NCBI GenBank assembly: GCA_039545335.1
Contig: BCIN01000003.1
Span: 2,179,060-2,243,059, forward strand
Direction: 5' to 3'
DNA length: 64,000 bases
DNA from: Kondoa subrosea
Taxonomy: Eukaryota
Below, piece by piece: positions 1 through 64,000 of this stretch. The notes under the pieces were generated by a model. The model was not told the origin of the DNA. It saw only the letters and a list, made by a program, of their open reading frames with translations, and searched no databases. The position numbers and the translations under genes were made by a program. Within the stretch, counting starts at the first letter, position 1, and every line of letters begins with the position of its first letter.

Positions 1-735
1 TTTACCTTCACATTTCTGACATTTCGGAATAGAGGTGCTATACATCATTCTGTAAGCTAACGTAGACCCTATATCTTCACGATACTGACGAGAATACTTG
101 ACAGCGCTATGAATCGTCAAAGCCGGGAAAAGCATTGAAGCCGTGGCTTGGAAAATGGCTCGTTTGGCTACGACTAGTCCCACTTCAGTGGTTTCTGATG
201 GACCGTCCAGGACTGCGGGCGAATTCTTCCGCCTTAGATGAGCTTTGTAGCCTTCATAACCGACGTCTCCTCCTGTAGCACTAATGAGCGCAAAATACCA
301 GCTTAGTTGGGTTACGTACCTAGATACAGCCAAGACACAGCGTATCTATGCGAAACATTCAGACATGACATGAGGCAGTGATTAGTCTCACTTACGCTCC
401 TCGCACGAAAGCCGGGTTGACAATTGGTCGGAAAGCTTCTCCCAGATCAGAAGTGTATGCAAGATAACGACTGCTGTGCGAGGACAGGTTAGCCTTTAGT
501 TGTGGTTTACCAGCTTGCGGAACATATCTTGATGAAGATTGGTTTCAGACGAGCCAGATAGGCCGCGTATCTGACATTGGTATTCGTGGAATCTTGCAAT
601 TGGCCGTCAACCTTCATAGATTGTCAAAAGCCATTCATATATAGGTCAACATTGCAAGTCTACCATCTTGTCTACTATTTTCTCCTCCAATCCTACAGCC
701 TTTTCTACCAGCGTTGTAGCGGTAGTGGTAGACAT
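1..735 (-). CDS. MTP18: Mitochondrial fission process protein MTP18/MTFP1 family (spliced, runs off the left edge)
   Basis: Spliced translation contains DSTNTNVRYAAYLARL, YTSDLGEAFRPIV, AYAVSWLYL, GDVGYEGYKA and RAIFQATASMLFPALTIHSAVKY. ATG at 735. Confidence 0.85.
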
Positions 736-1235
736 CTTGGAAACTTGTATGTCGGAAGTGAGAAGTACAATCAAAGGGAGGGAGCAACAGCAGCCACAAG
801 ACTCGGCAGGAAGAGAGACCAGGCAATCAGACAGGCGCGTAGCAAGCGAATGACGACAAGCGCAATGGTTTGAGCGTAACCTCGAGTGTTTTCTTTTGTC
901 AGCACTTATCTCGCCCGGCGAGGCCAAGCACGAATATCTGGAGCTAGATTCCTCCTGCAAACAAGTATACCACAGAGCAATGGATGGATTCCTCTTCAAG
1001 CTGTCGTAAATTCTGGTTTCCATATTTCGGCGGATTGCAACTCTGTGCTGCTGACGGTGCAAAGATTTGGGCTGCAGCGTACGACTCTGCTTCTTGTGCT
1101 CCTACCATCATAGCGTCGGCTGCAATTCCGCATAAGCTATCTTCCAGCCGAAATCATAGAAATAACTCTTGAGTATCGGGATTGGATAACGGCTTCTCTT
1201 ACTCTGCTACTATCAACGCGCTCTGTCTGCCTGCA

Positions 1236-2987
1236 ATGTCAAGCGACGAGTCGAAGAATCAAGCAGCTTCGGCGGAAACGCTGGCTCGAGAGGCAAACGT
1301 TATACCTGCAATCAATTCAGAAGACATGGAGAAATTGAGTCTAAAGGAGCCAGATGTATTACCTTCGGATAGTAACAAGGCTGATTTTCCTGATGGTGGA
1401 TATGGTTGGGTGATTGTCGCTTGTGCATTCTCAATAGGTGTGTACATATACTCATTACTCATCATGCAACATACTTATTTCACTAAGCCATGGTGACCTG
1501 GGGTCTGGTAGATCCAAATCCTTATTCAAATCTTCTACCAAGTTAATTCCTTGTTTCTTCTAGAATGCTACTTTCGCTGTCTTTCTATCCTTCTACATCG
1601 AAAATGATTACTTTCCTGGCGCTACCGCTTTGGAATTTGCTTTCATCGGTGGTCTATCTCTATCGCTTGCCATGTTGGTTGGTCCTGTCTCGAATTGGCT
1701 GAGCAAGAGTTATGGGCATCGAGTTCCGATGATTATCGGCGCGATTCTTCTTGGAGGCGGTCAAATATGCGCTGGATTCGCAAAAAAGCTTTGGCAACTC
1801 TTTCTTACGCAAGGAGTTTGCTTTGGTCTAGGTTTAGGCTTTATCATGGTTTCTTCTGCGCCTATCGTTTCGCAATGGTTTGGAACAAGGAGATCGCTTG
1901 CTCTTGGCTTACAAGGTGCTGGATCAGGAGCAGGCGGGCTGTTATTCAGCAATGTTACCCGGATCATGATCGAGAAACATGGTCTTAAAAGCGCATTTCT
2001 CTTGAATGGAGGTGTCTCGGTTGGTGTGTTGATACCCGCTACTATTTTGATGTGAGTATCCGATTTAACACGAGTATGGAGCTTGAGGCTGAAATCTGTC
2101 GCAGGCGAAGTCGAAGCAAACCGCTCAAAGCCAAATTTCACCCTTTCCAAATAGACTTGTTTCGCAACCCTGGATTCCTCGCAATCGTAGCATGGGGAGT
2201 ATTCATTCAATTGGCCTATAGTGTGGGGATATATACGGTGCCTAATTATGCAGTCCAAGGGCTCGGTTTGAGTCAGAAGGACGGGTAAGATCATTCGCCA
2301 GTTTCCGGTCGCAAAATGTTAATTTTGCGCTAGATCGACACTACAAGCAATGCTAGCTGCTGGTCAATTGGTCGGGAGACCGTTGTGTGGGCTGTTCTCT
2401 GATCGCATTGGACGCATCAACGGAGCGTCGATTGTATCGAGTGAGTCTCTTCTAAGTAATCTTGGTATCGACGTCAACTGATGAAACGACCTGCAAATAG
2501 TCGTTGCTGGACTTTCATGCTTGCTCATTTGGATTTTCGCCGACAGCTTTGCCGTTCTCGGCGTATTCGCTATTATTCAAGGCGGTACTGGAGGGATCTT
2601 CTGGATTTCAAATAATGCACTCTTGACCGAAATTGTTGGCATAAGAAATCTCTCGAGTTCGTTATCTATGCTTTGGCTGTCCATAGTTATGTGAGCTTCC
2701 GTGAAGAACTCCAAGTTGTTTATTCAAATTCGTGATCGCTGCAGTCCTGCTACGATTTCTGCGCCTCTTGGCCAACTTTTTGCGGAATACAGTCGGAATA
2801 CATTGCATAGGACAGGAGCTCAAGCGTTCCACATTTCTATCGGGTTCACCGGAGGTAAGTATCAATCGCGTACATTTACATCTATTGCTGATCTCGCTGC
2901 TTAGCTGTGTTTGTCGTTAGCGGACTCTGCCTTCTCGGTGCAAAGTTCTACAAACAGAAGAACAGGAAGTTATGGCAGAAAGCCTAA
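1236..2987 (+). CDS. MFS transporter, monocarboxylate porter (Mch-like) family
   Basis: PDGGYGWVIV N-terminal motif, SQWFGTRRSLALG, GRPLCGLFSDRIGRING and multiple hydrophobic helices. Several GT-AG introns; TAA at 2985-2987. Confidence 0.9.
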
Positions 2988-3096
2988 TCACTTTTGGGGA
3001 ACGGGATACCCAGCATTTGTATATTTAAGACATATTGCATGTAATTTGGGCAAAAATGTAAATCTAATGCTCATCTATAACAACACTCTATTTTGA

Positions 3097-5364
<2,268 letters not shown>

Positions 5365-5672
5365 TTAGAAGGAGGAAGGAGAGGAGGGAGATATGGTATG
5401 ATACGATATGGTAACGGAGCAAGCCAGAAAGAGAGTTGACCAAAAACAGAGGATTTAAGAAAAATGGACGGATTGCGTTATCGACCGAAAATGTTGCTGA
5501 CTAATACTTATGTCGTTGAATTGTATATCGTTGTAGAGGCCTGCAAAGTCCCTTGTCCAGTAGATCTATAGAGCTGCAAGGGTCGCAATGTTTCCTTACC
5601 AGTTTACCCGCCAACAATGAGCAGAAGACATCTTCCAATGCTACTTTCCTCTTGAGCTTGCATAACGACAAT

Positions 5673-8008
5673 TTAGAATGCAAAGATGCCACTATCTACA
5701 AATGGTGAGAGATCCCGCCTGTTTGCCGCATTGACCAGTTCAGGGTGGTTGAGAATTTGAACGCAGTTGGCGAGCGTTTCCCAAATCGCATCTGTAGGAT
5801 TGTTGAGCAGCAGAAGACCGTCAGCAGCGGATAACATACGAGAGACGCCAGCTTTCTCTTCCGGTATAGCACCTACATCAACATCTGCCCCTCTATATTC
5901 ATTCTCCTGCTGCGCCAAAGCAGTCAAGAGGTATTCAGCCGCTTCGTAATGTTTGCCTAGGCTGATAGAAGCGACTGCGAGATTGTATCGAGCTCGAGCA
6001 TAGGTAGGTTGCAATTCCAGAGCGCGGAAGTAATATTGCATTGCTTGTTCTGCTCTTCCGCTGTTTGCATGCGTTGCGCCAAGTCGATTGTAGAGCATTG
6101 GATCCTGTAAATTCCATGAGCGCGACTTTCTGAAGCAATGCTTGTCGAGCTCACATCAGGTCTGACTGCTAATGCCGCTCCCAAACAGTCTATAGCTTTA
6201 TGGAATTCTTCACTTGAGTTGAAGAGTACGCCTAGTGCAACTTGAATATCCGCATCAATAGTTTCACCTCCGACTTCTTGTACATTCGGTGAAGCGGTAG
6301 CCATAGTAATGAGCATTCCAGTCAAATATGCATGACGATCTATAGTTGAAGCATCTTCGTCCAAATCGCCTTGTAAGGCTTTATATTGCTGAATTGTCTG
6401 AGCGTATTCCGTTCGACTATCAATCCAACGCTCTATAGCATCATATGCCAGAGACCGAACGTTCTCATTCGTATAGCTGACTGCAATAGCTAACCAAGCA
6501 TCTGATAGCTGAGGATCGATAGCTAAAGCTTGTTGTAATGCTTTGATGGCTTGTTCTTCTCTTTCGTTCTCTTGCTGCTTGATACCCAGAGCGAGCCAAG
6601 TTGAAGAATCGTGCGGATTTTGTTTGGTTTCCGCTTCTAATTGCCCAATCGTGCGAGACATTGCAGCTTGTGCTGCGTAGGACATGAATTCTCTATGCAT
6701 GGAATGTTGAGCATGTTGATGTGTTGTATGTAATGGTCGAATCCCAGTGGCTGTGGCTTCGAAAGCATCCCACTCTCTTTGTAAATGGTGCCAATCTTGC
6801 GAATCATTCCTTGAAGTAGACGCTTGCGGCGCGAAAGCAGCAGGATCAGATATTATATTCCGGTTGTCGAAACGTTCATCGACCATTTCTTCATCCTCTT
6901 GATCGTCCGTTATCGCTCCACCATCTCCTTGAAACTGTCTGATAGCAGGCTTCGCCTTTTCTCGTTCTCTTTGCTCTCTAACCATATCTTCATCATCCCA
7001 TACATCTCGCATGACTTCGTACCCATGCATAGTCTCCTGTGCTAATCTTTCGTGGTAAGAAGGATCTTGCGTATTAAGAGAAGGTTGAGCTCTTGCTTTG
7101 CCTTTATCGAGTCTGGAAGTGGATTGATATGTTCCTTGACCGTCTCCCTGAACTACTTCATTCCCTTCAACAGCGACTTCTCGATCTCGAAGTTGCCGCA
7201 TTAGGTTGAGGAAACTAGACTGCTTCAGCTTAGGATTCTGGTCTGCTGAGATGGATTCTAAGATATCGCCTGCTGTTTGAGCTAATGCATCGTCTGTTGC
7301 GGATGATCTATGATTTTGGACCAGAGGTGGAGAAGCGGACCGATCTTGCATCTTGGGAGTAGCTGATCGACTTTCGAAAGCTTTTGCCCATTGAGATGCT
7401 ACATGAGAATGTCAACATAGGTCGAGGAACAATAGCGGAAAGCTAGCTAGCTGACCTTCTTGAGCTTGATGGAATGCTGCATCTAGCTGAACCTGTTCTT
7501 CTGCCGCTCGCTGCTGCATCTGCTGTTCCATACCCCAGTCGTTGATCGGCACTTGCTGCATCTGGAACATGGCAGGCGACGCATAACGCTGAGGTATAAC
7601 GGAAGTAGCATAAGATGTAGGTTGAGATATAGGTCTAGACGTCTTTAGCTCCTTCTTGAAATCGTTTGCCCAAGCTGGTACATTGCTATTACTTGCTTGC
7701 TGGGGCAGAGAAGCAGCGAAATCAGCTGCCCAAGCAGGAACATTTCTCTGAGGCGACAGAGCTCTGTTCAGTGGAGCCAAATCAAAAGCTGGGCCAGGCG
7801 CTTGAGCATCATAGAATTGAGCTGCTTCATGATCTAATACAGTATACTGCTTGCTGTTGCTACTACGAAAGGGCTGCGACGAAGGTCCGGCTATTGGCAA
7901 GAAGCGATCATGTTGCAGTGTTCTGTCTTGATTGTAGGCGCTTTTCAAGGAGGCCAATGGATTCACAGGTCCGCAGTCAGCCCCGTTGACCAGTGAGGCG
8001 AAGGCCAT
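5673..8008 (-). CDS. PEX5: Peroxisomal targeting signal receptor Pex5 (Pex5b-like: Pex7-binding segment plus TPR domain)
   Basis: N-terminal conserved Cys (GADCGPVNPL), WxxxF motifs (WAADF, WANDF, WAKAF), KLKQSSFLNLMRQLRDREV, and TPR motifs LGIKQQENERE and YNRLGATHANSGR. Confidence 0.93.
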
Positions 8009-8416
8009 CGCTGATTGCAAAAGAAAGCAACATTTAGCGAATTCATGTGCTCTTGCTTCTAGCAACAGCGATGTAGTAACAATGCTAGTGTTCTACGGAA
8101 TGGAATAACAGCGCCTATACCCATTTACTGAATTTCAGGTCGCATCAGTACTTAATTCCTTTGGAAGCCTGGCATCAAATAACACGGTTAGAAAATCAAA
8201 ATGTCGAACAATTTCGAGCAGCTGCGATGGGCCATAATGCGCCTCACCAGTGCCACAATGGCGCACAGCTATACAGGAACAGAAAAGCTGTCAAGAAAGC
8301 GCTATCTCGAACGAAGTCTGCTTCTTGTTTCCCTTTCAATCCTTGTCTCCTTACCCTTCTTGAGTATTGCTCTTCTTCTCTCTTTCCCTCATCCGAATTG
8401 ATCATTCACTCAAATC

Positions 8417-9712
8417 ATGTCTGTTCTCATTGATATCGCTCCAAGCCCTGTTACTCTCAAATCCCCTACCGACCTTGAGATCCCTCTGTCAGCTGCTTCA
8501 CCTCTCAAGAAGATCAGCTTAGAAGATGCCATTCCTGATGTTTCTCGTGTGGTCAACGACGACGAGACAACTGCTGAAGAGATTCCTCTGGTTGACAAGT
8601 TATCCGACCGAATCGAATTGAGCATCGCCTCTCTCGAGGAAGCTCTCGCTGCTCTCAAGAAGGACAACGCAGACCAAAGTGAAGAGAAGAAGATCAAAGC
8701 CAATCTTCGGGAATTCGCTAGATTGTACACCAGATTGATTCGCAAAGAAGTTCGAATGTATGAAGATATGCTGGAAAAGATCGAGGAAGGCGGCGAAGAA
8801 GCTTCTGTCGGCGTAAGCCTATTTCTCTTCGGTGATCAACAAAAATTGACTTGTCTATACCAGCCTTACCATGATGAATTCCGTGGAGCCCTACTTAAAT
8901 TCACCAACGTCTTAAGCTCTTACAGCTCTCACGCTGAAGATTTGCCCGTAAGCATGCACTCTCCAGAACTTGCATTCTTGATTAAACAAAGGGATTCAAC
9001 AGGGGTTGTTCGACCTTATCACTGAATTGCACAACGATCTCGCTATAGAAGATGTCAAGACACTATCGAAACCTTCGATACTTTCTGTGATGCCAGTCGA
9101 GTCTACCATCTTCCTCTTTCTATGCAAGAATTGGATGAAATGCAGAAGGAAAAGGTTCCTCTTTTGGTTCTCATCATGAAGCGCTTGGAGGTACTTGAGG
9201 ATATGAATGCTATGTATGTTCAAGAAGCAGAGGATGGGATTGATGAAATAGATAAGGTAAGCTTAGTATCACGAATGCCTTGTTCCACAGCCTAATGTTT
9301 TATAACAGACCATTGCAGGATTCACTATCAAAGCCGAAGCCGACGGATTGATTAGGAGTTGTGATACATTGTTCAAAAGCGATAAGCCAGACGACAACAA
9401 GAAGGTGTGTCCTTTCTAAGAACCGTTTAGTTGCTTGATTGATGAGTGATGACAGATTGTCGCTGATCGTCTTAGCAACTTCCTCGAGATCGAAGTTGAA
9501 TCCATGCGCGAGCTCATGTTCATCGATCAGAAGTGGTACAAGGTAAGCAGGGTTTCTTCATGGAGCGGGCTGATTTACAAATTGTGTAGGCACTCGATGA
9601 TCTTCGCGCTAAGGCCAGCACCGGTGACCTCGCTTCTTGCGTCGCGGAATATGTTGCTGCTTTGGATGAGGAGGAAAAGTCCCAGTTGGAAGAAGAGCAG
9701 AAGTCCGAGTAA
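8417..9712 (+). CDS. Acidic helical protein of unknown function, paralogue A. Carries an apparent 1-nt frameshift near 9057 (possible pseudogene or assembly error)
   Basis: Six exons with canonical splice sites. Aligns with the neighbouring gene (RKEV, YH, LH..L...DV, VP..VL....R...LED) only if the frame shifts at 9057-9059. Confidence 0.65.
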
Positions 9713-10051
9713 CGCCTGTAACTGTCTCTCGAGTTGATACCTTCCTATGCATACCCTTGATTTCTCTTGTCTGGATTACGTAGCTCTGCTTGCATTTGTC
9801 ATCCGTTCTGTTGCTTGCTTTGTGTCTGTGCGCGGTCGTCGGAACGAGTCAACTTGCTGTACAATGCGATTTTCTTTCCGCGCATCTTCTCCTGCCAGAG
9901 GCTTGTACGTTCTGGTCATCTGCTTTCAAGATGATACATTCTTATTCTACTCTTGTTCTATCGGTCCCTTTGTGCTTCAGACGCTTTCTTCCAAAATAAT
10001 GACTGTTACTGGAATATCTCTTGCTTCTGACAAGCTTTCTTACCTTGAAAC

Positions 10052-11327
10052 ATGTCTACTGCTATTACACTCAAAGGCGCAGCGCCTGTAATCTCTTCTT
10101 TTGCCGTGTCCGACAACTCCCTAGCTATCTCAGGAGGCTATAGAAATGCTTTCCCCTTGAATGACAGCAAAGATTCTGACATGCCAAAGATCAGTAAAAC
10201 CATTGAAGTAGAGACTGAGGTCATTACCAACCTGCTCGACATGCTCCAGAAAGCGAAAGGTTCTGGAGATGAAGGTTGCCTGCGTTATCAAAGGGTGAGC
10301 CCTTCTTCCTCTGCCGTTCCAAGGACGAGACTGAACTTCTTGATAGCTCATGCTCGAGCTCACCATCGCTCAGGCGGCTTTCGTTCGGAACTGTCGCAAG
10401 GAAGTCGCATCGTTCGAGCAATGGATAAAAGAAGCAAAAGAAGGGCCTGTCTTCGATGTACGTTTTAAACTTAGGGAATATTCATCGCTTACCTTGCTCA
10501 ATTTCAGGCGTATCACGAAAGTTTGTGCGACAAGTTGTTATATTACATCGATCGCATTGAGGTTTGGGAACAGCTCGCGGTCGGCATCAACGTTGGCTTC
10601 ATCGTCAGTTTTCCTTTCTGCACAGTAGTAGTTCATAGTTGACGTGTTGACGCAGGACCTTCACACCTTGACGTACGATCTTCACCGAGCACTCAGCACC
10701 GGAGATGTGGAGGCGAGCTGTAATGCCTTTAAGCATTTCCATGACAGTGCTAGGGCCTACAACTTCATTCGAAGTCTGGCTGAATTACAAGAGATGCGCA
10801 AAGCTGGTGACGTTCCTGTCGAGGTCTTGATGATGACGAGATTCCTTTTGTTGGAAGATGTATCTCATGTTGGAGTAAGCTCTTCTCTCTGACAGAATGG
10901 TTTGAGACTAAGAGTCTCACAGGAAGTTCACGCAGCCATATCTTGGCATTTGCGCAAGGGCATCATTGATGACCAGATCAAAGACATTTGTACTTGGTTC
11001 GAGGAAGAGCATAGGCAGATTGATGGCAAGTCTATTCCTGACAGCGAAGTGTTTGGCAAGGTGCGGATATTGGTCCAAGTCTCTGTTCTCATATTAATCC
11101 CGTTTTAGATCTCTGTCGTTGATCGTTTGATCGAATGTCTTGATGTGGTTTTCAAGCAGGAGACGGAAGAACATACCAAGTCAGTTGATGTCTGTGTGTC
11201 ATCAAGTTGTTACTCAGTTTTTCTTATAAGACCATACGCTGATTTATTCCGTGCAATCCCTAACGATGGCAAAGACGAGAGGGACATTGTCAAAGCATTG
11301 AGGGCTTACACACCAAACAAAGCGTAA
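10052..11327 (+). CDS. Helical protein of unknown function, paralogue B
   Basis: Spliced ORF segments NCRKEVASFEQW, AYHESLCDKLL, DLHTLTYDLHRALSTGDVEASCNAF and VPVEVLMMTRFLLLED. Start uncertain (9999 or 10052). Confidence 0.65.
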
Positions 11328-11405
11328 CTATTCTCATAGCATCAATTCTTGCACAACATTATGCAATTTCTTTATTTTTATTTTTCACATGTTACATGCT
11401 TCGAC

Positions 11406-13140
11406 TTAGTTCGCAAGCTTTCCTACATTGCAAATAGCTAGCGCATCCGAGAAGCAGCTGGTGAAGTACATCTTCTCTTTATAATATTGAACATTCGTAG
11501 CTGTTTGCATGCCTGAAGTCTCTCCTGGATCAAAGAAGATATCTTCCACTTTGTAGCTGCGTGTGATGATTAGCTGGTAAAGATCTGATTCGTGAGCAAG
11601 CTTACTTGAGACCGAAAGACTCCAGCACGGCTGAATGATTTGATACTCTGATCGCCTGGACGGGCTGTACAACCGTTCTTCGACTGATTTCATCTTTCGT
11701 TGACTGCTGGAACGCTTTGAGCCTGAACAGACATCAGTCAAACAATATAGCCATCTCTAAGTCACATACTTGGTAATGATTGCGCTATTGATAAAAGTAG
11801 TCAGTTTTGGCAATTGACAACAAGATTAAGACAAGAGTGAGCTCACGCAAAGATATGACCCTGTTCATCGACATGCAGATTATCGGGGATCTTGCCCAAT
11901 TTGATAGTGTCTACTAGCAAGAAGCGATGGTCCACGTCTTGGTGCATGACATAGAGGATTCCTTTAGCTGAGGAAGAGACATAGAAAGTCTTGCCTGGTC
12001 CTCTGGTATCGCCGGTTTACCATCATCTGGGAAGAATGACAAGGTGTAATGCTCACTTGGTGATTCCGTTTGGATAATTCAGGCCTTCTGCCGCGACATA
12101 ACACTTCGCAGTAATACCTTCAGTGTCACAGAACATGATATTGGAGGAAGGGAAAAGCATAGGATGAAGATGTTTGCGAATGAAACCGGTAGGCGCATAA
12201 TGATCGTTAGTCACATAGAACTGGTTGTGAGAGATGGCAGCAACGTTGTTTGGTGTATGGACATCTTTGTTTCTGTACATCCATGAGAGTCTGCGTTAGT
12301 TTAACCGGTATATGTGATACTTACCTGAAGGTCTCTCGCCATGTCAAGACATCGCTGCCTAATTCCGTGTCAAAGATCTCAATGACTGTACTACAGTCTC
12401 AGCGCAAAGACTGGTTGATATACTGCGAAATACTAACCCGAGTCTGCTCCATGTTTAGCAGCAGCTTTATCGTTCCCTGTAACGCTAGCAGCAGGAGGAA
12501 GGTGATTAATTGCAAACAAAGTAGCTTTAGGCGGAGTAGTGCTGCGATCCACGTATAGATCCAGGCCATGTAAGATTTGTAGACCGAGCGAACCCTCGGG
12601 AAAGCCTTGAATTCGAAGTTTGGTGTACTGTTCAGTCGTTGTGTTGAAGAGCGCTATGTAGCTGTTGAAAGGCTGAGTCCATGGTTTAGGTACATTGGAT
12701 GTATTTAAGTGATGCACGGGAGGGAAGAAGTCATGTTTGAGAGGAGAAGTAGGTGTCTATATCTTACCATAGTTAGTTCCAAGAGTTGCATGTGATGACA
12801 GAGAATTCGCACGCAAGCTAAATAGCTGATACCAGTCTTTCGATCAATCCATTGGTCTTCGCAGCCTGTGAGCTCTTTGATCAGATGACAATCCTATTTT
12901 GCCGATAAGCTTGAAATGCAGATCTCATTTGGCATGAATTACCTGATTGTTGAGATTTCCTATGGTTTGCCCAACTCCCAGCAAGTATAGAATAGGCTTG
13001 ATCTGCATTTGATACAAGTATCCGACCAATAGAACAACAATTCCGAGAGCAATATTGGTATATTGACGTTTTGCAGCTGGAGTCTTCGTTGACCGCATAG
13101 CCTTGCGCTCTTCCAATTCCTTCGTCTTTCTGTCTGCCAT
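11406..13140 (-). CDS. Paraoxonase/arylesterase-like six-bladed beta-propeller with N-terminal membrane anchor
   Basis: GCED, LHGLDL, TPNNVAAISHNQFYVTNDHY, NYPNGI and PDNLHVD motifs; hydrophobic segment IALGIVVLLVGYLY. Confidence 0.85.
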
Positions 13141-13391
13141 GTTACCTAAGAGTCTTAGATGGACGTTCGAGGAGAACATTGTCCATGTCAACTTTCTGAA
13201 GTGGGGCTCCGAATTGATGCTCAACGATCAATGTTCAATAGCCTTGAGATGACGACTGGGAAGATCTGATGCAGACGACGAGAAATGGAGGTCTAGGTAA
13301 TTGGGGTGTATAGCAACAAGATCATTGCATTTCCACATTTTTCAACTTCCTTGACCTAACTATCCTTTGTGCCGATTTTTAAAGTCCACAT

Positions 13392-14547
13392 CTAGTACTT
13401 CTTGGCGGCAGTCAAAGCAAGATGAGCTGCGTGTTCGGCGAATGGCAATTCAGGTGGAGGAATTTGAGGCCAGAGATCTGTTGCAGATGTTAAACATCGT
13501 CATTAAGTGTATTATAGTTAATGGCTTACCAGGAGTGAGGATAGAGTAAGTCTGCGAGATGGCGACGAAGCATGACTTGATGAAGTTACCCATCTGCGAA
13601 ATCCGTATGTCAGCTATTGCAAAAAATAACAGAGAAAAAAATTCACGGTCGAGGTGTTACCACGCGACTGAGTGTAGACATCAGACTGCGAAGAACATGA
13701 GCTTATGCATATGGTCTAGCTAAAAGTCAACTGACGATACCGGCCAACTATTCGACTTATCAGGTATGATCGGATTACTAATGGACGAGTGTGCTTACCT
13801 GCAACATGCGCTTAGAGGCAGGGGCAGCGACGATACCAGTACCACGGGGACTGCAGCATACAGTGAGCCAGAGATCAACGCATTGAAGGAGGGAAGACTC
13901 ACGCAGGGATGAGCTTGACGTAAACGGAAGCACACTTGCCTTCAACCTTGGAAGGAACAGTGTGGGGTTCACCGAGCTTGGCACCCCAGTAGCCACGACG
14001 GACGGGCACGACAGAGAGCTTGGCCAAGATGATAGCACCACGAATTGCAGTAGCGACTTCTTTGGCGCACTTGACACCGAGACCGAGATGACCGTCAGAG
14101 TCACCAATGGCAACGAAAGCCTTGAAACGGGTACGCTGACCAGCCTGGGTCTGCTTTTGTACGGGCATGATCTTCATGACTTCGTCTGTAGCAAATGAAG
14201 GGAAAAATTAGCTTAAGCGGATCTCAACTTCATCTCACTGACCCTTGAGCTTAGGAAGAAGGATGTCAATGATCTGGTACTCCTTGACGGGCAAAGAGAA
14301 AAGGTAGATCTCTTCAATGGAGCGGATCTTTCCATCTTTGACCAATCGACCGAGCTTGGTAACAGGGACCCATTCCTTCTCCTCATCCTTGCGAGCACCA
14401 CGACGACCACGTCCTCGAGGTCTTAACACAAATCAATGAGATTATGCCAAACTTTTTGAATCAATGCGAAATTCACCCTCCACGGCCCCTTCCACGACCG
14501 AATCCTCCTCTATCTCCTGCTCCTCCTCTTGGTGCTTCTGCTGACAT
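13392..14547 (-). CDS. RPS2: 40S ribosomal protein S2 (uS5)
   Basis: RG-rich N-terminus, [39 protein letters not shown]. Includes a 12-nt exon encoding LAGI. Confidence 0.98.
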
Positions 14548-15171
14548 TCTTTAAATGTGATAAGGCGGGGATTCAACGCAACGCCTGAGGGACTGCATGA
14601 ACGAATTCAGTTTAGACAATTTTCTTAGGTCTGTACAAGTTCTGGCGCACAAGTTTCCGAGCTTGAGACTGTGTATGCAATGAGCTGGAGCAGACGGACG
14701 CAGACTGAAATGCTCACAAATTTCCGTGTGAACGAGTTCGACAAGAAAACCCACTGCACGAATCCATCACTTTTTTTGCCACATTCAACACATTCTCTTT
14801 GCTTCTCTAAGTCCTTCGGAATGCCATGAGAGCTGAGCTAGTCTAAAGCCTTAGATGCTCTGATATGGGATTTGCCTCGCTTCGTACAATCGCGCTCACG
14901 GCGCACGCACAACTCTTCCTCAAACCATCACTTCAAAAGAAAGCACAAGCCGTATACAGTCACGTACAGCGTACAGAGAGAGTGATACAGGTTGTTCTCT
15001 TTCGTTTCCTGTCCTGTGGTCTTTTTGCCTTTTCAGAAATTAGGGGATTCGAGCATCTGACTTCGAGCTCAGCCTGGGCTCTCGTTTCGCTAGCCTAGTC
15101 TATCTGTGCTATCCATCTACTACTCTCATATTCTGATATTCTACACTCGCTCGCTTCTGTGATTTGAGGCG

Positions 15172-17584
15172 ATGTACAACAATTATGGCCATCAGGCTTA
15201 TCCTCAAGCACCAAACTATTATCAGAATGCTCCTCCTATGCAGTTTGCTCCCCCTCCTCCCCCTATGATGCAGCAACAACAGCATTGGGGTCCACCTCCA
15301 CCTCAGAATTATTACCATCAGCAGCCTCCTATGCAACAGCCTCAGTATTTTCAACCTCCTGCTCCAGCGCCTCTGCCTCCTCTAGCTCCAATGAGGCAGC
15401 ATCAACCGCAACCACCACCTGGACCAGATTTGAACAATCCAAATGTGTTCAGACAGTTCTTTACCAGCGGTTTGCAAGCGTTGACTTTCAATTCGAAACC
15501 CATCATCACCGATTTGACTATTTTGGCGGGCGATTATCAAATGCGCATGGCTACTATCATTTCGGATGGATTGCAGACTCATCTTTTGACGGTGCGTACT
15601 GAACCGCTTCACCGCGCTTTGGACTTAAGAGTTGCATTTGTCACGCAGACGGATCCTTCTTACAAGCTGCCAGCGCTTTATTTGATGGACAGTATAGCAA
15701 AGAACATTGGTCCACCTTACACAACCCTCTTTTCTCGGTGGGTGGAAAGAATCTTTTTATCCGTTTATCGGGATGTGGATCCGCCAACGAAAGTGAAAAT
15801 GGAAGAACTGCTAGGTACTTGGCGTACAGGTGGTCAAAATGGTGGTGAACTCTATTTCAACCTCAATCCTGCTTTAGGTGGAAACATTCAACGTGATTTG
15901 GAAGAAGCTTTGTTTGGTCGACAATTGCGAGGAGGTGGAATTGGTGGAGGTGGAAGAGCTGGAATGGATAATCGACACTTCTTGAATGGTGTGACCCAAC
16001 AACCTAGTTTGGCTACACCGCCCGAAAGGAATGCTTTGGCTGAAGATATTAGAAGGATCATTGGATTGAGACAGGCCCAGGCTTATCGTGATCCTCATGA
16101 TAAAGCTAACGTGCAGCAGATGGACTCGTTACAGAAGGTGCGTCTGAGTTGAATTTTCTCGTTGGGATCTATTTCAACTTTTGTATTTGCACAGCTCGAA
16201 ACCCTTGTATCGCATGCTGGTCTGACTTCGGATCAAGTCAATCACATCCGACAGCAACTGGCCGCCCTCACTCCAGCTGAAGCAGGATTCCAACCACCTC
16301 AATTACCTTCGTACAACGCTGACAACTCCATAATGGATACTTTGAGCACCATTGATTCGTCAACTATATCCGCCTTACTTGCAGCTCAGCAACCTTTGCA
16401 ACCTGTTCCTTCTACTTCAGCTATTCCAGACGATGGTTCTTCTCTTTACGATAATCTTCTGAAATCAGGTTTGGTTAATGTGAATATGGACAATGTGGCT
16501 TCAGCTCTGCAAGGTATTGATCCCAGTCTTCTTGCTTCCCTCGGTGCCGCAGTTGGCCAAGATAAGAAAGAACAGAGCGAGAAGGAGAATGAGTATGAGC
16601 GCAAGTTATTCCATGGTTATGAAAAGCAGATTGGTCGGATTGGCTTGACTAGCGCAGATGTGAACAAGTGCGTAGTGTTACAATCTCCGCTTTATACGCT
16701 AAAAGACGCTTCGCTCGCGCACAGACCCAGACCTGAATCTTCAAGACTGCTATTAAGTGAATTGTCGATACATTGTGTTCAATGTTCTGCAAGATGGCTC
16801 GATACACCTAGACACAAGCAAATCTATCAACAGCATCTAGATCGACATTTTAGAAACAATAATCGTATCAACAATGCTACTCGTGCTCAAGGAAGAGATT
16901 GGTTTACCTCTCTCGAGGTATGTGTGGAACATTCGGACCACCGATTTCGGCTGATGCTCAATTTTTCTGACACATAGGACTGGATTCAACCACCTGTCAC
17001 GACTACCATTGACCTGAAGACGGATCAGGAAGTAGCAGATGCTGAAGTAGCCGAAATCGTCAAGTCTACCGTCGTTGCGCCTTCGGATCCCACTAAAGCT
17101 GCCAAACCTTGTCCGATATGCAAAGAAGGGTTCAAGAGTGTTTGGAAAGAGGAAGCTGAAGAATGGGTTTGGACCGATGCGAAGAAGGTTGATGGAGTCG
17201 TGAGTCTAGGCCATTCCACCGAAGAATATCCATCTTATTCTGAATGACTCTTCGCAGATCTATCATGCTTCATGTCATGCGGAAACAATGAAATCAAGAC
17301 TACAAAACCGACTCAAGCGAGAAGAAGGTGCTGCAACTCCTCTTTCTTCATCTAGAGAAGGTACACCTTTGCCTCACATCGCTTCAAGTCCGAAGCCTAG
17401 CAAGCTTGCATCTGTCGAACCAGAAACTCTCGAGTCTGCGCCAGAAGCAAGTGGTTTACCTGCAGCTGCCGAGCCCGTGGAGGGGACAGCTTCTCCTCGT
17501 CCACCTAAACGACCAGCTGAAGAAGAGCCAGAACGAGAAGCAGACGAGACTGAAGCCAAGAGAGTCAAGCAAGAGACGGATTGA
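15172..17584 (+). CDS. PCF11: Cleavage/polyadenylation factor Pcf11 (CID domain and zinc fingers)
   Basis: LTFNSKPIITDLT, KLPALYLMDSIAKNIG, C2H2-like CVQC...HLDRHF, CPICKE, EEWVWTDA, YHASC. Confidence 0.93.
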
Positions 17585-17735
17585 TGAAGAAGAGTGCATT
17601 TCGTTTCATATTGATAGTGTCTGGCTATTTGTATCTTTTAATTTCATCACAGCATCTGGAAATGCATTGCATACGCTAATCATACACTACTTGCGCGATC
17701 CCCTTGTGTTTTCCTAATAACGCTTGTTCCAGACA

Positions 17736-18609
17736 ATGATGCTCACTCTGCTATACCTGCCTCTATTGGCCGCTCTGGCTGCTGCGACTGATCTCGTAGG
17801 ACGGATAGAAGCTGGTCAGAACCCTCTCAGTGCGTTGCTTCTGCCGCAAGTCGCTTACAGCTGATTGTAGTCGAGTACAGTTGCCTCGCAATTCCGCTTG
17901 AAGCCTGATACGCAAGTCTTGCTGGACAACGGCCTGAGTCGGAAAGCTCTTATAAAACCAGATGGTTCCTTCATATTGTGAGCAAATGAACAAATAGCTG
18001 CGCTGCCCGCTGATCTCTTTTCTTTTGGGTCACAGCCGAAACCTTCCAGCTGCAGATTACGTGCTCAGCGTGTCCAGCAAAGACTACATCTTCCCAAACG
18101 TAGGCTTTGCTTCACCGTTGTTTATCATTGATTGAGATGTTCTCGGACAGTACCTCGTTTCGATAAGTGCTGCAGATCAGGGCGTCCTCATTCGTCCTCA
18201 CGAGCACAATCTCCTCCCAGCAATCGATGGACCTCTGCTTCCTCATCCCCTTCTCATTCAACCAAGAGCGATACCGGAATACGTCGAAGTCAAGAAACCT
18301 TTTGATGCTATCGCTATGATCAAATCAAACCCTCTGATATTGATGATGGTATTGGGAGGTGGGATGATGTTTGGGCTTCCCAAATTGATGGGAATGCTGG
18401 ATCCAGAAGCATTGGAGGAATTGAGGTCAGCATAGGAAGTAGCATAGCGATTTAGGTTCGCTAAAGCGTAATTTCTTCTTGACAGGCATAATCAAGCGCA
18501 AATGCACAAATCGCTTGGAAGTATACAGCAAGGCGATGTGAGCGGGTTCAAGAAGATTCTGAATCCGGAACCGTATCAAGCTCCAAGTGTAGAGAAGAAG
18601 TTGCAATAG
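17736..18609 (+). CDS. EMC7: ER membrane protein complex subunit 7-like
   Basis: Signal peptide, DGSF...NLP..DYVLSV, C-terminal KSNPLILMMVLGGGMMFGLPKLMGMLDPEALEE. Confidence 0.8.
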
Positions 18610-18838
18610 TATCATAATGCAATGTTAGCTTAGCATGACGAGTCTCCGGGGCTGTCTGTTATCCGGATGAAGTCTCGGAGAAATTGTCTACAGCATCTAT
18701 TCTAGCAATGCAACCCAAAAGAAACCCTTCTAAAAGCTAAAAAAGAAAAAAAAGAGAAATGACAAGCAACTATGTACAAGTTAAACAGAGAGGCGCTATT
18801 CCCTCTGCATATAAGAGTACAACCCTTTTTGATGTGCT

Positions 18839-19463
18839 TCATGAGTGGAAAGAACGCTTGAATCGATGCTGAGTAATTGGCGTGCAGACGTTATCAGCCG
18901 ATTTCAGTAGCTTCCAACCTCTTGAGCAACTTTTGACAACGCATCGTCCCATTAGACACTAGACAGCAGTACTTGAGCCGACAATAAACAGGCACAAAGA
19001 AAGCAGCCTAACCTCCGTGTCTTGAACACCTGGTGCAGATCGACAGTTGTTACCTTGTTATCCTCTAGATTTTAGTACGGCGCAAGAGAAGTGCATGAAA
19101 GCAAAGAAAAGGGTTCGTACCACATCGACCACACTAGAATAAGAGGGAAGAAGAAGAGTCAGCAATCACAAAGACCTATGAAGAGCAACACACATGAGTA
19201 GTTTGCCTGCTTAGATCAACACACTACAGATTAGCATTAGCACAGCGATTCAGACGAAAGAAAAGGAAAAAAAAGCCTACTTTGTAATCTTCGATTGACA
19301 TTGCCCGACATGCTGTCATCGGAATAGGACACTCAATGTCAGATCCACGAATAGCTGGAAGCAACAATGAGTAAAGTAAAGAGGTGAAAGTAGAATTATG
19401 CTACTTACCAATAACTTGAGCAACCAGAGCAAAAAGAAGAGCGAATACAGTGAACGACCGCAT
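18839..19463 (-). CDS. Small secreted cysteine-rich protein, CPL1/PriA-like domain (~110 aa, 6 exons)
   Basis: Hand-spliced: MRSFTVFALLFALVAQVIA-IRGSDIECPIPMTACRAMSIEDYKCVDLSRQTTHCGRCGNNCRSAPGVQDTECLMGRCVVKSCSRGWKLLKSADNVCTPITQHRFKRSFHS. Needs a 13-nt exon (19121-19133) and one AAG acceptor. Confidence 0.78.
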
Positions 19464-19997
19464 TGTAGCTTATGTAATGTAAAGTTTTGTTGGAAGAAAT
19501 AAAAGAGTGTAAATGAGTTGGATTTTAATGATGAGGAAAGTATAGAGTTGGACTGATGTGTGTTGAAAAAGCCCGGAGATTGCTTGATGACTTTGCTGAA
19601 AGAAGGAATGCAACTTATATAGCCAACGAGCGGAATGCAGATCCACAACAAGGAATGCAAAATCAACAGTGCTAATTGGTTGCAATGCAAATCATAGCAC
19701 CGCTTCAAGTATGCTGAAAAAACAACAACAAAGAACTCTTGACTTGAAGGTATCTGTCTGCCCTCTGAATTGGGTGACAAAAGAAGGAAGAAGGGCGAGC
19801 AAGACACAAGATAGCCTCCTCGATATAATTCTGTCTTTAATCGAGTTGTTGCTATTGATGAGGTGCTTTCGAGCGATAGGTCGAGTAAGAGCATATGGTA
19901 TAGTGCGTCAAGAGCTCAAAAGAGCATTGATAGAAGCTTCAGAGGGGATTCGAGATTGAAAGTGAAACATATTCGTGTTGTTTGCAAAGAGCCAAAC

Positions 19998-21168
19998 ATG
20001 AGCGTCGCGCCTTCAATGAGCAATGGCTTGACGAGCAATACATCAAGACCAGTAGTAGTACCAGGAGCTTCAACTTCGAATGCAACAGCGAGCACAGCGG
20101 GACTAGGACAAGCATTGACTGGTGAAGCAAGAACAGCAGCAGAATTGGCTGGAAGACCTATTGTCAGACATCCTGTGTCGAATACGGTATGCCTCCAGAG
20201 CACGCAGAGATCGCAAGCTGAGACGTTCGATGCTAGATTGTGGTCAACACTTGTTTGCTTGAAATCTTGCTCAAAGAGGTCTTGACCTGATGTGATGCTC
20301 CATTGGGTATACAGGTCAGGTCAGTCCTCTGCATGGTGCTATAACTTCAACGAGAGCTGAATGTGTCTATGCCGTGCAGAAAGGCAATCCTCTTCTCACG
20401 CATGTTCGCAATGTCGGCTGGGAGTATGGCGATATCGTACCAGACTATCAAGTAGGAGCTACTACAGGCGTCCTCTATCTCAGGTACGCAGACCGGGCTG
20501 CGCTTACTGCGATGCTGACTTGGGTGATAGCATTCGATATCATCGACTTCATCCAGAATACGTACATACCCGTATACAGAAGCTCGGTTCAGCTTATCAT
20601 CTCCGAGTTCTTCTTGTCATGTGCGACGTCGAAGATCATCAAGCAACGATCCGCGAATTAACAAAGGTCAGCGCCCTGATCTTTCAGCTTCCCACAAAGT
20701 TTACTTAACAAATTAAGCAGATGGCTATTATCAACAACCTGACCATTATGGTCGCATGGTCCAATCAGGAAGCTGGGCGATATCTAGAGCTATACAAGTC
20801 TTTCGAACGCAAAGGTCCAGACCTCATCAAAGAACGTGTCGACAAGGATTATATGTCTCAGATGAACGCTGTTTTGACTTCTGTGCGAGGTGTGAATAAG
20901 ACAGATGTTCTCACTTTGACAACCAATTTCGGAGTGAGTGCCATTTCTTATGTTTTTAAACCAGTAAATGTTGATTGACCGACTGCAGTCGCTGAAACGG
21001 ATTATGAATGCGACACCTGATGAATTATCTTCGTGTCCTGGACTAGGAGAGAAGAAGGTGAAGAGATTGAGGGAAGCTTTCTCTCAGCCTTTCGCTGTGT
21101 CATCCTCAAGTAAACGCAAAAGTACTGCTCAGAAACGTGGTGAAGAAGGAGCTACTGCTTTGAATTGA
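19998..21168 (+). CDS. RAD10: ERCC1/Rad10/Swi10 excision-repair endonuclease subunit
   Basis: QKGNPLLTHVRNVGWEYGDIVPDY, YHRLHPEY, WSNQEAGRYLELYK, HhH motifs VRGVNKTD and CPGLGEKKVKRL. Confidence 0.95.
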
Positions 21169-21264
21169 ACAGATGTGATAACAAGACTGCACAAATAGTG
21201 TAAGTATAATTGCAAGGAAACGAAATGTGACGCGTTTTATGAACGCGAATATAAAGTCTCCAGA

Positions 21265-21284
21265 AGATTGCCTCGAGGCAATCT
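21265..21284. promoter_or_regulatory. Perfect 20-bp palindrome AGATTGCCTCGAGGCAATCT upstream of the Tudor-like gene (left arm)
   Basis: The sequence equals its own reverse complement; an identical copy lies at 31556-31575. Function is inferred only. Confidence 0.55.
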
Positions 21285-21398
21285 AAAGAAAAAGCTCAAG
21301 CCCTTCTCTGGCGTGGCTGTTTGTGTGTCACCGAATCTCTCTTTCTTTCTCTTCCACTACCATCCATCTCACTCAAACTCACTCGCAAAGAACAAATC

Positions 21399-21735
21399 AT
21401 GTCACACAACGATTCTTCACCTGATTCAAGCTTCGAGCTTCACAAAGGAGATCATGTCGAGTATCACGTAAGTCAACTCTTCTTTCCGTGGTCGCATTCA
21501 GCTTACTTGACACTTGACACAGGCTGTAGCAAACAATGTCTCGCATGGAGTTGTGGTTGATGTAGATGAAGAGGCTCACAAAGTCAAAGTCAAGTGAGTT
21601 CTCACTACTCGTGCGAGAGTTTAAAGTGGGAACTCATGGTCACCGTGCAGAAACGACAACACTCACAAAGTCTCATCTGTTGGCGAAGACAAAGTTATGG
21701 GCGTTATGGAAAAGGGACAGAAGGATCAAAAGTGA
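21399..21735 (+). CDS. Small HVA1/DUF2945 Tudor-like protein, copy 1 (74 aa, 3 exons)
   Basis: Exons 21399-21467, 21523-21593 and 21651-21735 give MSHNDSSPDSSFELHKGDHVEYHAVANNVSHGVVVDVDEEAHKVKVKNDNTHKVSSVGEDKVMGVMEKGQKDQK. The KGDxVxY...GxV...NxNTxK pattern resembles HVA1 Tudor domains. Confidence 0.75.
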
Positions 21736-21841
21736 CCGCAGCATCATGAAAATATTGTAGCAATGGAATGAGTAGACAGTAGTAAGAGGAAAAGGAACAA
21801 CATTGCATGCATATAGATGATCTGAACTCTTCAATCTCGAC

Positions 21842-22953
21842 TCAAGCTTTTCCGAACAGCAACTTTGCATCTTCAGGTCGGTGATGACCAGCAGTGAAGA
21901 TCGCTTGCTCTTTAGCGAATGCCACACCGCTCAAAAGAGGAGAGCTAGCGACCAGAATGTCGAAGGCTTCTTTGAGCTCGTGATGAGTTGTTTCCTTGGG
22001 TACAGAGTGTTCAGGAACGTGAGATAGGTCAAGCAAGTCCTTCTCTTCTTGTTTGACATCCAAAGAAGCGTGATGGCCAGCTGAACAAATAGCTTCTCTT
22101 CGAGCTAATTCAAAAGGAGTCAGGTGCTTGGCAGGCTTGAGCAACAAGTCGAGAGCTTCTTTAGGATTATGTGCTTGCGTTTCTTTCGGTACAGCATGTT
22201 CTGGAACAGCAGCTAGATCGAGCATCGCTTGCTCTTCGGTCTTGACATCGAGCGAAGCATGATGACCAGAGGAAACGACAGCTTGTCTTCTTGCTTTCTC
22301 GTGTTCAGAAAGATGAGCTGGCTTGTGAACCAAGATATCAAGCGCTTCCTTCAATTCGTGGGGTTGACTTGACTTAGGAACATCGTGCTCGGGAATATTG
22401 GCAATAGCGAGAAGATCCGCTTCCGAGGACAGAGACGATCTAGAAGACCGGTGAGAAGAAGTAGAAGTTGCAGAGCGAGACGACGACGCAGAAGAGCGAC
22501 GGCGCGCACTGAACACAGCCGCAGTCTCGAGCTTGATTTCGCGAAGGCCGTCTTTGATCTATATTACGATCAGACCCTTCCCTTCTGGTATAGTAGAAGT
22601 ACTGACCTTATGCATCAACGCTGGTTTAGTCTTCATATCATGGCTTTGAACGGTCTTGTTCTTGAGCGACGCAGGCTTGATGTATTCAAGAGGGACGTCA
22701 GAGTATTCTGCTTGAGCTTGTGAAGTCTACGAGAAGCTTAAGATCGAGCAATCTAGCTGTTAGACAGACTTACCTCGCCTCCGCTCGAACTCAAGTCAGA
22801 TCCATTGTGATAAGCCATACTAATCTCGCGCTTCAAAGGATTTCCAGGACAGAGAATATCGTCGAACGAAGCCTGCTTGGGTTCTAGAACAGCAGGAGAT
22901 TTAACGGTTTCGATGGAGTTAGAGCTGGCAGAGCGAGAAACTGGAATGAACAT
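21842..22953 (-). CDS. His-rich triple-repeat protein of unknown function, copy 1 (3 exons, ~336 aa)
   Basis: Starts MFIPVSRS; two canonical introns, Ser/Arg linker, then three 63-aa repeats. Intact in both repeat arms. Confidence 0.85.
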
Positions 22954-23418
22954 GATACTGAAGAAAGAGAAGTGATCGATAAGTTATAAGCAAAGAGCGA
23001 AGAGTCTGACCAGCAGATATGAAGAAGTTGAATGAAGAGGAGAGAAGGAAGAGAGCGAAAAGCAGGGTTTTGTCAAGAGATTGGCGATGCTTGCAGTGCC
23101 TCATATTTGCCATCGAGAGTCCATCTATGAAGCCGATGAGACATAATAGGAAGCTGGCTACAGCTAAGCAATACAGGCTCCAAAGACGCCAAAAGACCCC
23201 ACCCTCAGCGTTTCAAGTTCAAGAAGCAGGATTTCCTTCACAATTCAAACAAACAGTACTTGGCTTGAAAGATCGCATGAGCACACTGACAGACAGGCAG
23301 TACGAGCATTGACGCGTCGCAGGCAACGCCGTCGGGGAAGAAGCAGTGCGTTGTTTATTTGCGTTTATTTTATCGGTTTTGCTTCTTCACCCACACCGTG
23401 ATACCCTCAAAGGCGATC

Positions 23419-26400
23419 ATGGCTCGCGAAGTGATTGATCTGGACACCAGCGATTCGGAGAACGAGCAAAATGATAGAGTTAGGCAATGGGCAGCAAAAG
23501 TGCAACCTCCTTCTCAAGAGCAAGATGAGATTATTCCAGTGTCGAGACCTATGCCAACACACATCAACTACGCTTTCAAAGCACCTGCTCCAGCCAAAGC
23601 GACCAATATCTTCATGCCAACCAAACCTCGAGCTCAAGATACATACTACAAACATAGCTTAGGCGGAGGTCCTGGACCGCAGTACAATGGCGTCAAGGTT
23701 GAGAAGCCTAATGCAAGTACATACAACACTTTACCTGGTTACAGACCGCCTGCAAATGTTTTTAAACCTCCGACTCCTATTGATGTACCTCGACAAGAAC
23801 CGACGCGTCCTCTTCCTTCTGCTTACGATGCTCTCGATCCCGCTCAGGCTCATATGCGAGTCGAAGATGCTGAGAAGGAATTGAGAGAATTGGTCGAAAG
23901 TATGATTGATATGACTGGCGTGGATATGAGTGAAGAAATGCCAGATGAGCTGTCCTGCAAGCTACTCGCGCATCAGGTATGTCAAAGTCGTATAAGAGAG
24001 CTCTCTTTGCTGATTTCTTGAAACAGGTCCAAGGTATTCAATGGCTCAAGGTATGTCACACGCTGGTCAACTCTGACTGTACTGACTTGGTCATGCAGAG
24101 TCGGGAGACTGGAAAGAATAGAGGCGGAATCTTGGCCGATGATGTGCGTGATTCGTTTGTCGTGGCCTCAGCCTAGCTGACTGGGAATGTGCAGATGGGT
24201 CTAGGCAAAGTAAGATCCAAAACACTGATTTAATTCATGGTTGAAAGTAGTCGCAGACGATTCAATCTATTGGTCTAATGTTGGCCAAGAAACCAGAGAA
24301 GAAGCCTAAGACCACTCTTATCGTGGTTCCTTTGGCGCTGAAAGAACAATGGCGAGCTGAGATTGAAGCAAAGACAAAGTCTGGATCACTCTCTGTTCAT
24401 GTGCATCATGGAACAAAGCGAAGCAAAGGTGACTCTGCTCTTAAGTCGCGGTCTGAACAGCTTTAACAAATTCAGCAGATCCTGCTAAGCTCATGCGATA
24501 TGATGTACATTTGTCTAACAATTGATGTAATTGATCTGACGAGTCACTTGTTAGGTCGTTATTACTACATACGATGTGGTCGCTTCCGAATGGGTTGCAC
24601 CACCTAAGGCAAAGAAAGGCAAAGAGAACGTTCCAGCGGGTCAATCAGATGACTCAGGATCTGACTCGGAGGATTCACTGATGAAGAAGGTCAAGCGTAA
24701 AGCAACGAAAAAGAAGGAATTGGGTCCAATCTTCGAAGCCAAATTTCATAGGATCATTCTCGGTGCGTGCAATCTCTTTTTTGACGAGCAATCCTAATCT
24801 TTGGCTCAGACGAAGCTCATACCATCAAAGGTCGGAACACGAATCGAGCTAAAGCCTGTTGTGAGATATATGCAGAATATCGTTGGTGGTGCGTCACATT
24901 TGGTCAAAATGTGCAATAGCTCACTCTCTTGCCAGTCTGACAGGTACACCCATCCAGAATAGCGTATGTCCTATGCTTTTTGCGCCGTCGCAGTTCCTAA
25001 GCACAATATATTCAGGTCGAGGATCTCTTCTCGCTCTTCAAGTTTTTGGGAAGCATAGCAAAACCTTTTCATGAATATTCGTATTTCAAGTTGAAGATTA
25101 TGGACCCGCTCAAGAAAGGCCACGGTGCAATTACGATGGAGCGCCTACAAACTATCCTCAAAGCTTTGCTTTTGCGCCGGGCCAAGACTCATAAAGTTGA
25201 TGGGAAAGCCATCTTGGAGCTTCCAGCTCGCAACATTCATCTCGTCAAGACTAAGTTTCTCGATGCGTGAGTATCGATTATAAATTAGCGCAGAGCTGAC
25301 CAACCCAACAGGGATGAAGAAGCATTCTATAAAGCTCTTAATGACAAGATGCAAATCAGCTTCAACAAATTCCTTCGTGCTGGTACAGTTATGGACTCTA
25401 TAGTGCAAGGTAGGTAGGAGAGCCAGCCTGATTATTTGTTTTCCGGCTGATCTGCCATACCAACAAGTCCTGGTCCTTTTGCTACGTCTGAGACAAGGTA
25501 TTTAACTTGAGAAATTCGAAGCAGTATTCTGAGTGCTATTTCTAGCTTGCAATCATCCTCGCCTGGTGACTAAGGGTCAAGACTCGGATTCACTTGAGCG
25601 CTTGCCGGGAGCAAGCAACGCTATAACATCAAAGCCAGACAAGGACGATGTCGATGATCTCGCAGATGCTCTAGGCGGTCTTGGAGTATCTAAGCAGACT
25701 ATTTGCGCCATTTGTCAAGTTGACACAAGAGGGTCAGACATTTGTGATCGGTGCGTTCTTCGAAATGGAGCTGCATCTTTAAGCTGATTCATCGCCTGCG
25801 GAGTGATAGATGTGAAGAAGATAACGATAGATTCGCTTCTATGAGCATGTCAACTAAAATCCGGAAGATTCTGCGAATTCTTGTATGTCAATGTCTCTTC
25901 TTACTTGTATATCTGTTCAGTATGTCATAGGAGGATATCAGAGAGGAGAACCCGAAGCGCAAGACAATTGTAGGCCATCTTGTATTGCTCGGTATTGATC
26001 CTGATAATCTTTTCCCCAACAGATCTTCAGCCAGTTTATTTCGTTCTTCGAGCTCCTCGAACCTTTCCTCAAGAAGTCGAAGATCAAATATGTCAAATGT
26101 GCGTTGCTTCGAGCCAATGTGTAAGTGGCGCTGATGTGCGATACAGACATTGGAAGCATGCCAAAGTCAGCTCCGCGCCATCTGTAGTATGTATGTACTG
26201 AGATCTGATGGCGGTGGACAGTGACAAGCGAGAGCAAGCTCTTGACCGAATCAAAAACGATGACACTTGCACCGTTATTCTGGTTTCGCTAAAATGTGGT
26301 TCACTCGGTCTCAACTTAGTAGCTTGTTCCAGAGTGATTATCGTCGACCTATGGTCCGTTCATGCATCATTTTAAAGCCCAAAAACTGTTAATCATTCCC

Positions 26401-26859
26401 TTCGATCAGGTGGAATCCGGTCAGTACTGATCAAGCTTTCGATCTTATCAATTCTAATCATCTTGTGTAGAGCATTGAGAATCAGGGCATCGATAGAGCG
26501 CATAGATTTGGTCAGAAGGAGGATGTCGAGATCTATAAGATCGTGAGTAAAGCGTCCTAAATCATGAGCCTTGAAATTCAATTTCAGGGACTTCCGACAG
26601 ACAATTGAAGGCACTATTGAAGATCGTCTGCTGACTCTGCAAGATCAGAAAATGCAAATCGCCAATGCTGCCCTTGGCGATGATGGGTCAGCGAAACTCA
26701 ATAAAGTAAGCCGTCACAAGCTGAGTAATTGCCTCTCGAGCTCACCTATCTGTCTGGCAGCTTTCATTAAAAGATATCATGTTCTTATTCGTGCGTCAGT
26801 CTATAAGCGCGCTGTTACATGACTAATAATTGCACCAGAGAGGTGACGGTGCGAAGTGA
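23419..26859 (+). CDS. SNF2-family helicase with RING-like insert (Uls1/Ris1/Rad5-16-like)
   Basis: GGILADDMGLGKT, RIILDEAH, LTGTPIQN, LLRLRQACNHP, CAIC...ICDRC, IFSQF, LNLVACSRVI, WWNP, QGIDRAHRFGQ. SIM-like VIDL at the N-terminus. Confidence 0.92.
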
Positions 26860-26938
26860 AGATACCATCTGTTCTCTACTATTACATTCATTGCTATGCC
26901 AAGCCCAAAATAGATCTTATATGTCAATTACAAATGTA

Positions 26939-28438
26939 TTACGAATGTACTGATCTCGACTTATGCACCGCTTCATGAATTGGATCTTCGCAGTATGGTG
27001 AATCTTTTCGCTCGGAAGGTGTCCAGTCGGATCCTTTTGCGCTCCCTTTTTCATCCCATCTGCCCTTTTCGACATCGACTGATCGTTCTGAAGACGCTAT
27101 AGATGCCGTTTTCCTAACAGGCTCCGCAGGTGCTTGAGTACTGAGATCTCTTGTGCCCCATCCGGTCTAGGAAGTTTCAGAACAGGTGCATCGTAATCAA
27201 TAAAGAAAACTTACCTCATGCAAAGTGAACAAAGCATACACCTTCATCACTGCAAAATAATAACCAAACAAGAGCCAAACGGGCACGTAGATAATATCTT
27301 GAGGTCTTTTGATAAGATGTGGAACGAGTTTAGCTGTTCGAGTGAGGAGGAGCCAGACGAGGTAAGATCCAAGAATGTTGCCAGCCGAGAGATGATAGGC
27401 TGTCGGATCAGATGCGTAGCGTTTGCTTCTTGTACAAAGGTAGATGACAAGACAAGGCCCTATAAGAAGAGTGATTGGGTTGAGGAATTTGTCAATCATT
27501 GTATAAGTTGTATAAGGGTGTCGAGCCCAAAGGTGTCGTTCCTTAAAAATGCTTCTGATATCACTTCTCCAAGTATTCCTTGTCCAGCGAAGCACTTGCT
27601 TGAGAAATTGCCAATTAGGTTTCATTGTACTTTGTAAACATGCTTCTTTACAAACTTGCACAGTAGTGTTCCAGCCATGTGATACCATCCATCGAGTTAG
27701 GAACTTATCGTCGCCAGAATTGAGGTGATATTTGCCGCGCCAATAGTCGTGTATAAATCCATCTATGAACGCTGGATCTTTGAGGATGATTGTGCGGTAA
27801 GCTGCTGTTCTGCCACTGAGGCAAGGGATACCGCCATCTATGTGAGTTGAAGCTGAGATTTCGATGTTGCGAACAGAGAGACGAAATGCAGCCAACACTT
27901 CCCAAACCGTCATCTTTTCCCCGACAGCTTTGACTACCTGGGAAGTGCCTACTCCGCCCATTGCCTGATCTTCAAAGCAAGCCAACACGCATGGAAGGAG
28001 AGTAGCTGGCCAGAGAGCATCGTCATCAGCGAAAACAATGATATCTGTATTGGTGTTCTTGATGCCTTCGACCATTTGAACCCGCTTGTTGGGTGTGGGA
28101 ACAGACAACACCCTTATCCTACCTCCTCCTGGCCCATCGACTTGTTCAGCTAGACGTTCCAGCGCGTGATGCATTTCGGTTGAAGTGACAATGATGATTT
28201 CCTTTGGATTACCCGCCAGCCAGGTTTTTGCAGCATGAGAGAAGTTGTCGTCGGCATCAATGGTCGGTACAATGATTGTGACATCATCTTGAGCTAGATA
28301 AGTCGGTTTTTCTGGAATTGGAATAGGTCGATATGCTGCTGCTGCTGCCAATCTGAGGAAGAAGAAGATATAACGGTATGCGCCAACGATGCCAAGAGGA
28401 ATGAAGAAGGGCAAGTTGTCCGAAGTAAGGTATAGCAT
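26939..28438 (-). CDS. Processive family-2 glycosyltransferase (Cps1-like polysaccharide synthase)
   Basis: IIVPTID, VFADDD, CLSGRTAAYRT, SGDDKFLTRW, QVLRWTRN (QxxRW), TM helices and TGWGTR after a single intron (27167-27214). Confidence 0.9.
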
Positions 28439-28594
28439 AGTGTGAGCAAGTACAAAGGTGAAGATTTTGTTATTCAATGTATTCAATGGTCATGGTAGTC
28501 AGAATGAAAATTGTTGAATCAACTTCTCTCTTCTGTTTCAGCAGATGGTATTGGAGAAGATGGATAGTAGGAATGTCTTGCTGTAGCTGTGAAA

Positions 28595-29445
28595 TTAGGC
28601 TGTAAGTGCCGCTGCAAGAGTGATGGTATCCTCGATTTCCGAAGCTTTTATCCAGACTCTGTAAAAAGAGAATCAAGCTTGCGAATTTCGCACGCACTGA
28701 GACACTTACCTGCCATTCACACCAACAGCTATCTCGAAAGGAAACTTTGCGCCTAGATCTGGGAGAAGACCAGAGTCGCTGGAAAGCAACCTGCGAAAGA
28801 CTATTAGTGATGATTGGATCAGAGAGATGTTGCCATACTCTCGACATCGTGAAAGCTCTAGATGCTTCAATACCATACCACCGGTCAATTCGCCCATTCC
28901 TTGAGCTTTCTGCGTCGATTGATCCACGCATTCGATTTCCGGTTCAGCAAAGGAGAAAGCCTGCGAAACCCTGGCGTAGACCACAGCTCCGATCTGAAGA
29001 TATTCGATGAGTGCAATTCATGTCATCAGGACTCAACGAACCTTAAGATTTGGCTTGGAACGCTTAGTAGCACCTTCAAAGGCTAAAGCATCCAACGCAG
29101 CATACTGCGAGGACCCGATATCGACTCGATAGCCTTCAGCATGCCTTGCAGTTATGATGCCAACCACTAGCTCTCCGACAGCAGGGGCATACTGTCATGA
29201 TATATTTCAGCCTGTAGAATCTTGGTCTTGTACCTTGAACGAACTCTGCGACTGTGTCCTTCAATCCAGTAGCCTTTGACAGGTCCATGCTTCGTTCTGG
29301 ATTCCTGCAAACCCAATAGGCCAGCTTTCGAAGCGCTTGCACTGATTTTTCCATTGCTTTGATTTGATGCAATACCAGGCCCCAATTTCAGGGAAACGAC
29401 CTGATCGACGCTCACAGAGTCGCCGGGAAGTACGAAGGACGCCAT
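28595..29445 (-). CDS. RRP40: Exosome complex subunit Rrp40
   Basis: VLPGD, LKLGPG, YRVDIG, LAFEGATKRSKPNL, VYARV, EPEIEC, FEIAVGVNGRVWI. Confidence 0.93.
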
Positions 29446-29882
29446 TTTGCGTGTCTTGATCTATTGGCTGTTTTCAATTGAAAGGCTCTATCTCGTTTGC
29501 TCGAAGTCGCTCTTCCGTCGCATCGTGTTCCCTCCTTGCTTATCTGCGCTCTCTTCTCTCACTCTCTCACTCCGTCCTTTACTGTCTGTTAATGCTTCCA
29601 GGCTATGCCTCGAGTGAATCTTCTGGCAAAGCGCAAAGCGAACTTTAATAGACAAACAGCGATTGCTTTAAGTCGTAGCTGCATTATCCTGCCTGGAGTT
29701 ATATCGTAGGCAGGCTCTTCAGCGCAATCATGAGGCAATGCAAGCATCGCCAATCTCTCGACAAAACCCTGCTTTTCATTCTCTCTTCCTTCTCTCCTCT
29801 TCATTTAACTTCTTCATATCTGCTGGTCAGACTCTTCGCTCTTTGCTTATAACTTATCGATCACTTCTCTTTCTTCAGTATC

Positions 29883-30991
29883 ATGTTCATTCCAGTTTCT
29901 CGCTCTGCCAACTCTAACTCCATCGAAACCGTTAAATCTCCTGCTGTTCTAGAACCCAAGCAGGCTTCGTTCGACGATATTCTCTGTCCTGGAAATCCTT
30001 TGAAGCGCGAGATTAGTATGGCTTATCACAATGGATCTGACTTGAGTTCGAGCGGAGGCGAGGTAAGTCTGTCTAACAGCTAGATTGCTCGATCTTAAGC
30101 TTCTCGTAGACTTCACAAGCTCAAGCAGAATACTCTGACGTCCCTCTTGAATACATCAAGCCTGCTTTGCTCAAGAACAAGACCGTTCACAGCCATGACA
30201 TAAAGACTAAATCAGCGTTGATGCATAAGGTTGGTCCTTCTTCTATTCCAGCGGACAAGCTACTGATTGTACTATAGATCAAAGACGGCCTTCGCGAAAT
30301 CAAGCTCGAAACTGCGGCTGTGTTCAGTGCTCGTCGTCGCCGCTCTTCTGCGTCGTCGTCTCGCTCTGCAACTTCTTCTCGCCGCCCTTCTAAGTCATCT
30401 CTGTCCTCGGAAGCGGATCTTCTCGCTATTGCCAATATTCCCGAGCACGATGTTCCTGAGTCAAGTCGACCACACGAATTGAAGGAAGCGCTTGATATCT
30501 TGGTTCACAAGCCAGCTCATCTTTCTGAACACGAGAAAGCAAGAAGACAAGCTGTCGTTTCCTCTGGTCATCATGCTTCGCTCGATGTCAAGACCGAAGA
30601 GCAAGCGATGCTCGATCTAGCTGCTGTTCCAGAACATGCTGTACCGAAAGAAACGCAAGCACATAATCCTAAAGAAGCTCTCGACTTGTTGCTCAAGCCT
30701 GCCAAGCACCTGACTCCTTTTGAATTAGCTCGAAGAGAAGCTATTTGTTCAGCTGGCCATCACGCTTCTTTGGATGTCAAACAAGAACAGAAAGAGTTGC
30801 TCGAATTATCTCACATTCCTGAACACTCTGTACCCAAGGAAACAACTCATCACGAGCTCAAAGAAGCCTTCGACATTCTGGTNGCNAGCTCTCCTCTTTT
30901 GAGCGGTGTGGCATTCGCTAAAGAGCAAGCGATCTTCACTGCTGGTCATCACCGACCTGAAGATGCAAAGTTGCTGTTCGGAAAAGCTTGA
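29883..30991 (+). CDS. His-rich triple-repeat protein of unknown function, copy 2 (337 aa)
   Basis: Exons 29883-30062, 30110-30229 and 30278-30991 splice in frame. Two N bases at 30883 and 30886. Confidence 0.85.
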
Positions 30992-31104
30992 GTCGAGATT
31001 GAAGAGTTCAGATCATCTATATGCATGCAATGTTGTTCCTTTTCCTCTTACTACTCTCTGCCCTCTACTCATTCCATTGCTACAATATTTTCATGATGCT
31101 GCGG

Positions 31105-31441
31105 TCACTTTTGATCCTTCTGTCCCTCTTCCATAACGCCCATAACTTTGTCTTCGCCAACAGATGAGACTTTGTGAGTGTCGTCGTTTCTGCACGGTGA
31201 CCATGAGTTACCACTTTAAACTCTCGCACGAGTAGTGAGAACTCACTTGACTTTGACTTTGTGAGCCTCTTCATCTACATCAACCACAACTCCATGCGAG
31301 ACATTGTTTGCTACAGCCTGTGTCAAGTGTCAAGTAAGCTGAATGCGACCACGGAAAGAAGAGTTGACCTACGTGATACTTGACATGATCTCCTTTGTGA
31401 AGCTCGAAGCTTGAATCAGGTGAAGAATCGTTGTGTGACAT
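31105..31441 (-). CDS. Small HVA1/DUF2945 Tudor-like protein, copy 2
   Basis: Same three-exon structure as 21399-21735 with few substitutions (for example HVKYH for HVEYH). Confidence 0.75.
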
Positions 31442-31555
31442 GATTTGCTCTTTGCGAATGAGTTTGAGTGAGATGGATGGTAGTGGAAGAGAAAGAAAGA
31501 GAGATTCGGTGACACACAGAGAGCCACACCAGAGAAGGGCTTGAGCTTTTTCTTT

Positions 31556-31575
31556 AGATTGCCTCGAGGCAATCT
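31556..31575. promoter_or_regulatory. Perfect 20-bp palindrome (right-arm copy)
   Basis: AGATTGCCTCGAGGCAATCT, identical to 21265-21284. Confidence 0.55.
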
Positions 31576-31673
31576 TCTGGAGACTTGATATTCGCGTTCA
31601 ACAAAACGCGTCATACTCCTCCAGCTGGCTGCTATACTCACACTATTTGTACAGTCCTAATATCACATCTGTT

Positions 31674-31730
31674 TAATTCAAAGCAGTAGCTGCTTCTTCG
31701 CGCGTTTCTGAGCAGTACCTTTGCGTTTGC
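31674..31730 (-). pseudogene. Decayed fragment of the RAD10 3' coding end
   Basis: Reverse complement GCAAACGCAAAGGTACTGCTCAGAAACGCGCGAAGAAGCAGCTACTGCTTTGAATT matches 21110-21166 with substitutions and a 1-nt gap. Confidence 0.8.
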
Positions 31731-31898
31731 GAGAGAATTAAAAAAAAAGAGGAGAAATGAAGAGGACGAAGGCATAACAAGCAACAAACAGAACGAAAGG
31801 GTAATCTGGATCAAACTGAAAGTCACAAAGAAGGAAAAGAAATGCATGTGACTAATACAGATTCTGGAGATCCAAGTCCCTTGTAAGGCCGCATGTCT

Positions 31899-33495
31899 TT
31901 ATTCTGCAGGAAACAGATTGCCTTTTAGCATATCTATTCAGATTCAAAAGATACATGCATACCTTCCATATCATCGAAACCATGCTCAATCTTGTAAAGA
32001 GCGCGATCAGGGCAGCACATTGAAGTTAAAAAAATAGCGCACAAGGTAATTAGCAGCGAGTTCTTCATTGCGATCACATGCGAGGAAAGCCTATTAATTG
32101 ACGTTCAGCAACAACGCCGCTACATCTATACGAGCAGTCTGACCTGAATACATAATTGCCTGTTCGTAGAAAGAATGAAGATAAGATCAAGGCCCAACTG
32201 TTTTCTCGCCACGAACCTATCGAATCCCATAGCTTCTAATCTCTGGATCGCAGCTCCTTCCTCTTCAGTAACTTGTATCGCATTGGGGGGCATTCCACCT
32301 TCGCCTCCCATTTGACCCATAAGGTCTTCCATGGCATCATCTCCACCAGCTTCACCACCAGCCATAGCAGCTTCTAAATCTTGTCCTTGCAGCAATCTTG
32401 CGAAAATTCCAGGGTTGGCATTGATCAAAGCCAAAAGTTGAGGATTGGCTTGACCTAATTGAGCTAAGAAAGCAGGTAACAAAGTTGGATTTTGCTGAAC
32501 CATTTGTCGTAAAGAGTTGAAAGCTGGGTTTGAAGCCAAAGCGGAGATTTCACTCATCATAGCTGGAGTCATTTCGGCTCCTCCTTGGGCTCCTGCTGCA
32601 TTTGCAGTTGGAGTAGCTGCTGGTTGTCGCGCAGCTGCATCAAAAAGATTGCCTGGTCGAGCAGGTGCAGCGGGTGTGTTAGGTGCAGCATTGGCTGAAG
32701 GGGTAGCTGGAACACCGCCTGAAGGGTTTGAAGCAGGTGGATTTGGTGCATTAGCGGCTTGCATAAGATGTGCAGGGATACCCTGTCGTTCCATCGCATT
32801 TGAAATCAGATTAAGCTGAGTTCTTTCACACCATAACTGACATTCATCAAATATTCGACAGCTCGATCTGGATTGTTGAAACTTGCTCTCAGCGCACGAG
32901 TAACCTGCTCGCGAGGGAAACCCATGGAGAGCATTTCGTTCATTGCAGTCTCGAGCTGACTTCCAGTCGCGAAGCTGGAAGCACCATCTGCCAAACTTGT
33001 GGTAGAAGCTGGTTGAGCTGGAGCTTCTGATGTAGGTACTTGTACAGATTCAGAGGATGCAGATGCGGACACAGCAGGTGTTATGTTAGCTGAAGAGGCA
33101 GGCTGACTTGTAGCTGGCGCAGAAGTGCTACTAGTAGCAGCAGCAGAAGCAGGAGCAGGCGCAGCTTTAGGCTATCGGATTGTGAGATCACTGATACACT
33201 TGCAGATTGAGCAGACTAACCTTTGAGACCATTACAACTAAGAAATCCTTCTCCTTGAAGTTCAAGCTCGCAATCGTTCGTGCATCGTCCAACACTTTGC
33301 CTATTCAAGTGGAAGCCTGTGAGTACTGGGCCGCAGTCAAGCTGTACACGTACCTGAATAGATCAACTTCTGATTCTCGACTGGAAACGACTTTGCCTCG
33401 AGAATCTTGCTTTTGAGCTGTGCAACAGTTTCCTCGTCGGCACATTCTAGCGCGAAGGTGCCCTGCGATAGAGTCTTGAGCGTGATCTTGACCAT
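31899..33495 (-). CDS. RAD23: UV excision repair protein Rad23 (UBL-UBA-XPC-binding-UBA)
   Basis: MVKITLKTL...[62 protein letters not shown]. Confidence 0.96.
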
Positions 33496-33733
33496 TCGGT
33501 GTTCGTAGTTTTTTATGAAGAAACGCTGACGACGATTTTTGTAGAGCCTTGTTACATTGATCTGCCACTCACATTTGGGCTACAGAGTCGCTTGTGCTGG
33601 TGTCTTCACTGCTCTTTAGCCGAGACCTCGCGTGTTCCGTTCGGCCTGGTGTATTACTCATCTCTATTTCTAAGCTCGCGAATCTATTTCTCTTACACCT
33701 CTTCTTCTCTCACTCGGCGTGTTATTGTGTGAC

Positions 33734-34867
33734 ATGACGGCAAGAAAAGTTGTTGTAGCGACCGGCTTCACTTCTGGCATTGTTCGTGCTACGCTCTCGC
33801 TTGACAGCCCAATGCATGCTCAAGCCTGACTTGTAGGGTTTCGAAGCCGTCAAACATCTATTAGCCCAGTCTCAACCATACCGTTTCATCCTCGGCTGCC
33901 GTGATCCAGCGAGCGTAAAGCGGACGTATGAAGGTGTCGATTATGACAAAGAAGCCAATTCGTTCACCTATCTGCCTTTGGAGCTGTCCGATCTCAAAGG
34001 CGTGAGAACTTTCGCTCAAGAAACCCTTAAGGAGACAGACAAGATCGATTACCTGTACTTGAATGCCGGTTTGAATAAATCAGCAAATGAGGATGGGATC
34101 AACGGTTCGAAGTGGAACGAGAGCTACCTTGTCAATCATCTGTGTGAGCTACCTGACCTTTATACCAATTCTGCAGCTTGATACTGCTTGTAGCTCAACA
34201 CTACCTCATACATCTGTTGAAAGAGAAGCTTATTTCGTCCAAAACTCGAATTACAATTGTCTCTTCTGGAGCTATTCGCATGGTCGAAGACGTCGACTCG
34301 CTCGAAATGATCCTCAAAGCGCACTCGAACGCTGAATTGATGCAAATCTACCCTGCTTCTAAATTCGTTCATTTGCTGGCTGCTCATTGGTGGAGACGGC
34401 AACTGCCTGAATGTACCGTTTTAGCTGTATCACCTGGCCTAGTTCCTGGCACTGGTCTGGTGAGCTGTCACTTAGGTATCACTGATCCTGACTTACGTAT
34501 CTAACGACAGGGTCGTCACACCGGCATGAGTATTCCAGATAATTTGCCAGATGCTAAATCAGTCAGCGAAGGTGCGCTTTCCGTTTCGATGCATTCACAA
34601 GCTGAGATCGCGATCAGGTGGTATGAGCGTCATAAAGGCAGCTTTCGTTGAAGAAAAGGATATTCCTCAAGACAAAGACAGAATCTTCTTCACCTCCTGG
34701 GGTGAATTGTAAGTGAAAGGGCTTCATTACTTTCTGCAGTAGGTGATTATGTATCTTTTCTTAGCTGGCCTCGCGAAAACATCGAAAAGACTTGTGACAT
34801 AGAATTGCAAGACAAATGGTGTCCTTCTTTGGAGCAGATCGAGCAGGATGAGAAGCTCAATGTATAA
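33734..34867 (+). CDS. Short-chain dehydrogenase/reductase
   Basis: VVATGFTSGIG Rossmann motif, LYLNAG, YPASK (YxxxK), AVSPGLVPGT. Confidence 0.88.
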
Positions 34868-34948
34868 TTTACATTTCGCCTGTAATGCTGAAATAATCGG
34901 CGAATCGTATACAAAGATCTTAGATACTATCTGCAAGTCCGGTAACGC

Positions 34949-37900
34949 TCAGCTTGGACCCGAAACATCCACTACTTTGTCTGTAACAGCACCTGGGTTG
35001 GCAATAGGTTCTGGCCGTTTATCAGACTCAACAGGAGTGTCATTTATGATATTTTGAGGCGTGCCGTCGTCTCTGTCACTTGTCGAAGCTACAGAGTGAG
35101 GTCGAGATTTGGAATTGGACGACAGGAAGTGTCGTAATTGAGCAAATTCATCCTTCTTGCCTAAGTAAAGTGTGTCGCCTTCAATCGGCAAAAATCCTGT
35201 TCGTATTCATCAGCATTGCAATTGGAATAGTTCAGGGGACCTTCGTGACCTTCGAGAGCGGTTGTGCTTCTCTTCAGTATTTCAGAATGTAGCATATGCC
35301 TTGAAAAGGCAGCTACGACTTCGGGAAGCGGAATGTGATTCGTCAATAATCTTGTGTTTATACGTTAGCCAAGCATCACAGACAGCTCAGTAGGTAGTAC
35401 CTCCTTGGCTGCACTGATAGGGCATGCTTTGCATCGAGAGAAACATCCAAACAGCTTGCGTGAGCACCTTCGCTCAAGAAAATGCGAACAGAGTATTCTT
35501 GCTTGTCCTCGTTCGTGACGCGCTCGTACACTTCGAAGCTCAGGTATGCCTGCATGTATGTTAGACTCTGTAAATATCCGGCTTGTGCAAGAACAGAATT
35601 CACCATATAATCCAATTCGGGGATGCGAGGCATCACAATTTTGAGGTCCGAGAACAGTACCAAGTTAACAAGTGTTTGACTATGGGATAGGTGAGCAGTA
35701 CTCAAAAGCAACAAGGGATCATCCTGACATGTGCGACTCTTTGGTGAAGTAAACGTTCATGGCACCTTCAGTCTTTGTTGCGTCCTTCAGATCGTCGACT
35801 ATCTTCGACAGTAGAGGTAATGAAGTCAGGCGACCTATGTCGATTTTCTCGTATCGCTCTATGCCGTATTCTTGCGGTGCAACTCCAAAACTTTTCTCAG
35901 CGCAAACACAAAGCACATTCGACCCACATACTATAGTCAAAGAGTTCCTTTGCACGTCGATACAATTCTTTGAGCTTCTTTGGCGTTTGACTCGAACAAT
36001 CATTTGGACCCGAAGAACCAGCGCTGGATGAGCTTGGAACGGGCTTCTCCTTGTCGCCTTGCTCTCGAAAGATTGTTTCCAAGAAAACTCGACTATAGAC
36101 CATATAAGTACTAGTTCGCAAAAGGCAATCGAAGAACTTACTTGTGCAAAGCATCATATTTTAAAGAATCGTATAACTCGCTGACCTGCAAGTGTTCCAT
36201 CCGATGAGACCGAACAGCTGAGCGTATCTGGGACTTACCCGCGACGGATCAAATTTCTCCGGTTCCGTATCGCAGAAGTCGTCGAAAAGCTTCTCCCATC
36301 TTTCGCGAAATAGGTATGGATACTCGCCGCAACACCTTAATTAAGTCATTCAGCACGTATACTAGGGAGATATAGATGCCACTGCACTAACCATCGTGCC
36401 TGGATGTTCTCGACATCTAATGTTTGCCAATTAGTGGCCATCAATTGCCGGTGGTAGCGCATCAAGTTCATTGTTTCCGCTACAACCTATAAGCAATATC
36501 ATCAGGCAATACGTACGTATAGCAGATGAACATACAGTCATAGGCTCTTCTGTTGGTACTGGCCAAGCGAATTCCGGTCGTTTGTATTCTCCGGGTCGGA
36601 AAAGCCATTTCAAACGCTTCTTCACGAGATCCATCTGCTGTCTCATGAGATAGAGTATGGTAGACATCCGGAAAGCACATACAGGCTCTTTTGCTGCATT
36701 GGAATCATCGAGCAGATCCTTGCGGATCATCAACGGATGCTGTACTGGTTCTGATTTGCGAGTCGGATCATCCAGTAATGCACTGACAGCCTGTTAGTCA
36801 TCATTGCAGCAATCGAAAAGTCACTTACCCTCCAAAGGTCTCGGCTGTAGCGATGACTCGTCGCCTGAACAACAATTCAACAGCTGCGTGAATTGATAGC
36901 GCCATGACTTACTCCGAGCTACTATATAGTCTGACATTGGAAAGGATGTTCCTGCAGCAGAGTTAAGCGAACGGCGAATACATATCAAGATGAAATTTAC
37001 TGGTTCATGATGTTCAAATCTTTCCGCATGTTCTCGCCAATATCGCGACTTTGATACCGGGCGGCATGTGTATATTCACCTCCCCATTTAACGACAATAT
37101 GAATCTTCTCGCATTCACCCGAAGCAGAGAAAGAAGGCTTAATCTGGGCTTTCGTTCCAGTGAAGACCACTTTCTTGCTCAGAATCTTTTTGAGAGATTC
37201 GAGCTTCTCTTGATCACTTCCTTCTAGTTGCAAGGCCACATTTGCCGCGTCCGAGATATATTGCAACTGATCTGTCTGACGAAGGATGATTTCGTCTTTT
37301 CGGCCTTGCAGGAGATCGATGAAAGGTTGAAATCCAGGTTCACCAGCTTTAAAGTTGAACTTGAGCTTCATCTTTGGCGTTCGATCGGCATGTCGGAAGA
37401 CAATAGACGAGCTATGCAAGCGCCACGACTTGGAGTCTCGCGAGGCAGGTGTACCAGGAGGCTGAGGTGTTTTAGGAATACTGGGCAGTTGAGCGTTGCA
37501 GAACTTGGCCAAAATCTCGGCACATTTTTCGCTTAATACCTAATGAGCAATTTCCAGCGCGCATTGTCGACGCATTGCTCACTAATAGAAATCATTGCCT
37601 TTGACAAAAGACCAGCCATTCACGTCAATGACATATGACTTGCCGTTTGCGCGAAGTACATCGAAACCGCAGATATTCTGTTTGAAGGCTCGAGAAATGT
37701 CGCTAGCCATCTTTCTCTCTTCTGGAGTCAATTCACAAATGAATCTGATCTCTTTGCCATCTGTGTTTCGTCTCACTACACCATCAACCACAGGCGACTT
37801 TCTAGTTTCTGCATGAACGAAGTTTGGACCTAACGTATAGATTTTGATATCTTCCGCGTTCTCGACTGCATCAGGAATCACTTGGTGAGCTCCCTTTATC

Positions 37901-38826
37901 TTGAATGATTAGAATTACTGACCGTCCATAAATTGCTCATACACGTATGAACCATCCATGCGAGGCTCGTTCAAGTCATCATCATGCTCGCTCGACTTGT
38001 TTCCTATCTGTCGAGGCAGTCGCTGAGCTAGTAGCTAGCAGCAATACACACTTGACCAACCTTTCTGAACAGCTTGCGACCTCCTCCTCCACGCCTTTTC
38101 GAGAAATATATGTATACATTATGATCTTCTCCACTGACGGGCTTCTCGACGAATGACTTATCCAGCTGTTTGCCATTGACGATAATGCCATCGTCTCCAT
38201 TGACTTGTACGTCCGGAATTGGTCTTGGTGCATTGATATTGATGCCTAATTCCTTCTTCAGCTGTTCAGCTACCCTTTCGTCTAATTTTGGTCCACCATC
38301 TCGATCTACTTCAACTCTTTTAGGCGTCCGCACTCCAATGGCATCCAGTACCATAGCGACGACCCGACGATCCCAAAAGATCTTTTGCATAGCTAGATCA
38401 TTGATGCAGACTGGTTTTCGAAGAGCAACCTAATCATATAATTGAGCGACAGTATTGTCACGCGGTGATTGTGCCGCACGTAAGCTATAGCTTTATCCAT
38501 AGGGAACCCGCTACTGAAAAAACTGATCAAGAAATCGCATAAAGGCCAGGTTTCGATGTCTACACCCATAAGTCAGTCATTGCTCAAGAATATAAAGGGA
38601 ATACACAAAGAACGAACCCTCGTCAATAATGACTTTGTCCCCAAAAACAATGATATCGAATTTCCCAGTAGCCAGTAATCGACTTAGGATCTGCCTCATG
38701 GGCTTGCTACGAGCTGTGCAGATTGTATAAGCTTGCGACGAGCCATTTGATGGAGGAAACTCATTTCCTGTCCATGGCAGCTACACCCAGCTTGATCAGC
38801 GGCGAACCTGAAGGTGTCGTAGACAT
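34949..38826 (-). CDS. VIP1: Inositol hexakisphosphate / diphosphoinositol pentakisphosphate kinase (ATP-grasp plus histidine-phosphatase-like domain)
   Basis: [62 protein letters not shown]. Confidence 0.96.
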
Positions 38827-39480
38827 GTTTTAGAGATAGTTGATCACTCAGAGCACTTGTATCCGGAGTTCAGCAGTTCTTTGGGGTCGAGACTTGTTGA
38901 TGTCGATGGGATGCGTTTCCTTGGCTTTGCTTCCTTGCCAGAGGGGTAGTGTGCAGAGCTAAGCTGGTATTCTCCTCAAGATCACAAGGTATGCACACTA
39001 TCACGGAAATTTGACGGTACCGAAGGAGATCTAATTCACATTTGCAAACGAATGGGTTCTGTTTCTGGTCCCTTACTGTTACATAGCCTCTTCTCAATGT
39101 CATAGCCCCTTCTCAAAATCCCTCCCATTGCAATTATGGGCCAGACACGAGCTCCGAGTCGCCTGGGACGATTTGAGCACTTATCGCTGCCGAAAGGCTC
39201 GACACTGTTCAGGCTTGATCCTCTTTGTTTCATACTATATCTTCAATCCACTTGAATCGTTCACTCCCTGTCGCTTCTATTGTCTTCGCATCTTCTGGGA
39301 TCTTAGCGGCTCTATCTCAATTTTAGCATCAGTTGGTTGTAACAGCGTTGCAGCTGCTTTAGGTATGCTTTCGAGCTATCTGAAATCCTCCTAATCTCAG
39401 GAATCGTCTTTCAGTAGAGATCACACTACAACAATTTGCTTCCCAGTCGCCTTATCTTCTTGATCAATTCCGAAACCAAC

Positions 39481-40303
39481 ATGAATATGGATCACGGTGG
39501 TATGAACATGGGTGGAAGTACAGGATGCAAAGTAAATTCATGATAAGGAAAGCGAGATCTTGCTGAATTCAATTACAGGTATCTATGCTGTGGAACGTGC
39601 GTTGAACGTCTGACCTTTTTTTGTGTCCTGACAAGTCGCTGTCTGTGTCAGTGGAATACAATTGATGCCTGCTTTTTGGCAGAAAGTTGGCACGTCAAAT
39701 CAAAAGGTTCATCGACATCCTTCTTGTGTCAACTCTGCTGATTCCGTTACAAAGGAGTCTTTGCTTTATCTGTTCTCGGGGTTTTCGCTCTGGCCTTCAG
39801 CGTGGAAGGACTGCGTCGTCTCATGCGAGACTTCGACAGAAGGATCGTCGCTCAGCGGTTGGCTGATCAGACTGCCGGAGAACATGTTCCAGTTTTGAAG
39901 AAGGGTCGACCAAACTTGGCTGGTATCTAGTCAGTCTTTTGCTGTTCTGATTATCCTTTGCGCTGAAATATAGCAGCTCTGAGCCAAAAATGGTATCTTG
40001 GGAGCAACAGCTTGTTCGAGGTGTCCTGTATGGTGCACAATTTACTGCTGCCTTTATCCTTATGTTACTGGGTATGTACTTCAATGGTGAGTCTTGTAGT
40101 CAGCGCTCGTGGAGTCGGTATCGACGCAGATTTGGCGATTTCTCAGGTTACAGTGCGTTTTCTTTTGCAGCATCTTACGAAGTACTGAGCTCTTTGCAGT
40201 CCTCTTCGCTATCTTTTTTGGCGGAACGGCCGGCTACACCTACTTCGGTTCTGACACCATCCAGCAAATCGAAGTGAACAGAGATAGCGGATGTTGCTGC
40301 TGA
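39481..40303 (+). CDS. Ctr-family high-affinity copper transporter (Ctr3/Ctr4-like)
   Basis: Met-rich N-terminus [34 protein letters not shown], MLLGM (MxxxM) followed by YFNGY, C-terminal GCCC. Confidence 0.92.
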
Positions 40304-40374
40304 GCGGCACAGGACGGAGTGTAAATAGCTATACCATGCATTATGCTGTCTTAACGGAACTTAACGATTTGTGT

Positions 40375-42414
40375 TTACAAGCTATCTACTAAAAGCCTCT
40401 TTAATTCATCCTTGCACTCTTTCAAATTCATACCTTCTCCTGTGCGTGCGTTCATCATCAACCAATCGCGACCCTCTATTTTGCGCAAAGTGACGAAATC
40501 AGGACATATTTCGGTCAGCAGAGCGATAGCTTCTTTCGCTTCATTTGTTGACAGAGAGATTTTGGATGATTTCGCTACATTGATGCAGACTTCGTCGAGA
40601 GGTACTGCGCGACGGTAGCGGGATGCAGCAGTGGCCGTCGAGTTGGGAGAAGGTGGTGCAACCGGAGCGAAGAGCCTGTTTTGAGCAACTCATCATCTGC
40701 AAGCCTGGCTGTGAGAGCAGTCACGCACATGTACACTGCATCAGCAACGTTGGGCATCCGACTAAGCATACTCTTGCGCTTGAACTCCGCCATGCGCTGT
40801 CTTTCTCGCTCTGCAGCAGCACTGTTGGCTTTGAGTGATTTCCGAGTTGGCGAAATCATTCCAAGATTTGGTACCCGAGCGACTTCTTTTCCATCTACTG
40901 TTGTGCCTGCATTTTGAGCTTGCTCTTTTGCTTTGATCTGAATTCTGGAATAAGCAAAGCAGAATCTCCATGGAAAGTGGCAACTCACTCTATCCATCAA
41001 ACTGCTAGCTCTTACTTTGGCCGAAGGCTTTTTTGCCAGAGAATTGGTCACCTCAATTTCAGACTTTGCTGGACTGCTACTACCGCTTGCCAAACCATTC
41101 AATGTTTGAGCGCTGGATTGTTGAGCACCGATGAGATCAGGTAAAGGAGCTTTCGGTATGGTCGGTAGCGCGCATAGATCGAAATCAGAATGGAATGAAG
41201 GTTCGCTTGAATGCCTGCGAGCTTGGGCAGGAGGAGGAGTCGAAGGTCGCTCGTTGGCCAAAGAAAGTAAGAAAGACTATCAACGGATTAGTAGCTGACG
41301 ATTAAAAGCGTCGCGTCTGACTTACATCGTGATGTTGCACCACACAATTGCCCAATCTATGCCTAATCTCATTCTTCCTTTCCTCAGCACCTTGACTCCA
41401 AAGCGCAACCACGCTCATGCCTTCCCGTTTGCCAGCCATCTTGTTCGGTGTACTTGGTCTCTTACTAGAAGCTGGCGAATTCTGAATCGATAAACTTCTT
41501 TCCGTCGCTTCTCCGTTTCGCTTGAGGTCCAGCTCTATCCCTATTCCCCAGCTATTCATCTTCTTCCCACTACTCTTGGACATCTCCGTTGTCTTCGTCA
41601 CAAGAAAGCCCAGACTGGATATAGGTGCGGGTGAATCGGTAAATGGATCCTCTGGTGCACTTGAAGCAGACGATGGAGCAGCATTCCAGAGCCACAGTAA
41701 TTGAGCAAATTCAGCTTGAGCAAATCGTCGACCTGATCCTCTTTCTACCATTGGCCGTAATTGACTGTAAGTTGCTAGATTTTCCAATCGAATTCGAGAG
41801 CTAGATGAGAAATCGGATGAAGAACCAGAGACGGCCGACGCTATTCGACCGCCCCTTCCTTCTGTTGTTAGATGAAGCATCAGAGCACGCTCAAAAGCTG
41901 TATGCAAATTGAGAAGCATTTGATAACTTTCAGGCAACGGTGCATTTTGAGAAGTCAGATTGTATCGGCTCGATAAAGGGGTTTTGGAAGATGTAGAAGC
42001 TTTGGCGGGAGTCTTGAATGGTGAAGCAGGAGGTTCAATTTCCAGATCAGAATCAGATACAGCATTGTAAGATGTTTCTGGTATCTGAAGTGTATCTTTA
42101 GGTCGAACAGGCCGGAAAGTCGGCGAAGCTAGTAGAGAAGACTGTTGCTGCGCCAGTGATTCGTAGGCTTCATCTATTCTGAATTCGTCTGGTGCGCCGA
42201 GTAGATCAGGTCCAGCTGCATATTTTAGTTTCTTGGGTGAAAAAGCCTCGTCTGGCGTTCTATACACGCGTCCAGCAAAATGCAATTTGATCTTTGGGCT
42301 TGATGAAGTGCTGGTAGTAGAATCGTTTGGCGTTTTCCTCCGTTTCGGGCTAGGAGAAAGTGAAGTCGGAGAACTAGGAATCCTTCTTGTCCGGCTTGGA
42401 GGTGGTGTGTTCAT
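40375..42414 (-). CDS. CDT1: DNA replication licensing factor Cdt1-like
   Basis: LPESYQMLLNLHTAFERALMLH, RPMVERGSGRRF, SLMDRIKAKE, C-terminal winged-helix-like LLTEICPDFV. MCB boxes upstream. Confidence 0.75.
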
Positions 42415-42507
42415 GATGAACTAAACGCAAGGCGTTACAGGAAGAGCTTAGCTGGGCAAGCGCAACAGATCAAAATTTGGTTCGAACGGGGATTGACAAC
42501 AGCATAA

Positions 42508-42526
42508 ACGCGTGAGTTGTACGCGT
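42508..42526. promoter_or_regulatory. Two MCB-like boxes (ACGCGT) upstream of CDT1
   Basis: ACGCGT at 42508-42513 and 42521-42526, ~100 bp before the CDT1 ATG. MCB elements are established G1/S elements in fungi. Confidence 0.55.
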
Positions 42527-42793
42527 CTCAAACGAGCATGAGTTGTCGCAGGTCCCCTGTGAGCTGCGATAACAGAAGTTTGGCGGTTCGAGAGAGGAGG
42601 CACCGGAGAGATGGGCAATTGCTAATTCTTGAATTGAGGTCATCCCAAACCAAACCGACATTGGTCTGAAAGATTTGCATACCATGCCCGCTAATTGGTC
42701 TATATCATAGCTCTGATTACCCACTGGAATTTTTCTGCTGAATGATTGGATTGCTCACGATTGGCTCGGACATACAACAAGTCAATATTTTGC

Positions 42794-45700
42794 ATGTCCA
42801 TGGATCATCGGCATCTCGAGAAGCTCCATCATCAGCACCACCATGATCCTTGGTCTGAAGAGAAGCCTATTCCACCTTTTACCCAGAGAGCTCGCGAACG
42901 AGCGGACAAGGGGGAGCCAAATCAAGACAAGGAACAGGTCAAGCACGATCCAATTACGGGCAGAGACGTCTCTGTACGAAATTTGACCAAGGATGACTTG
43001 CTCAAGGCATTCCAAAATCTGGATCGCATCTTACCATCGTCTGCATTAGAAGATGACGAAAAGACCAACCTAGGTGACCGAGGACGTGCAGCTTTCGTTG
43101 ACTTTCCCGATGGCAAGAGTACCAATCTGCTTTTCCATCCCTTGCCCGAGCTTGATCGCAAGCAAATGCTGTCAATTGAAAATTCTCTCTTCATGCGCTT
43201 TGCACTCTGGCTCGGCGTTATCAGTACTGCCGTCACCTTGATCCCGCACATCTGGATTAGAATTCCACTACTACTCGCTGGTCTATATACCTTAGTTTAT
43301 TTCTTTGCAATTAAGGCAAAAGATGCTTTTGACAGCCTCGAAGTAGACCGAGAACGTCAAAGAGGCAACGCAGCTGCACAAGCCACGATACCAGAAAGTA
43401 GTGAATGGTTGAATCAGCTACTTGGGAAATTATGGCCTATGTTGGATCCTGAACTGCTCAGTCCTGCAAAAAATCTGCTGGAAGAGTAAGTTTCGCTGTC
43501 TCTGACTTTGTGACTGCATCATTATACTGGCGTCGCTCAGCGTCTTGCAGCAAAATGTACCTCCATTGATCTCGATGGTCAAAGTCGTCGACATTCATCA
43601 AGGCGAAACGCCCATGCGAGTCTTATCAATGCGAGTTTTACCTCAAGATGTCGAGCGGATGCATCCAGAGGAGGAAGAGGAAGACGACAAGGTGGGAACG
43701 CGAATCAACTTGTTCGCTTTCTCAATGTCTCTAATGCGAGAAGACGAGGGCTGATCAGTCCCCAGAGAGGTCAAATTCGCCTATCGAGCAGAATCGCACA
43801 AAGATAGCGGTGTCAAAGGCAAGATAGCTCGTAACGCTAAGATGATTCTAGAAATGGCGATTGGAGCAAAAGATATTGCAACAAAACGCATCCCAATCTT
43901 CGTCCAGTGTGTGATGTTAAACGAGTTCTGCGATTCCAACTGAGTCCAAGTCACAGGATCAAAGGCATGGTCGGTACAGTCCGTCTTAGCATTCAACTGA
44001 TTCCAAAACCGCCGTTTGTGAAAAATCTGACTGTTTCGCTAATGGGTTCGTGCCGTACCACAACTCTGAAACCTGACTCTATCGCTTAAAGATCTATCGC
44101 ACCAGGTTTGCCGCACCACTCCATATCTGCTGTACCGATGTTCCCATTGCTATTCGATGTCACTTCACTACCAATCATTGGTCACTTTGTTCGTAAATCG
44201 ATTGACACTGCAATGGCTGAATACACTGCTCCACGCTCTCTGACGTTCGATATCGGCGAGATGCTGTTTGGTGATAAGCGTGCGTCTGGTGAACGTTCCG
44301 CGCAAGTAAGCTCAATCCGTACCATAGTTAAGAAGCAACTCGAGGCCTTTGGCATCTTGCAAATTACCATACATTCTGCGCACGGTCTACAAAAAACAGA
44401 CACTTTCAGCAACTCGGATCCATACGTTTTGATTCAGTACGCTCGATTAGGGCGCCCGCTCTACTCAACGAGAATTATCACAAATGAGCTGCATCCTCGG
44501 TTCGAAGAAACTGCGTATATTCTGGTCAGCTAGTGCATTATGCACGCATTTATGGCTGATGCATTCAGCTCTGTAGGTGACCGCTCGCGCTATACAAGCA
44601 GATGAATCCATAGTCGGTGCGGGCCTCTCTCCGTTTATGAATGGATTGATTAGTTTGAACAGAGCGTCGAATTGTGGGACTCGGATCGGCTAACGGCGGA
44701 CGACCAGCTTGGCAAAGCAACGAGGAACGTACAAGATTTGATCCGGCACAAAGGTGAATTGTACGAGTGCGAAGATGAATTGAAAGGTCCAACGGAAGAA
44801 TCATCGAAGCCAGGGACAATCAAATGGTCAGTTGTATATTATGGATTGAAGAAGCTCGACGAAAAGCGATCTACGGATGGCCGAGATCCTCGAATACCTC
44901 CAGACATCGTCGAAGTGCGGACTTCTCGGACGCCATCGTATTGAGGCTGACAGTACAAATCACAGGATGGTACAGCGCTGAAAGAAGCTGCGACTGCTAA
45001 AACATCTGAAGACAAATTACCGGCTGTACAACGCGTTCCTCCAAATCCTGACTTCAAATCTGGTATAGTCAGTCTACGCTCACCTATATGGTATTATACT
45101 CACTGATCATTTCCTTAGCTGTCGATTGTCGTCGGCAATATCGTGGATCTTGCTATCCGTGAGAATAAGGGAAATTTTGGCTCCGAAAAGGAGAAACGGT
45201 TCAGTGTGGGTCAAGAAAAGGAAACACAGCAACAGACCGAAGAAGAAGCTGATGATGCACCCTCTTCCTATGTCCGAATCTCTGTGGATGATGCATGGGT
45301 TTATAAAACACGGGTCAAAGCTTTCACCAACAACCCATCCTTCAACGCCGGAACGGAAAAATACATACCTGACTGGACGAAAGCAACCCTCATGATCGTA
45401 GTATATGCCAAGTTACCGCGAGAGAGTGATGCTATACTTGGTGTGGTAGCCCTCAATCTCATGGATGCGCTGCGCAACGCCTCCTGTGTGCGACAATGGT
45501 ATCCATTGACAGGCGGCATAGGTTTCGGATCCATATCCATATCCTTACTGTTCCGCTCGCTCGATGTCTCGCTGCCACGGAATCAGCTCGCTCATACCTC
45601 TGTAGGAACTCTATGTATTTTGAGTTCCCTCCGAGTATGCAATTTCAGCAACGGAAGATCCGCAAGCGATTTCAAAGATCTTCGCATAACTTTGCGCACC

Positions 45701-46846
45701 TTGATCAACCGCACAACGCTGAAGAACAAGACGAAGGCAGAAACTACCGATGAAGCAGTGACATGGTCCATGAAGGTGCCAGATCCGCCGCTGCGGATAC
45801 CTTTCAGACGGAGGAATGCGTGAGTGAATTTCCGGCTATTTTGAGTAGTCAATGATGGAAAGTACCGATAGATCCGCTCTAACTTTTCTCTTCCGTACTG
45901 CGGCAAGACATAGTGGCCGAAGAAAGACTGTTTTCGTTGCTTCACAATGGCTGAGAGCTATGGAAGATAACAAGGTGTTTAAGATCCTGACAGCTTGTGC
46001 TTTGGCTCAAAGTCTTCACAGACTACTCAACTTCGCATTCCTGTATTCGAGTCAGATCATCCAGATCGTGCGGTGCAAAATTATTTATCAGACGTTACGG
46101 ATCTTTCCACGCTGGACTACAAGGTTCAGAAAGTTGCTGTGATTGAGATCACTTTGTCCTTTCGTATTTGCTTCCGTGGCCATTGTTGCATCGGCTGAAT
46201 TGCGTCACAGGCAGTGGCTTGGATGAAACGCATCGTGCCGGCGTGGTCAACGACCCTTATCAAGAAGGCATTATCGAAGCATGGGATGTCGCTGTTGATT
46301 TTGTCAGTATCTCTACGCTTTTGGGCCTGACCATCGAATCTGAATTTGATGCTCAGAACTTACGTAATCGACATGGCGATAGTAAATCAGTGCAGCGCGA
46401 TACGGCGTCCTCATCATCAGATAGCGATTCGGGAGAAGATTTCGATCATCAGAAGTGCGCACATGGCTACTTCCAAGACAACCTTCGGCATGAGGAGGAA
46501 GAAACCGACTCTGATGATGTAGATAAAGGCACTGGCTCATCTTCTAGAAGTGACCAACAGGCGGTTCGGGACGCTAAGCACAGCAGACGAGAGGGGATAG
46601 CGCAATACAAGAGTAAGCGCTGATGTGCGAGTGCGAATCTAATCTCAGTACAAAAGCAGCTTACCGCTCTGCGCAATGGTTGCAAAAGAATGTCGTCAAG
46701 AAAGCGAAGTCTATCAAGCATAAGATACATTTGTCGGAGCGGACGTTCGTGCTTAATTCCTTCCTCCCTAGGAAACATCTGATCATTTTCTCGTGCTTGC
46801 GAGCAGGGCCGATTTGATGGAAACAGAGGTAAGCGGAGGCACCTAA
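42794..46846 (+). CDS. SMP/C2-domain membrane protein (Mug190/tricalbin-like)
   Basis: DPITGRDV, PESSEWLNQLL, SDPYV, YSTRII...P.FEET, WDSDRLTADDQLG, PSSYV, YKTRVK, WYPLTGGIGFG; ends METEV. 3' end approximate. Confidence 0.85.
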
Positions 46847-47411
46847 TCGTCTATGCATGTCTCTTACAGTTGCAACAGGCTCGTGTTAAACGGCACGACG
46901 TCTGATCTTTTCTGTCTCCCAGTAGCTTCTTCTGTATTGGATTCGCTGTTCGGGCTTGTATTCAGCATACACATAAATTTGTACAGTCGTCTCATGTTGC
47001 ACTCATACCTCTGAACGGACGCAGACTTTACTGCACATCTCTGATTTCAACAGATTACATAAGTCTCTTAAATCTTTTCAGTCAACGTTGACCTGCGGGC
47101 ACAGCAGCTTGCTAATCTGCTTTCTTGGAGAGTTTACATGTGCTTGTTGCTGAACCAAGGCCCACGCGTGACTCCCGCTCTACGGTTTCGCTCTTTTCAA
47201 GTCGGCACTGCTGTCACGGTGCCAAGACTTTACTACTCTCCATGCTGGCATGTCTTTATCGTTGCTTCAACTCTATGACCTCTACATTTGACTGATCTCT
47301 CGTATCCATATTCTCCTGTTTGCGACGTCTTGGCAAACAGAATCCAGTATCACATTTCTGCTCGCCTCAATCTTCACATTGGCGTCTCTTCCACAGTCAG
47401 CCCGTACAGAC

Positions 47412-48843
47412 ATGTCAAAGCACCCTGGTCCAATGAGCATCACCCACAGCCAGCTTTCACGAATGCTGTCGCCCATTTCTATAGCTCTCTTCCTACTTAC
47501 AGCTCTGATATATCATCGTGGTATACTGCAGTACACTGCTTATGCCTCCCAACAGCCGCAGATATCAGTTCATCGATGCTTTCCCTACTGGCTGCCAGGA
47601 AGCCTACATTTAACTGCAGATCATGCTCAATGGCATCCTTTCGCGTCAAAGCAGAGCTGCGAGCCTCCTGATTGGTGAGATATAGTATATGATATGAGGA
47701 TATAGCTCAATCCTTTAATTCAGGATGTCGCTCGTACGGGAAAGCAAAGAGGCGGCTTCCATATTCAGGGACAAGACCGTTGTCACACTGGGCGATTCAA
47801 TAGATCGTTTCGCTACGAGGGAGTAGGCTTTCGTTCCAATTTGCGTCTCTTCCTTACGCCTTGAGCAGTCTGTGCGAATCCCTTGGTCTGAAGGCGAAAC
47901 AAATCAAAGTGCACGATCCTGCGACACCTATCATTCCTCAACATTTCTACGTCGATGAAGCTAGCGATGCCGGCCATGTCCTGTATAATCCCATCTCCAG
48001 ACCCATGAGCTGCCATATTCCCTCCTTAAATCTGACCTTCCTCTCCGTCTTCCACTTTGGACAAGTAACGCTGGCTGAACTCAAAACAGATAATCAGCTC
48101 ACTGCTCACGCACGACACTTTCATCCTCCCGCAAATACCGTCGATAGATTCGAACATATCCTGCTTCCGCTTGTACAGAATCTTGGGCGAGAAATCGATC
48201 TGCTTCAATTCTCAAGCTATCTGTGGGACGCAGATCACCTTTCGAGACTCAATCGACAGAAACCCAGTCGATATCATGCTCCAGCTGATCCAGAAGCTCT
48301 CGACACATACGGTCATCGTCTGCGGGACACAATTTTGAAGATAGCCCGCAAACTTGATCCGTCAAAACCAATAATTTGGAGGACGTGAGTCTTGCCTTGC
48401 TGCAGAATGATTCATTGCCAGCTCATGAGCTTTCATAGACCGCACTATAAAACCTCCCGGACCAGGGATCGTATCAAGTCAGAGTATGCCCTGGCTATAG
48501 CCAGAAAAAGCGCTACAGTCGTTGAAGAAGTAGGGCCGCCTGCAAATATCAATGCGTTGCTGAATCGTCACAGCTTTCGGGTAGGATTTGGGAGCAATCG
48601 ACCGACAATGTTCTACAGAACTATGAAAACACAGAAGCTCCACTTTACAATCGCCTTCTGGCAAGTGGCTTCGGTCACGTTGTTCTTGGATTCGAGCATC
48701 TCTCTGCAGAGGGTGTACACCCAGGAAAGGCAACGAGCGAGATATATGCAAATATATTGTTGCAAGAGTGAGCCGGTGCTAGACCATAAATCTTTTGCTT
48801 ACGGTATTCCAGGTTAGCTAGATCTTTGGGTAACAATAACTGA
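47412..48843 (+). CDS. Type II membrane SGNH-like protein (Cap64/Cas3-like polysaccharide-modifying esterase/acetyltransferase)
   Basis: N-terminal TM segment, CFPYWLPG, VVTLGDSIDR, FHFG, SYLWD, IIWRT, C-terminal EGVHPG. Confidence 0.6.
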
Positions 48844-48948
48844 ATCAAGGTGCTCAAAAGAGGTAAATACAAGGCATAGAAGTACAGCGGCATCATTACC
48901 AGCATGTTATTCGGACACAAAGTGCATATTGTACAGTGTGTACCTGAT

Positions 48949-51900
48949 CTAAGCTGTCGAGCGTACACTTCTCTTGAGCTCTTCTAGCCTTGCACGCATC
49001 TTGGGCACAGCCAGTAGCTTAGCCTCGAGAGCTGCCGGCACCGTCAGCCCTTCAGAAGCAGGGCAAAGCGCAGAGACTCGCCTTGCTTCTCCTCTTGTAG
49101 AGCCAATCGCTTTTCTGGGTCGAGCTCTTGAAAGGCATACTTGCCTTGTCCATCGTACTGCAAGATATGCGTGTGATACTGCCAGAGACTTGGTCGATGG
49201 GAAACGGCTAGAAGGCAAAATAAGTATACAGCCATGAGTAAGGACCATAACTCACTCATCAAGGTGATGTCGAGCTGAATAGCATGAGTGTACATAATCT
49301 TTTCGACTTCCTGAGTTAAGAGTCAGATAAACGGACGGGGACGGGATAAACAGATGAAACGCACAAGAGTGACAGCCGAAGTGCATTCATCAAGAATTGC
49401 ATACTTAGGCTTGTGGTAGAAGAGTCGAGCCATGGCTATGCATTGTTTCTGTCCACCTGTTGCACACAGCATGCTTGAATTTAGATATTCCACTATATCA
49501 AAGCATTCGGTACAGACCAGATAACGCATCCCTCCACTCTTTCACAGCATCGAAGCCACCATGCTGCTCGACCAGACCTGAAATTTGTACGATAGATAGA
49601 ATGTCGAGTAGGTCATTGTCTGTTACCCCACGAGCAATTGCTTCAACTCGGTTATGTGGATAAATGATCTGGTCTCGCAAAGTGCCAAGACTGAGATAGG
49701 GTCGTTGAGGGATATAGCAGAAACATGAAGCTGGTGGCTTCTTGACTAGACCGCCATATACAGGCCACAGTCCTCCTCTATTGCATTCAGCAAATATATC
49801 AAGTCACGAACTGACTGCGCAGAACTTACAGTATGCGGAACATCCTTGTTCTTTGTCAGCGCAATTCTTGCAGCGTACAAGAGCATTACGTACGAGCTCT
49901 TCCCACAACCATTAGGGCCGATTCTATAGGTGCGCATCAGCTTTCGAGTAAGAAACATAGCGATATGACTTACACAAGCAGATGATTACCAGACTTGATA
50001 CTGAAGCTCATTTTGTTAACAAGAACATCACCATTGGGCGAAACGATCGGCACATCCTCGAATACAATTCCATCGTCTTCGCTTCGCAAGATTTGGCCTC
50101 GACCTTGTAAAACTGTAATCATAGGTCAACCCATCACATCGAAATGGAGGAATACGCTCAAGACCTCTGGCATTATCGTCTGTCCCTCCCAGAGCAGCAG
50201 ATACGAGCTTCTTCTCGAATCGTCCTGCTTTGATCGCGTCCATGGTATCCAACAATTCGGTAACACGTAAAGTGTAACCTGCCAATTCCGACAACTCTTT
50301 GTAGCTCATCATGACGCGTCCAAAAGCATCACTCGAAGACAGCAATAGCCGACGATTGGTGACGAAGCCTGGGAAGCGAAATTCAAGCAAAGGAGCACGG
50401 GTACAGAAAATGCTTACCTTCCGTTCGATTACCAAAGTCTGCTTCTAATAGACCAGAAGCACCTTTGAAAAAGACCGGAATAGCGCAGAGGCAGAGCTAT
50501 AAGACATAGATCAAATACTAAATTTTCTAGGATACGATTGGGGCACACTTACGCCTAAGCTGCCCCACTTGAGCATATGATCAGCATCTATCGCAAGCTA
50601 GAACTGTCAGGGTCTTACAAGCCATTTGATAATCCCATCCTGACAGGAGGTTTCGTTCAGCCCCAAATCGTCCGACTGTTACTGAAGGACTCACTTCAAC
50701 CATACCATGCCACAGTCTTAAACGATACACTCGATTAACGTGCTTAATGAGCGAGAAATAAGCTCTTTCAATCACGTTCTTCTCTACCTCTTGACCAGAG
50801 TAAAATGCGACTTCACATCGGAACACAATCAGCTTGATTCGCCTAGTTTATAGCAACCTTACTCTCTTCATTGTTCTCAATCAAGCGTGAATGAGCAAAT
50901 CGAAATTCTCCCTCCAGCCGTTGTTCTTCTGCTGCGTATCGACCAAATGCGGGTGTGCAATATTTCACTGCATTGTCATCTTTCACCAGATATCCGTGCA
51001 AGATTGACAGACAGAGACTGACATAATGCGGCACTACCTTGAACCAATACTGTCAATCCCAACAGTCCTTCCGCACCTACGTTTCTGCTGAGCTGGTAGT
51101 TGTAGAGGATGACGTCCAGTACTGGTTTTGCAATATTTCCACTGTGTAAATATCAGTACAAAACATTAATGAGGCCAAGCAGGAGAAGACTGACTAAATT
51201 TCAGCTAACGAGTTTGAAAATTTGGTTACATCAACGCCGATAAGTTGATCAGCGTTTTTGATGCGATCGCTATTGGTGAGAAATAAGATATTTATCAGCT
51301 GAAGATCTCTTGCCCATCCTGCCTGACGAACTCTAGATTGGCTAAAGAGTAGAAAGTCCGATCACTCAGATATTCCGCATGTATGTAATTTGTGAGTCTT
51401 GTTCGGTAGGCAATAGCCAATTTCGATTGCATATACGAAAGCATAGAGTTGCAATATGTTGCTGGAAGAGCTACAGCTAACCAAGTTGCTATTCGTATTA
51501 GGAAAGTTCGACCTTCACCTCTGACTAAGGCAGCAACAATCTTTCCATCCAGATTCGCGACGTAGAGAGAAAGCATAGTTCTGAATAATAGGAAAAAGGA
51601 ATGCAAGAAGAGGAGACTGGCTTCCTTGGACTTGCGGTTTGGAATGACGATGGTACGTATTCGAGCCAGACGAGACCAGAAAACAGCATCGACATCCACT
51701 CGAGGTCCTTTTCTTCTACTTCTCTTGCTAGTGTGTACTCTATGTCATAAGATTGAGCGTGAATATGGCATGTTTACTTAAGCAACACAAACTCGGTCTG
51801 CGCTCTCGCTTTCGGGTTGAGGGCTCTAGCAGTACTAGTAGCGACATAGATGGATAACAGGAACATGATCAAGCCAGAGTACCGCTTTCTGTTGCGCAGA

Positions 51901-51971
51901 TAGCCTCGCAGGACACTGTCCGAACCATTCTTGATAGCCTTGAGTGCCTCAGCCCGCTTGGCAGCTTGCAT
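48949..51971 (-). CDS. Peroxisomal ABCD long-chain fatty-acyl-CoA half-transporter (Pxa1/Pxa2 family)
   Basis: EAA-like [72 protein letters not shown]. Confidence 0.93.
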
Positions 51972-52070
51972 TGACTAAGATATTCTGCTGGTCGTCTGTA
52001 TGTCTCCAGGGCCAATATCGTGCCAGGGTATCGCAGTGCCAGAACAACGAGCTGTCTGCTATAAACCGTC

Positions 52071-53010
52071 ATGTCGGATTTACAAGCATTGATCGCGCCC
52101 TCTATCCTGGCTTCAGACTTTGCCAACATAGGGTCTGAATGTACGCGTATGGTAAAGAAAGAAGGAGCTAATTGGCTACATCTCGGTGCGCTCGAAGTCT
52201 GTATTCAAGTTCCATGAGATCTATAATCTGAATCACAAGGGACTGAACAGACGTTATGGATGGACACTTCGTACCTGCTATCACTTTTGGTCATCAACTC
52301 GTGGGAGCAGTGCATAAATCTCTGCCTGATACCTACCTCGATTGTCATATGATGGTATCCGACCCAAAGCAGGTCTGTCTTCTTCATTCGCATAGATACT
52401 ACACTGAATGTATGAATGAAGTGGATTGACGCTATCGCAACAGCTGGAGGTTCTTCTTATACTTTCCACTTGGAAGCACTAACATCCTCAAACCCGGAAG
52501 ATCAAGCTCTTGAACTCGTCAAACACATACATGACAAGGGAATGAAAGCTGCTTTAGCCATCTCGCCAGACACACCTTCTTCAGCTGTAACGGATGCGAT
52601 GGGCAAAGAGATCGATATGATGCTCGTTATGACTGTTCATCCTGGTAAAGGTGGACAGAAATTCATTGACAAGTGTGTAGAAAAGGTTCGCTCTTCTTTC
52701 AGCTGTCCTGTCCATGTAGAATTACAAACAATTAACTCTGCGAACAGGTCAAGGATCTCAGGCAAAGATTCCCGAATAAAAACATTGAAGTAGACGGAGG
52801 TGTAGGACCAAGCAATGCTGGTGTTTGTGCACATGCTGGTCAGTCCTCTAGCGATGCGCTATCATTACTCAACTGAGGCTCGTACCATTGCCAGGCGCCA
52901 ACGTGATCGTCTCTGGAACGGCTGTGTTTGGAGCAGACAACCCAAGAGAAGCTATGGATGATATGAGGGAGAAGATCAACGAGGCTAAAGCTAATTGGGC
53001 AAAAGCATGA
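52071..53010 (+). CDS. RPE1: Ribulose-phosphate 3-epimerase
   Basis: [61 protein letters not shown]. Confidence 0.96.
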
Positions 53011-53365
53011 AATGAATGAATGCAATAGACAAAGAAATAATAGATATGCTTTTGCTGCTATCGCTCCATATACTTCTTCCGCCGACAGATTTCTTTCAAG
53101 ATCAAACAGTTCAGTTCCTCTAACTGGATCTCAAACGCGTTATGACATGACTCAGGCCAACCAGCTTCCTCATTTTGCCTCAAGTGACGAGCAAATTCTA
53201 ATGAGGTTGGAAAGATGCCGACCATCGATCCATCAAGGTCGACGTGTCATGAAATTCCGCCGTCGTGCCAGTGCTTGACCTTGACCTTTCGAGAACAGAT
53301 CAGCCTCATACGGTCGAACAGTAGATTGGGTCTCACCATATACAGTCGAAGAACATCTAGGCAGA

Positions 53366-54114
53366 TTAACGCGCAGCTGCTCTTGCGTTCTTGTCCACAT
53401 TAGCTCTGTAAGATCGCGAATCACTTCAGTCAGCCTGGCCAACGGGCACATCCCTTGTACAACGCACCTAGCGACTACAGCAGCTTTATGAACATCATCC
53501 TTCTTCTTCAACACCTCGCTGCTACCATCCAGGACGCTCAACACTTCCAAAGCCAATCTCTTACCGAACCTCTTTTCATTCTTATGCCTCATGCTAGCTT
53601 TCTCTATCCATTTTACAGCAACTCTAGTTCTTCTCTTCTCATCCAAAGGTAAAGGTAAAGCCGCTCTTTTCATTCCACCTAATTTCTGACTGACGATTTT
53701 CATCATTGGACTTGAATCAAAAACAGCTTTCTTCAACAAAGGTAACGGTTCTGAATGAGTGAGTGATTGAATTGTGGAGAGCATGAGTGAAAGATGAAGT
53801 TGAGCTCGAAGTAATTTGCCATCTTTCATTATCAATCTGGACATGTCGTGAAGTAAAGGGTCTTCAGTTGGTGGAATATAGTCATTCAACGGTATCGAAG
53901 GCGATTTCGTCTGAGGAGTAGAGGCAGATGCGACAGGACTCGAGCTGCTGGGTGTAGCAGAGGGAAGAGTAGGTGACCATAATTCTGATAATCGATTTTT
54001 GGCAATGTTGGTTTCATACGCTGCACCGCTTAAAGTCCTCCTCGCTTGCTGGTGTTGACGTTGAAGTAGAGCGCAAGTGCATTGCTGCTTGAGTGGTCGA
54101 GTGATCCTGTTCAT
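53366..54114 (-). CDS. RSM7: Mitochondrial ribosomal protein uS7m
   Basis: Arg-rich presequence, LIMKDGK, PLPLDEKRRTRVAVKWI, RLALEV, KKKDDVHKAAVVARAN. Confidence 0.9.
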
Positions 54115-54138
54115 CGTTTGAGATCAACCCAAAGAATT

Positions 54139-55045
54139 ATGGGAAATGGAGGGAGTAAAGTCACTTCACAAGATAAAGCGATACTAGAGTACGTCTCCAT
54201 GTCTCTTCTTTGCCAATACAAGAAGTAGATGTGTGCATCGGAACAGCTTGAAACTACAAAGAGACAAGATCAAACAATATCAACGCAAGGTCACCGACTA
54301 TCTCTACTGTTTCCGCTTCTGTCTCATGTCTGAAAGTGATTACAGGTTCAAGGCGTATTGGAAAGAGAGAAGGAAATCGCCAAAGAAGCCTTGAAGACTG
54401 GTAACAAACCTAAAGCTCTCACTGCATTACGTCGGAGAAAGTATCAAGAATCCCTTCTGACAAAGACAGATTCTCAGCTGGAATCCCTTCAGAACCTCGT
54501 TCGTCCTTTCCAAGCACTCTATTTCGATTCTAATAATCAACGATCGTCTTAGGTATCCAACATTGAATTCGCCTTAGTAGAGAAGGATGTCTATTTCGGT
54601 TTGCAGCAAGGAAATTCCGTGTTGAAGCAGTTGCATTCCGAAATGACTCTGGAAAACGTTGAGAAATTGATGGGGGAAACTTCTGAAGCCATTGCTTATC
54701 AAAAGGTACGTTACGCTCACCAGGCTGAAAGGCTTTGGAGAGACTGAAATGGAAGGATGAGAATAGGAAATCGATGAGATGCTGCAATCCACTATGTCAG
54801 CTGACGAAGAAGATGCGGTACAAGCTGAATTACAAGCGATGCAGGCAGAACAGGTTAGTCTTGCTTCCGGTTCTACCTCGAACAATACTGATCTGTACTA
54901 TCAGATGGGCACCAAGTTGCCTGATGTACCAGCGCAGAAACTACCCAGCGTGCCAGACACAATCCTTGTGAATAGAGAGGAGGAAGAAGAGAGAAGAGGA
55001 CCGGTGCCAGAGAGGAGAAAGGAGAGACAAGCTCTAGCAGCCTAG
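54139..55045 (+). CDS. VPS20: ESCRT-III subunit Vps20/CHMP6
   Basis: Myristoylation-type MGNGGSK, QDKAILDLKLQRDK, ALRRRKYQESLL, IEFALVEK, LPDVP. Confidence 0.93.
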
Positions 55046-55579
55046 ATGTTTGGGATTTGTATGTTGTGTTTAGCTGTATTACTGTATAACAATCAATAAC
55101 GCATTCGGCCGGGACGTTGCTTCGAAGGTTGTAGTAGACCGTCTACGAAGTCTTGACCGCTATACGAGATTGCGACAAGCCAGTCGGCCTTTTCTCCCAC
55201 TTTGAATAACGAAACGCATTGAATCGAGCTAATAATATGACGAGAAGGGGTGAAATGCAAGGCATATAGTCGCGATCAGTAGGAATCAAGGTAGAGATCC
55301 TGGACGGAGTCTCGACTGCCCATTAGAAGATTTAAAAGTGAATTGATTGAATATATGCATTTTGATGATGTATGCAAGCCGCAAAATAAGGTATCCATGC
55401 TATACATGCATGAGTACATTTCTGAGAAAACTAGTAGTAGATGTAACGCACCTGCTGTTATACTATATGTGCCAAATTGTTTTCTTCCATCGGCCTGAAC
55501 GAATCAAGAGTTCATCATCGAGGGCAAACAACTTGATTATCTCGCGGCTGAAACCTGCGCAAGGGAGCAGCTGCATCTT

Positions 55580-56040
55580 CTACCCAGCAAACTTGACGGC
55601 TTTGCGCGGCTTAGAAGTAGCATCTTCCTGTGCACTCAGCGGTCCCGCCTCTTCCTTCTTCTTCTTCGCTGCAGATGGTTTGGGTCCAGCTAATTTCTCT
55701 TTCGCAGCTTCCTGTATATGTGCTCAGTCATTGTATAGCATTCCAAAGCTCAGGACGAACCAGAGGGCTCTTTCTACTCGAAAGCTTTGCTGTCGCAGAA
55801 TCCATCTTTGCGGCCTAAATCTCGATGAGCATGTAGCAGAGACTATTGGAATTCGATGCTCACTTTCCTGGACTTGGCCTCTTGCTTCTGCATTTTCGAA
55901 TTGCGTTTGACACTTTCTTCTTCTTGCGCAGCCAATGCGATGGCCATTATATCCTGTTTGCCGTCCATGTACTTGGTCTTCTTTCTGAGTGGTCCCTGGC
56001 CTGCGGGCACAGTAGATGCTTGCTTCTCGGCTTTTGGCAT
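55580..56040 (-). CDS. Small basic protein, possibly a Loc1-like 60S assembly factor
   Basis: Three-exon Lys/Ala-rich ORF ending KAVKFAG; KKTKYMD...IALAAQEEE...SKMQK segment. Confidence 0.5.
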
Positions 56041-56477
56041 ATCTTCGTAACTGAAAAAAGGGCAAACATGTAATTCGATGAGATGTCAATAACCTACTCG
56101 AGCTGGTCTTCTTCAGTCTAAAACAACTCGTTATCCGTCACTGTTCCAGATCCCAAGCCATATTAGCAAACATGTCAACGGCGTCAAAAACTGCTCATTA
56201 TATAATTTATGATGGAATCCAGTACCAGTGTTCTTGGCACTCTATCTCTGCTATAACGTCAAAGGAATCGAGTGCTGTATGCCCATGATCCAGACTCTTA
56301 TAGTCCTTCTGTTTCTGCGAAGCTCTTGGTGGATGTCAATCGGGGCGATGCCTAAAGGCTGTGGTAAGCTCATTCTCTGGCTTCTTTGTTATCCCAGCTT
56401 AATCTCATACGTATCTCTACCTGAACAAGAGCTGGTCTCTGTCCTTCTAATTCTTTTTTACTCTTCTCTTTATATCG

Positions 56478-56890
56478 ATGGGCCGTTCACGCAGTCAATC
56501 TCAATCTCGCCGCCCAGCTGGCCGATCTCAGTCGCCCTCTAGAAATGGCTGCAGTCTTACAGCTCCTCCTCCAAGCTATCAACGGCGAGATCCAATGAAC
56601 AGCAAGCTGAACAGCATCGGACGAGCAGTTGTTTCGCACGTCAACAAATCCGTATCTACGGACGACTTGCATGACAAATTTTCCGGCTACGACGAAGCTG
56701 TTGAAGCATGGGCAGAGGTCGACGATGAGAATTGCTTTACTACTATTTTCCGAAGTGAGCTTCTTAGCATAGCCTATCTCGATACCGACGAGTCCATAAC
56801 TCTCCGTAAGGCTTCCCAGGGGTTGGTACAGTAGGCAACACTCTATGTTGCGTTTGGTCCATCACGTGCGGAGATCTTTCATCAGCAATG
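56478..56890 (+). CDS. Hypothetical RS-rich protein with possible degenerate RRM
   Basis: MGRSRSQSQSRR start; VVSHVNKSVSTDDLHDKFSGY resembles RNP2 plus helix 1. 3' structure unresolved. Confidence 0.35.
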
Positions 56891-57327
56891 AAAGCATCGC
56901 GAGAAGTCAGGTATAGCGACAAGGAAGGTCAGGTTGAAGATACAAGCTCTTGCTGCGGATGCTCTGTTGCTGGAGGGTTGTGCTGCTGTAGGTCTGCATT
57001 TTCCTTGTTGGAACGCTTTACTGACCCGTCTGCTCTATGTTCAGCATACATCCTGTCAAACTTGGTATGTCCTTTCGATAGATCCAATGTCTCTCTCTAT
57101 CTTATGCTTGCCCTTTCTGGCCACAGGTTAACGACATACCTTTTGTCAAACCGGCACGTCTGCTACTCGGGCGCTGCTTATCGAAGCCCTACGCAGACCG
57201 CTATGAGCTTGGTATGAAAGGACTGCTCAAGAAGAACAGAGGCCATCCAAATTACTGATTGATTAGCGATCGAGCTTCTGCTGGACTGACCCGCAATACA
57301 TCTACAAGAAAGAATCTTGTGCATTGT

Positions 57328-57354
57328 ATCACATACATCACATACATCACATAC
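57328..57354 (+). repeat. Short tandem repeat (ATCACATAC)x3 upstream of profilin
   Basis: Seen directly in the sequence. Confidence 0.8.
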
Positions 57355-57496
57355 TAATATCACAGCTGTTCCCTCGCATCACTGTGCAAACTAGTGTCGC
57401 TGCTGCTAAGGACCCGAATATCTGAGATTTCGAAACGCTTAAGCTTTGTCCAACTTCCAACTTTGTTCCTCGTCAAGCGAGATCTATACCACAGTA

Positions 57497-58313
57497 ATGA
57501 GTTGGCAAGGTGCGTCGCTTCTCCACATTGCGTGGTGTATATCACTTATTGATATGCTATCCTCCATCCCTTTCAATCTCTGTTCATTTTGCGCTCTTGC
57601 CCCAATTTCCATGGTTCCGCTCTCCTTTCGCTACTACTGTTGCGCATATGTACAGTGTACGTTGATAGTAACATGGTCGGGACGGTATGCTGCGCGCTGA
57701 ATTGTCTTGATATGAGCTGAATCTGTTATGCGGACACTCAGGGCAAGATCACACGGGGAGCTATCCTTGGTCTTGATGGCGGAGGAAGTGTATGGGCTAA
57801 ATCCTCAGACTTCAACGTACGCTTACTCCGCCTAATCAGCTGGCGTAGCAAGCTCAATCTTACAGGAAATGACGACAGATCACTGACAAAGAAGTCAAAA
57901 CCCTCGTCGCGAGCTTGAACGACCCTTCTGCTTTGTTCGGTAGTGGTATTATGGTAGCTGGCACTAAATTCATGACCATACGCGCGGACAACAGTGAAAT
58001 CATCGGAAAGAAAGGGGTAAGCATCGCAACCTCAATCAGAAACATAGCTGACGTGTGCAATCATCTTACAGCCCAAAGGAATTGCATGCTATAAGTCGGA
58101 AAAGGCTTTACTAGTCGGAGAATACGAAGGTCAGCTTGGTTTCGCGGTAGTCGACCGATATTGATTATTGCCTCAATTCTGCAACAGGTGTCCAACCTGG
58201 AGACGCAAACCAAGTAGTCGGAGGCCTAGCAGACTACCTCAAAGGCGTCGGATGTAAGTAAGCTCTTGACGTTCCTAGCTTTGTGCTGACCTTTGAATAC
58301 TCCCACAGACTGA
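57497..58313 (+). CDS. PFY1: Profilin
   Basis: Spliced MSWQVYVDSNMVGTGKITRGAILGLDG..VWAKS, GIMVAGTKFM, VVGGLADYLKGVGY. Not captured by the ORF track. Confidence 0.93.
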
Positions 58314-58652
58314 ACTATAGATGGGATAGTCTCTTCTCATGCCTGTTTGATACACGTAGAATGCATACTTGCCCTGACTTTCTCGTACTACTTTGACGCC
58401 GCTGCTTTCCATTCGTTCCACCTCTTTCGGAATTTCAACCCCTTCTTTACCTTGACCACAAAAAGCCATCTCTACATCGATTTGTCACTTCGCGCGCTTG
58501 GTTCCAGCAGATCAAACCAACAGCAGCGCAGGTCGTTCATACTGATACCTTTATTCCTACTGGACTTCGTTCTGAGATAGAACGCGCGACTTATCGAACG
58601 AATTCCCGTTGATCTCTAAAATCAAGAGCTCTATTGTTCTACATCTACAAGC

Positions 58653-59583
58653 ATGAGCCTGTTTATGTCGCAATCGCTGGCCGATGATCCTTTCTCTGCT
58701 GCACCCACTCCGTCTGCTTCAATTCGAAGATCCTCAATTCGACATGATACCTCAAGCGATGTAGAAATGGATCGTGAGGGAGATGATGATGATGGTCGAC
58801 CTGTAACGCCTGTGATGCAGATGTTGGGTAGAAGGAAATGTCCACCACCTGACTGGATAGTAGATGAGCAAAGGAGAACACCAAGTCCCAAGAATGTGGT
58901 CAGCACCAGGGGTAGATATGCTTTGGAACCAGAAGCGGAAGAGGATGAAGACCCTTTTGCTGCTCCCAAGAAGAATTCGAGGGTCTATACGGGCAAAGGG
59001 CTGAAAAAACCCGATGGTCACGTTATGACTTATGTCTTGTGAGTATATGCGCTTCTGCTTCACATTCATACTGATTCGGAAGTGTTAATCTTTTGCAGCC
59101 GTGGGAAGAAGGTTAATCTCACTCAACCTGTATCTACTTCTGATTCGGACGAAGAAGAACTACCAACGGCTGGTCCGAAGTTCCTATTCCCCCAACATGC
59201 GCCGGATTCGCCTGTTGCTTCTTCTTCCTCGTCTGCAATTCATCTCAGTCCAAAGAAACCTTGTACTCCTCCTAAGAACAATTCTGGCATTCCGCCTACT
59301 CCGCAATCCAACATCGTATGTGTATATCCTATCTGGTCTCGTGAAATGTGCTTACTCCTGAATACAGAGACGAGGGAACAAGCGTACTTATGGTCATGCT
59401 CCAGCTGATTCGATCACTGTTCTCAAAGATGAATCTGATGAAGATTCAGATCTGTTTTGCACCGCTTCTCAACTAAGGGAGAACAAAAGAGCGAGACATT
59501 CGCAACAAATCGATTTTGCTAGAAGAGTTGGTGGTAGTACTGGAACCTCTGCTGCTAGTCAAGGCAGAGTGTTATTCCAGTAA
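58653..59583 (+). CDS. Low-complexity, probably disordered protein of unknown function
   Basis: Three exons; many SP/TP sites, DPF motifs, MTYVFRGKKV across an intron, PKFLFP. Confidence 0.6.
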
Positions 59584-59865
59584 GAGGAGATGCGCCCAAG
59601 ATTGTGAGAGTCTCTGTATATAGCATGCTGAAGAAGAGAGAGTTTAGTTAAAGCACAAACGGGTCTTCATCATTGTAACCGAACATCATAGCAGCATCGT
59701 AGTATTCAATGAAATTTACCAAAGTGATAGTCGTCCCTATACTATTTTCAGTCGCTCAGATTTGATCAAGTGTTTAAGCTGGCTACCTTCAGAGCAGCAC
59801 GATTGCTTCCTGTGCTACTTCTGCCCTGTGCAATACTACTTCTTCCTGCTGCTTATCCGAGGCAG

Positions 59866-61292
59866 ATGTCTGAATTGGAGAAGCCGAAAAAATTGCCAGA
59901 GTGCTGTGAGAGCTGTCTTCTCGGCAGATAGCACAGTTCTTAGCATCTCTCTTGCAGTCGGACATCGCGGTGTAACTCTTCCTTCCGTTTACTTGTTGGC
60001 TTGTGATTAACGGCGCGAGAGGCAAGGCATCGGCTGCTTTCCCTGAAAATACTCTAGCGAGCTTCAGGCAAGCTATCTTGGATGGCAGTGAGGGCTTAGA
60101 ATCGGATGGTGAGCATCTGCTTTTTGGATGCTATCGGATGCTAAGTACACGTTTGATAGTACATATCTCGTCGAATCATGTTCTGTTGATGTTACATGAT
60201 GCTTCGTTGGTGTTCTAAATCAGAGTCATGCTGTATGCTGATGTCGCGTATAGCTTGGATCGCGCTACAACTGGACGAGGTAGGTGAATTGCGGGATCTG
60301 TAAATCTTGACCTAATAAACGATAGGTCTGATACACGAGCAGCCTTATCACAACAGTATGGAAGATTTACGAACCACCAAACAGCCCGAACAGCCCATCG
60401 CAACTTTCGATCAAACTGTAAGCTGTCTTTCTGATGATAACTCTGATCTACTGAACAAAATCCTCTACCGCCAGATTGCTCTCCTCAACGAATCACAATG
60501 CAGTCATGTCAAGCTCATACTGGACTTGAAACCTGATAATGATCCCGAACTGCTATTTTCCCTAATTGCCAAATCACTATCTGCTGTACCAAACTGGAGA
60601 ACCAGTTTAGCACCTAGATTGGTCCTGGGATTATGGTACGGCCAGCACGATGTCCAAATCTTCGCTATTTCAAGATATGTGGTTACAGGCATCCAAAATT
60701 CATCGAACCTGCTCAGCGACTGCTGCCAGATTGTAAAAGAATTCATATCAGTTTTGGCATAGCTCTAGCGGAAGATTACTTCTGGGAACATTGTGATGGT
60801 TAGCTGATCAATAGTATGGCGATCATTATCTGATTTGAGAAAGGTTCACAGGCTTTCTGATACATTGGGTAACACTAAATTCTAACATTGGCAAAGTCTT
60901 CCGCGAGCGCTGCCTGGCTGAAGGCAAGGAATTGTCGGTTTGGACAGTCAATACTAGAGCGCATATGCGAGAGGCAACCAAGGTGAGCGATTAGGTCTCC
61001 ATGATGTTTGTGTCTCACTTTAAACATCAGTGGGGAGTCAATGCAATCTTAACGGATCATCCTTCCGATCTGCTGAAGCTGAGACGAGACATACAAAGTA
61101 TATTCGCCCGACAGTGGAGAACAACGCTGACTTGGCCACATAGGCGACTGGGCTGCTGTATGCCGTGAGACGGAGTCTCTCCTCTCGAGCTATTCTTTGG
61201 CGTCGTATGCAATTCCTCAAAAAATCATCTCTGCATATTTGCTCGGCAGGGTCATCAAACGGGTTAGTGATGTAAAACCCTACTCTCAGTGA
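59866..61292 (+). CDS. Glycerophosphodiester phosphodiesterase (Pgc1-like)
   Basis: ECFGHRGASAAFPENTLASF, EGLESDVH, MLHD, LDLKPDNDP, RLVLGLWHPKF, VWTVN, AILTD. Confidence 0.9.
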
Positions 61293-61590
61293 CATCAGTG
61301 CTAACTGTTGCGCTAGGCTGGACCTCTGCCCGAGAAGTAATACCGACAGGTGAGCTTCCGTCGATATTCGCTTTAATTCGTGAGATGTCATTCGGTTAGC
61401 TAACAGATATTGGATCCTTATGCTTTGATCATTCTTGATTTCGCTCTCCTGCTGCCTTACGCTCATGCCACATGAGCTTGTCAGCGCTCTGCCATCTTGA
61501 AAATGTGATTATTACGCGTCGTCATCGTTCGGCATCTACCAGATTAATCTGATTTTCAGTTTGCGCTTCTTTGCAAAGCAGCACCGCAAC

Positions 61591-61818
61591 ATGTTCATCG
61601 CCAATCGCACAATCACTAGAATTCTTCCATGCCTTGCGATCGCTCGAACGTACGCGACAAAGTTCAACACCAATGAGTTTGGGTTAGTTCACCTGTGATC
61701 TACTCGTAGCGTTTCTGACATCTGCTCAGTCAAGGAGCCTCACATGCGTCTAATACTGGATCTCTTGTGCCAGACTCGATTCAAAAGGCTGCTCCAAAGG
61801 CGCAAGGCGCAAGCCTAG
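61591..61818 (+). CDS. Possible small mitochondrial protein (splicing unresolved)
   Basis: MFIANRTITRILPCLAIARTYATK resembles a presequence; downstream splice signals are present but the frame could not be fixed. Confidence 0.25.
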
Positions 61819-62048
61819 TCTTGACAGACGGAGTAGTCTTGGATACCGAAGCAACGATGTTCGCATTGCGAGGATACAATGTACAGTAGCTCGCAAGAAG
61901 GCGAATGCAAAGCAGCATGGTTTCTGGAATATGTCTAATATTCTTCGCCTCTTCCGTTGGAATCGCGCTATACATGAATCTTGTCTGATGCGGTGACATC
62001 TTTGGTCGAATCTTGTGCTATCTGCTTACAATAAATGTCAATTGCCAT

Positions 62049-64000
62049 TCACTTGGGGTGTAAGGCACTCACTGACTGCAAACTTCCTTTAATCTGATTG
62101 GCAGATTCTGTCTCTTCCGCTTTCTTACTGACAGTATCTTCTCCCGAGCCTTGAACGGCCCTCGGTGGAGTAGGCATAGATGCAGCGCTTGAGGGAGTTC
62201 CTTGATCTAACGATTTCGTTTCTTTCGTGCTGTAGATCGTGGAAAGCGGTGAAGGGACGCCCGGCTTCTTGCTCGCTGTCGGTTGCGGGTGCATGATAGT
62301 TGGCTGTTCTGAGGCAGCTAGAAACAGACCCGGGAGGTGAACAGAGCGATATTCGGGCCGTAGAATCAATGTTGTGGTCGTAACAGTTTGTTCTTTGGCC
62401 TTTTTGCGTTTAGTCTCACTGCGCGGGACTTGATCTATAATGTGGTTCTTTCTAAGAGCAACGGGAAAGTCTTTATGAGCCATATAACCCGCTTTTAAGC
62501 TAAGTTGGCAAAATTGAGAAAGTTTGCAGGCAATTAATCGAAGAACTTACGCAAACATAGGCTGCAATAATTCCACAGCGGCTCTGTATATGCATCAGAC
62601 CATCGCCAGCTGGTACGCTGATGCATGACATACAAGAGATCGGGAGAATCGATGCTGTCTGTGCCCTTCTGTTCGAAAACTTGCATAACAAAGATTGCTA
62701 GCTGTATGGGAAGAGCAAGCTCGTGCCCATTGACAATTTCGTATTTTCGAACACCAGTCCAATAAGAAGCCAGGTGTGGTATCTTAAGAGGTCTGAAGGG
62801 AAGCTTGAATGGCGCGTGCAATGGGTTCAGCGAAATCGTTGTCTTGTTGTCGCACGGCACCAAGCTGTCTGTTTCCGGTACAGCATCCTCTTCGCTCAGT
62901 AGAACAGCAGAAGATCGTCGGAGAAAGGAGCTTGCCAGATGCGGTAGGCGTTGAAGGCGTTCAATATTCGGCTTTGGCGAGACAGAGCTGGATCCATTGG
63001 CTGGTACTTGTCGATCTACCAGAACTATTCCGGAATCGATGCAAGACCTGAGATAATTGTCTAACTGCATCGCTGTGAAGTCCTTCTTCCCTTGCGCTAC
63101 TTTGTGTTTACTCATAATAGCTCGAAGGTTCTCTAGCGTCATAGGCTGATGAGCGGCCAGCAATCCAGTCAGCAGTGCTTCCCTTGGATCGAGCATTTTG
63201 ACATTATGAAGCCACGGAATGGCTTTCCTGACGTAAGGTACGATGCTACTTTGAGGAATGACCTTGTGTACGAGTCCTTTGGCAGTTTCAGGGTCAGGCG
63301 ATCCGTCAACTGATGTTGTGCTGGAAGTGGAAGTAGACTGCTGGATTCCAGGTTTGCTGGAAACAGATACCGTAACTTGGCTGTGAGGCTTGAGTTTAGC
63401 AGGCGACTTAATGGGTGATGTTGGGATTGTCTTTGTCTCCTTCTTTACAGCATCCTTTAGAGACTGATCAAGAGCAAGTGCTGGTTTTTGAGTGGTCAGA
63501 GGATCAGGCTCTGCGCGACAGATCAGTATATATTAGGCTCAGGATTGACGGACTGACGGGAGGTAGCTACAAGCTGACCAAATTGCGAAGCCGCGCGGAC
63601 TTGAACACCTCGCGGATTGGATTTGTGTGCCGTATCAGTGAGTAGCTCCTCCCAGGTAATAAATTCATCGGCAGGCGACTCCGCCTATACCGAATGAAGC
63701 GAAGACTTAAGTGTAGTCGTGAAAGGCGCAATGCATGCATGTACATTACCGCCCACTGCGATTACGCGCGCCCCATGATTCTGACAGAGACCAAGGGTTC
63801 TGTTGAAGTCTTTGTCTCTAGACATCAAGACTACCCGAGCTGGCCCAAGCTGAGAGGTTGTCCAGTAAACCATGTCGCCGATCAAATGATGATCTGCAGC
63901 TTCTTTCTTGCCTCCCCCGGCTCTTCAGAGCTATCAGTCCAGATCGTGGAACAGGCTTTTCAGGCAGGTCAACATACTGAGGAGAATCGATCAGCTGAAT
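62049..64000 (-). CDS. NYN-domain (PIN-like, MARF1/limkain-b1-type) protein; 5' end lies outside the window
   Basis: GKKEAADHHLIGDM and VVLMSRDKDF...L...GARVIAV match the NYN acidic motifs; long downstream exons. Confidence 0.75.

What the first reader, a model, noticed from the sequence alone, without database searches (positions are those of the whole stretch)
21110..31730. Two ~2 kb gene-containing inverted repeats enclosing a 6.6 kb cassette: candidate invertible (flip-flop) locus
Seen: 21110-23104 and 29730-31730 are reverse complements. Each holds two intact genes, and together they enclose an SNF2-RING helicase, a processive GT2 and RRP40 (23105-29729). No transposase, LTR or recombinase gene is present. 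Established: recombination between inverted repeats inverts the enclosed segment, and kb-scale gene-containing IRs mediate mating-type inversion in methylotrophic yeasts. Inference: this may be an undescribed invertible segment at a non-MAT locus; the inverted geometry avoids deleting the normally essential RRP40. Caveat: crossovers inside the arms leave each gene's own promoter attached, so inversion could be neutral and the IR may simply provide extra dosage.
Basis: partly seen in the sequence, partly recalled or inferred. Interest (0 to 1): 0.85.

Follow-up and report, generated by a model that had tools for sequence, protein, structure and literature searches.

The report
Gene-carrying inverted repeat around three genes
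A fungal chromosome carries two mirror-image 2-kb copies of a two-gene block on either side of three housekeeping genes; the copies have been exchanging sequence, so the middle piece could occasionally flip, but nothing points to a genetic switch and similar structures are already known in yeasts.

Summary
Positions 21132-23125 and 29710-31702 form a 2-kb inverted repeat, about 97% identical in its core. It encloses a 6.6-kb spacer holding an SNF2-family helicase, a GT2 glycosyltransferase and RRP40, and it lies between RAD10 and RAD23. Each arm carries the same two intact, intron-containing genes: a 74-aa ORF and a 337/338-aa protein of a tiny uncharacterised family. Contig depth from two runs of one sample puts the shared arm sequence at about 2x the flanks and each arm-specific variant at about 1x. 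That argues for two genuine copies and against a collapsed mis-assembly. The arms are a mosaic: tracts of 158-315 bp are 100% identical, while other patches are 12-29% divergent. The mosaic cuts across coding constraint, because one intron differs at 14 of 48 sites and the next intron at 0 of 47. This is the signature of an old inverted duplication that arm-to-arm gene conversion keeps partly homogenising. Crossovers during such exchange would flip the spacer, but orientation could not be tested because every contig breaks inside the arms. No recombinase, transposase, mating-type gene, telomere or centromere-like sequence is nearby, and a flip would leave every promoter attached to its gene. 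The closest known cases are the Saccharomyces chrXIV 'flip/flop' region and the ORF-containing long inverted repeats of Candida albicans. Verdict: a new member of a known kind, of modest interest.

The parts
21132..23125 (.). Left arm of the inverted repeat
   Evidence: Identity decays gradually at both edges: about 85% in 21100-21299, and homology is lost after about 23125.
29710..31702 (.). Right arm of the inverted repeat (reverse complement of the left arm)
   Evidence: It holds Ns at 30883 and 30886, exactly at sites where the arms differ (left 21947 and 21950).
23126..29709 (.). 6584-bp unique spacer, the candidate invertible segment
   Evidence: A single contig in each run (23001-29835 in X1, 23000-29836 in X2) spans it and runs about 125 nt into both arms. 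Its depth equals that of the flanks.
21399..21735 (+). Gene A, left copy: 3 exons (21399-21467, 21523-21593, 21651-21735), 74 aa
   Evidence: Gene model. The separate exons gave no Pfam hit. The family is not established.
31105..31441 (-). Gene A, right copy: 3 exons, 74 aa, intact
   Evidence: It has 3 nonsynonymous and 0 synonymous differences from the left copy.
21842..22953 (-). Gene B, left copy: 3 exons (22953-22774, 22726-22607, 22558-21842), 338 aa, with three internal repeats of about 60 aa
   Evidence: No Pfam family. One relative among 1876 candidates scored from a 5.8-billion-protein database, and 4 at E<=0.001 among 1.84 billion representatives, one of them spurious.
29883..30991 (+). 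Gene B, right copy: 3 exons (29883-30062, 30110-30229, 30278-30991), 337 aa, intact
   Evidence: Against the left copy it has 13 synonymous and 14 nonsynonymous differences, pN/pS 0.33, and indels of 6 and 3 nt that keep the frame.
22436..22670 (.). Island of old divergence: 29 substitutions and 2 indels in 235 nt, spanning exon 3, intron 2 and exon 2 of gene B
   Evidence: Both versions of its core exist as separate 167-nt contigs (22534-22700 and 30136-30302), each at about 1x depth, in both runs.
20296..21168 (+). RAD10/ERCC1 (3' exons seen); the last 12 codons or so lie inside the left arm
   Evidence: Pfam Rad10 on three ORF pieces. The stop is at 21166-21168.
31665..31702 (-). Relic of the RAD10 3' coding end at the outer edge of the right arm, with a 1-nt deletion
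   Evidence: Alignment columns 133-190, and the matching C-terminal residues in ORFs. It suggests the left arm is the original copy.
23419..27100 (+). SNF2-family helicase gene with many exons; the 3' end was not determined
   Evidence: ATG ORF from 23419. SNF2-rel_dom at 24251-24463 and 25001-25267, Helicase_C at 26202-26372, and RAD5 as the best solved relative.
27197..28438 (-). GT2 glycosyltransferase, single large exon, 413 aa
   Evidence: Glyco_tranf_2_3 at E=7e-32. The Atlas clusters are fungal GT2 and bacterial hyaluronan-synthase-like.
28709..29445 (-). RRP40 exosome subunit (5' exons; the last exon or exons lie below 28709)
   Evidence: Rrp40_N, RRP40_S1 and KH_6. The ATG is at 29445.
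31931..33579 (-). RAD23; its stop is about 230 nt outside the right arm
   Evidence: Ubiquitin, UBA and XPC-binding domains. The last exons were read from the frames, and the stop position is my inference.

Best explanation
This is an old inverted segmental duplication of a 2-kb, two-gene unit: a palindrome with a 6.6-kb spacer. The RAD10-side copy is probably the original. A copy that carried the last codons of RAD10 was inserted in reverse between RRP40 and RAD23. Since then, non-allelic homologous recombination between the arms has repeatedly copied stretches of one arm onto the other (gene conversion). Most of the arms are therefore identical or nearly so, while a few unconverted islands and the edges retain 12-29% divergence. 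When such an exchange resolves as a crossover, the spacer (SNF2 helicase, GT2, RRP40) flips. That would be a rare and passive by-product. It leaves every gene with its own promoter and is expected to be close to neutral, so this is not a regulated switch. Shown here: the repeat, two-copy depth, intact paralogues and the mosaic. Inferred: gene conversion as the cause of the mosaic, the polarity of the duplication, and the possibility of inversion.
For: The repeat is real and unique in the window. Depth supports two copies: flanks and spacer are at 52-54 (X1) and 140-142 (X2), shared arm contigs at 80-122 (X1) and 244-288 (X2), and the arm-specific 167-nt variants at 77/63 (X1) and 132/152 (X2). 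The mosaic has identical tracts of 315, 254, 169 and 158 nt beside patches at 12-29% divergence. The spacing of the 54 core differences has CV 1.93 against 0.99 expected, reached by 0 of 20000 simulations, and the longest tract has P=0.0014. The mosaic is not explained by constraint: gene B intron 2 differs at 14 of 48 sites, while the other three introns differ at 2 of 159 (Fisher p=2e-8). Intron 1, the A-B intergenic region and part of the promoter all lie inside identical tracts. Identity decays toward both edges, as expected when conversion tracts rarely reach the ends. Both gene pairs are intact, with gene B at pN/pS 0.33 and in-frame indels. A RAD10-tail relic sits in the right arm. No recombinase, transposase or MAT domain was found in 0 of 169 ORFs scanned. 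There is no tRNA, no Rfam match, and no telomere repeat or satellite. The same mechanism is documented for the Saccharomyces FF region, whose authors also cite about 4% of conversions resolving as crossovers (PMC9731477 section 15).
Against: Only one genome is available, and it is probably a short-read assembly. An assembler can smooth isolated differences between repeat copies, which would exaggerate the identical tracts. The two Ns show the consensus was ambiguous at two variant sites. The window does keep many isolated inter-arm SNPs, which argues against wholesale smoothing but does not exclude it. The two runs come from one sample that may be the source of the assembly, so they are not independent. 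There is no cross-species tree of the arms, so concerted evolution is inferred from the mosaic alone. A diverged third paralogue elsewhere in the genome could have donated the divergent island, and I could not check this because no whole genome is held. No inversion was observed. The orientation of the spacer in the assembly cannot be verified from k=31 contigs, because both spacer ends join the same shared 359-nt contig.
Confidence: 0.72

Rival explanations
1. It is a programmed invertible (flip-flop) switch. Inversion would be frequent or inducible and would change expression of the spacer or arm genes, as at the MAT loci of methylotrophic yeasts.
For: The geometry matches: 2-kb IRs around a 6.6-kb segment resemble the 8-kb MAT region of Pachysolen tannophilus flanked by 2-kb IRs (PMC6692504 passages). 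The arms recombine.
Against: No MAT-type, recombinase or transposase domain was found in 0 of 169 ORFs. The 64-kb window has no telomere repeat, satellite, AT-rich or repeat-rich region that could silence by position. Crossovers inside the arms leave each gene attached to its own promoter. The arms are only about 97% alike, with a longest perfect tract of 315 nt; from recall, that should depress recombination. The closest non-MAT analogue did not flip in about 53,800 mitoses and 950 meioses (PMC9731477 section 9).
Confidence: 0.03
2. It is a static inverted duplication with no exchange between the arms. On this view the patchy identity reflects uneven constraint, local mutation hot spots or assembly smoothing.
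For: Coding exons are generally more alike than the outer intergenic part. A short-read assembler may collapse isolated differences. Ns sit at two variant sites.
Against: Neutral sites differ wildly over short distances: 29% in one intron against 0-1.8% in three others (p=2e-8), and 0.9% in the A-B intergenic region. Both versions of the divergent island are confirmed as separate 1x contigs, and the neighbouring shared pieces sit at 2x. The window keeps many isolated SNPs between the arms.
Confidence: 0.12
3. It is an assembly artefact: a single-copy segment, or two alleles of a heterozygous locus, wrongly placed twice.
For: The right arm contains Ns. Inverted-repeat artefacts of assemblers are documented (PMC6692504, Method Details passage). 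The runs may be the assembly's own data.
Against: Shared arm sequence is at about 2x and the arm-specific variants at about 1x flank depth. A single copy with alleles would give 1x and 0.5x. One contig per run carries the spacer with diverged inverted arm ends on both sides, and another contig crosses the outer left junction. The arms differ by indels and by islands of 12-29% divergence, and they are embedded in unique flanks. That is unlike the near-identical, contig-end artefacts described.
Confidence: 0.04
4. It is a mobile-element structure: a composite transposon or captured-gene cassette whose ends are the two arms.
For: Inverted terminal copies bracket a cassette.
Against: There is no transposase, integrase or reverse transcriptase domain and no direct repeats or LTRs. 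Depth indicates exactly two copies of the arm k-mers. The spacer holds conserved housekeeping genes, and the left arm overlaps the end of the RAD10 coding sequence.
Confidence: 0.02

Closest known systems
Saccharomyces chromosome XIV 'flip/flop' (FF) region (Salzberg et al. 2022, PMC9731477; abstract and sections 9, 10, 15 read)
   Same: It is a non-MAT locus. A kb-scale inverted repeat made of two intact gene pairs flanks a block of ordinary genes. The arms are homogenised by gene conversion during NAHR, and inversion is a by-product of crossover. One IR gene belongs to a fast-evolving, lineage-restricted family (Centroid there, gene B here). No recombinase is involved and no phenotype of orientation is known.
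   Different: Here the arms are 2 kb rather than 4.2 kb and the spacer 6.6 kb rather than 24 kb. The arms are less homogenised (about 97%, with islands of 12-29% divergence). The host is probably a basidiomycete. There is no tRNA in the arms and no sign of a nearby centromere. Most importantly, the two orientations and cross-species conservation have not been shown here.
Candida albicans long repeat sequences containing ORFs (Todd et al. 2019, PMC6591007; passages read)
   Same: These are paralogous, ORF-containing inverted repeats of 1.7-3.2 kb at 98-99.5% identity, with spacers of about 11 kb. Inversions of 4.1-102.6 kb have breakpoints in such repeats (8 of 9 in ORF-containing repeats) and are attributed to NAHR.
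   Different: Those repeats were found through observed rearrangements (CNV, LOH, PCR-validated inversions) in a diploid ascomycete. Here no rearrangement is observed.
Flip/flop mating-type switching loci of methylotrophic and other budding yeasts (Ogataea, Komagataella, Pachysolen, Ascoidea; PMC6692504 passages, PMC5720833 abstract in the search listing)
   Same: About 2-kb inverted repeats flank a segment of 8 kb to tens of kb that inverts by homologous recombination between the repeats.
   Different: Those segments carry MATa and MATalpha genes at their ends. They depend on a neighbouring centromere or telomere for orientation-specific silencing, and they are induced by starvation. None of these features is present here.
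Recurrent IR-flanked inversion on the mammalian X chromosome, and sex-chromosome palindromes
   Same: The arms are kept alike by arm-to-arm gene conversion, with recurrent spacer inversion. Salzberg et al. name this as the same mechanism (section 15, citing Caceres et al.).
   Different: Those involve a very different scale and organisms. What I know of the palindromes beyond that citation is recalled and was not read here.

Membership tests
IR-flanked, gene-conversion-homogenised recurrent-inversion region (Saccharomyces FF type) | Two kb-scale copies in inverted orientation flanking a unique gene-bearing spacer | tested here: met
IR-flanked, gene-conversion-homogenised recurrent-inversion region (Saccharomyces FF type) | The arms are homogenised (concerted evolution) | tested here: met
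   A within-genome mosaic of 0% and 12-29% divergent tracts that cuts across introns and exons. There is no cross-species arm tree, so this is the weaker form of the test.
IR-flanked, gene-conversion-homogenised recurrent-inversion region (Saccharomyces FF type) | Both orientations are found among strains or species | not testable with these tools
   No contig bridges an arm. No whole genome or relatives are held. The metagenome relatives of the GT2 share no neighbouring gene (0 of 25 loci).
IR-flanked, gene-conversion-homogenised recurrent-inversion region (Saccharomyces FF type) | The IR consists of intact paralogous gene pairs | tested here: met
   Gene models for both copies of genes A and B, and pN/pS 0.33 for gene B.
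Flip/flop mating-type switching locus | MAT genes lie at the ends of the invertible segment | tested here: not met
   Pfam names the spacer genes as SNF2, GT2 and RRP40. No homeodomain, HMG, alpha-box or pheromone-receptor domain was found in 0 of 169 ORFs. Short exons could have been missed.
Flip/flop mating-type switching locus | A silencing centromere or telomere lies next to one arm | tested here: not met
   No telomere repeat (the motif is recalled and the true repeat of this organism is unknown) and no satellite. GC is flat at 0.41-0.50 and genes are dense on both sides.
Flip/flop mating-type switching locus | Inversion is induced by an environmental signal | not testable with these tools
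   This needs cultures.
Site-specific recombinase inversion switch (FLP/FRT-like or inverton-like) | A dedicated recombinase gene in or beside the element | tested here: not met
   No recombinase or integrase domain in 0 of 169 ORFs.
Composite transposon / TIR element | A transposase and extra genomic copies | tested here: not met
   No transposase domain, and arm k-mers at about 2x only. The whole genome is not available for a copy search.

The most novel reading that the evidence does not exclude
The 6.6-kb segment really does exist in both orientations, within populations or even within cultures of this (probably basidiomycete) fungus, and orientation matters. For example, it might change replication direction or timing, or transcriptional interference, for the RAD5-like SNF2 helicase and RRP40, which sit between the two excision-repair genes RAD10 and RAD23. 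On this reading the arms are retained by selection on the lineage-specific gene B. That would be an independent second case of the Saccharomyces FF/Centroid phenomenon, this time with a phenotype.
Probability: 0.04. Interest if true: 0.8.

Novelty: new member of a known kind. Interest (0 to 1): 0.3.

Why it matters
If the mosaic reading is right, this is a clean, compact example of concerted evolution between inverted paralogous gene pairs outside the ascomycete yeasts. It would also be a candidate site of recurrent, probably neutral, inversion. Such sites suppress recombination in heterozygotes and are routinely mis-oriented in short-read assemblies. Both matter for genetic mapping and for assembly quality control in this organism. 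It does not open a new mechanism. The practical value is a warning that the orientation of 23126-29709 in this assembly is unverified. There is also a small lead: gene B is a fast-evolving, lineage-restricted gene kept in two copies, which echoes the Centroid genes of Saccharomyces.

Tried and rejected
1. The whole genome of the window is not held, so I could not search for a third paralogue or for other IRs in the genome.

2. Read-level orientation test. Only Logan contigs of two runs from one sample were available. Every contig ends inside the arms, so there is no orientation information. The first attempt failed on the two Ns. No RNA holder was listed, so there is nothing on expression.

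3. Synteny in relatives. 25 metagenome loci encode GT2 relatives at 56-81% identity. Of 22 local tblastn queries, the 21 other than the GT2 (RAD10, genes A and B, SNF2, RRP40, RAD23, PCF11, SDR) hit 0 of 25 loci at E<=1e-4. The ancestral gene order could not be recovered.

4. Gene B function. There is no Pfam family and no usable Atlas hit. The AlphaFold model is poor (mean pLDDT 53, pTM 0.19): short helices separated by disorder. I did not run a fold search because the model is too weak.

5. Gene A family. The three exons are 23-27 aa each and gave nothing in Pfam at E<=10. I did not submit the spliced protein to external tools. A resemblance to the Hva1/DUF2945 small-protein family is only my recollection and is untested.

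6. RING domain of the SNF2 gene. No profile detected it; I saw only CxxC motifs.

7. Rfam, tRNA, telomere motif and tandem repeats all gave nothing relevant.

8. This scan's earlier notes hold nothing for this genome or for gene B.

9. Literature on basidiomycete precedents. Two searches listed none. That is weak evidence of absence, because subscription journals are not covered.

Full report
**Observation**

The inverted repeat is real. The repeat finder on 18000-35000 gives three long inverted pairs (542 nt at 98%, 694 nt at 97%, 577 nt at 95%) and two weak edge pieces (80-81%). These are the only repeats of 60 nt or more in the whole 64-kb window, and there are no direct repeats.

A MAFFT alignment of the two arms places homology at about 21132-23125 and 29710-31702. 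Across 1985 aligned positions there are 88 substitutions, 20 gap columns and two Ns. The Ns, at 30883 and 30886, are the only ones in the window. The spacer is 23126-29709, or 6584 bp.

**Genes**

In order these are:
- PCF11
- RAD10 (three exon pieces, stop at 21168)
- the left arm
- an SNF2-family gene (SNF2-rel_dom and Helicase_C)
- a GT2 glycosyltransferase (Glyco_tranf_2_3, E=7e-32)
- RRP40 (Rrp40_N, RRP40_S1, KH_6)
- the right arm
- RAD23 (ubiquitin, UBA, XPC-binding)
- a short-chain dehydrogenase

No profile found the RING finger. I saw only four CxxC motifs in one frame and RAD5 as the best solved relative of one exon.

The rest of the window is ordinary housekeeping DNA, including an MFS transporter, ATP sulfurylase/APS kinase, TPR, C2/SMP, an ABC transporter, ribulose-phosphate epimerase and ribosomal protein S7. 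None of the 169 ORFs scanned carries a transposase, integrase, recombinase or mating-type domain.

There are no tRNAs, no Rfam matches in 19000-34000, no telomere-type repeat (the motif is recalled) and no satellite. GC is flat at 0.41-0.50. The organism is intron-rich and probably a basidiomycete: the best Atlas cluster for the GT2 is mostly Basidiomycota.

**The arm genes**

Each arm holds the same two convergent genes.

Gene A has three exons and encodes 74 aa. Both copies are intact, with three amino-acid differences and no synonymous ones. That is too few to interpret. Its family is not established, because the separate exons gave nothing in Pfam.

Gene B has three exons and encodes 338 aa in the left arm and 337 aa in the right. 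It contains three internal repeats of about 60 aa. Both copies are intact with GT..AG introns. The two indels between the copies are 6 and 3 nt, so they keep the frame. There are 13 synonymous and 14 nonsynonymous differences, giving pN/pS of 0.33. It therefore behaves as a real gene under constraint.

Gene B belongs to a very small family. It has one relative among 1876 candidates scored from a 5.8-billion-protein database. It has four hits at E<=0.001 among 1.84 billion representatives, one of which is a spurious perfect-repeat protein. There is no Pfam family and no usable Atlas hit. The structure model is poor, with mean pLDDT 53.

**Is it an assembly artefact?**

Two public runs from one sample hold the region, and that sample may be the source of the assembly. 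They are kept only as k=31 contigs. Laid on 18000-30882, they give these depths:
- Flanks and spacer: 52-54 in X1 and 140-142 in X2.
- Pieces shared by the two arms: 80-122 in X1 and 244-288 in X2, roughly double.
- The two alternative 167-nt versions of the most divergent patch (22534-22700 and 30136-30302): 77 and 63 in X1, 132 and 152 in X2, roughly single.

That is what two genuine copies give. One copy with two alleles would give 1x and 0.5x.

One contig per run covers the whole spacer and runs about 125 nt into each arm, and another crosses the outer left junction. The Ns fall exactly on two sites where the arms differ, so they look like consensus ambiguity.

The contigs give no information on orientation. 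Both ends of the spacer contig join the same shared 359-nt contig, so the graph fits either orientation, and I cannot verify the orientation in the assembly.

**The mosaic**

The differences between the arms are strongly clustered. Tracts of 315, 254, 169 and 158 nt are perfectly identical. Other stretches are far more divergent:
- 21181-21253 has 19 substitutions in 73 nt.
- 22436-22670 has 29 substitutions and two indels in 235 nt.
- Both edges decay to about 85% identity and then to nothing.

In the core (21254-23054), the spacing of the 54 differences has a coefficient of variation of 1.93 against 0.99 under random placement. None of 20000 simulations reached that value, and the longest tract has P=0.0014.

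Coding constraint does not explain this pattern. Intron 2 of gene B differs at 14 of 48 sites. Intron 1 differs at 0 of 47, the two introns of gene A at 1 of 55 and 1 of 57 (Fisher p=2e-8), and the A-B intergenic region at 1 of 106.

A single duplication followed by independent decay would give roughly even divergence at neutral sites. The simplest reading is an old duplication, with neutral divergence of 25-30% where it was left untouched, that later gene-conversion tracts have overwritten in most places. Conversion rarely reaches the edges, which would explain their decay.

One caveat is that a short-read assembler may smooth isolated differences. However, the window keeps many isolated inter-arm SNPs. 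The divergent island and its 2x neighbours are also confirmed by the contigs.

**Polarity**

The outer end of the left arm overlaps the last 12 codons or so of RAD10. The right arm carries a copy of that tail with a 1-nt deletion, about 230 nt downstream of the RAD23 stop. This suggests the RAD10-side copy is the original. It also suggests the copy was inserted, inverted, between RRP40 and RAD23. This is inference, and I could not recover the ancestral order. The 25 metagenome loci with GT2 relatives (56-81% identity) share none of the neighbouring genes.

**Mechanism and function**

Arm-to-arm exchange is homologous recombination between inverted copies. A crossover outcome inverts the spacer. 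Because the breakpoints lie inside the arms, gene B keeps its roughly 170 nt of in-arm upstream sequence. SNF2 and RRP40 also keep their own upstream regions (22954-23418 and 29446-29882). No promoter-gene link changes.

With no recombinase, no MAT genes and no silencing neighbourhood, I see no basis for a switch. The most likely state is a passive palindrome that flips rarely, if at all. Its two gene copies may be kept for dosage or simply persist because conversion keeps repairing them.

RRP40 is essential in S. cerevisiae by my recollection. The point remains untested.

**Comparison with known systems**

The closest known system is the Saccharomyces chrXIV FF region (PMC9731477). I read the abstract and sections 9, 10 and 15. 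It has:
- 4.2-kb IRs made of two gene pairs flanking 24 kb;
- continual homogenisation by gene conversion during NAHR;
- recurrent re-inversion within species;
- no associated phenotype;
- no flip in about 53,800 mitoses and 950 meioses;
- one IR gene (Centroid) that is fast-evolving and lineage-restricted.

Candida albicans has many ORF-containing long IRs. One example is about 3.2 kb at 99.5% identity (1.7 kb in the text), separated by about 11.5 kb. Inversions of 4.1-102.6 kb have breakpoints in such repeats (PMC6591007, passages).

MAT flip/flop loci share the geometry, for example the 8-kb region of Pachysolen with 2-kb IRs (PMC6692504, passages). They fail the membership test here, because this locus has no MAT genes and no silencer.

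I treat it as an analogy, not as evidence.

**Verdict**

The kind is already known. It would be new only as a member in a probably basidiomycete genome, and two literature searches listed no basidiomycete precedent, which is weak evidence. I score interest at 0.3.

Noticed in passing
window 20296-33579: Three DNA-repair genes lie within about 13 kb: RAD10/ERCC1, an SNF2-family gene whose best solved relative is RAD5 (the RAD5/RAD16/ULS1-type subfamily is my recollection), and RAD23. If the SNF2 gene were the RAD16 orthologue, this would be a small cluster of excision-repair genes.
   Followed up: partly
window 30883 and 30886: The only two Ns in the window sit at third-codon positions of gene B in the right arm. 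They fall exactly at sites where the two arms differ (left 21947 and 21950). This looks like consensus ambiguity from reads of both arms.
   Followed up: yes
window 18500-20000: A 1.5-kb stretch between an EMC7-like exon and RAD10 has lower GC (0.41-0.43) and strong purine excess on the + strand (AT skew 0.17-0.27, GC skew up to 0.25). It has no Pfam hit. It may be a promoter, a UTR or an unannotated gene.
   Followed up: no
window 21842-22953 and 29883-30991; P0001-P0004: Gene B and its three or four database relatives share a conserved C-terminal motif (AGHH, then a proline and an aspartate) and repeated units of about 60 aa. It is a tiny, uncharacterised and apparently fast-evolving family.
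   Followed up: partly
window 29500-29999 and 23000-23499: There is strong pyrimidine/purine strand asymmetry at the inner ends of both arms (GC skew -0.31 and AT skew -0.26 at 29500-29999). This marks a CT-rich tract on the coding strand just upstream of gene B, in the divergent promoters shared with RRP40 and SNF2.
   Followed up: no
L001-L025: Metagenome contigs encode GT2 relatives at 56-81% identity, but none of the window's neighbouring genes lies within up to 10 kb. The GT2-RRP40-SNF2 neighbourhood is therefore not widely conserved.
   Followed up: partly
P0005: A 745-aa database protein made of perfect ~72-aa repeats hits gene B weakly and gives many spurious Pfam matches. It is a low-complexity artefact, not a relative.
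   Followed up: yes
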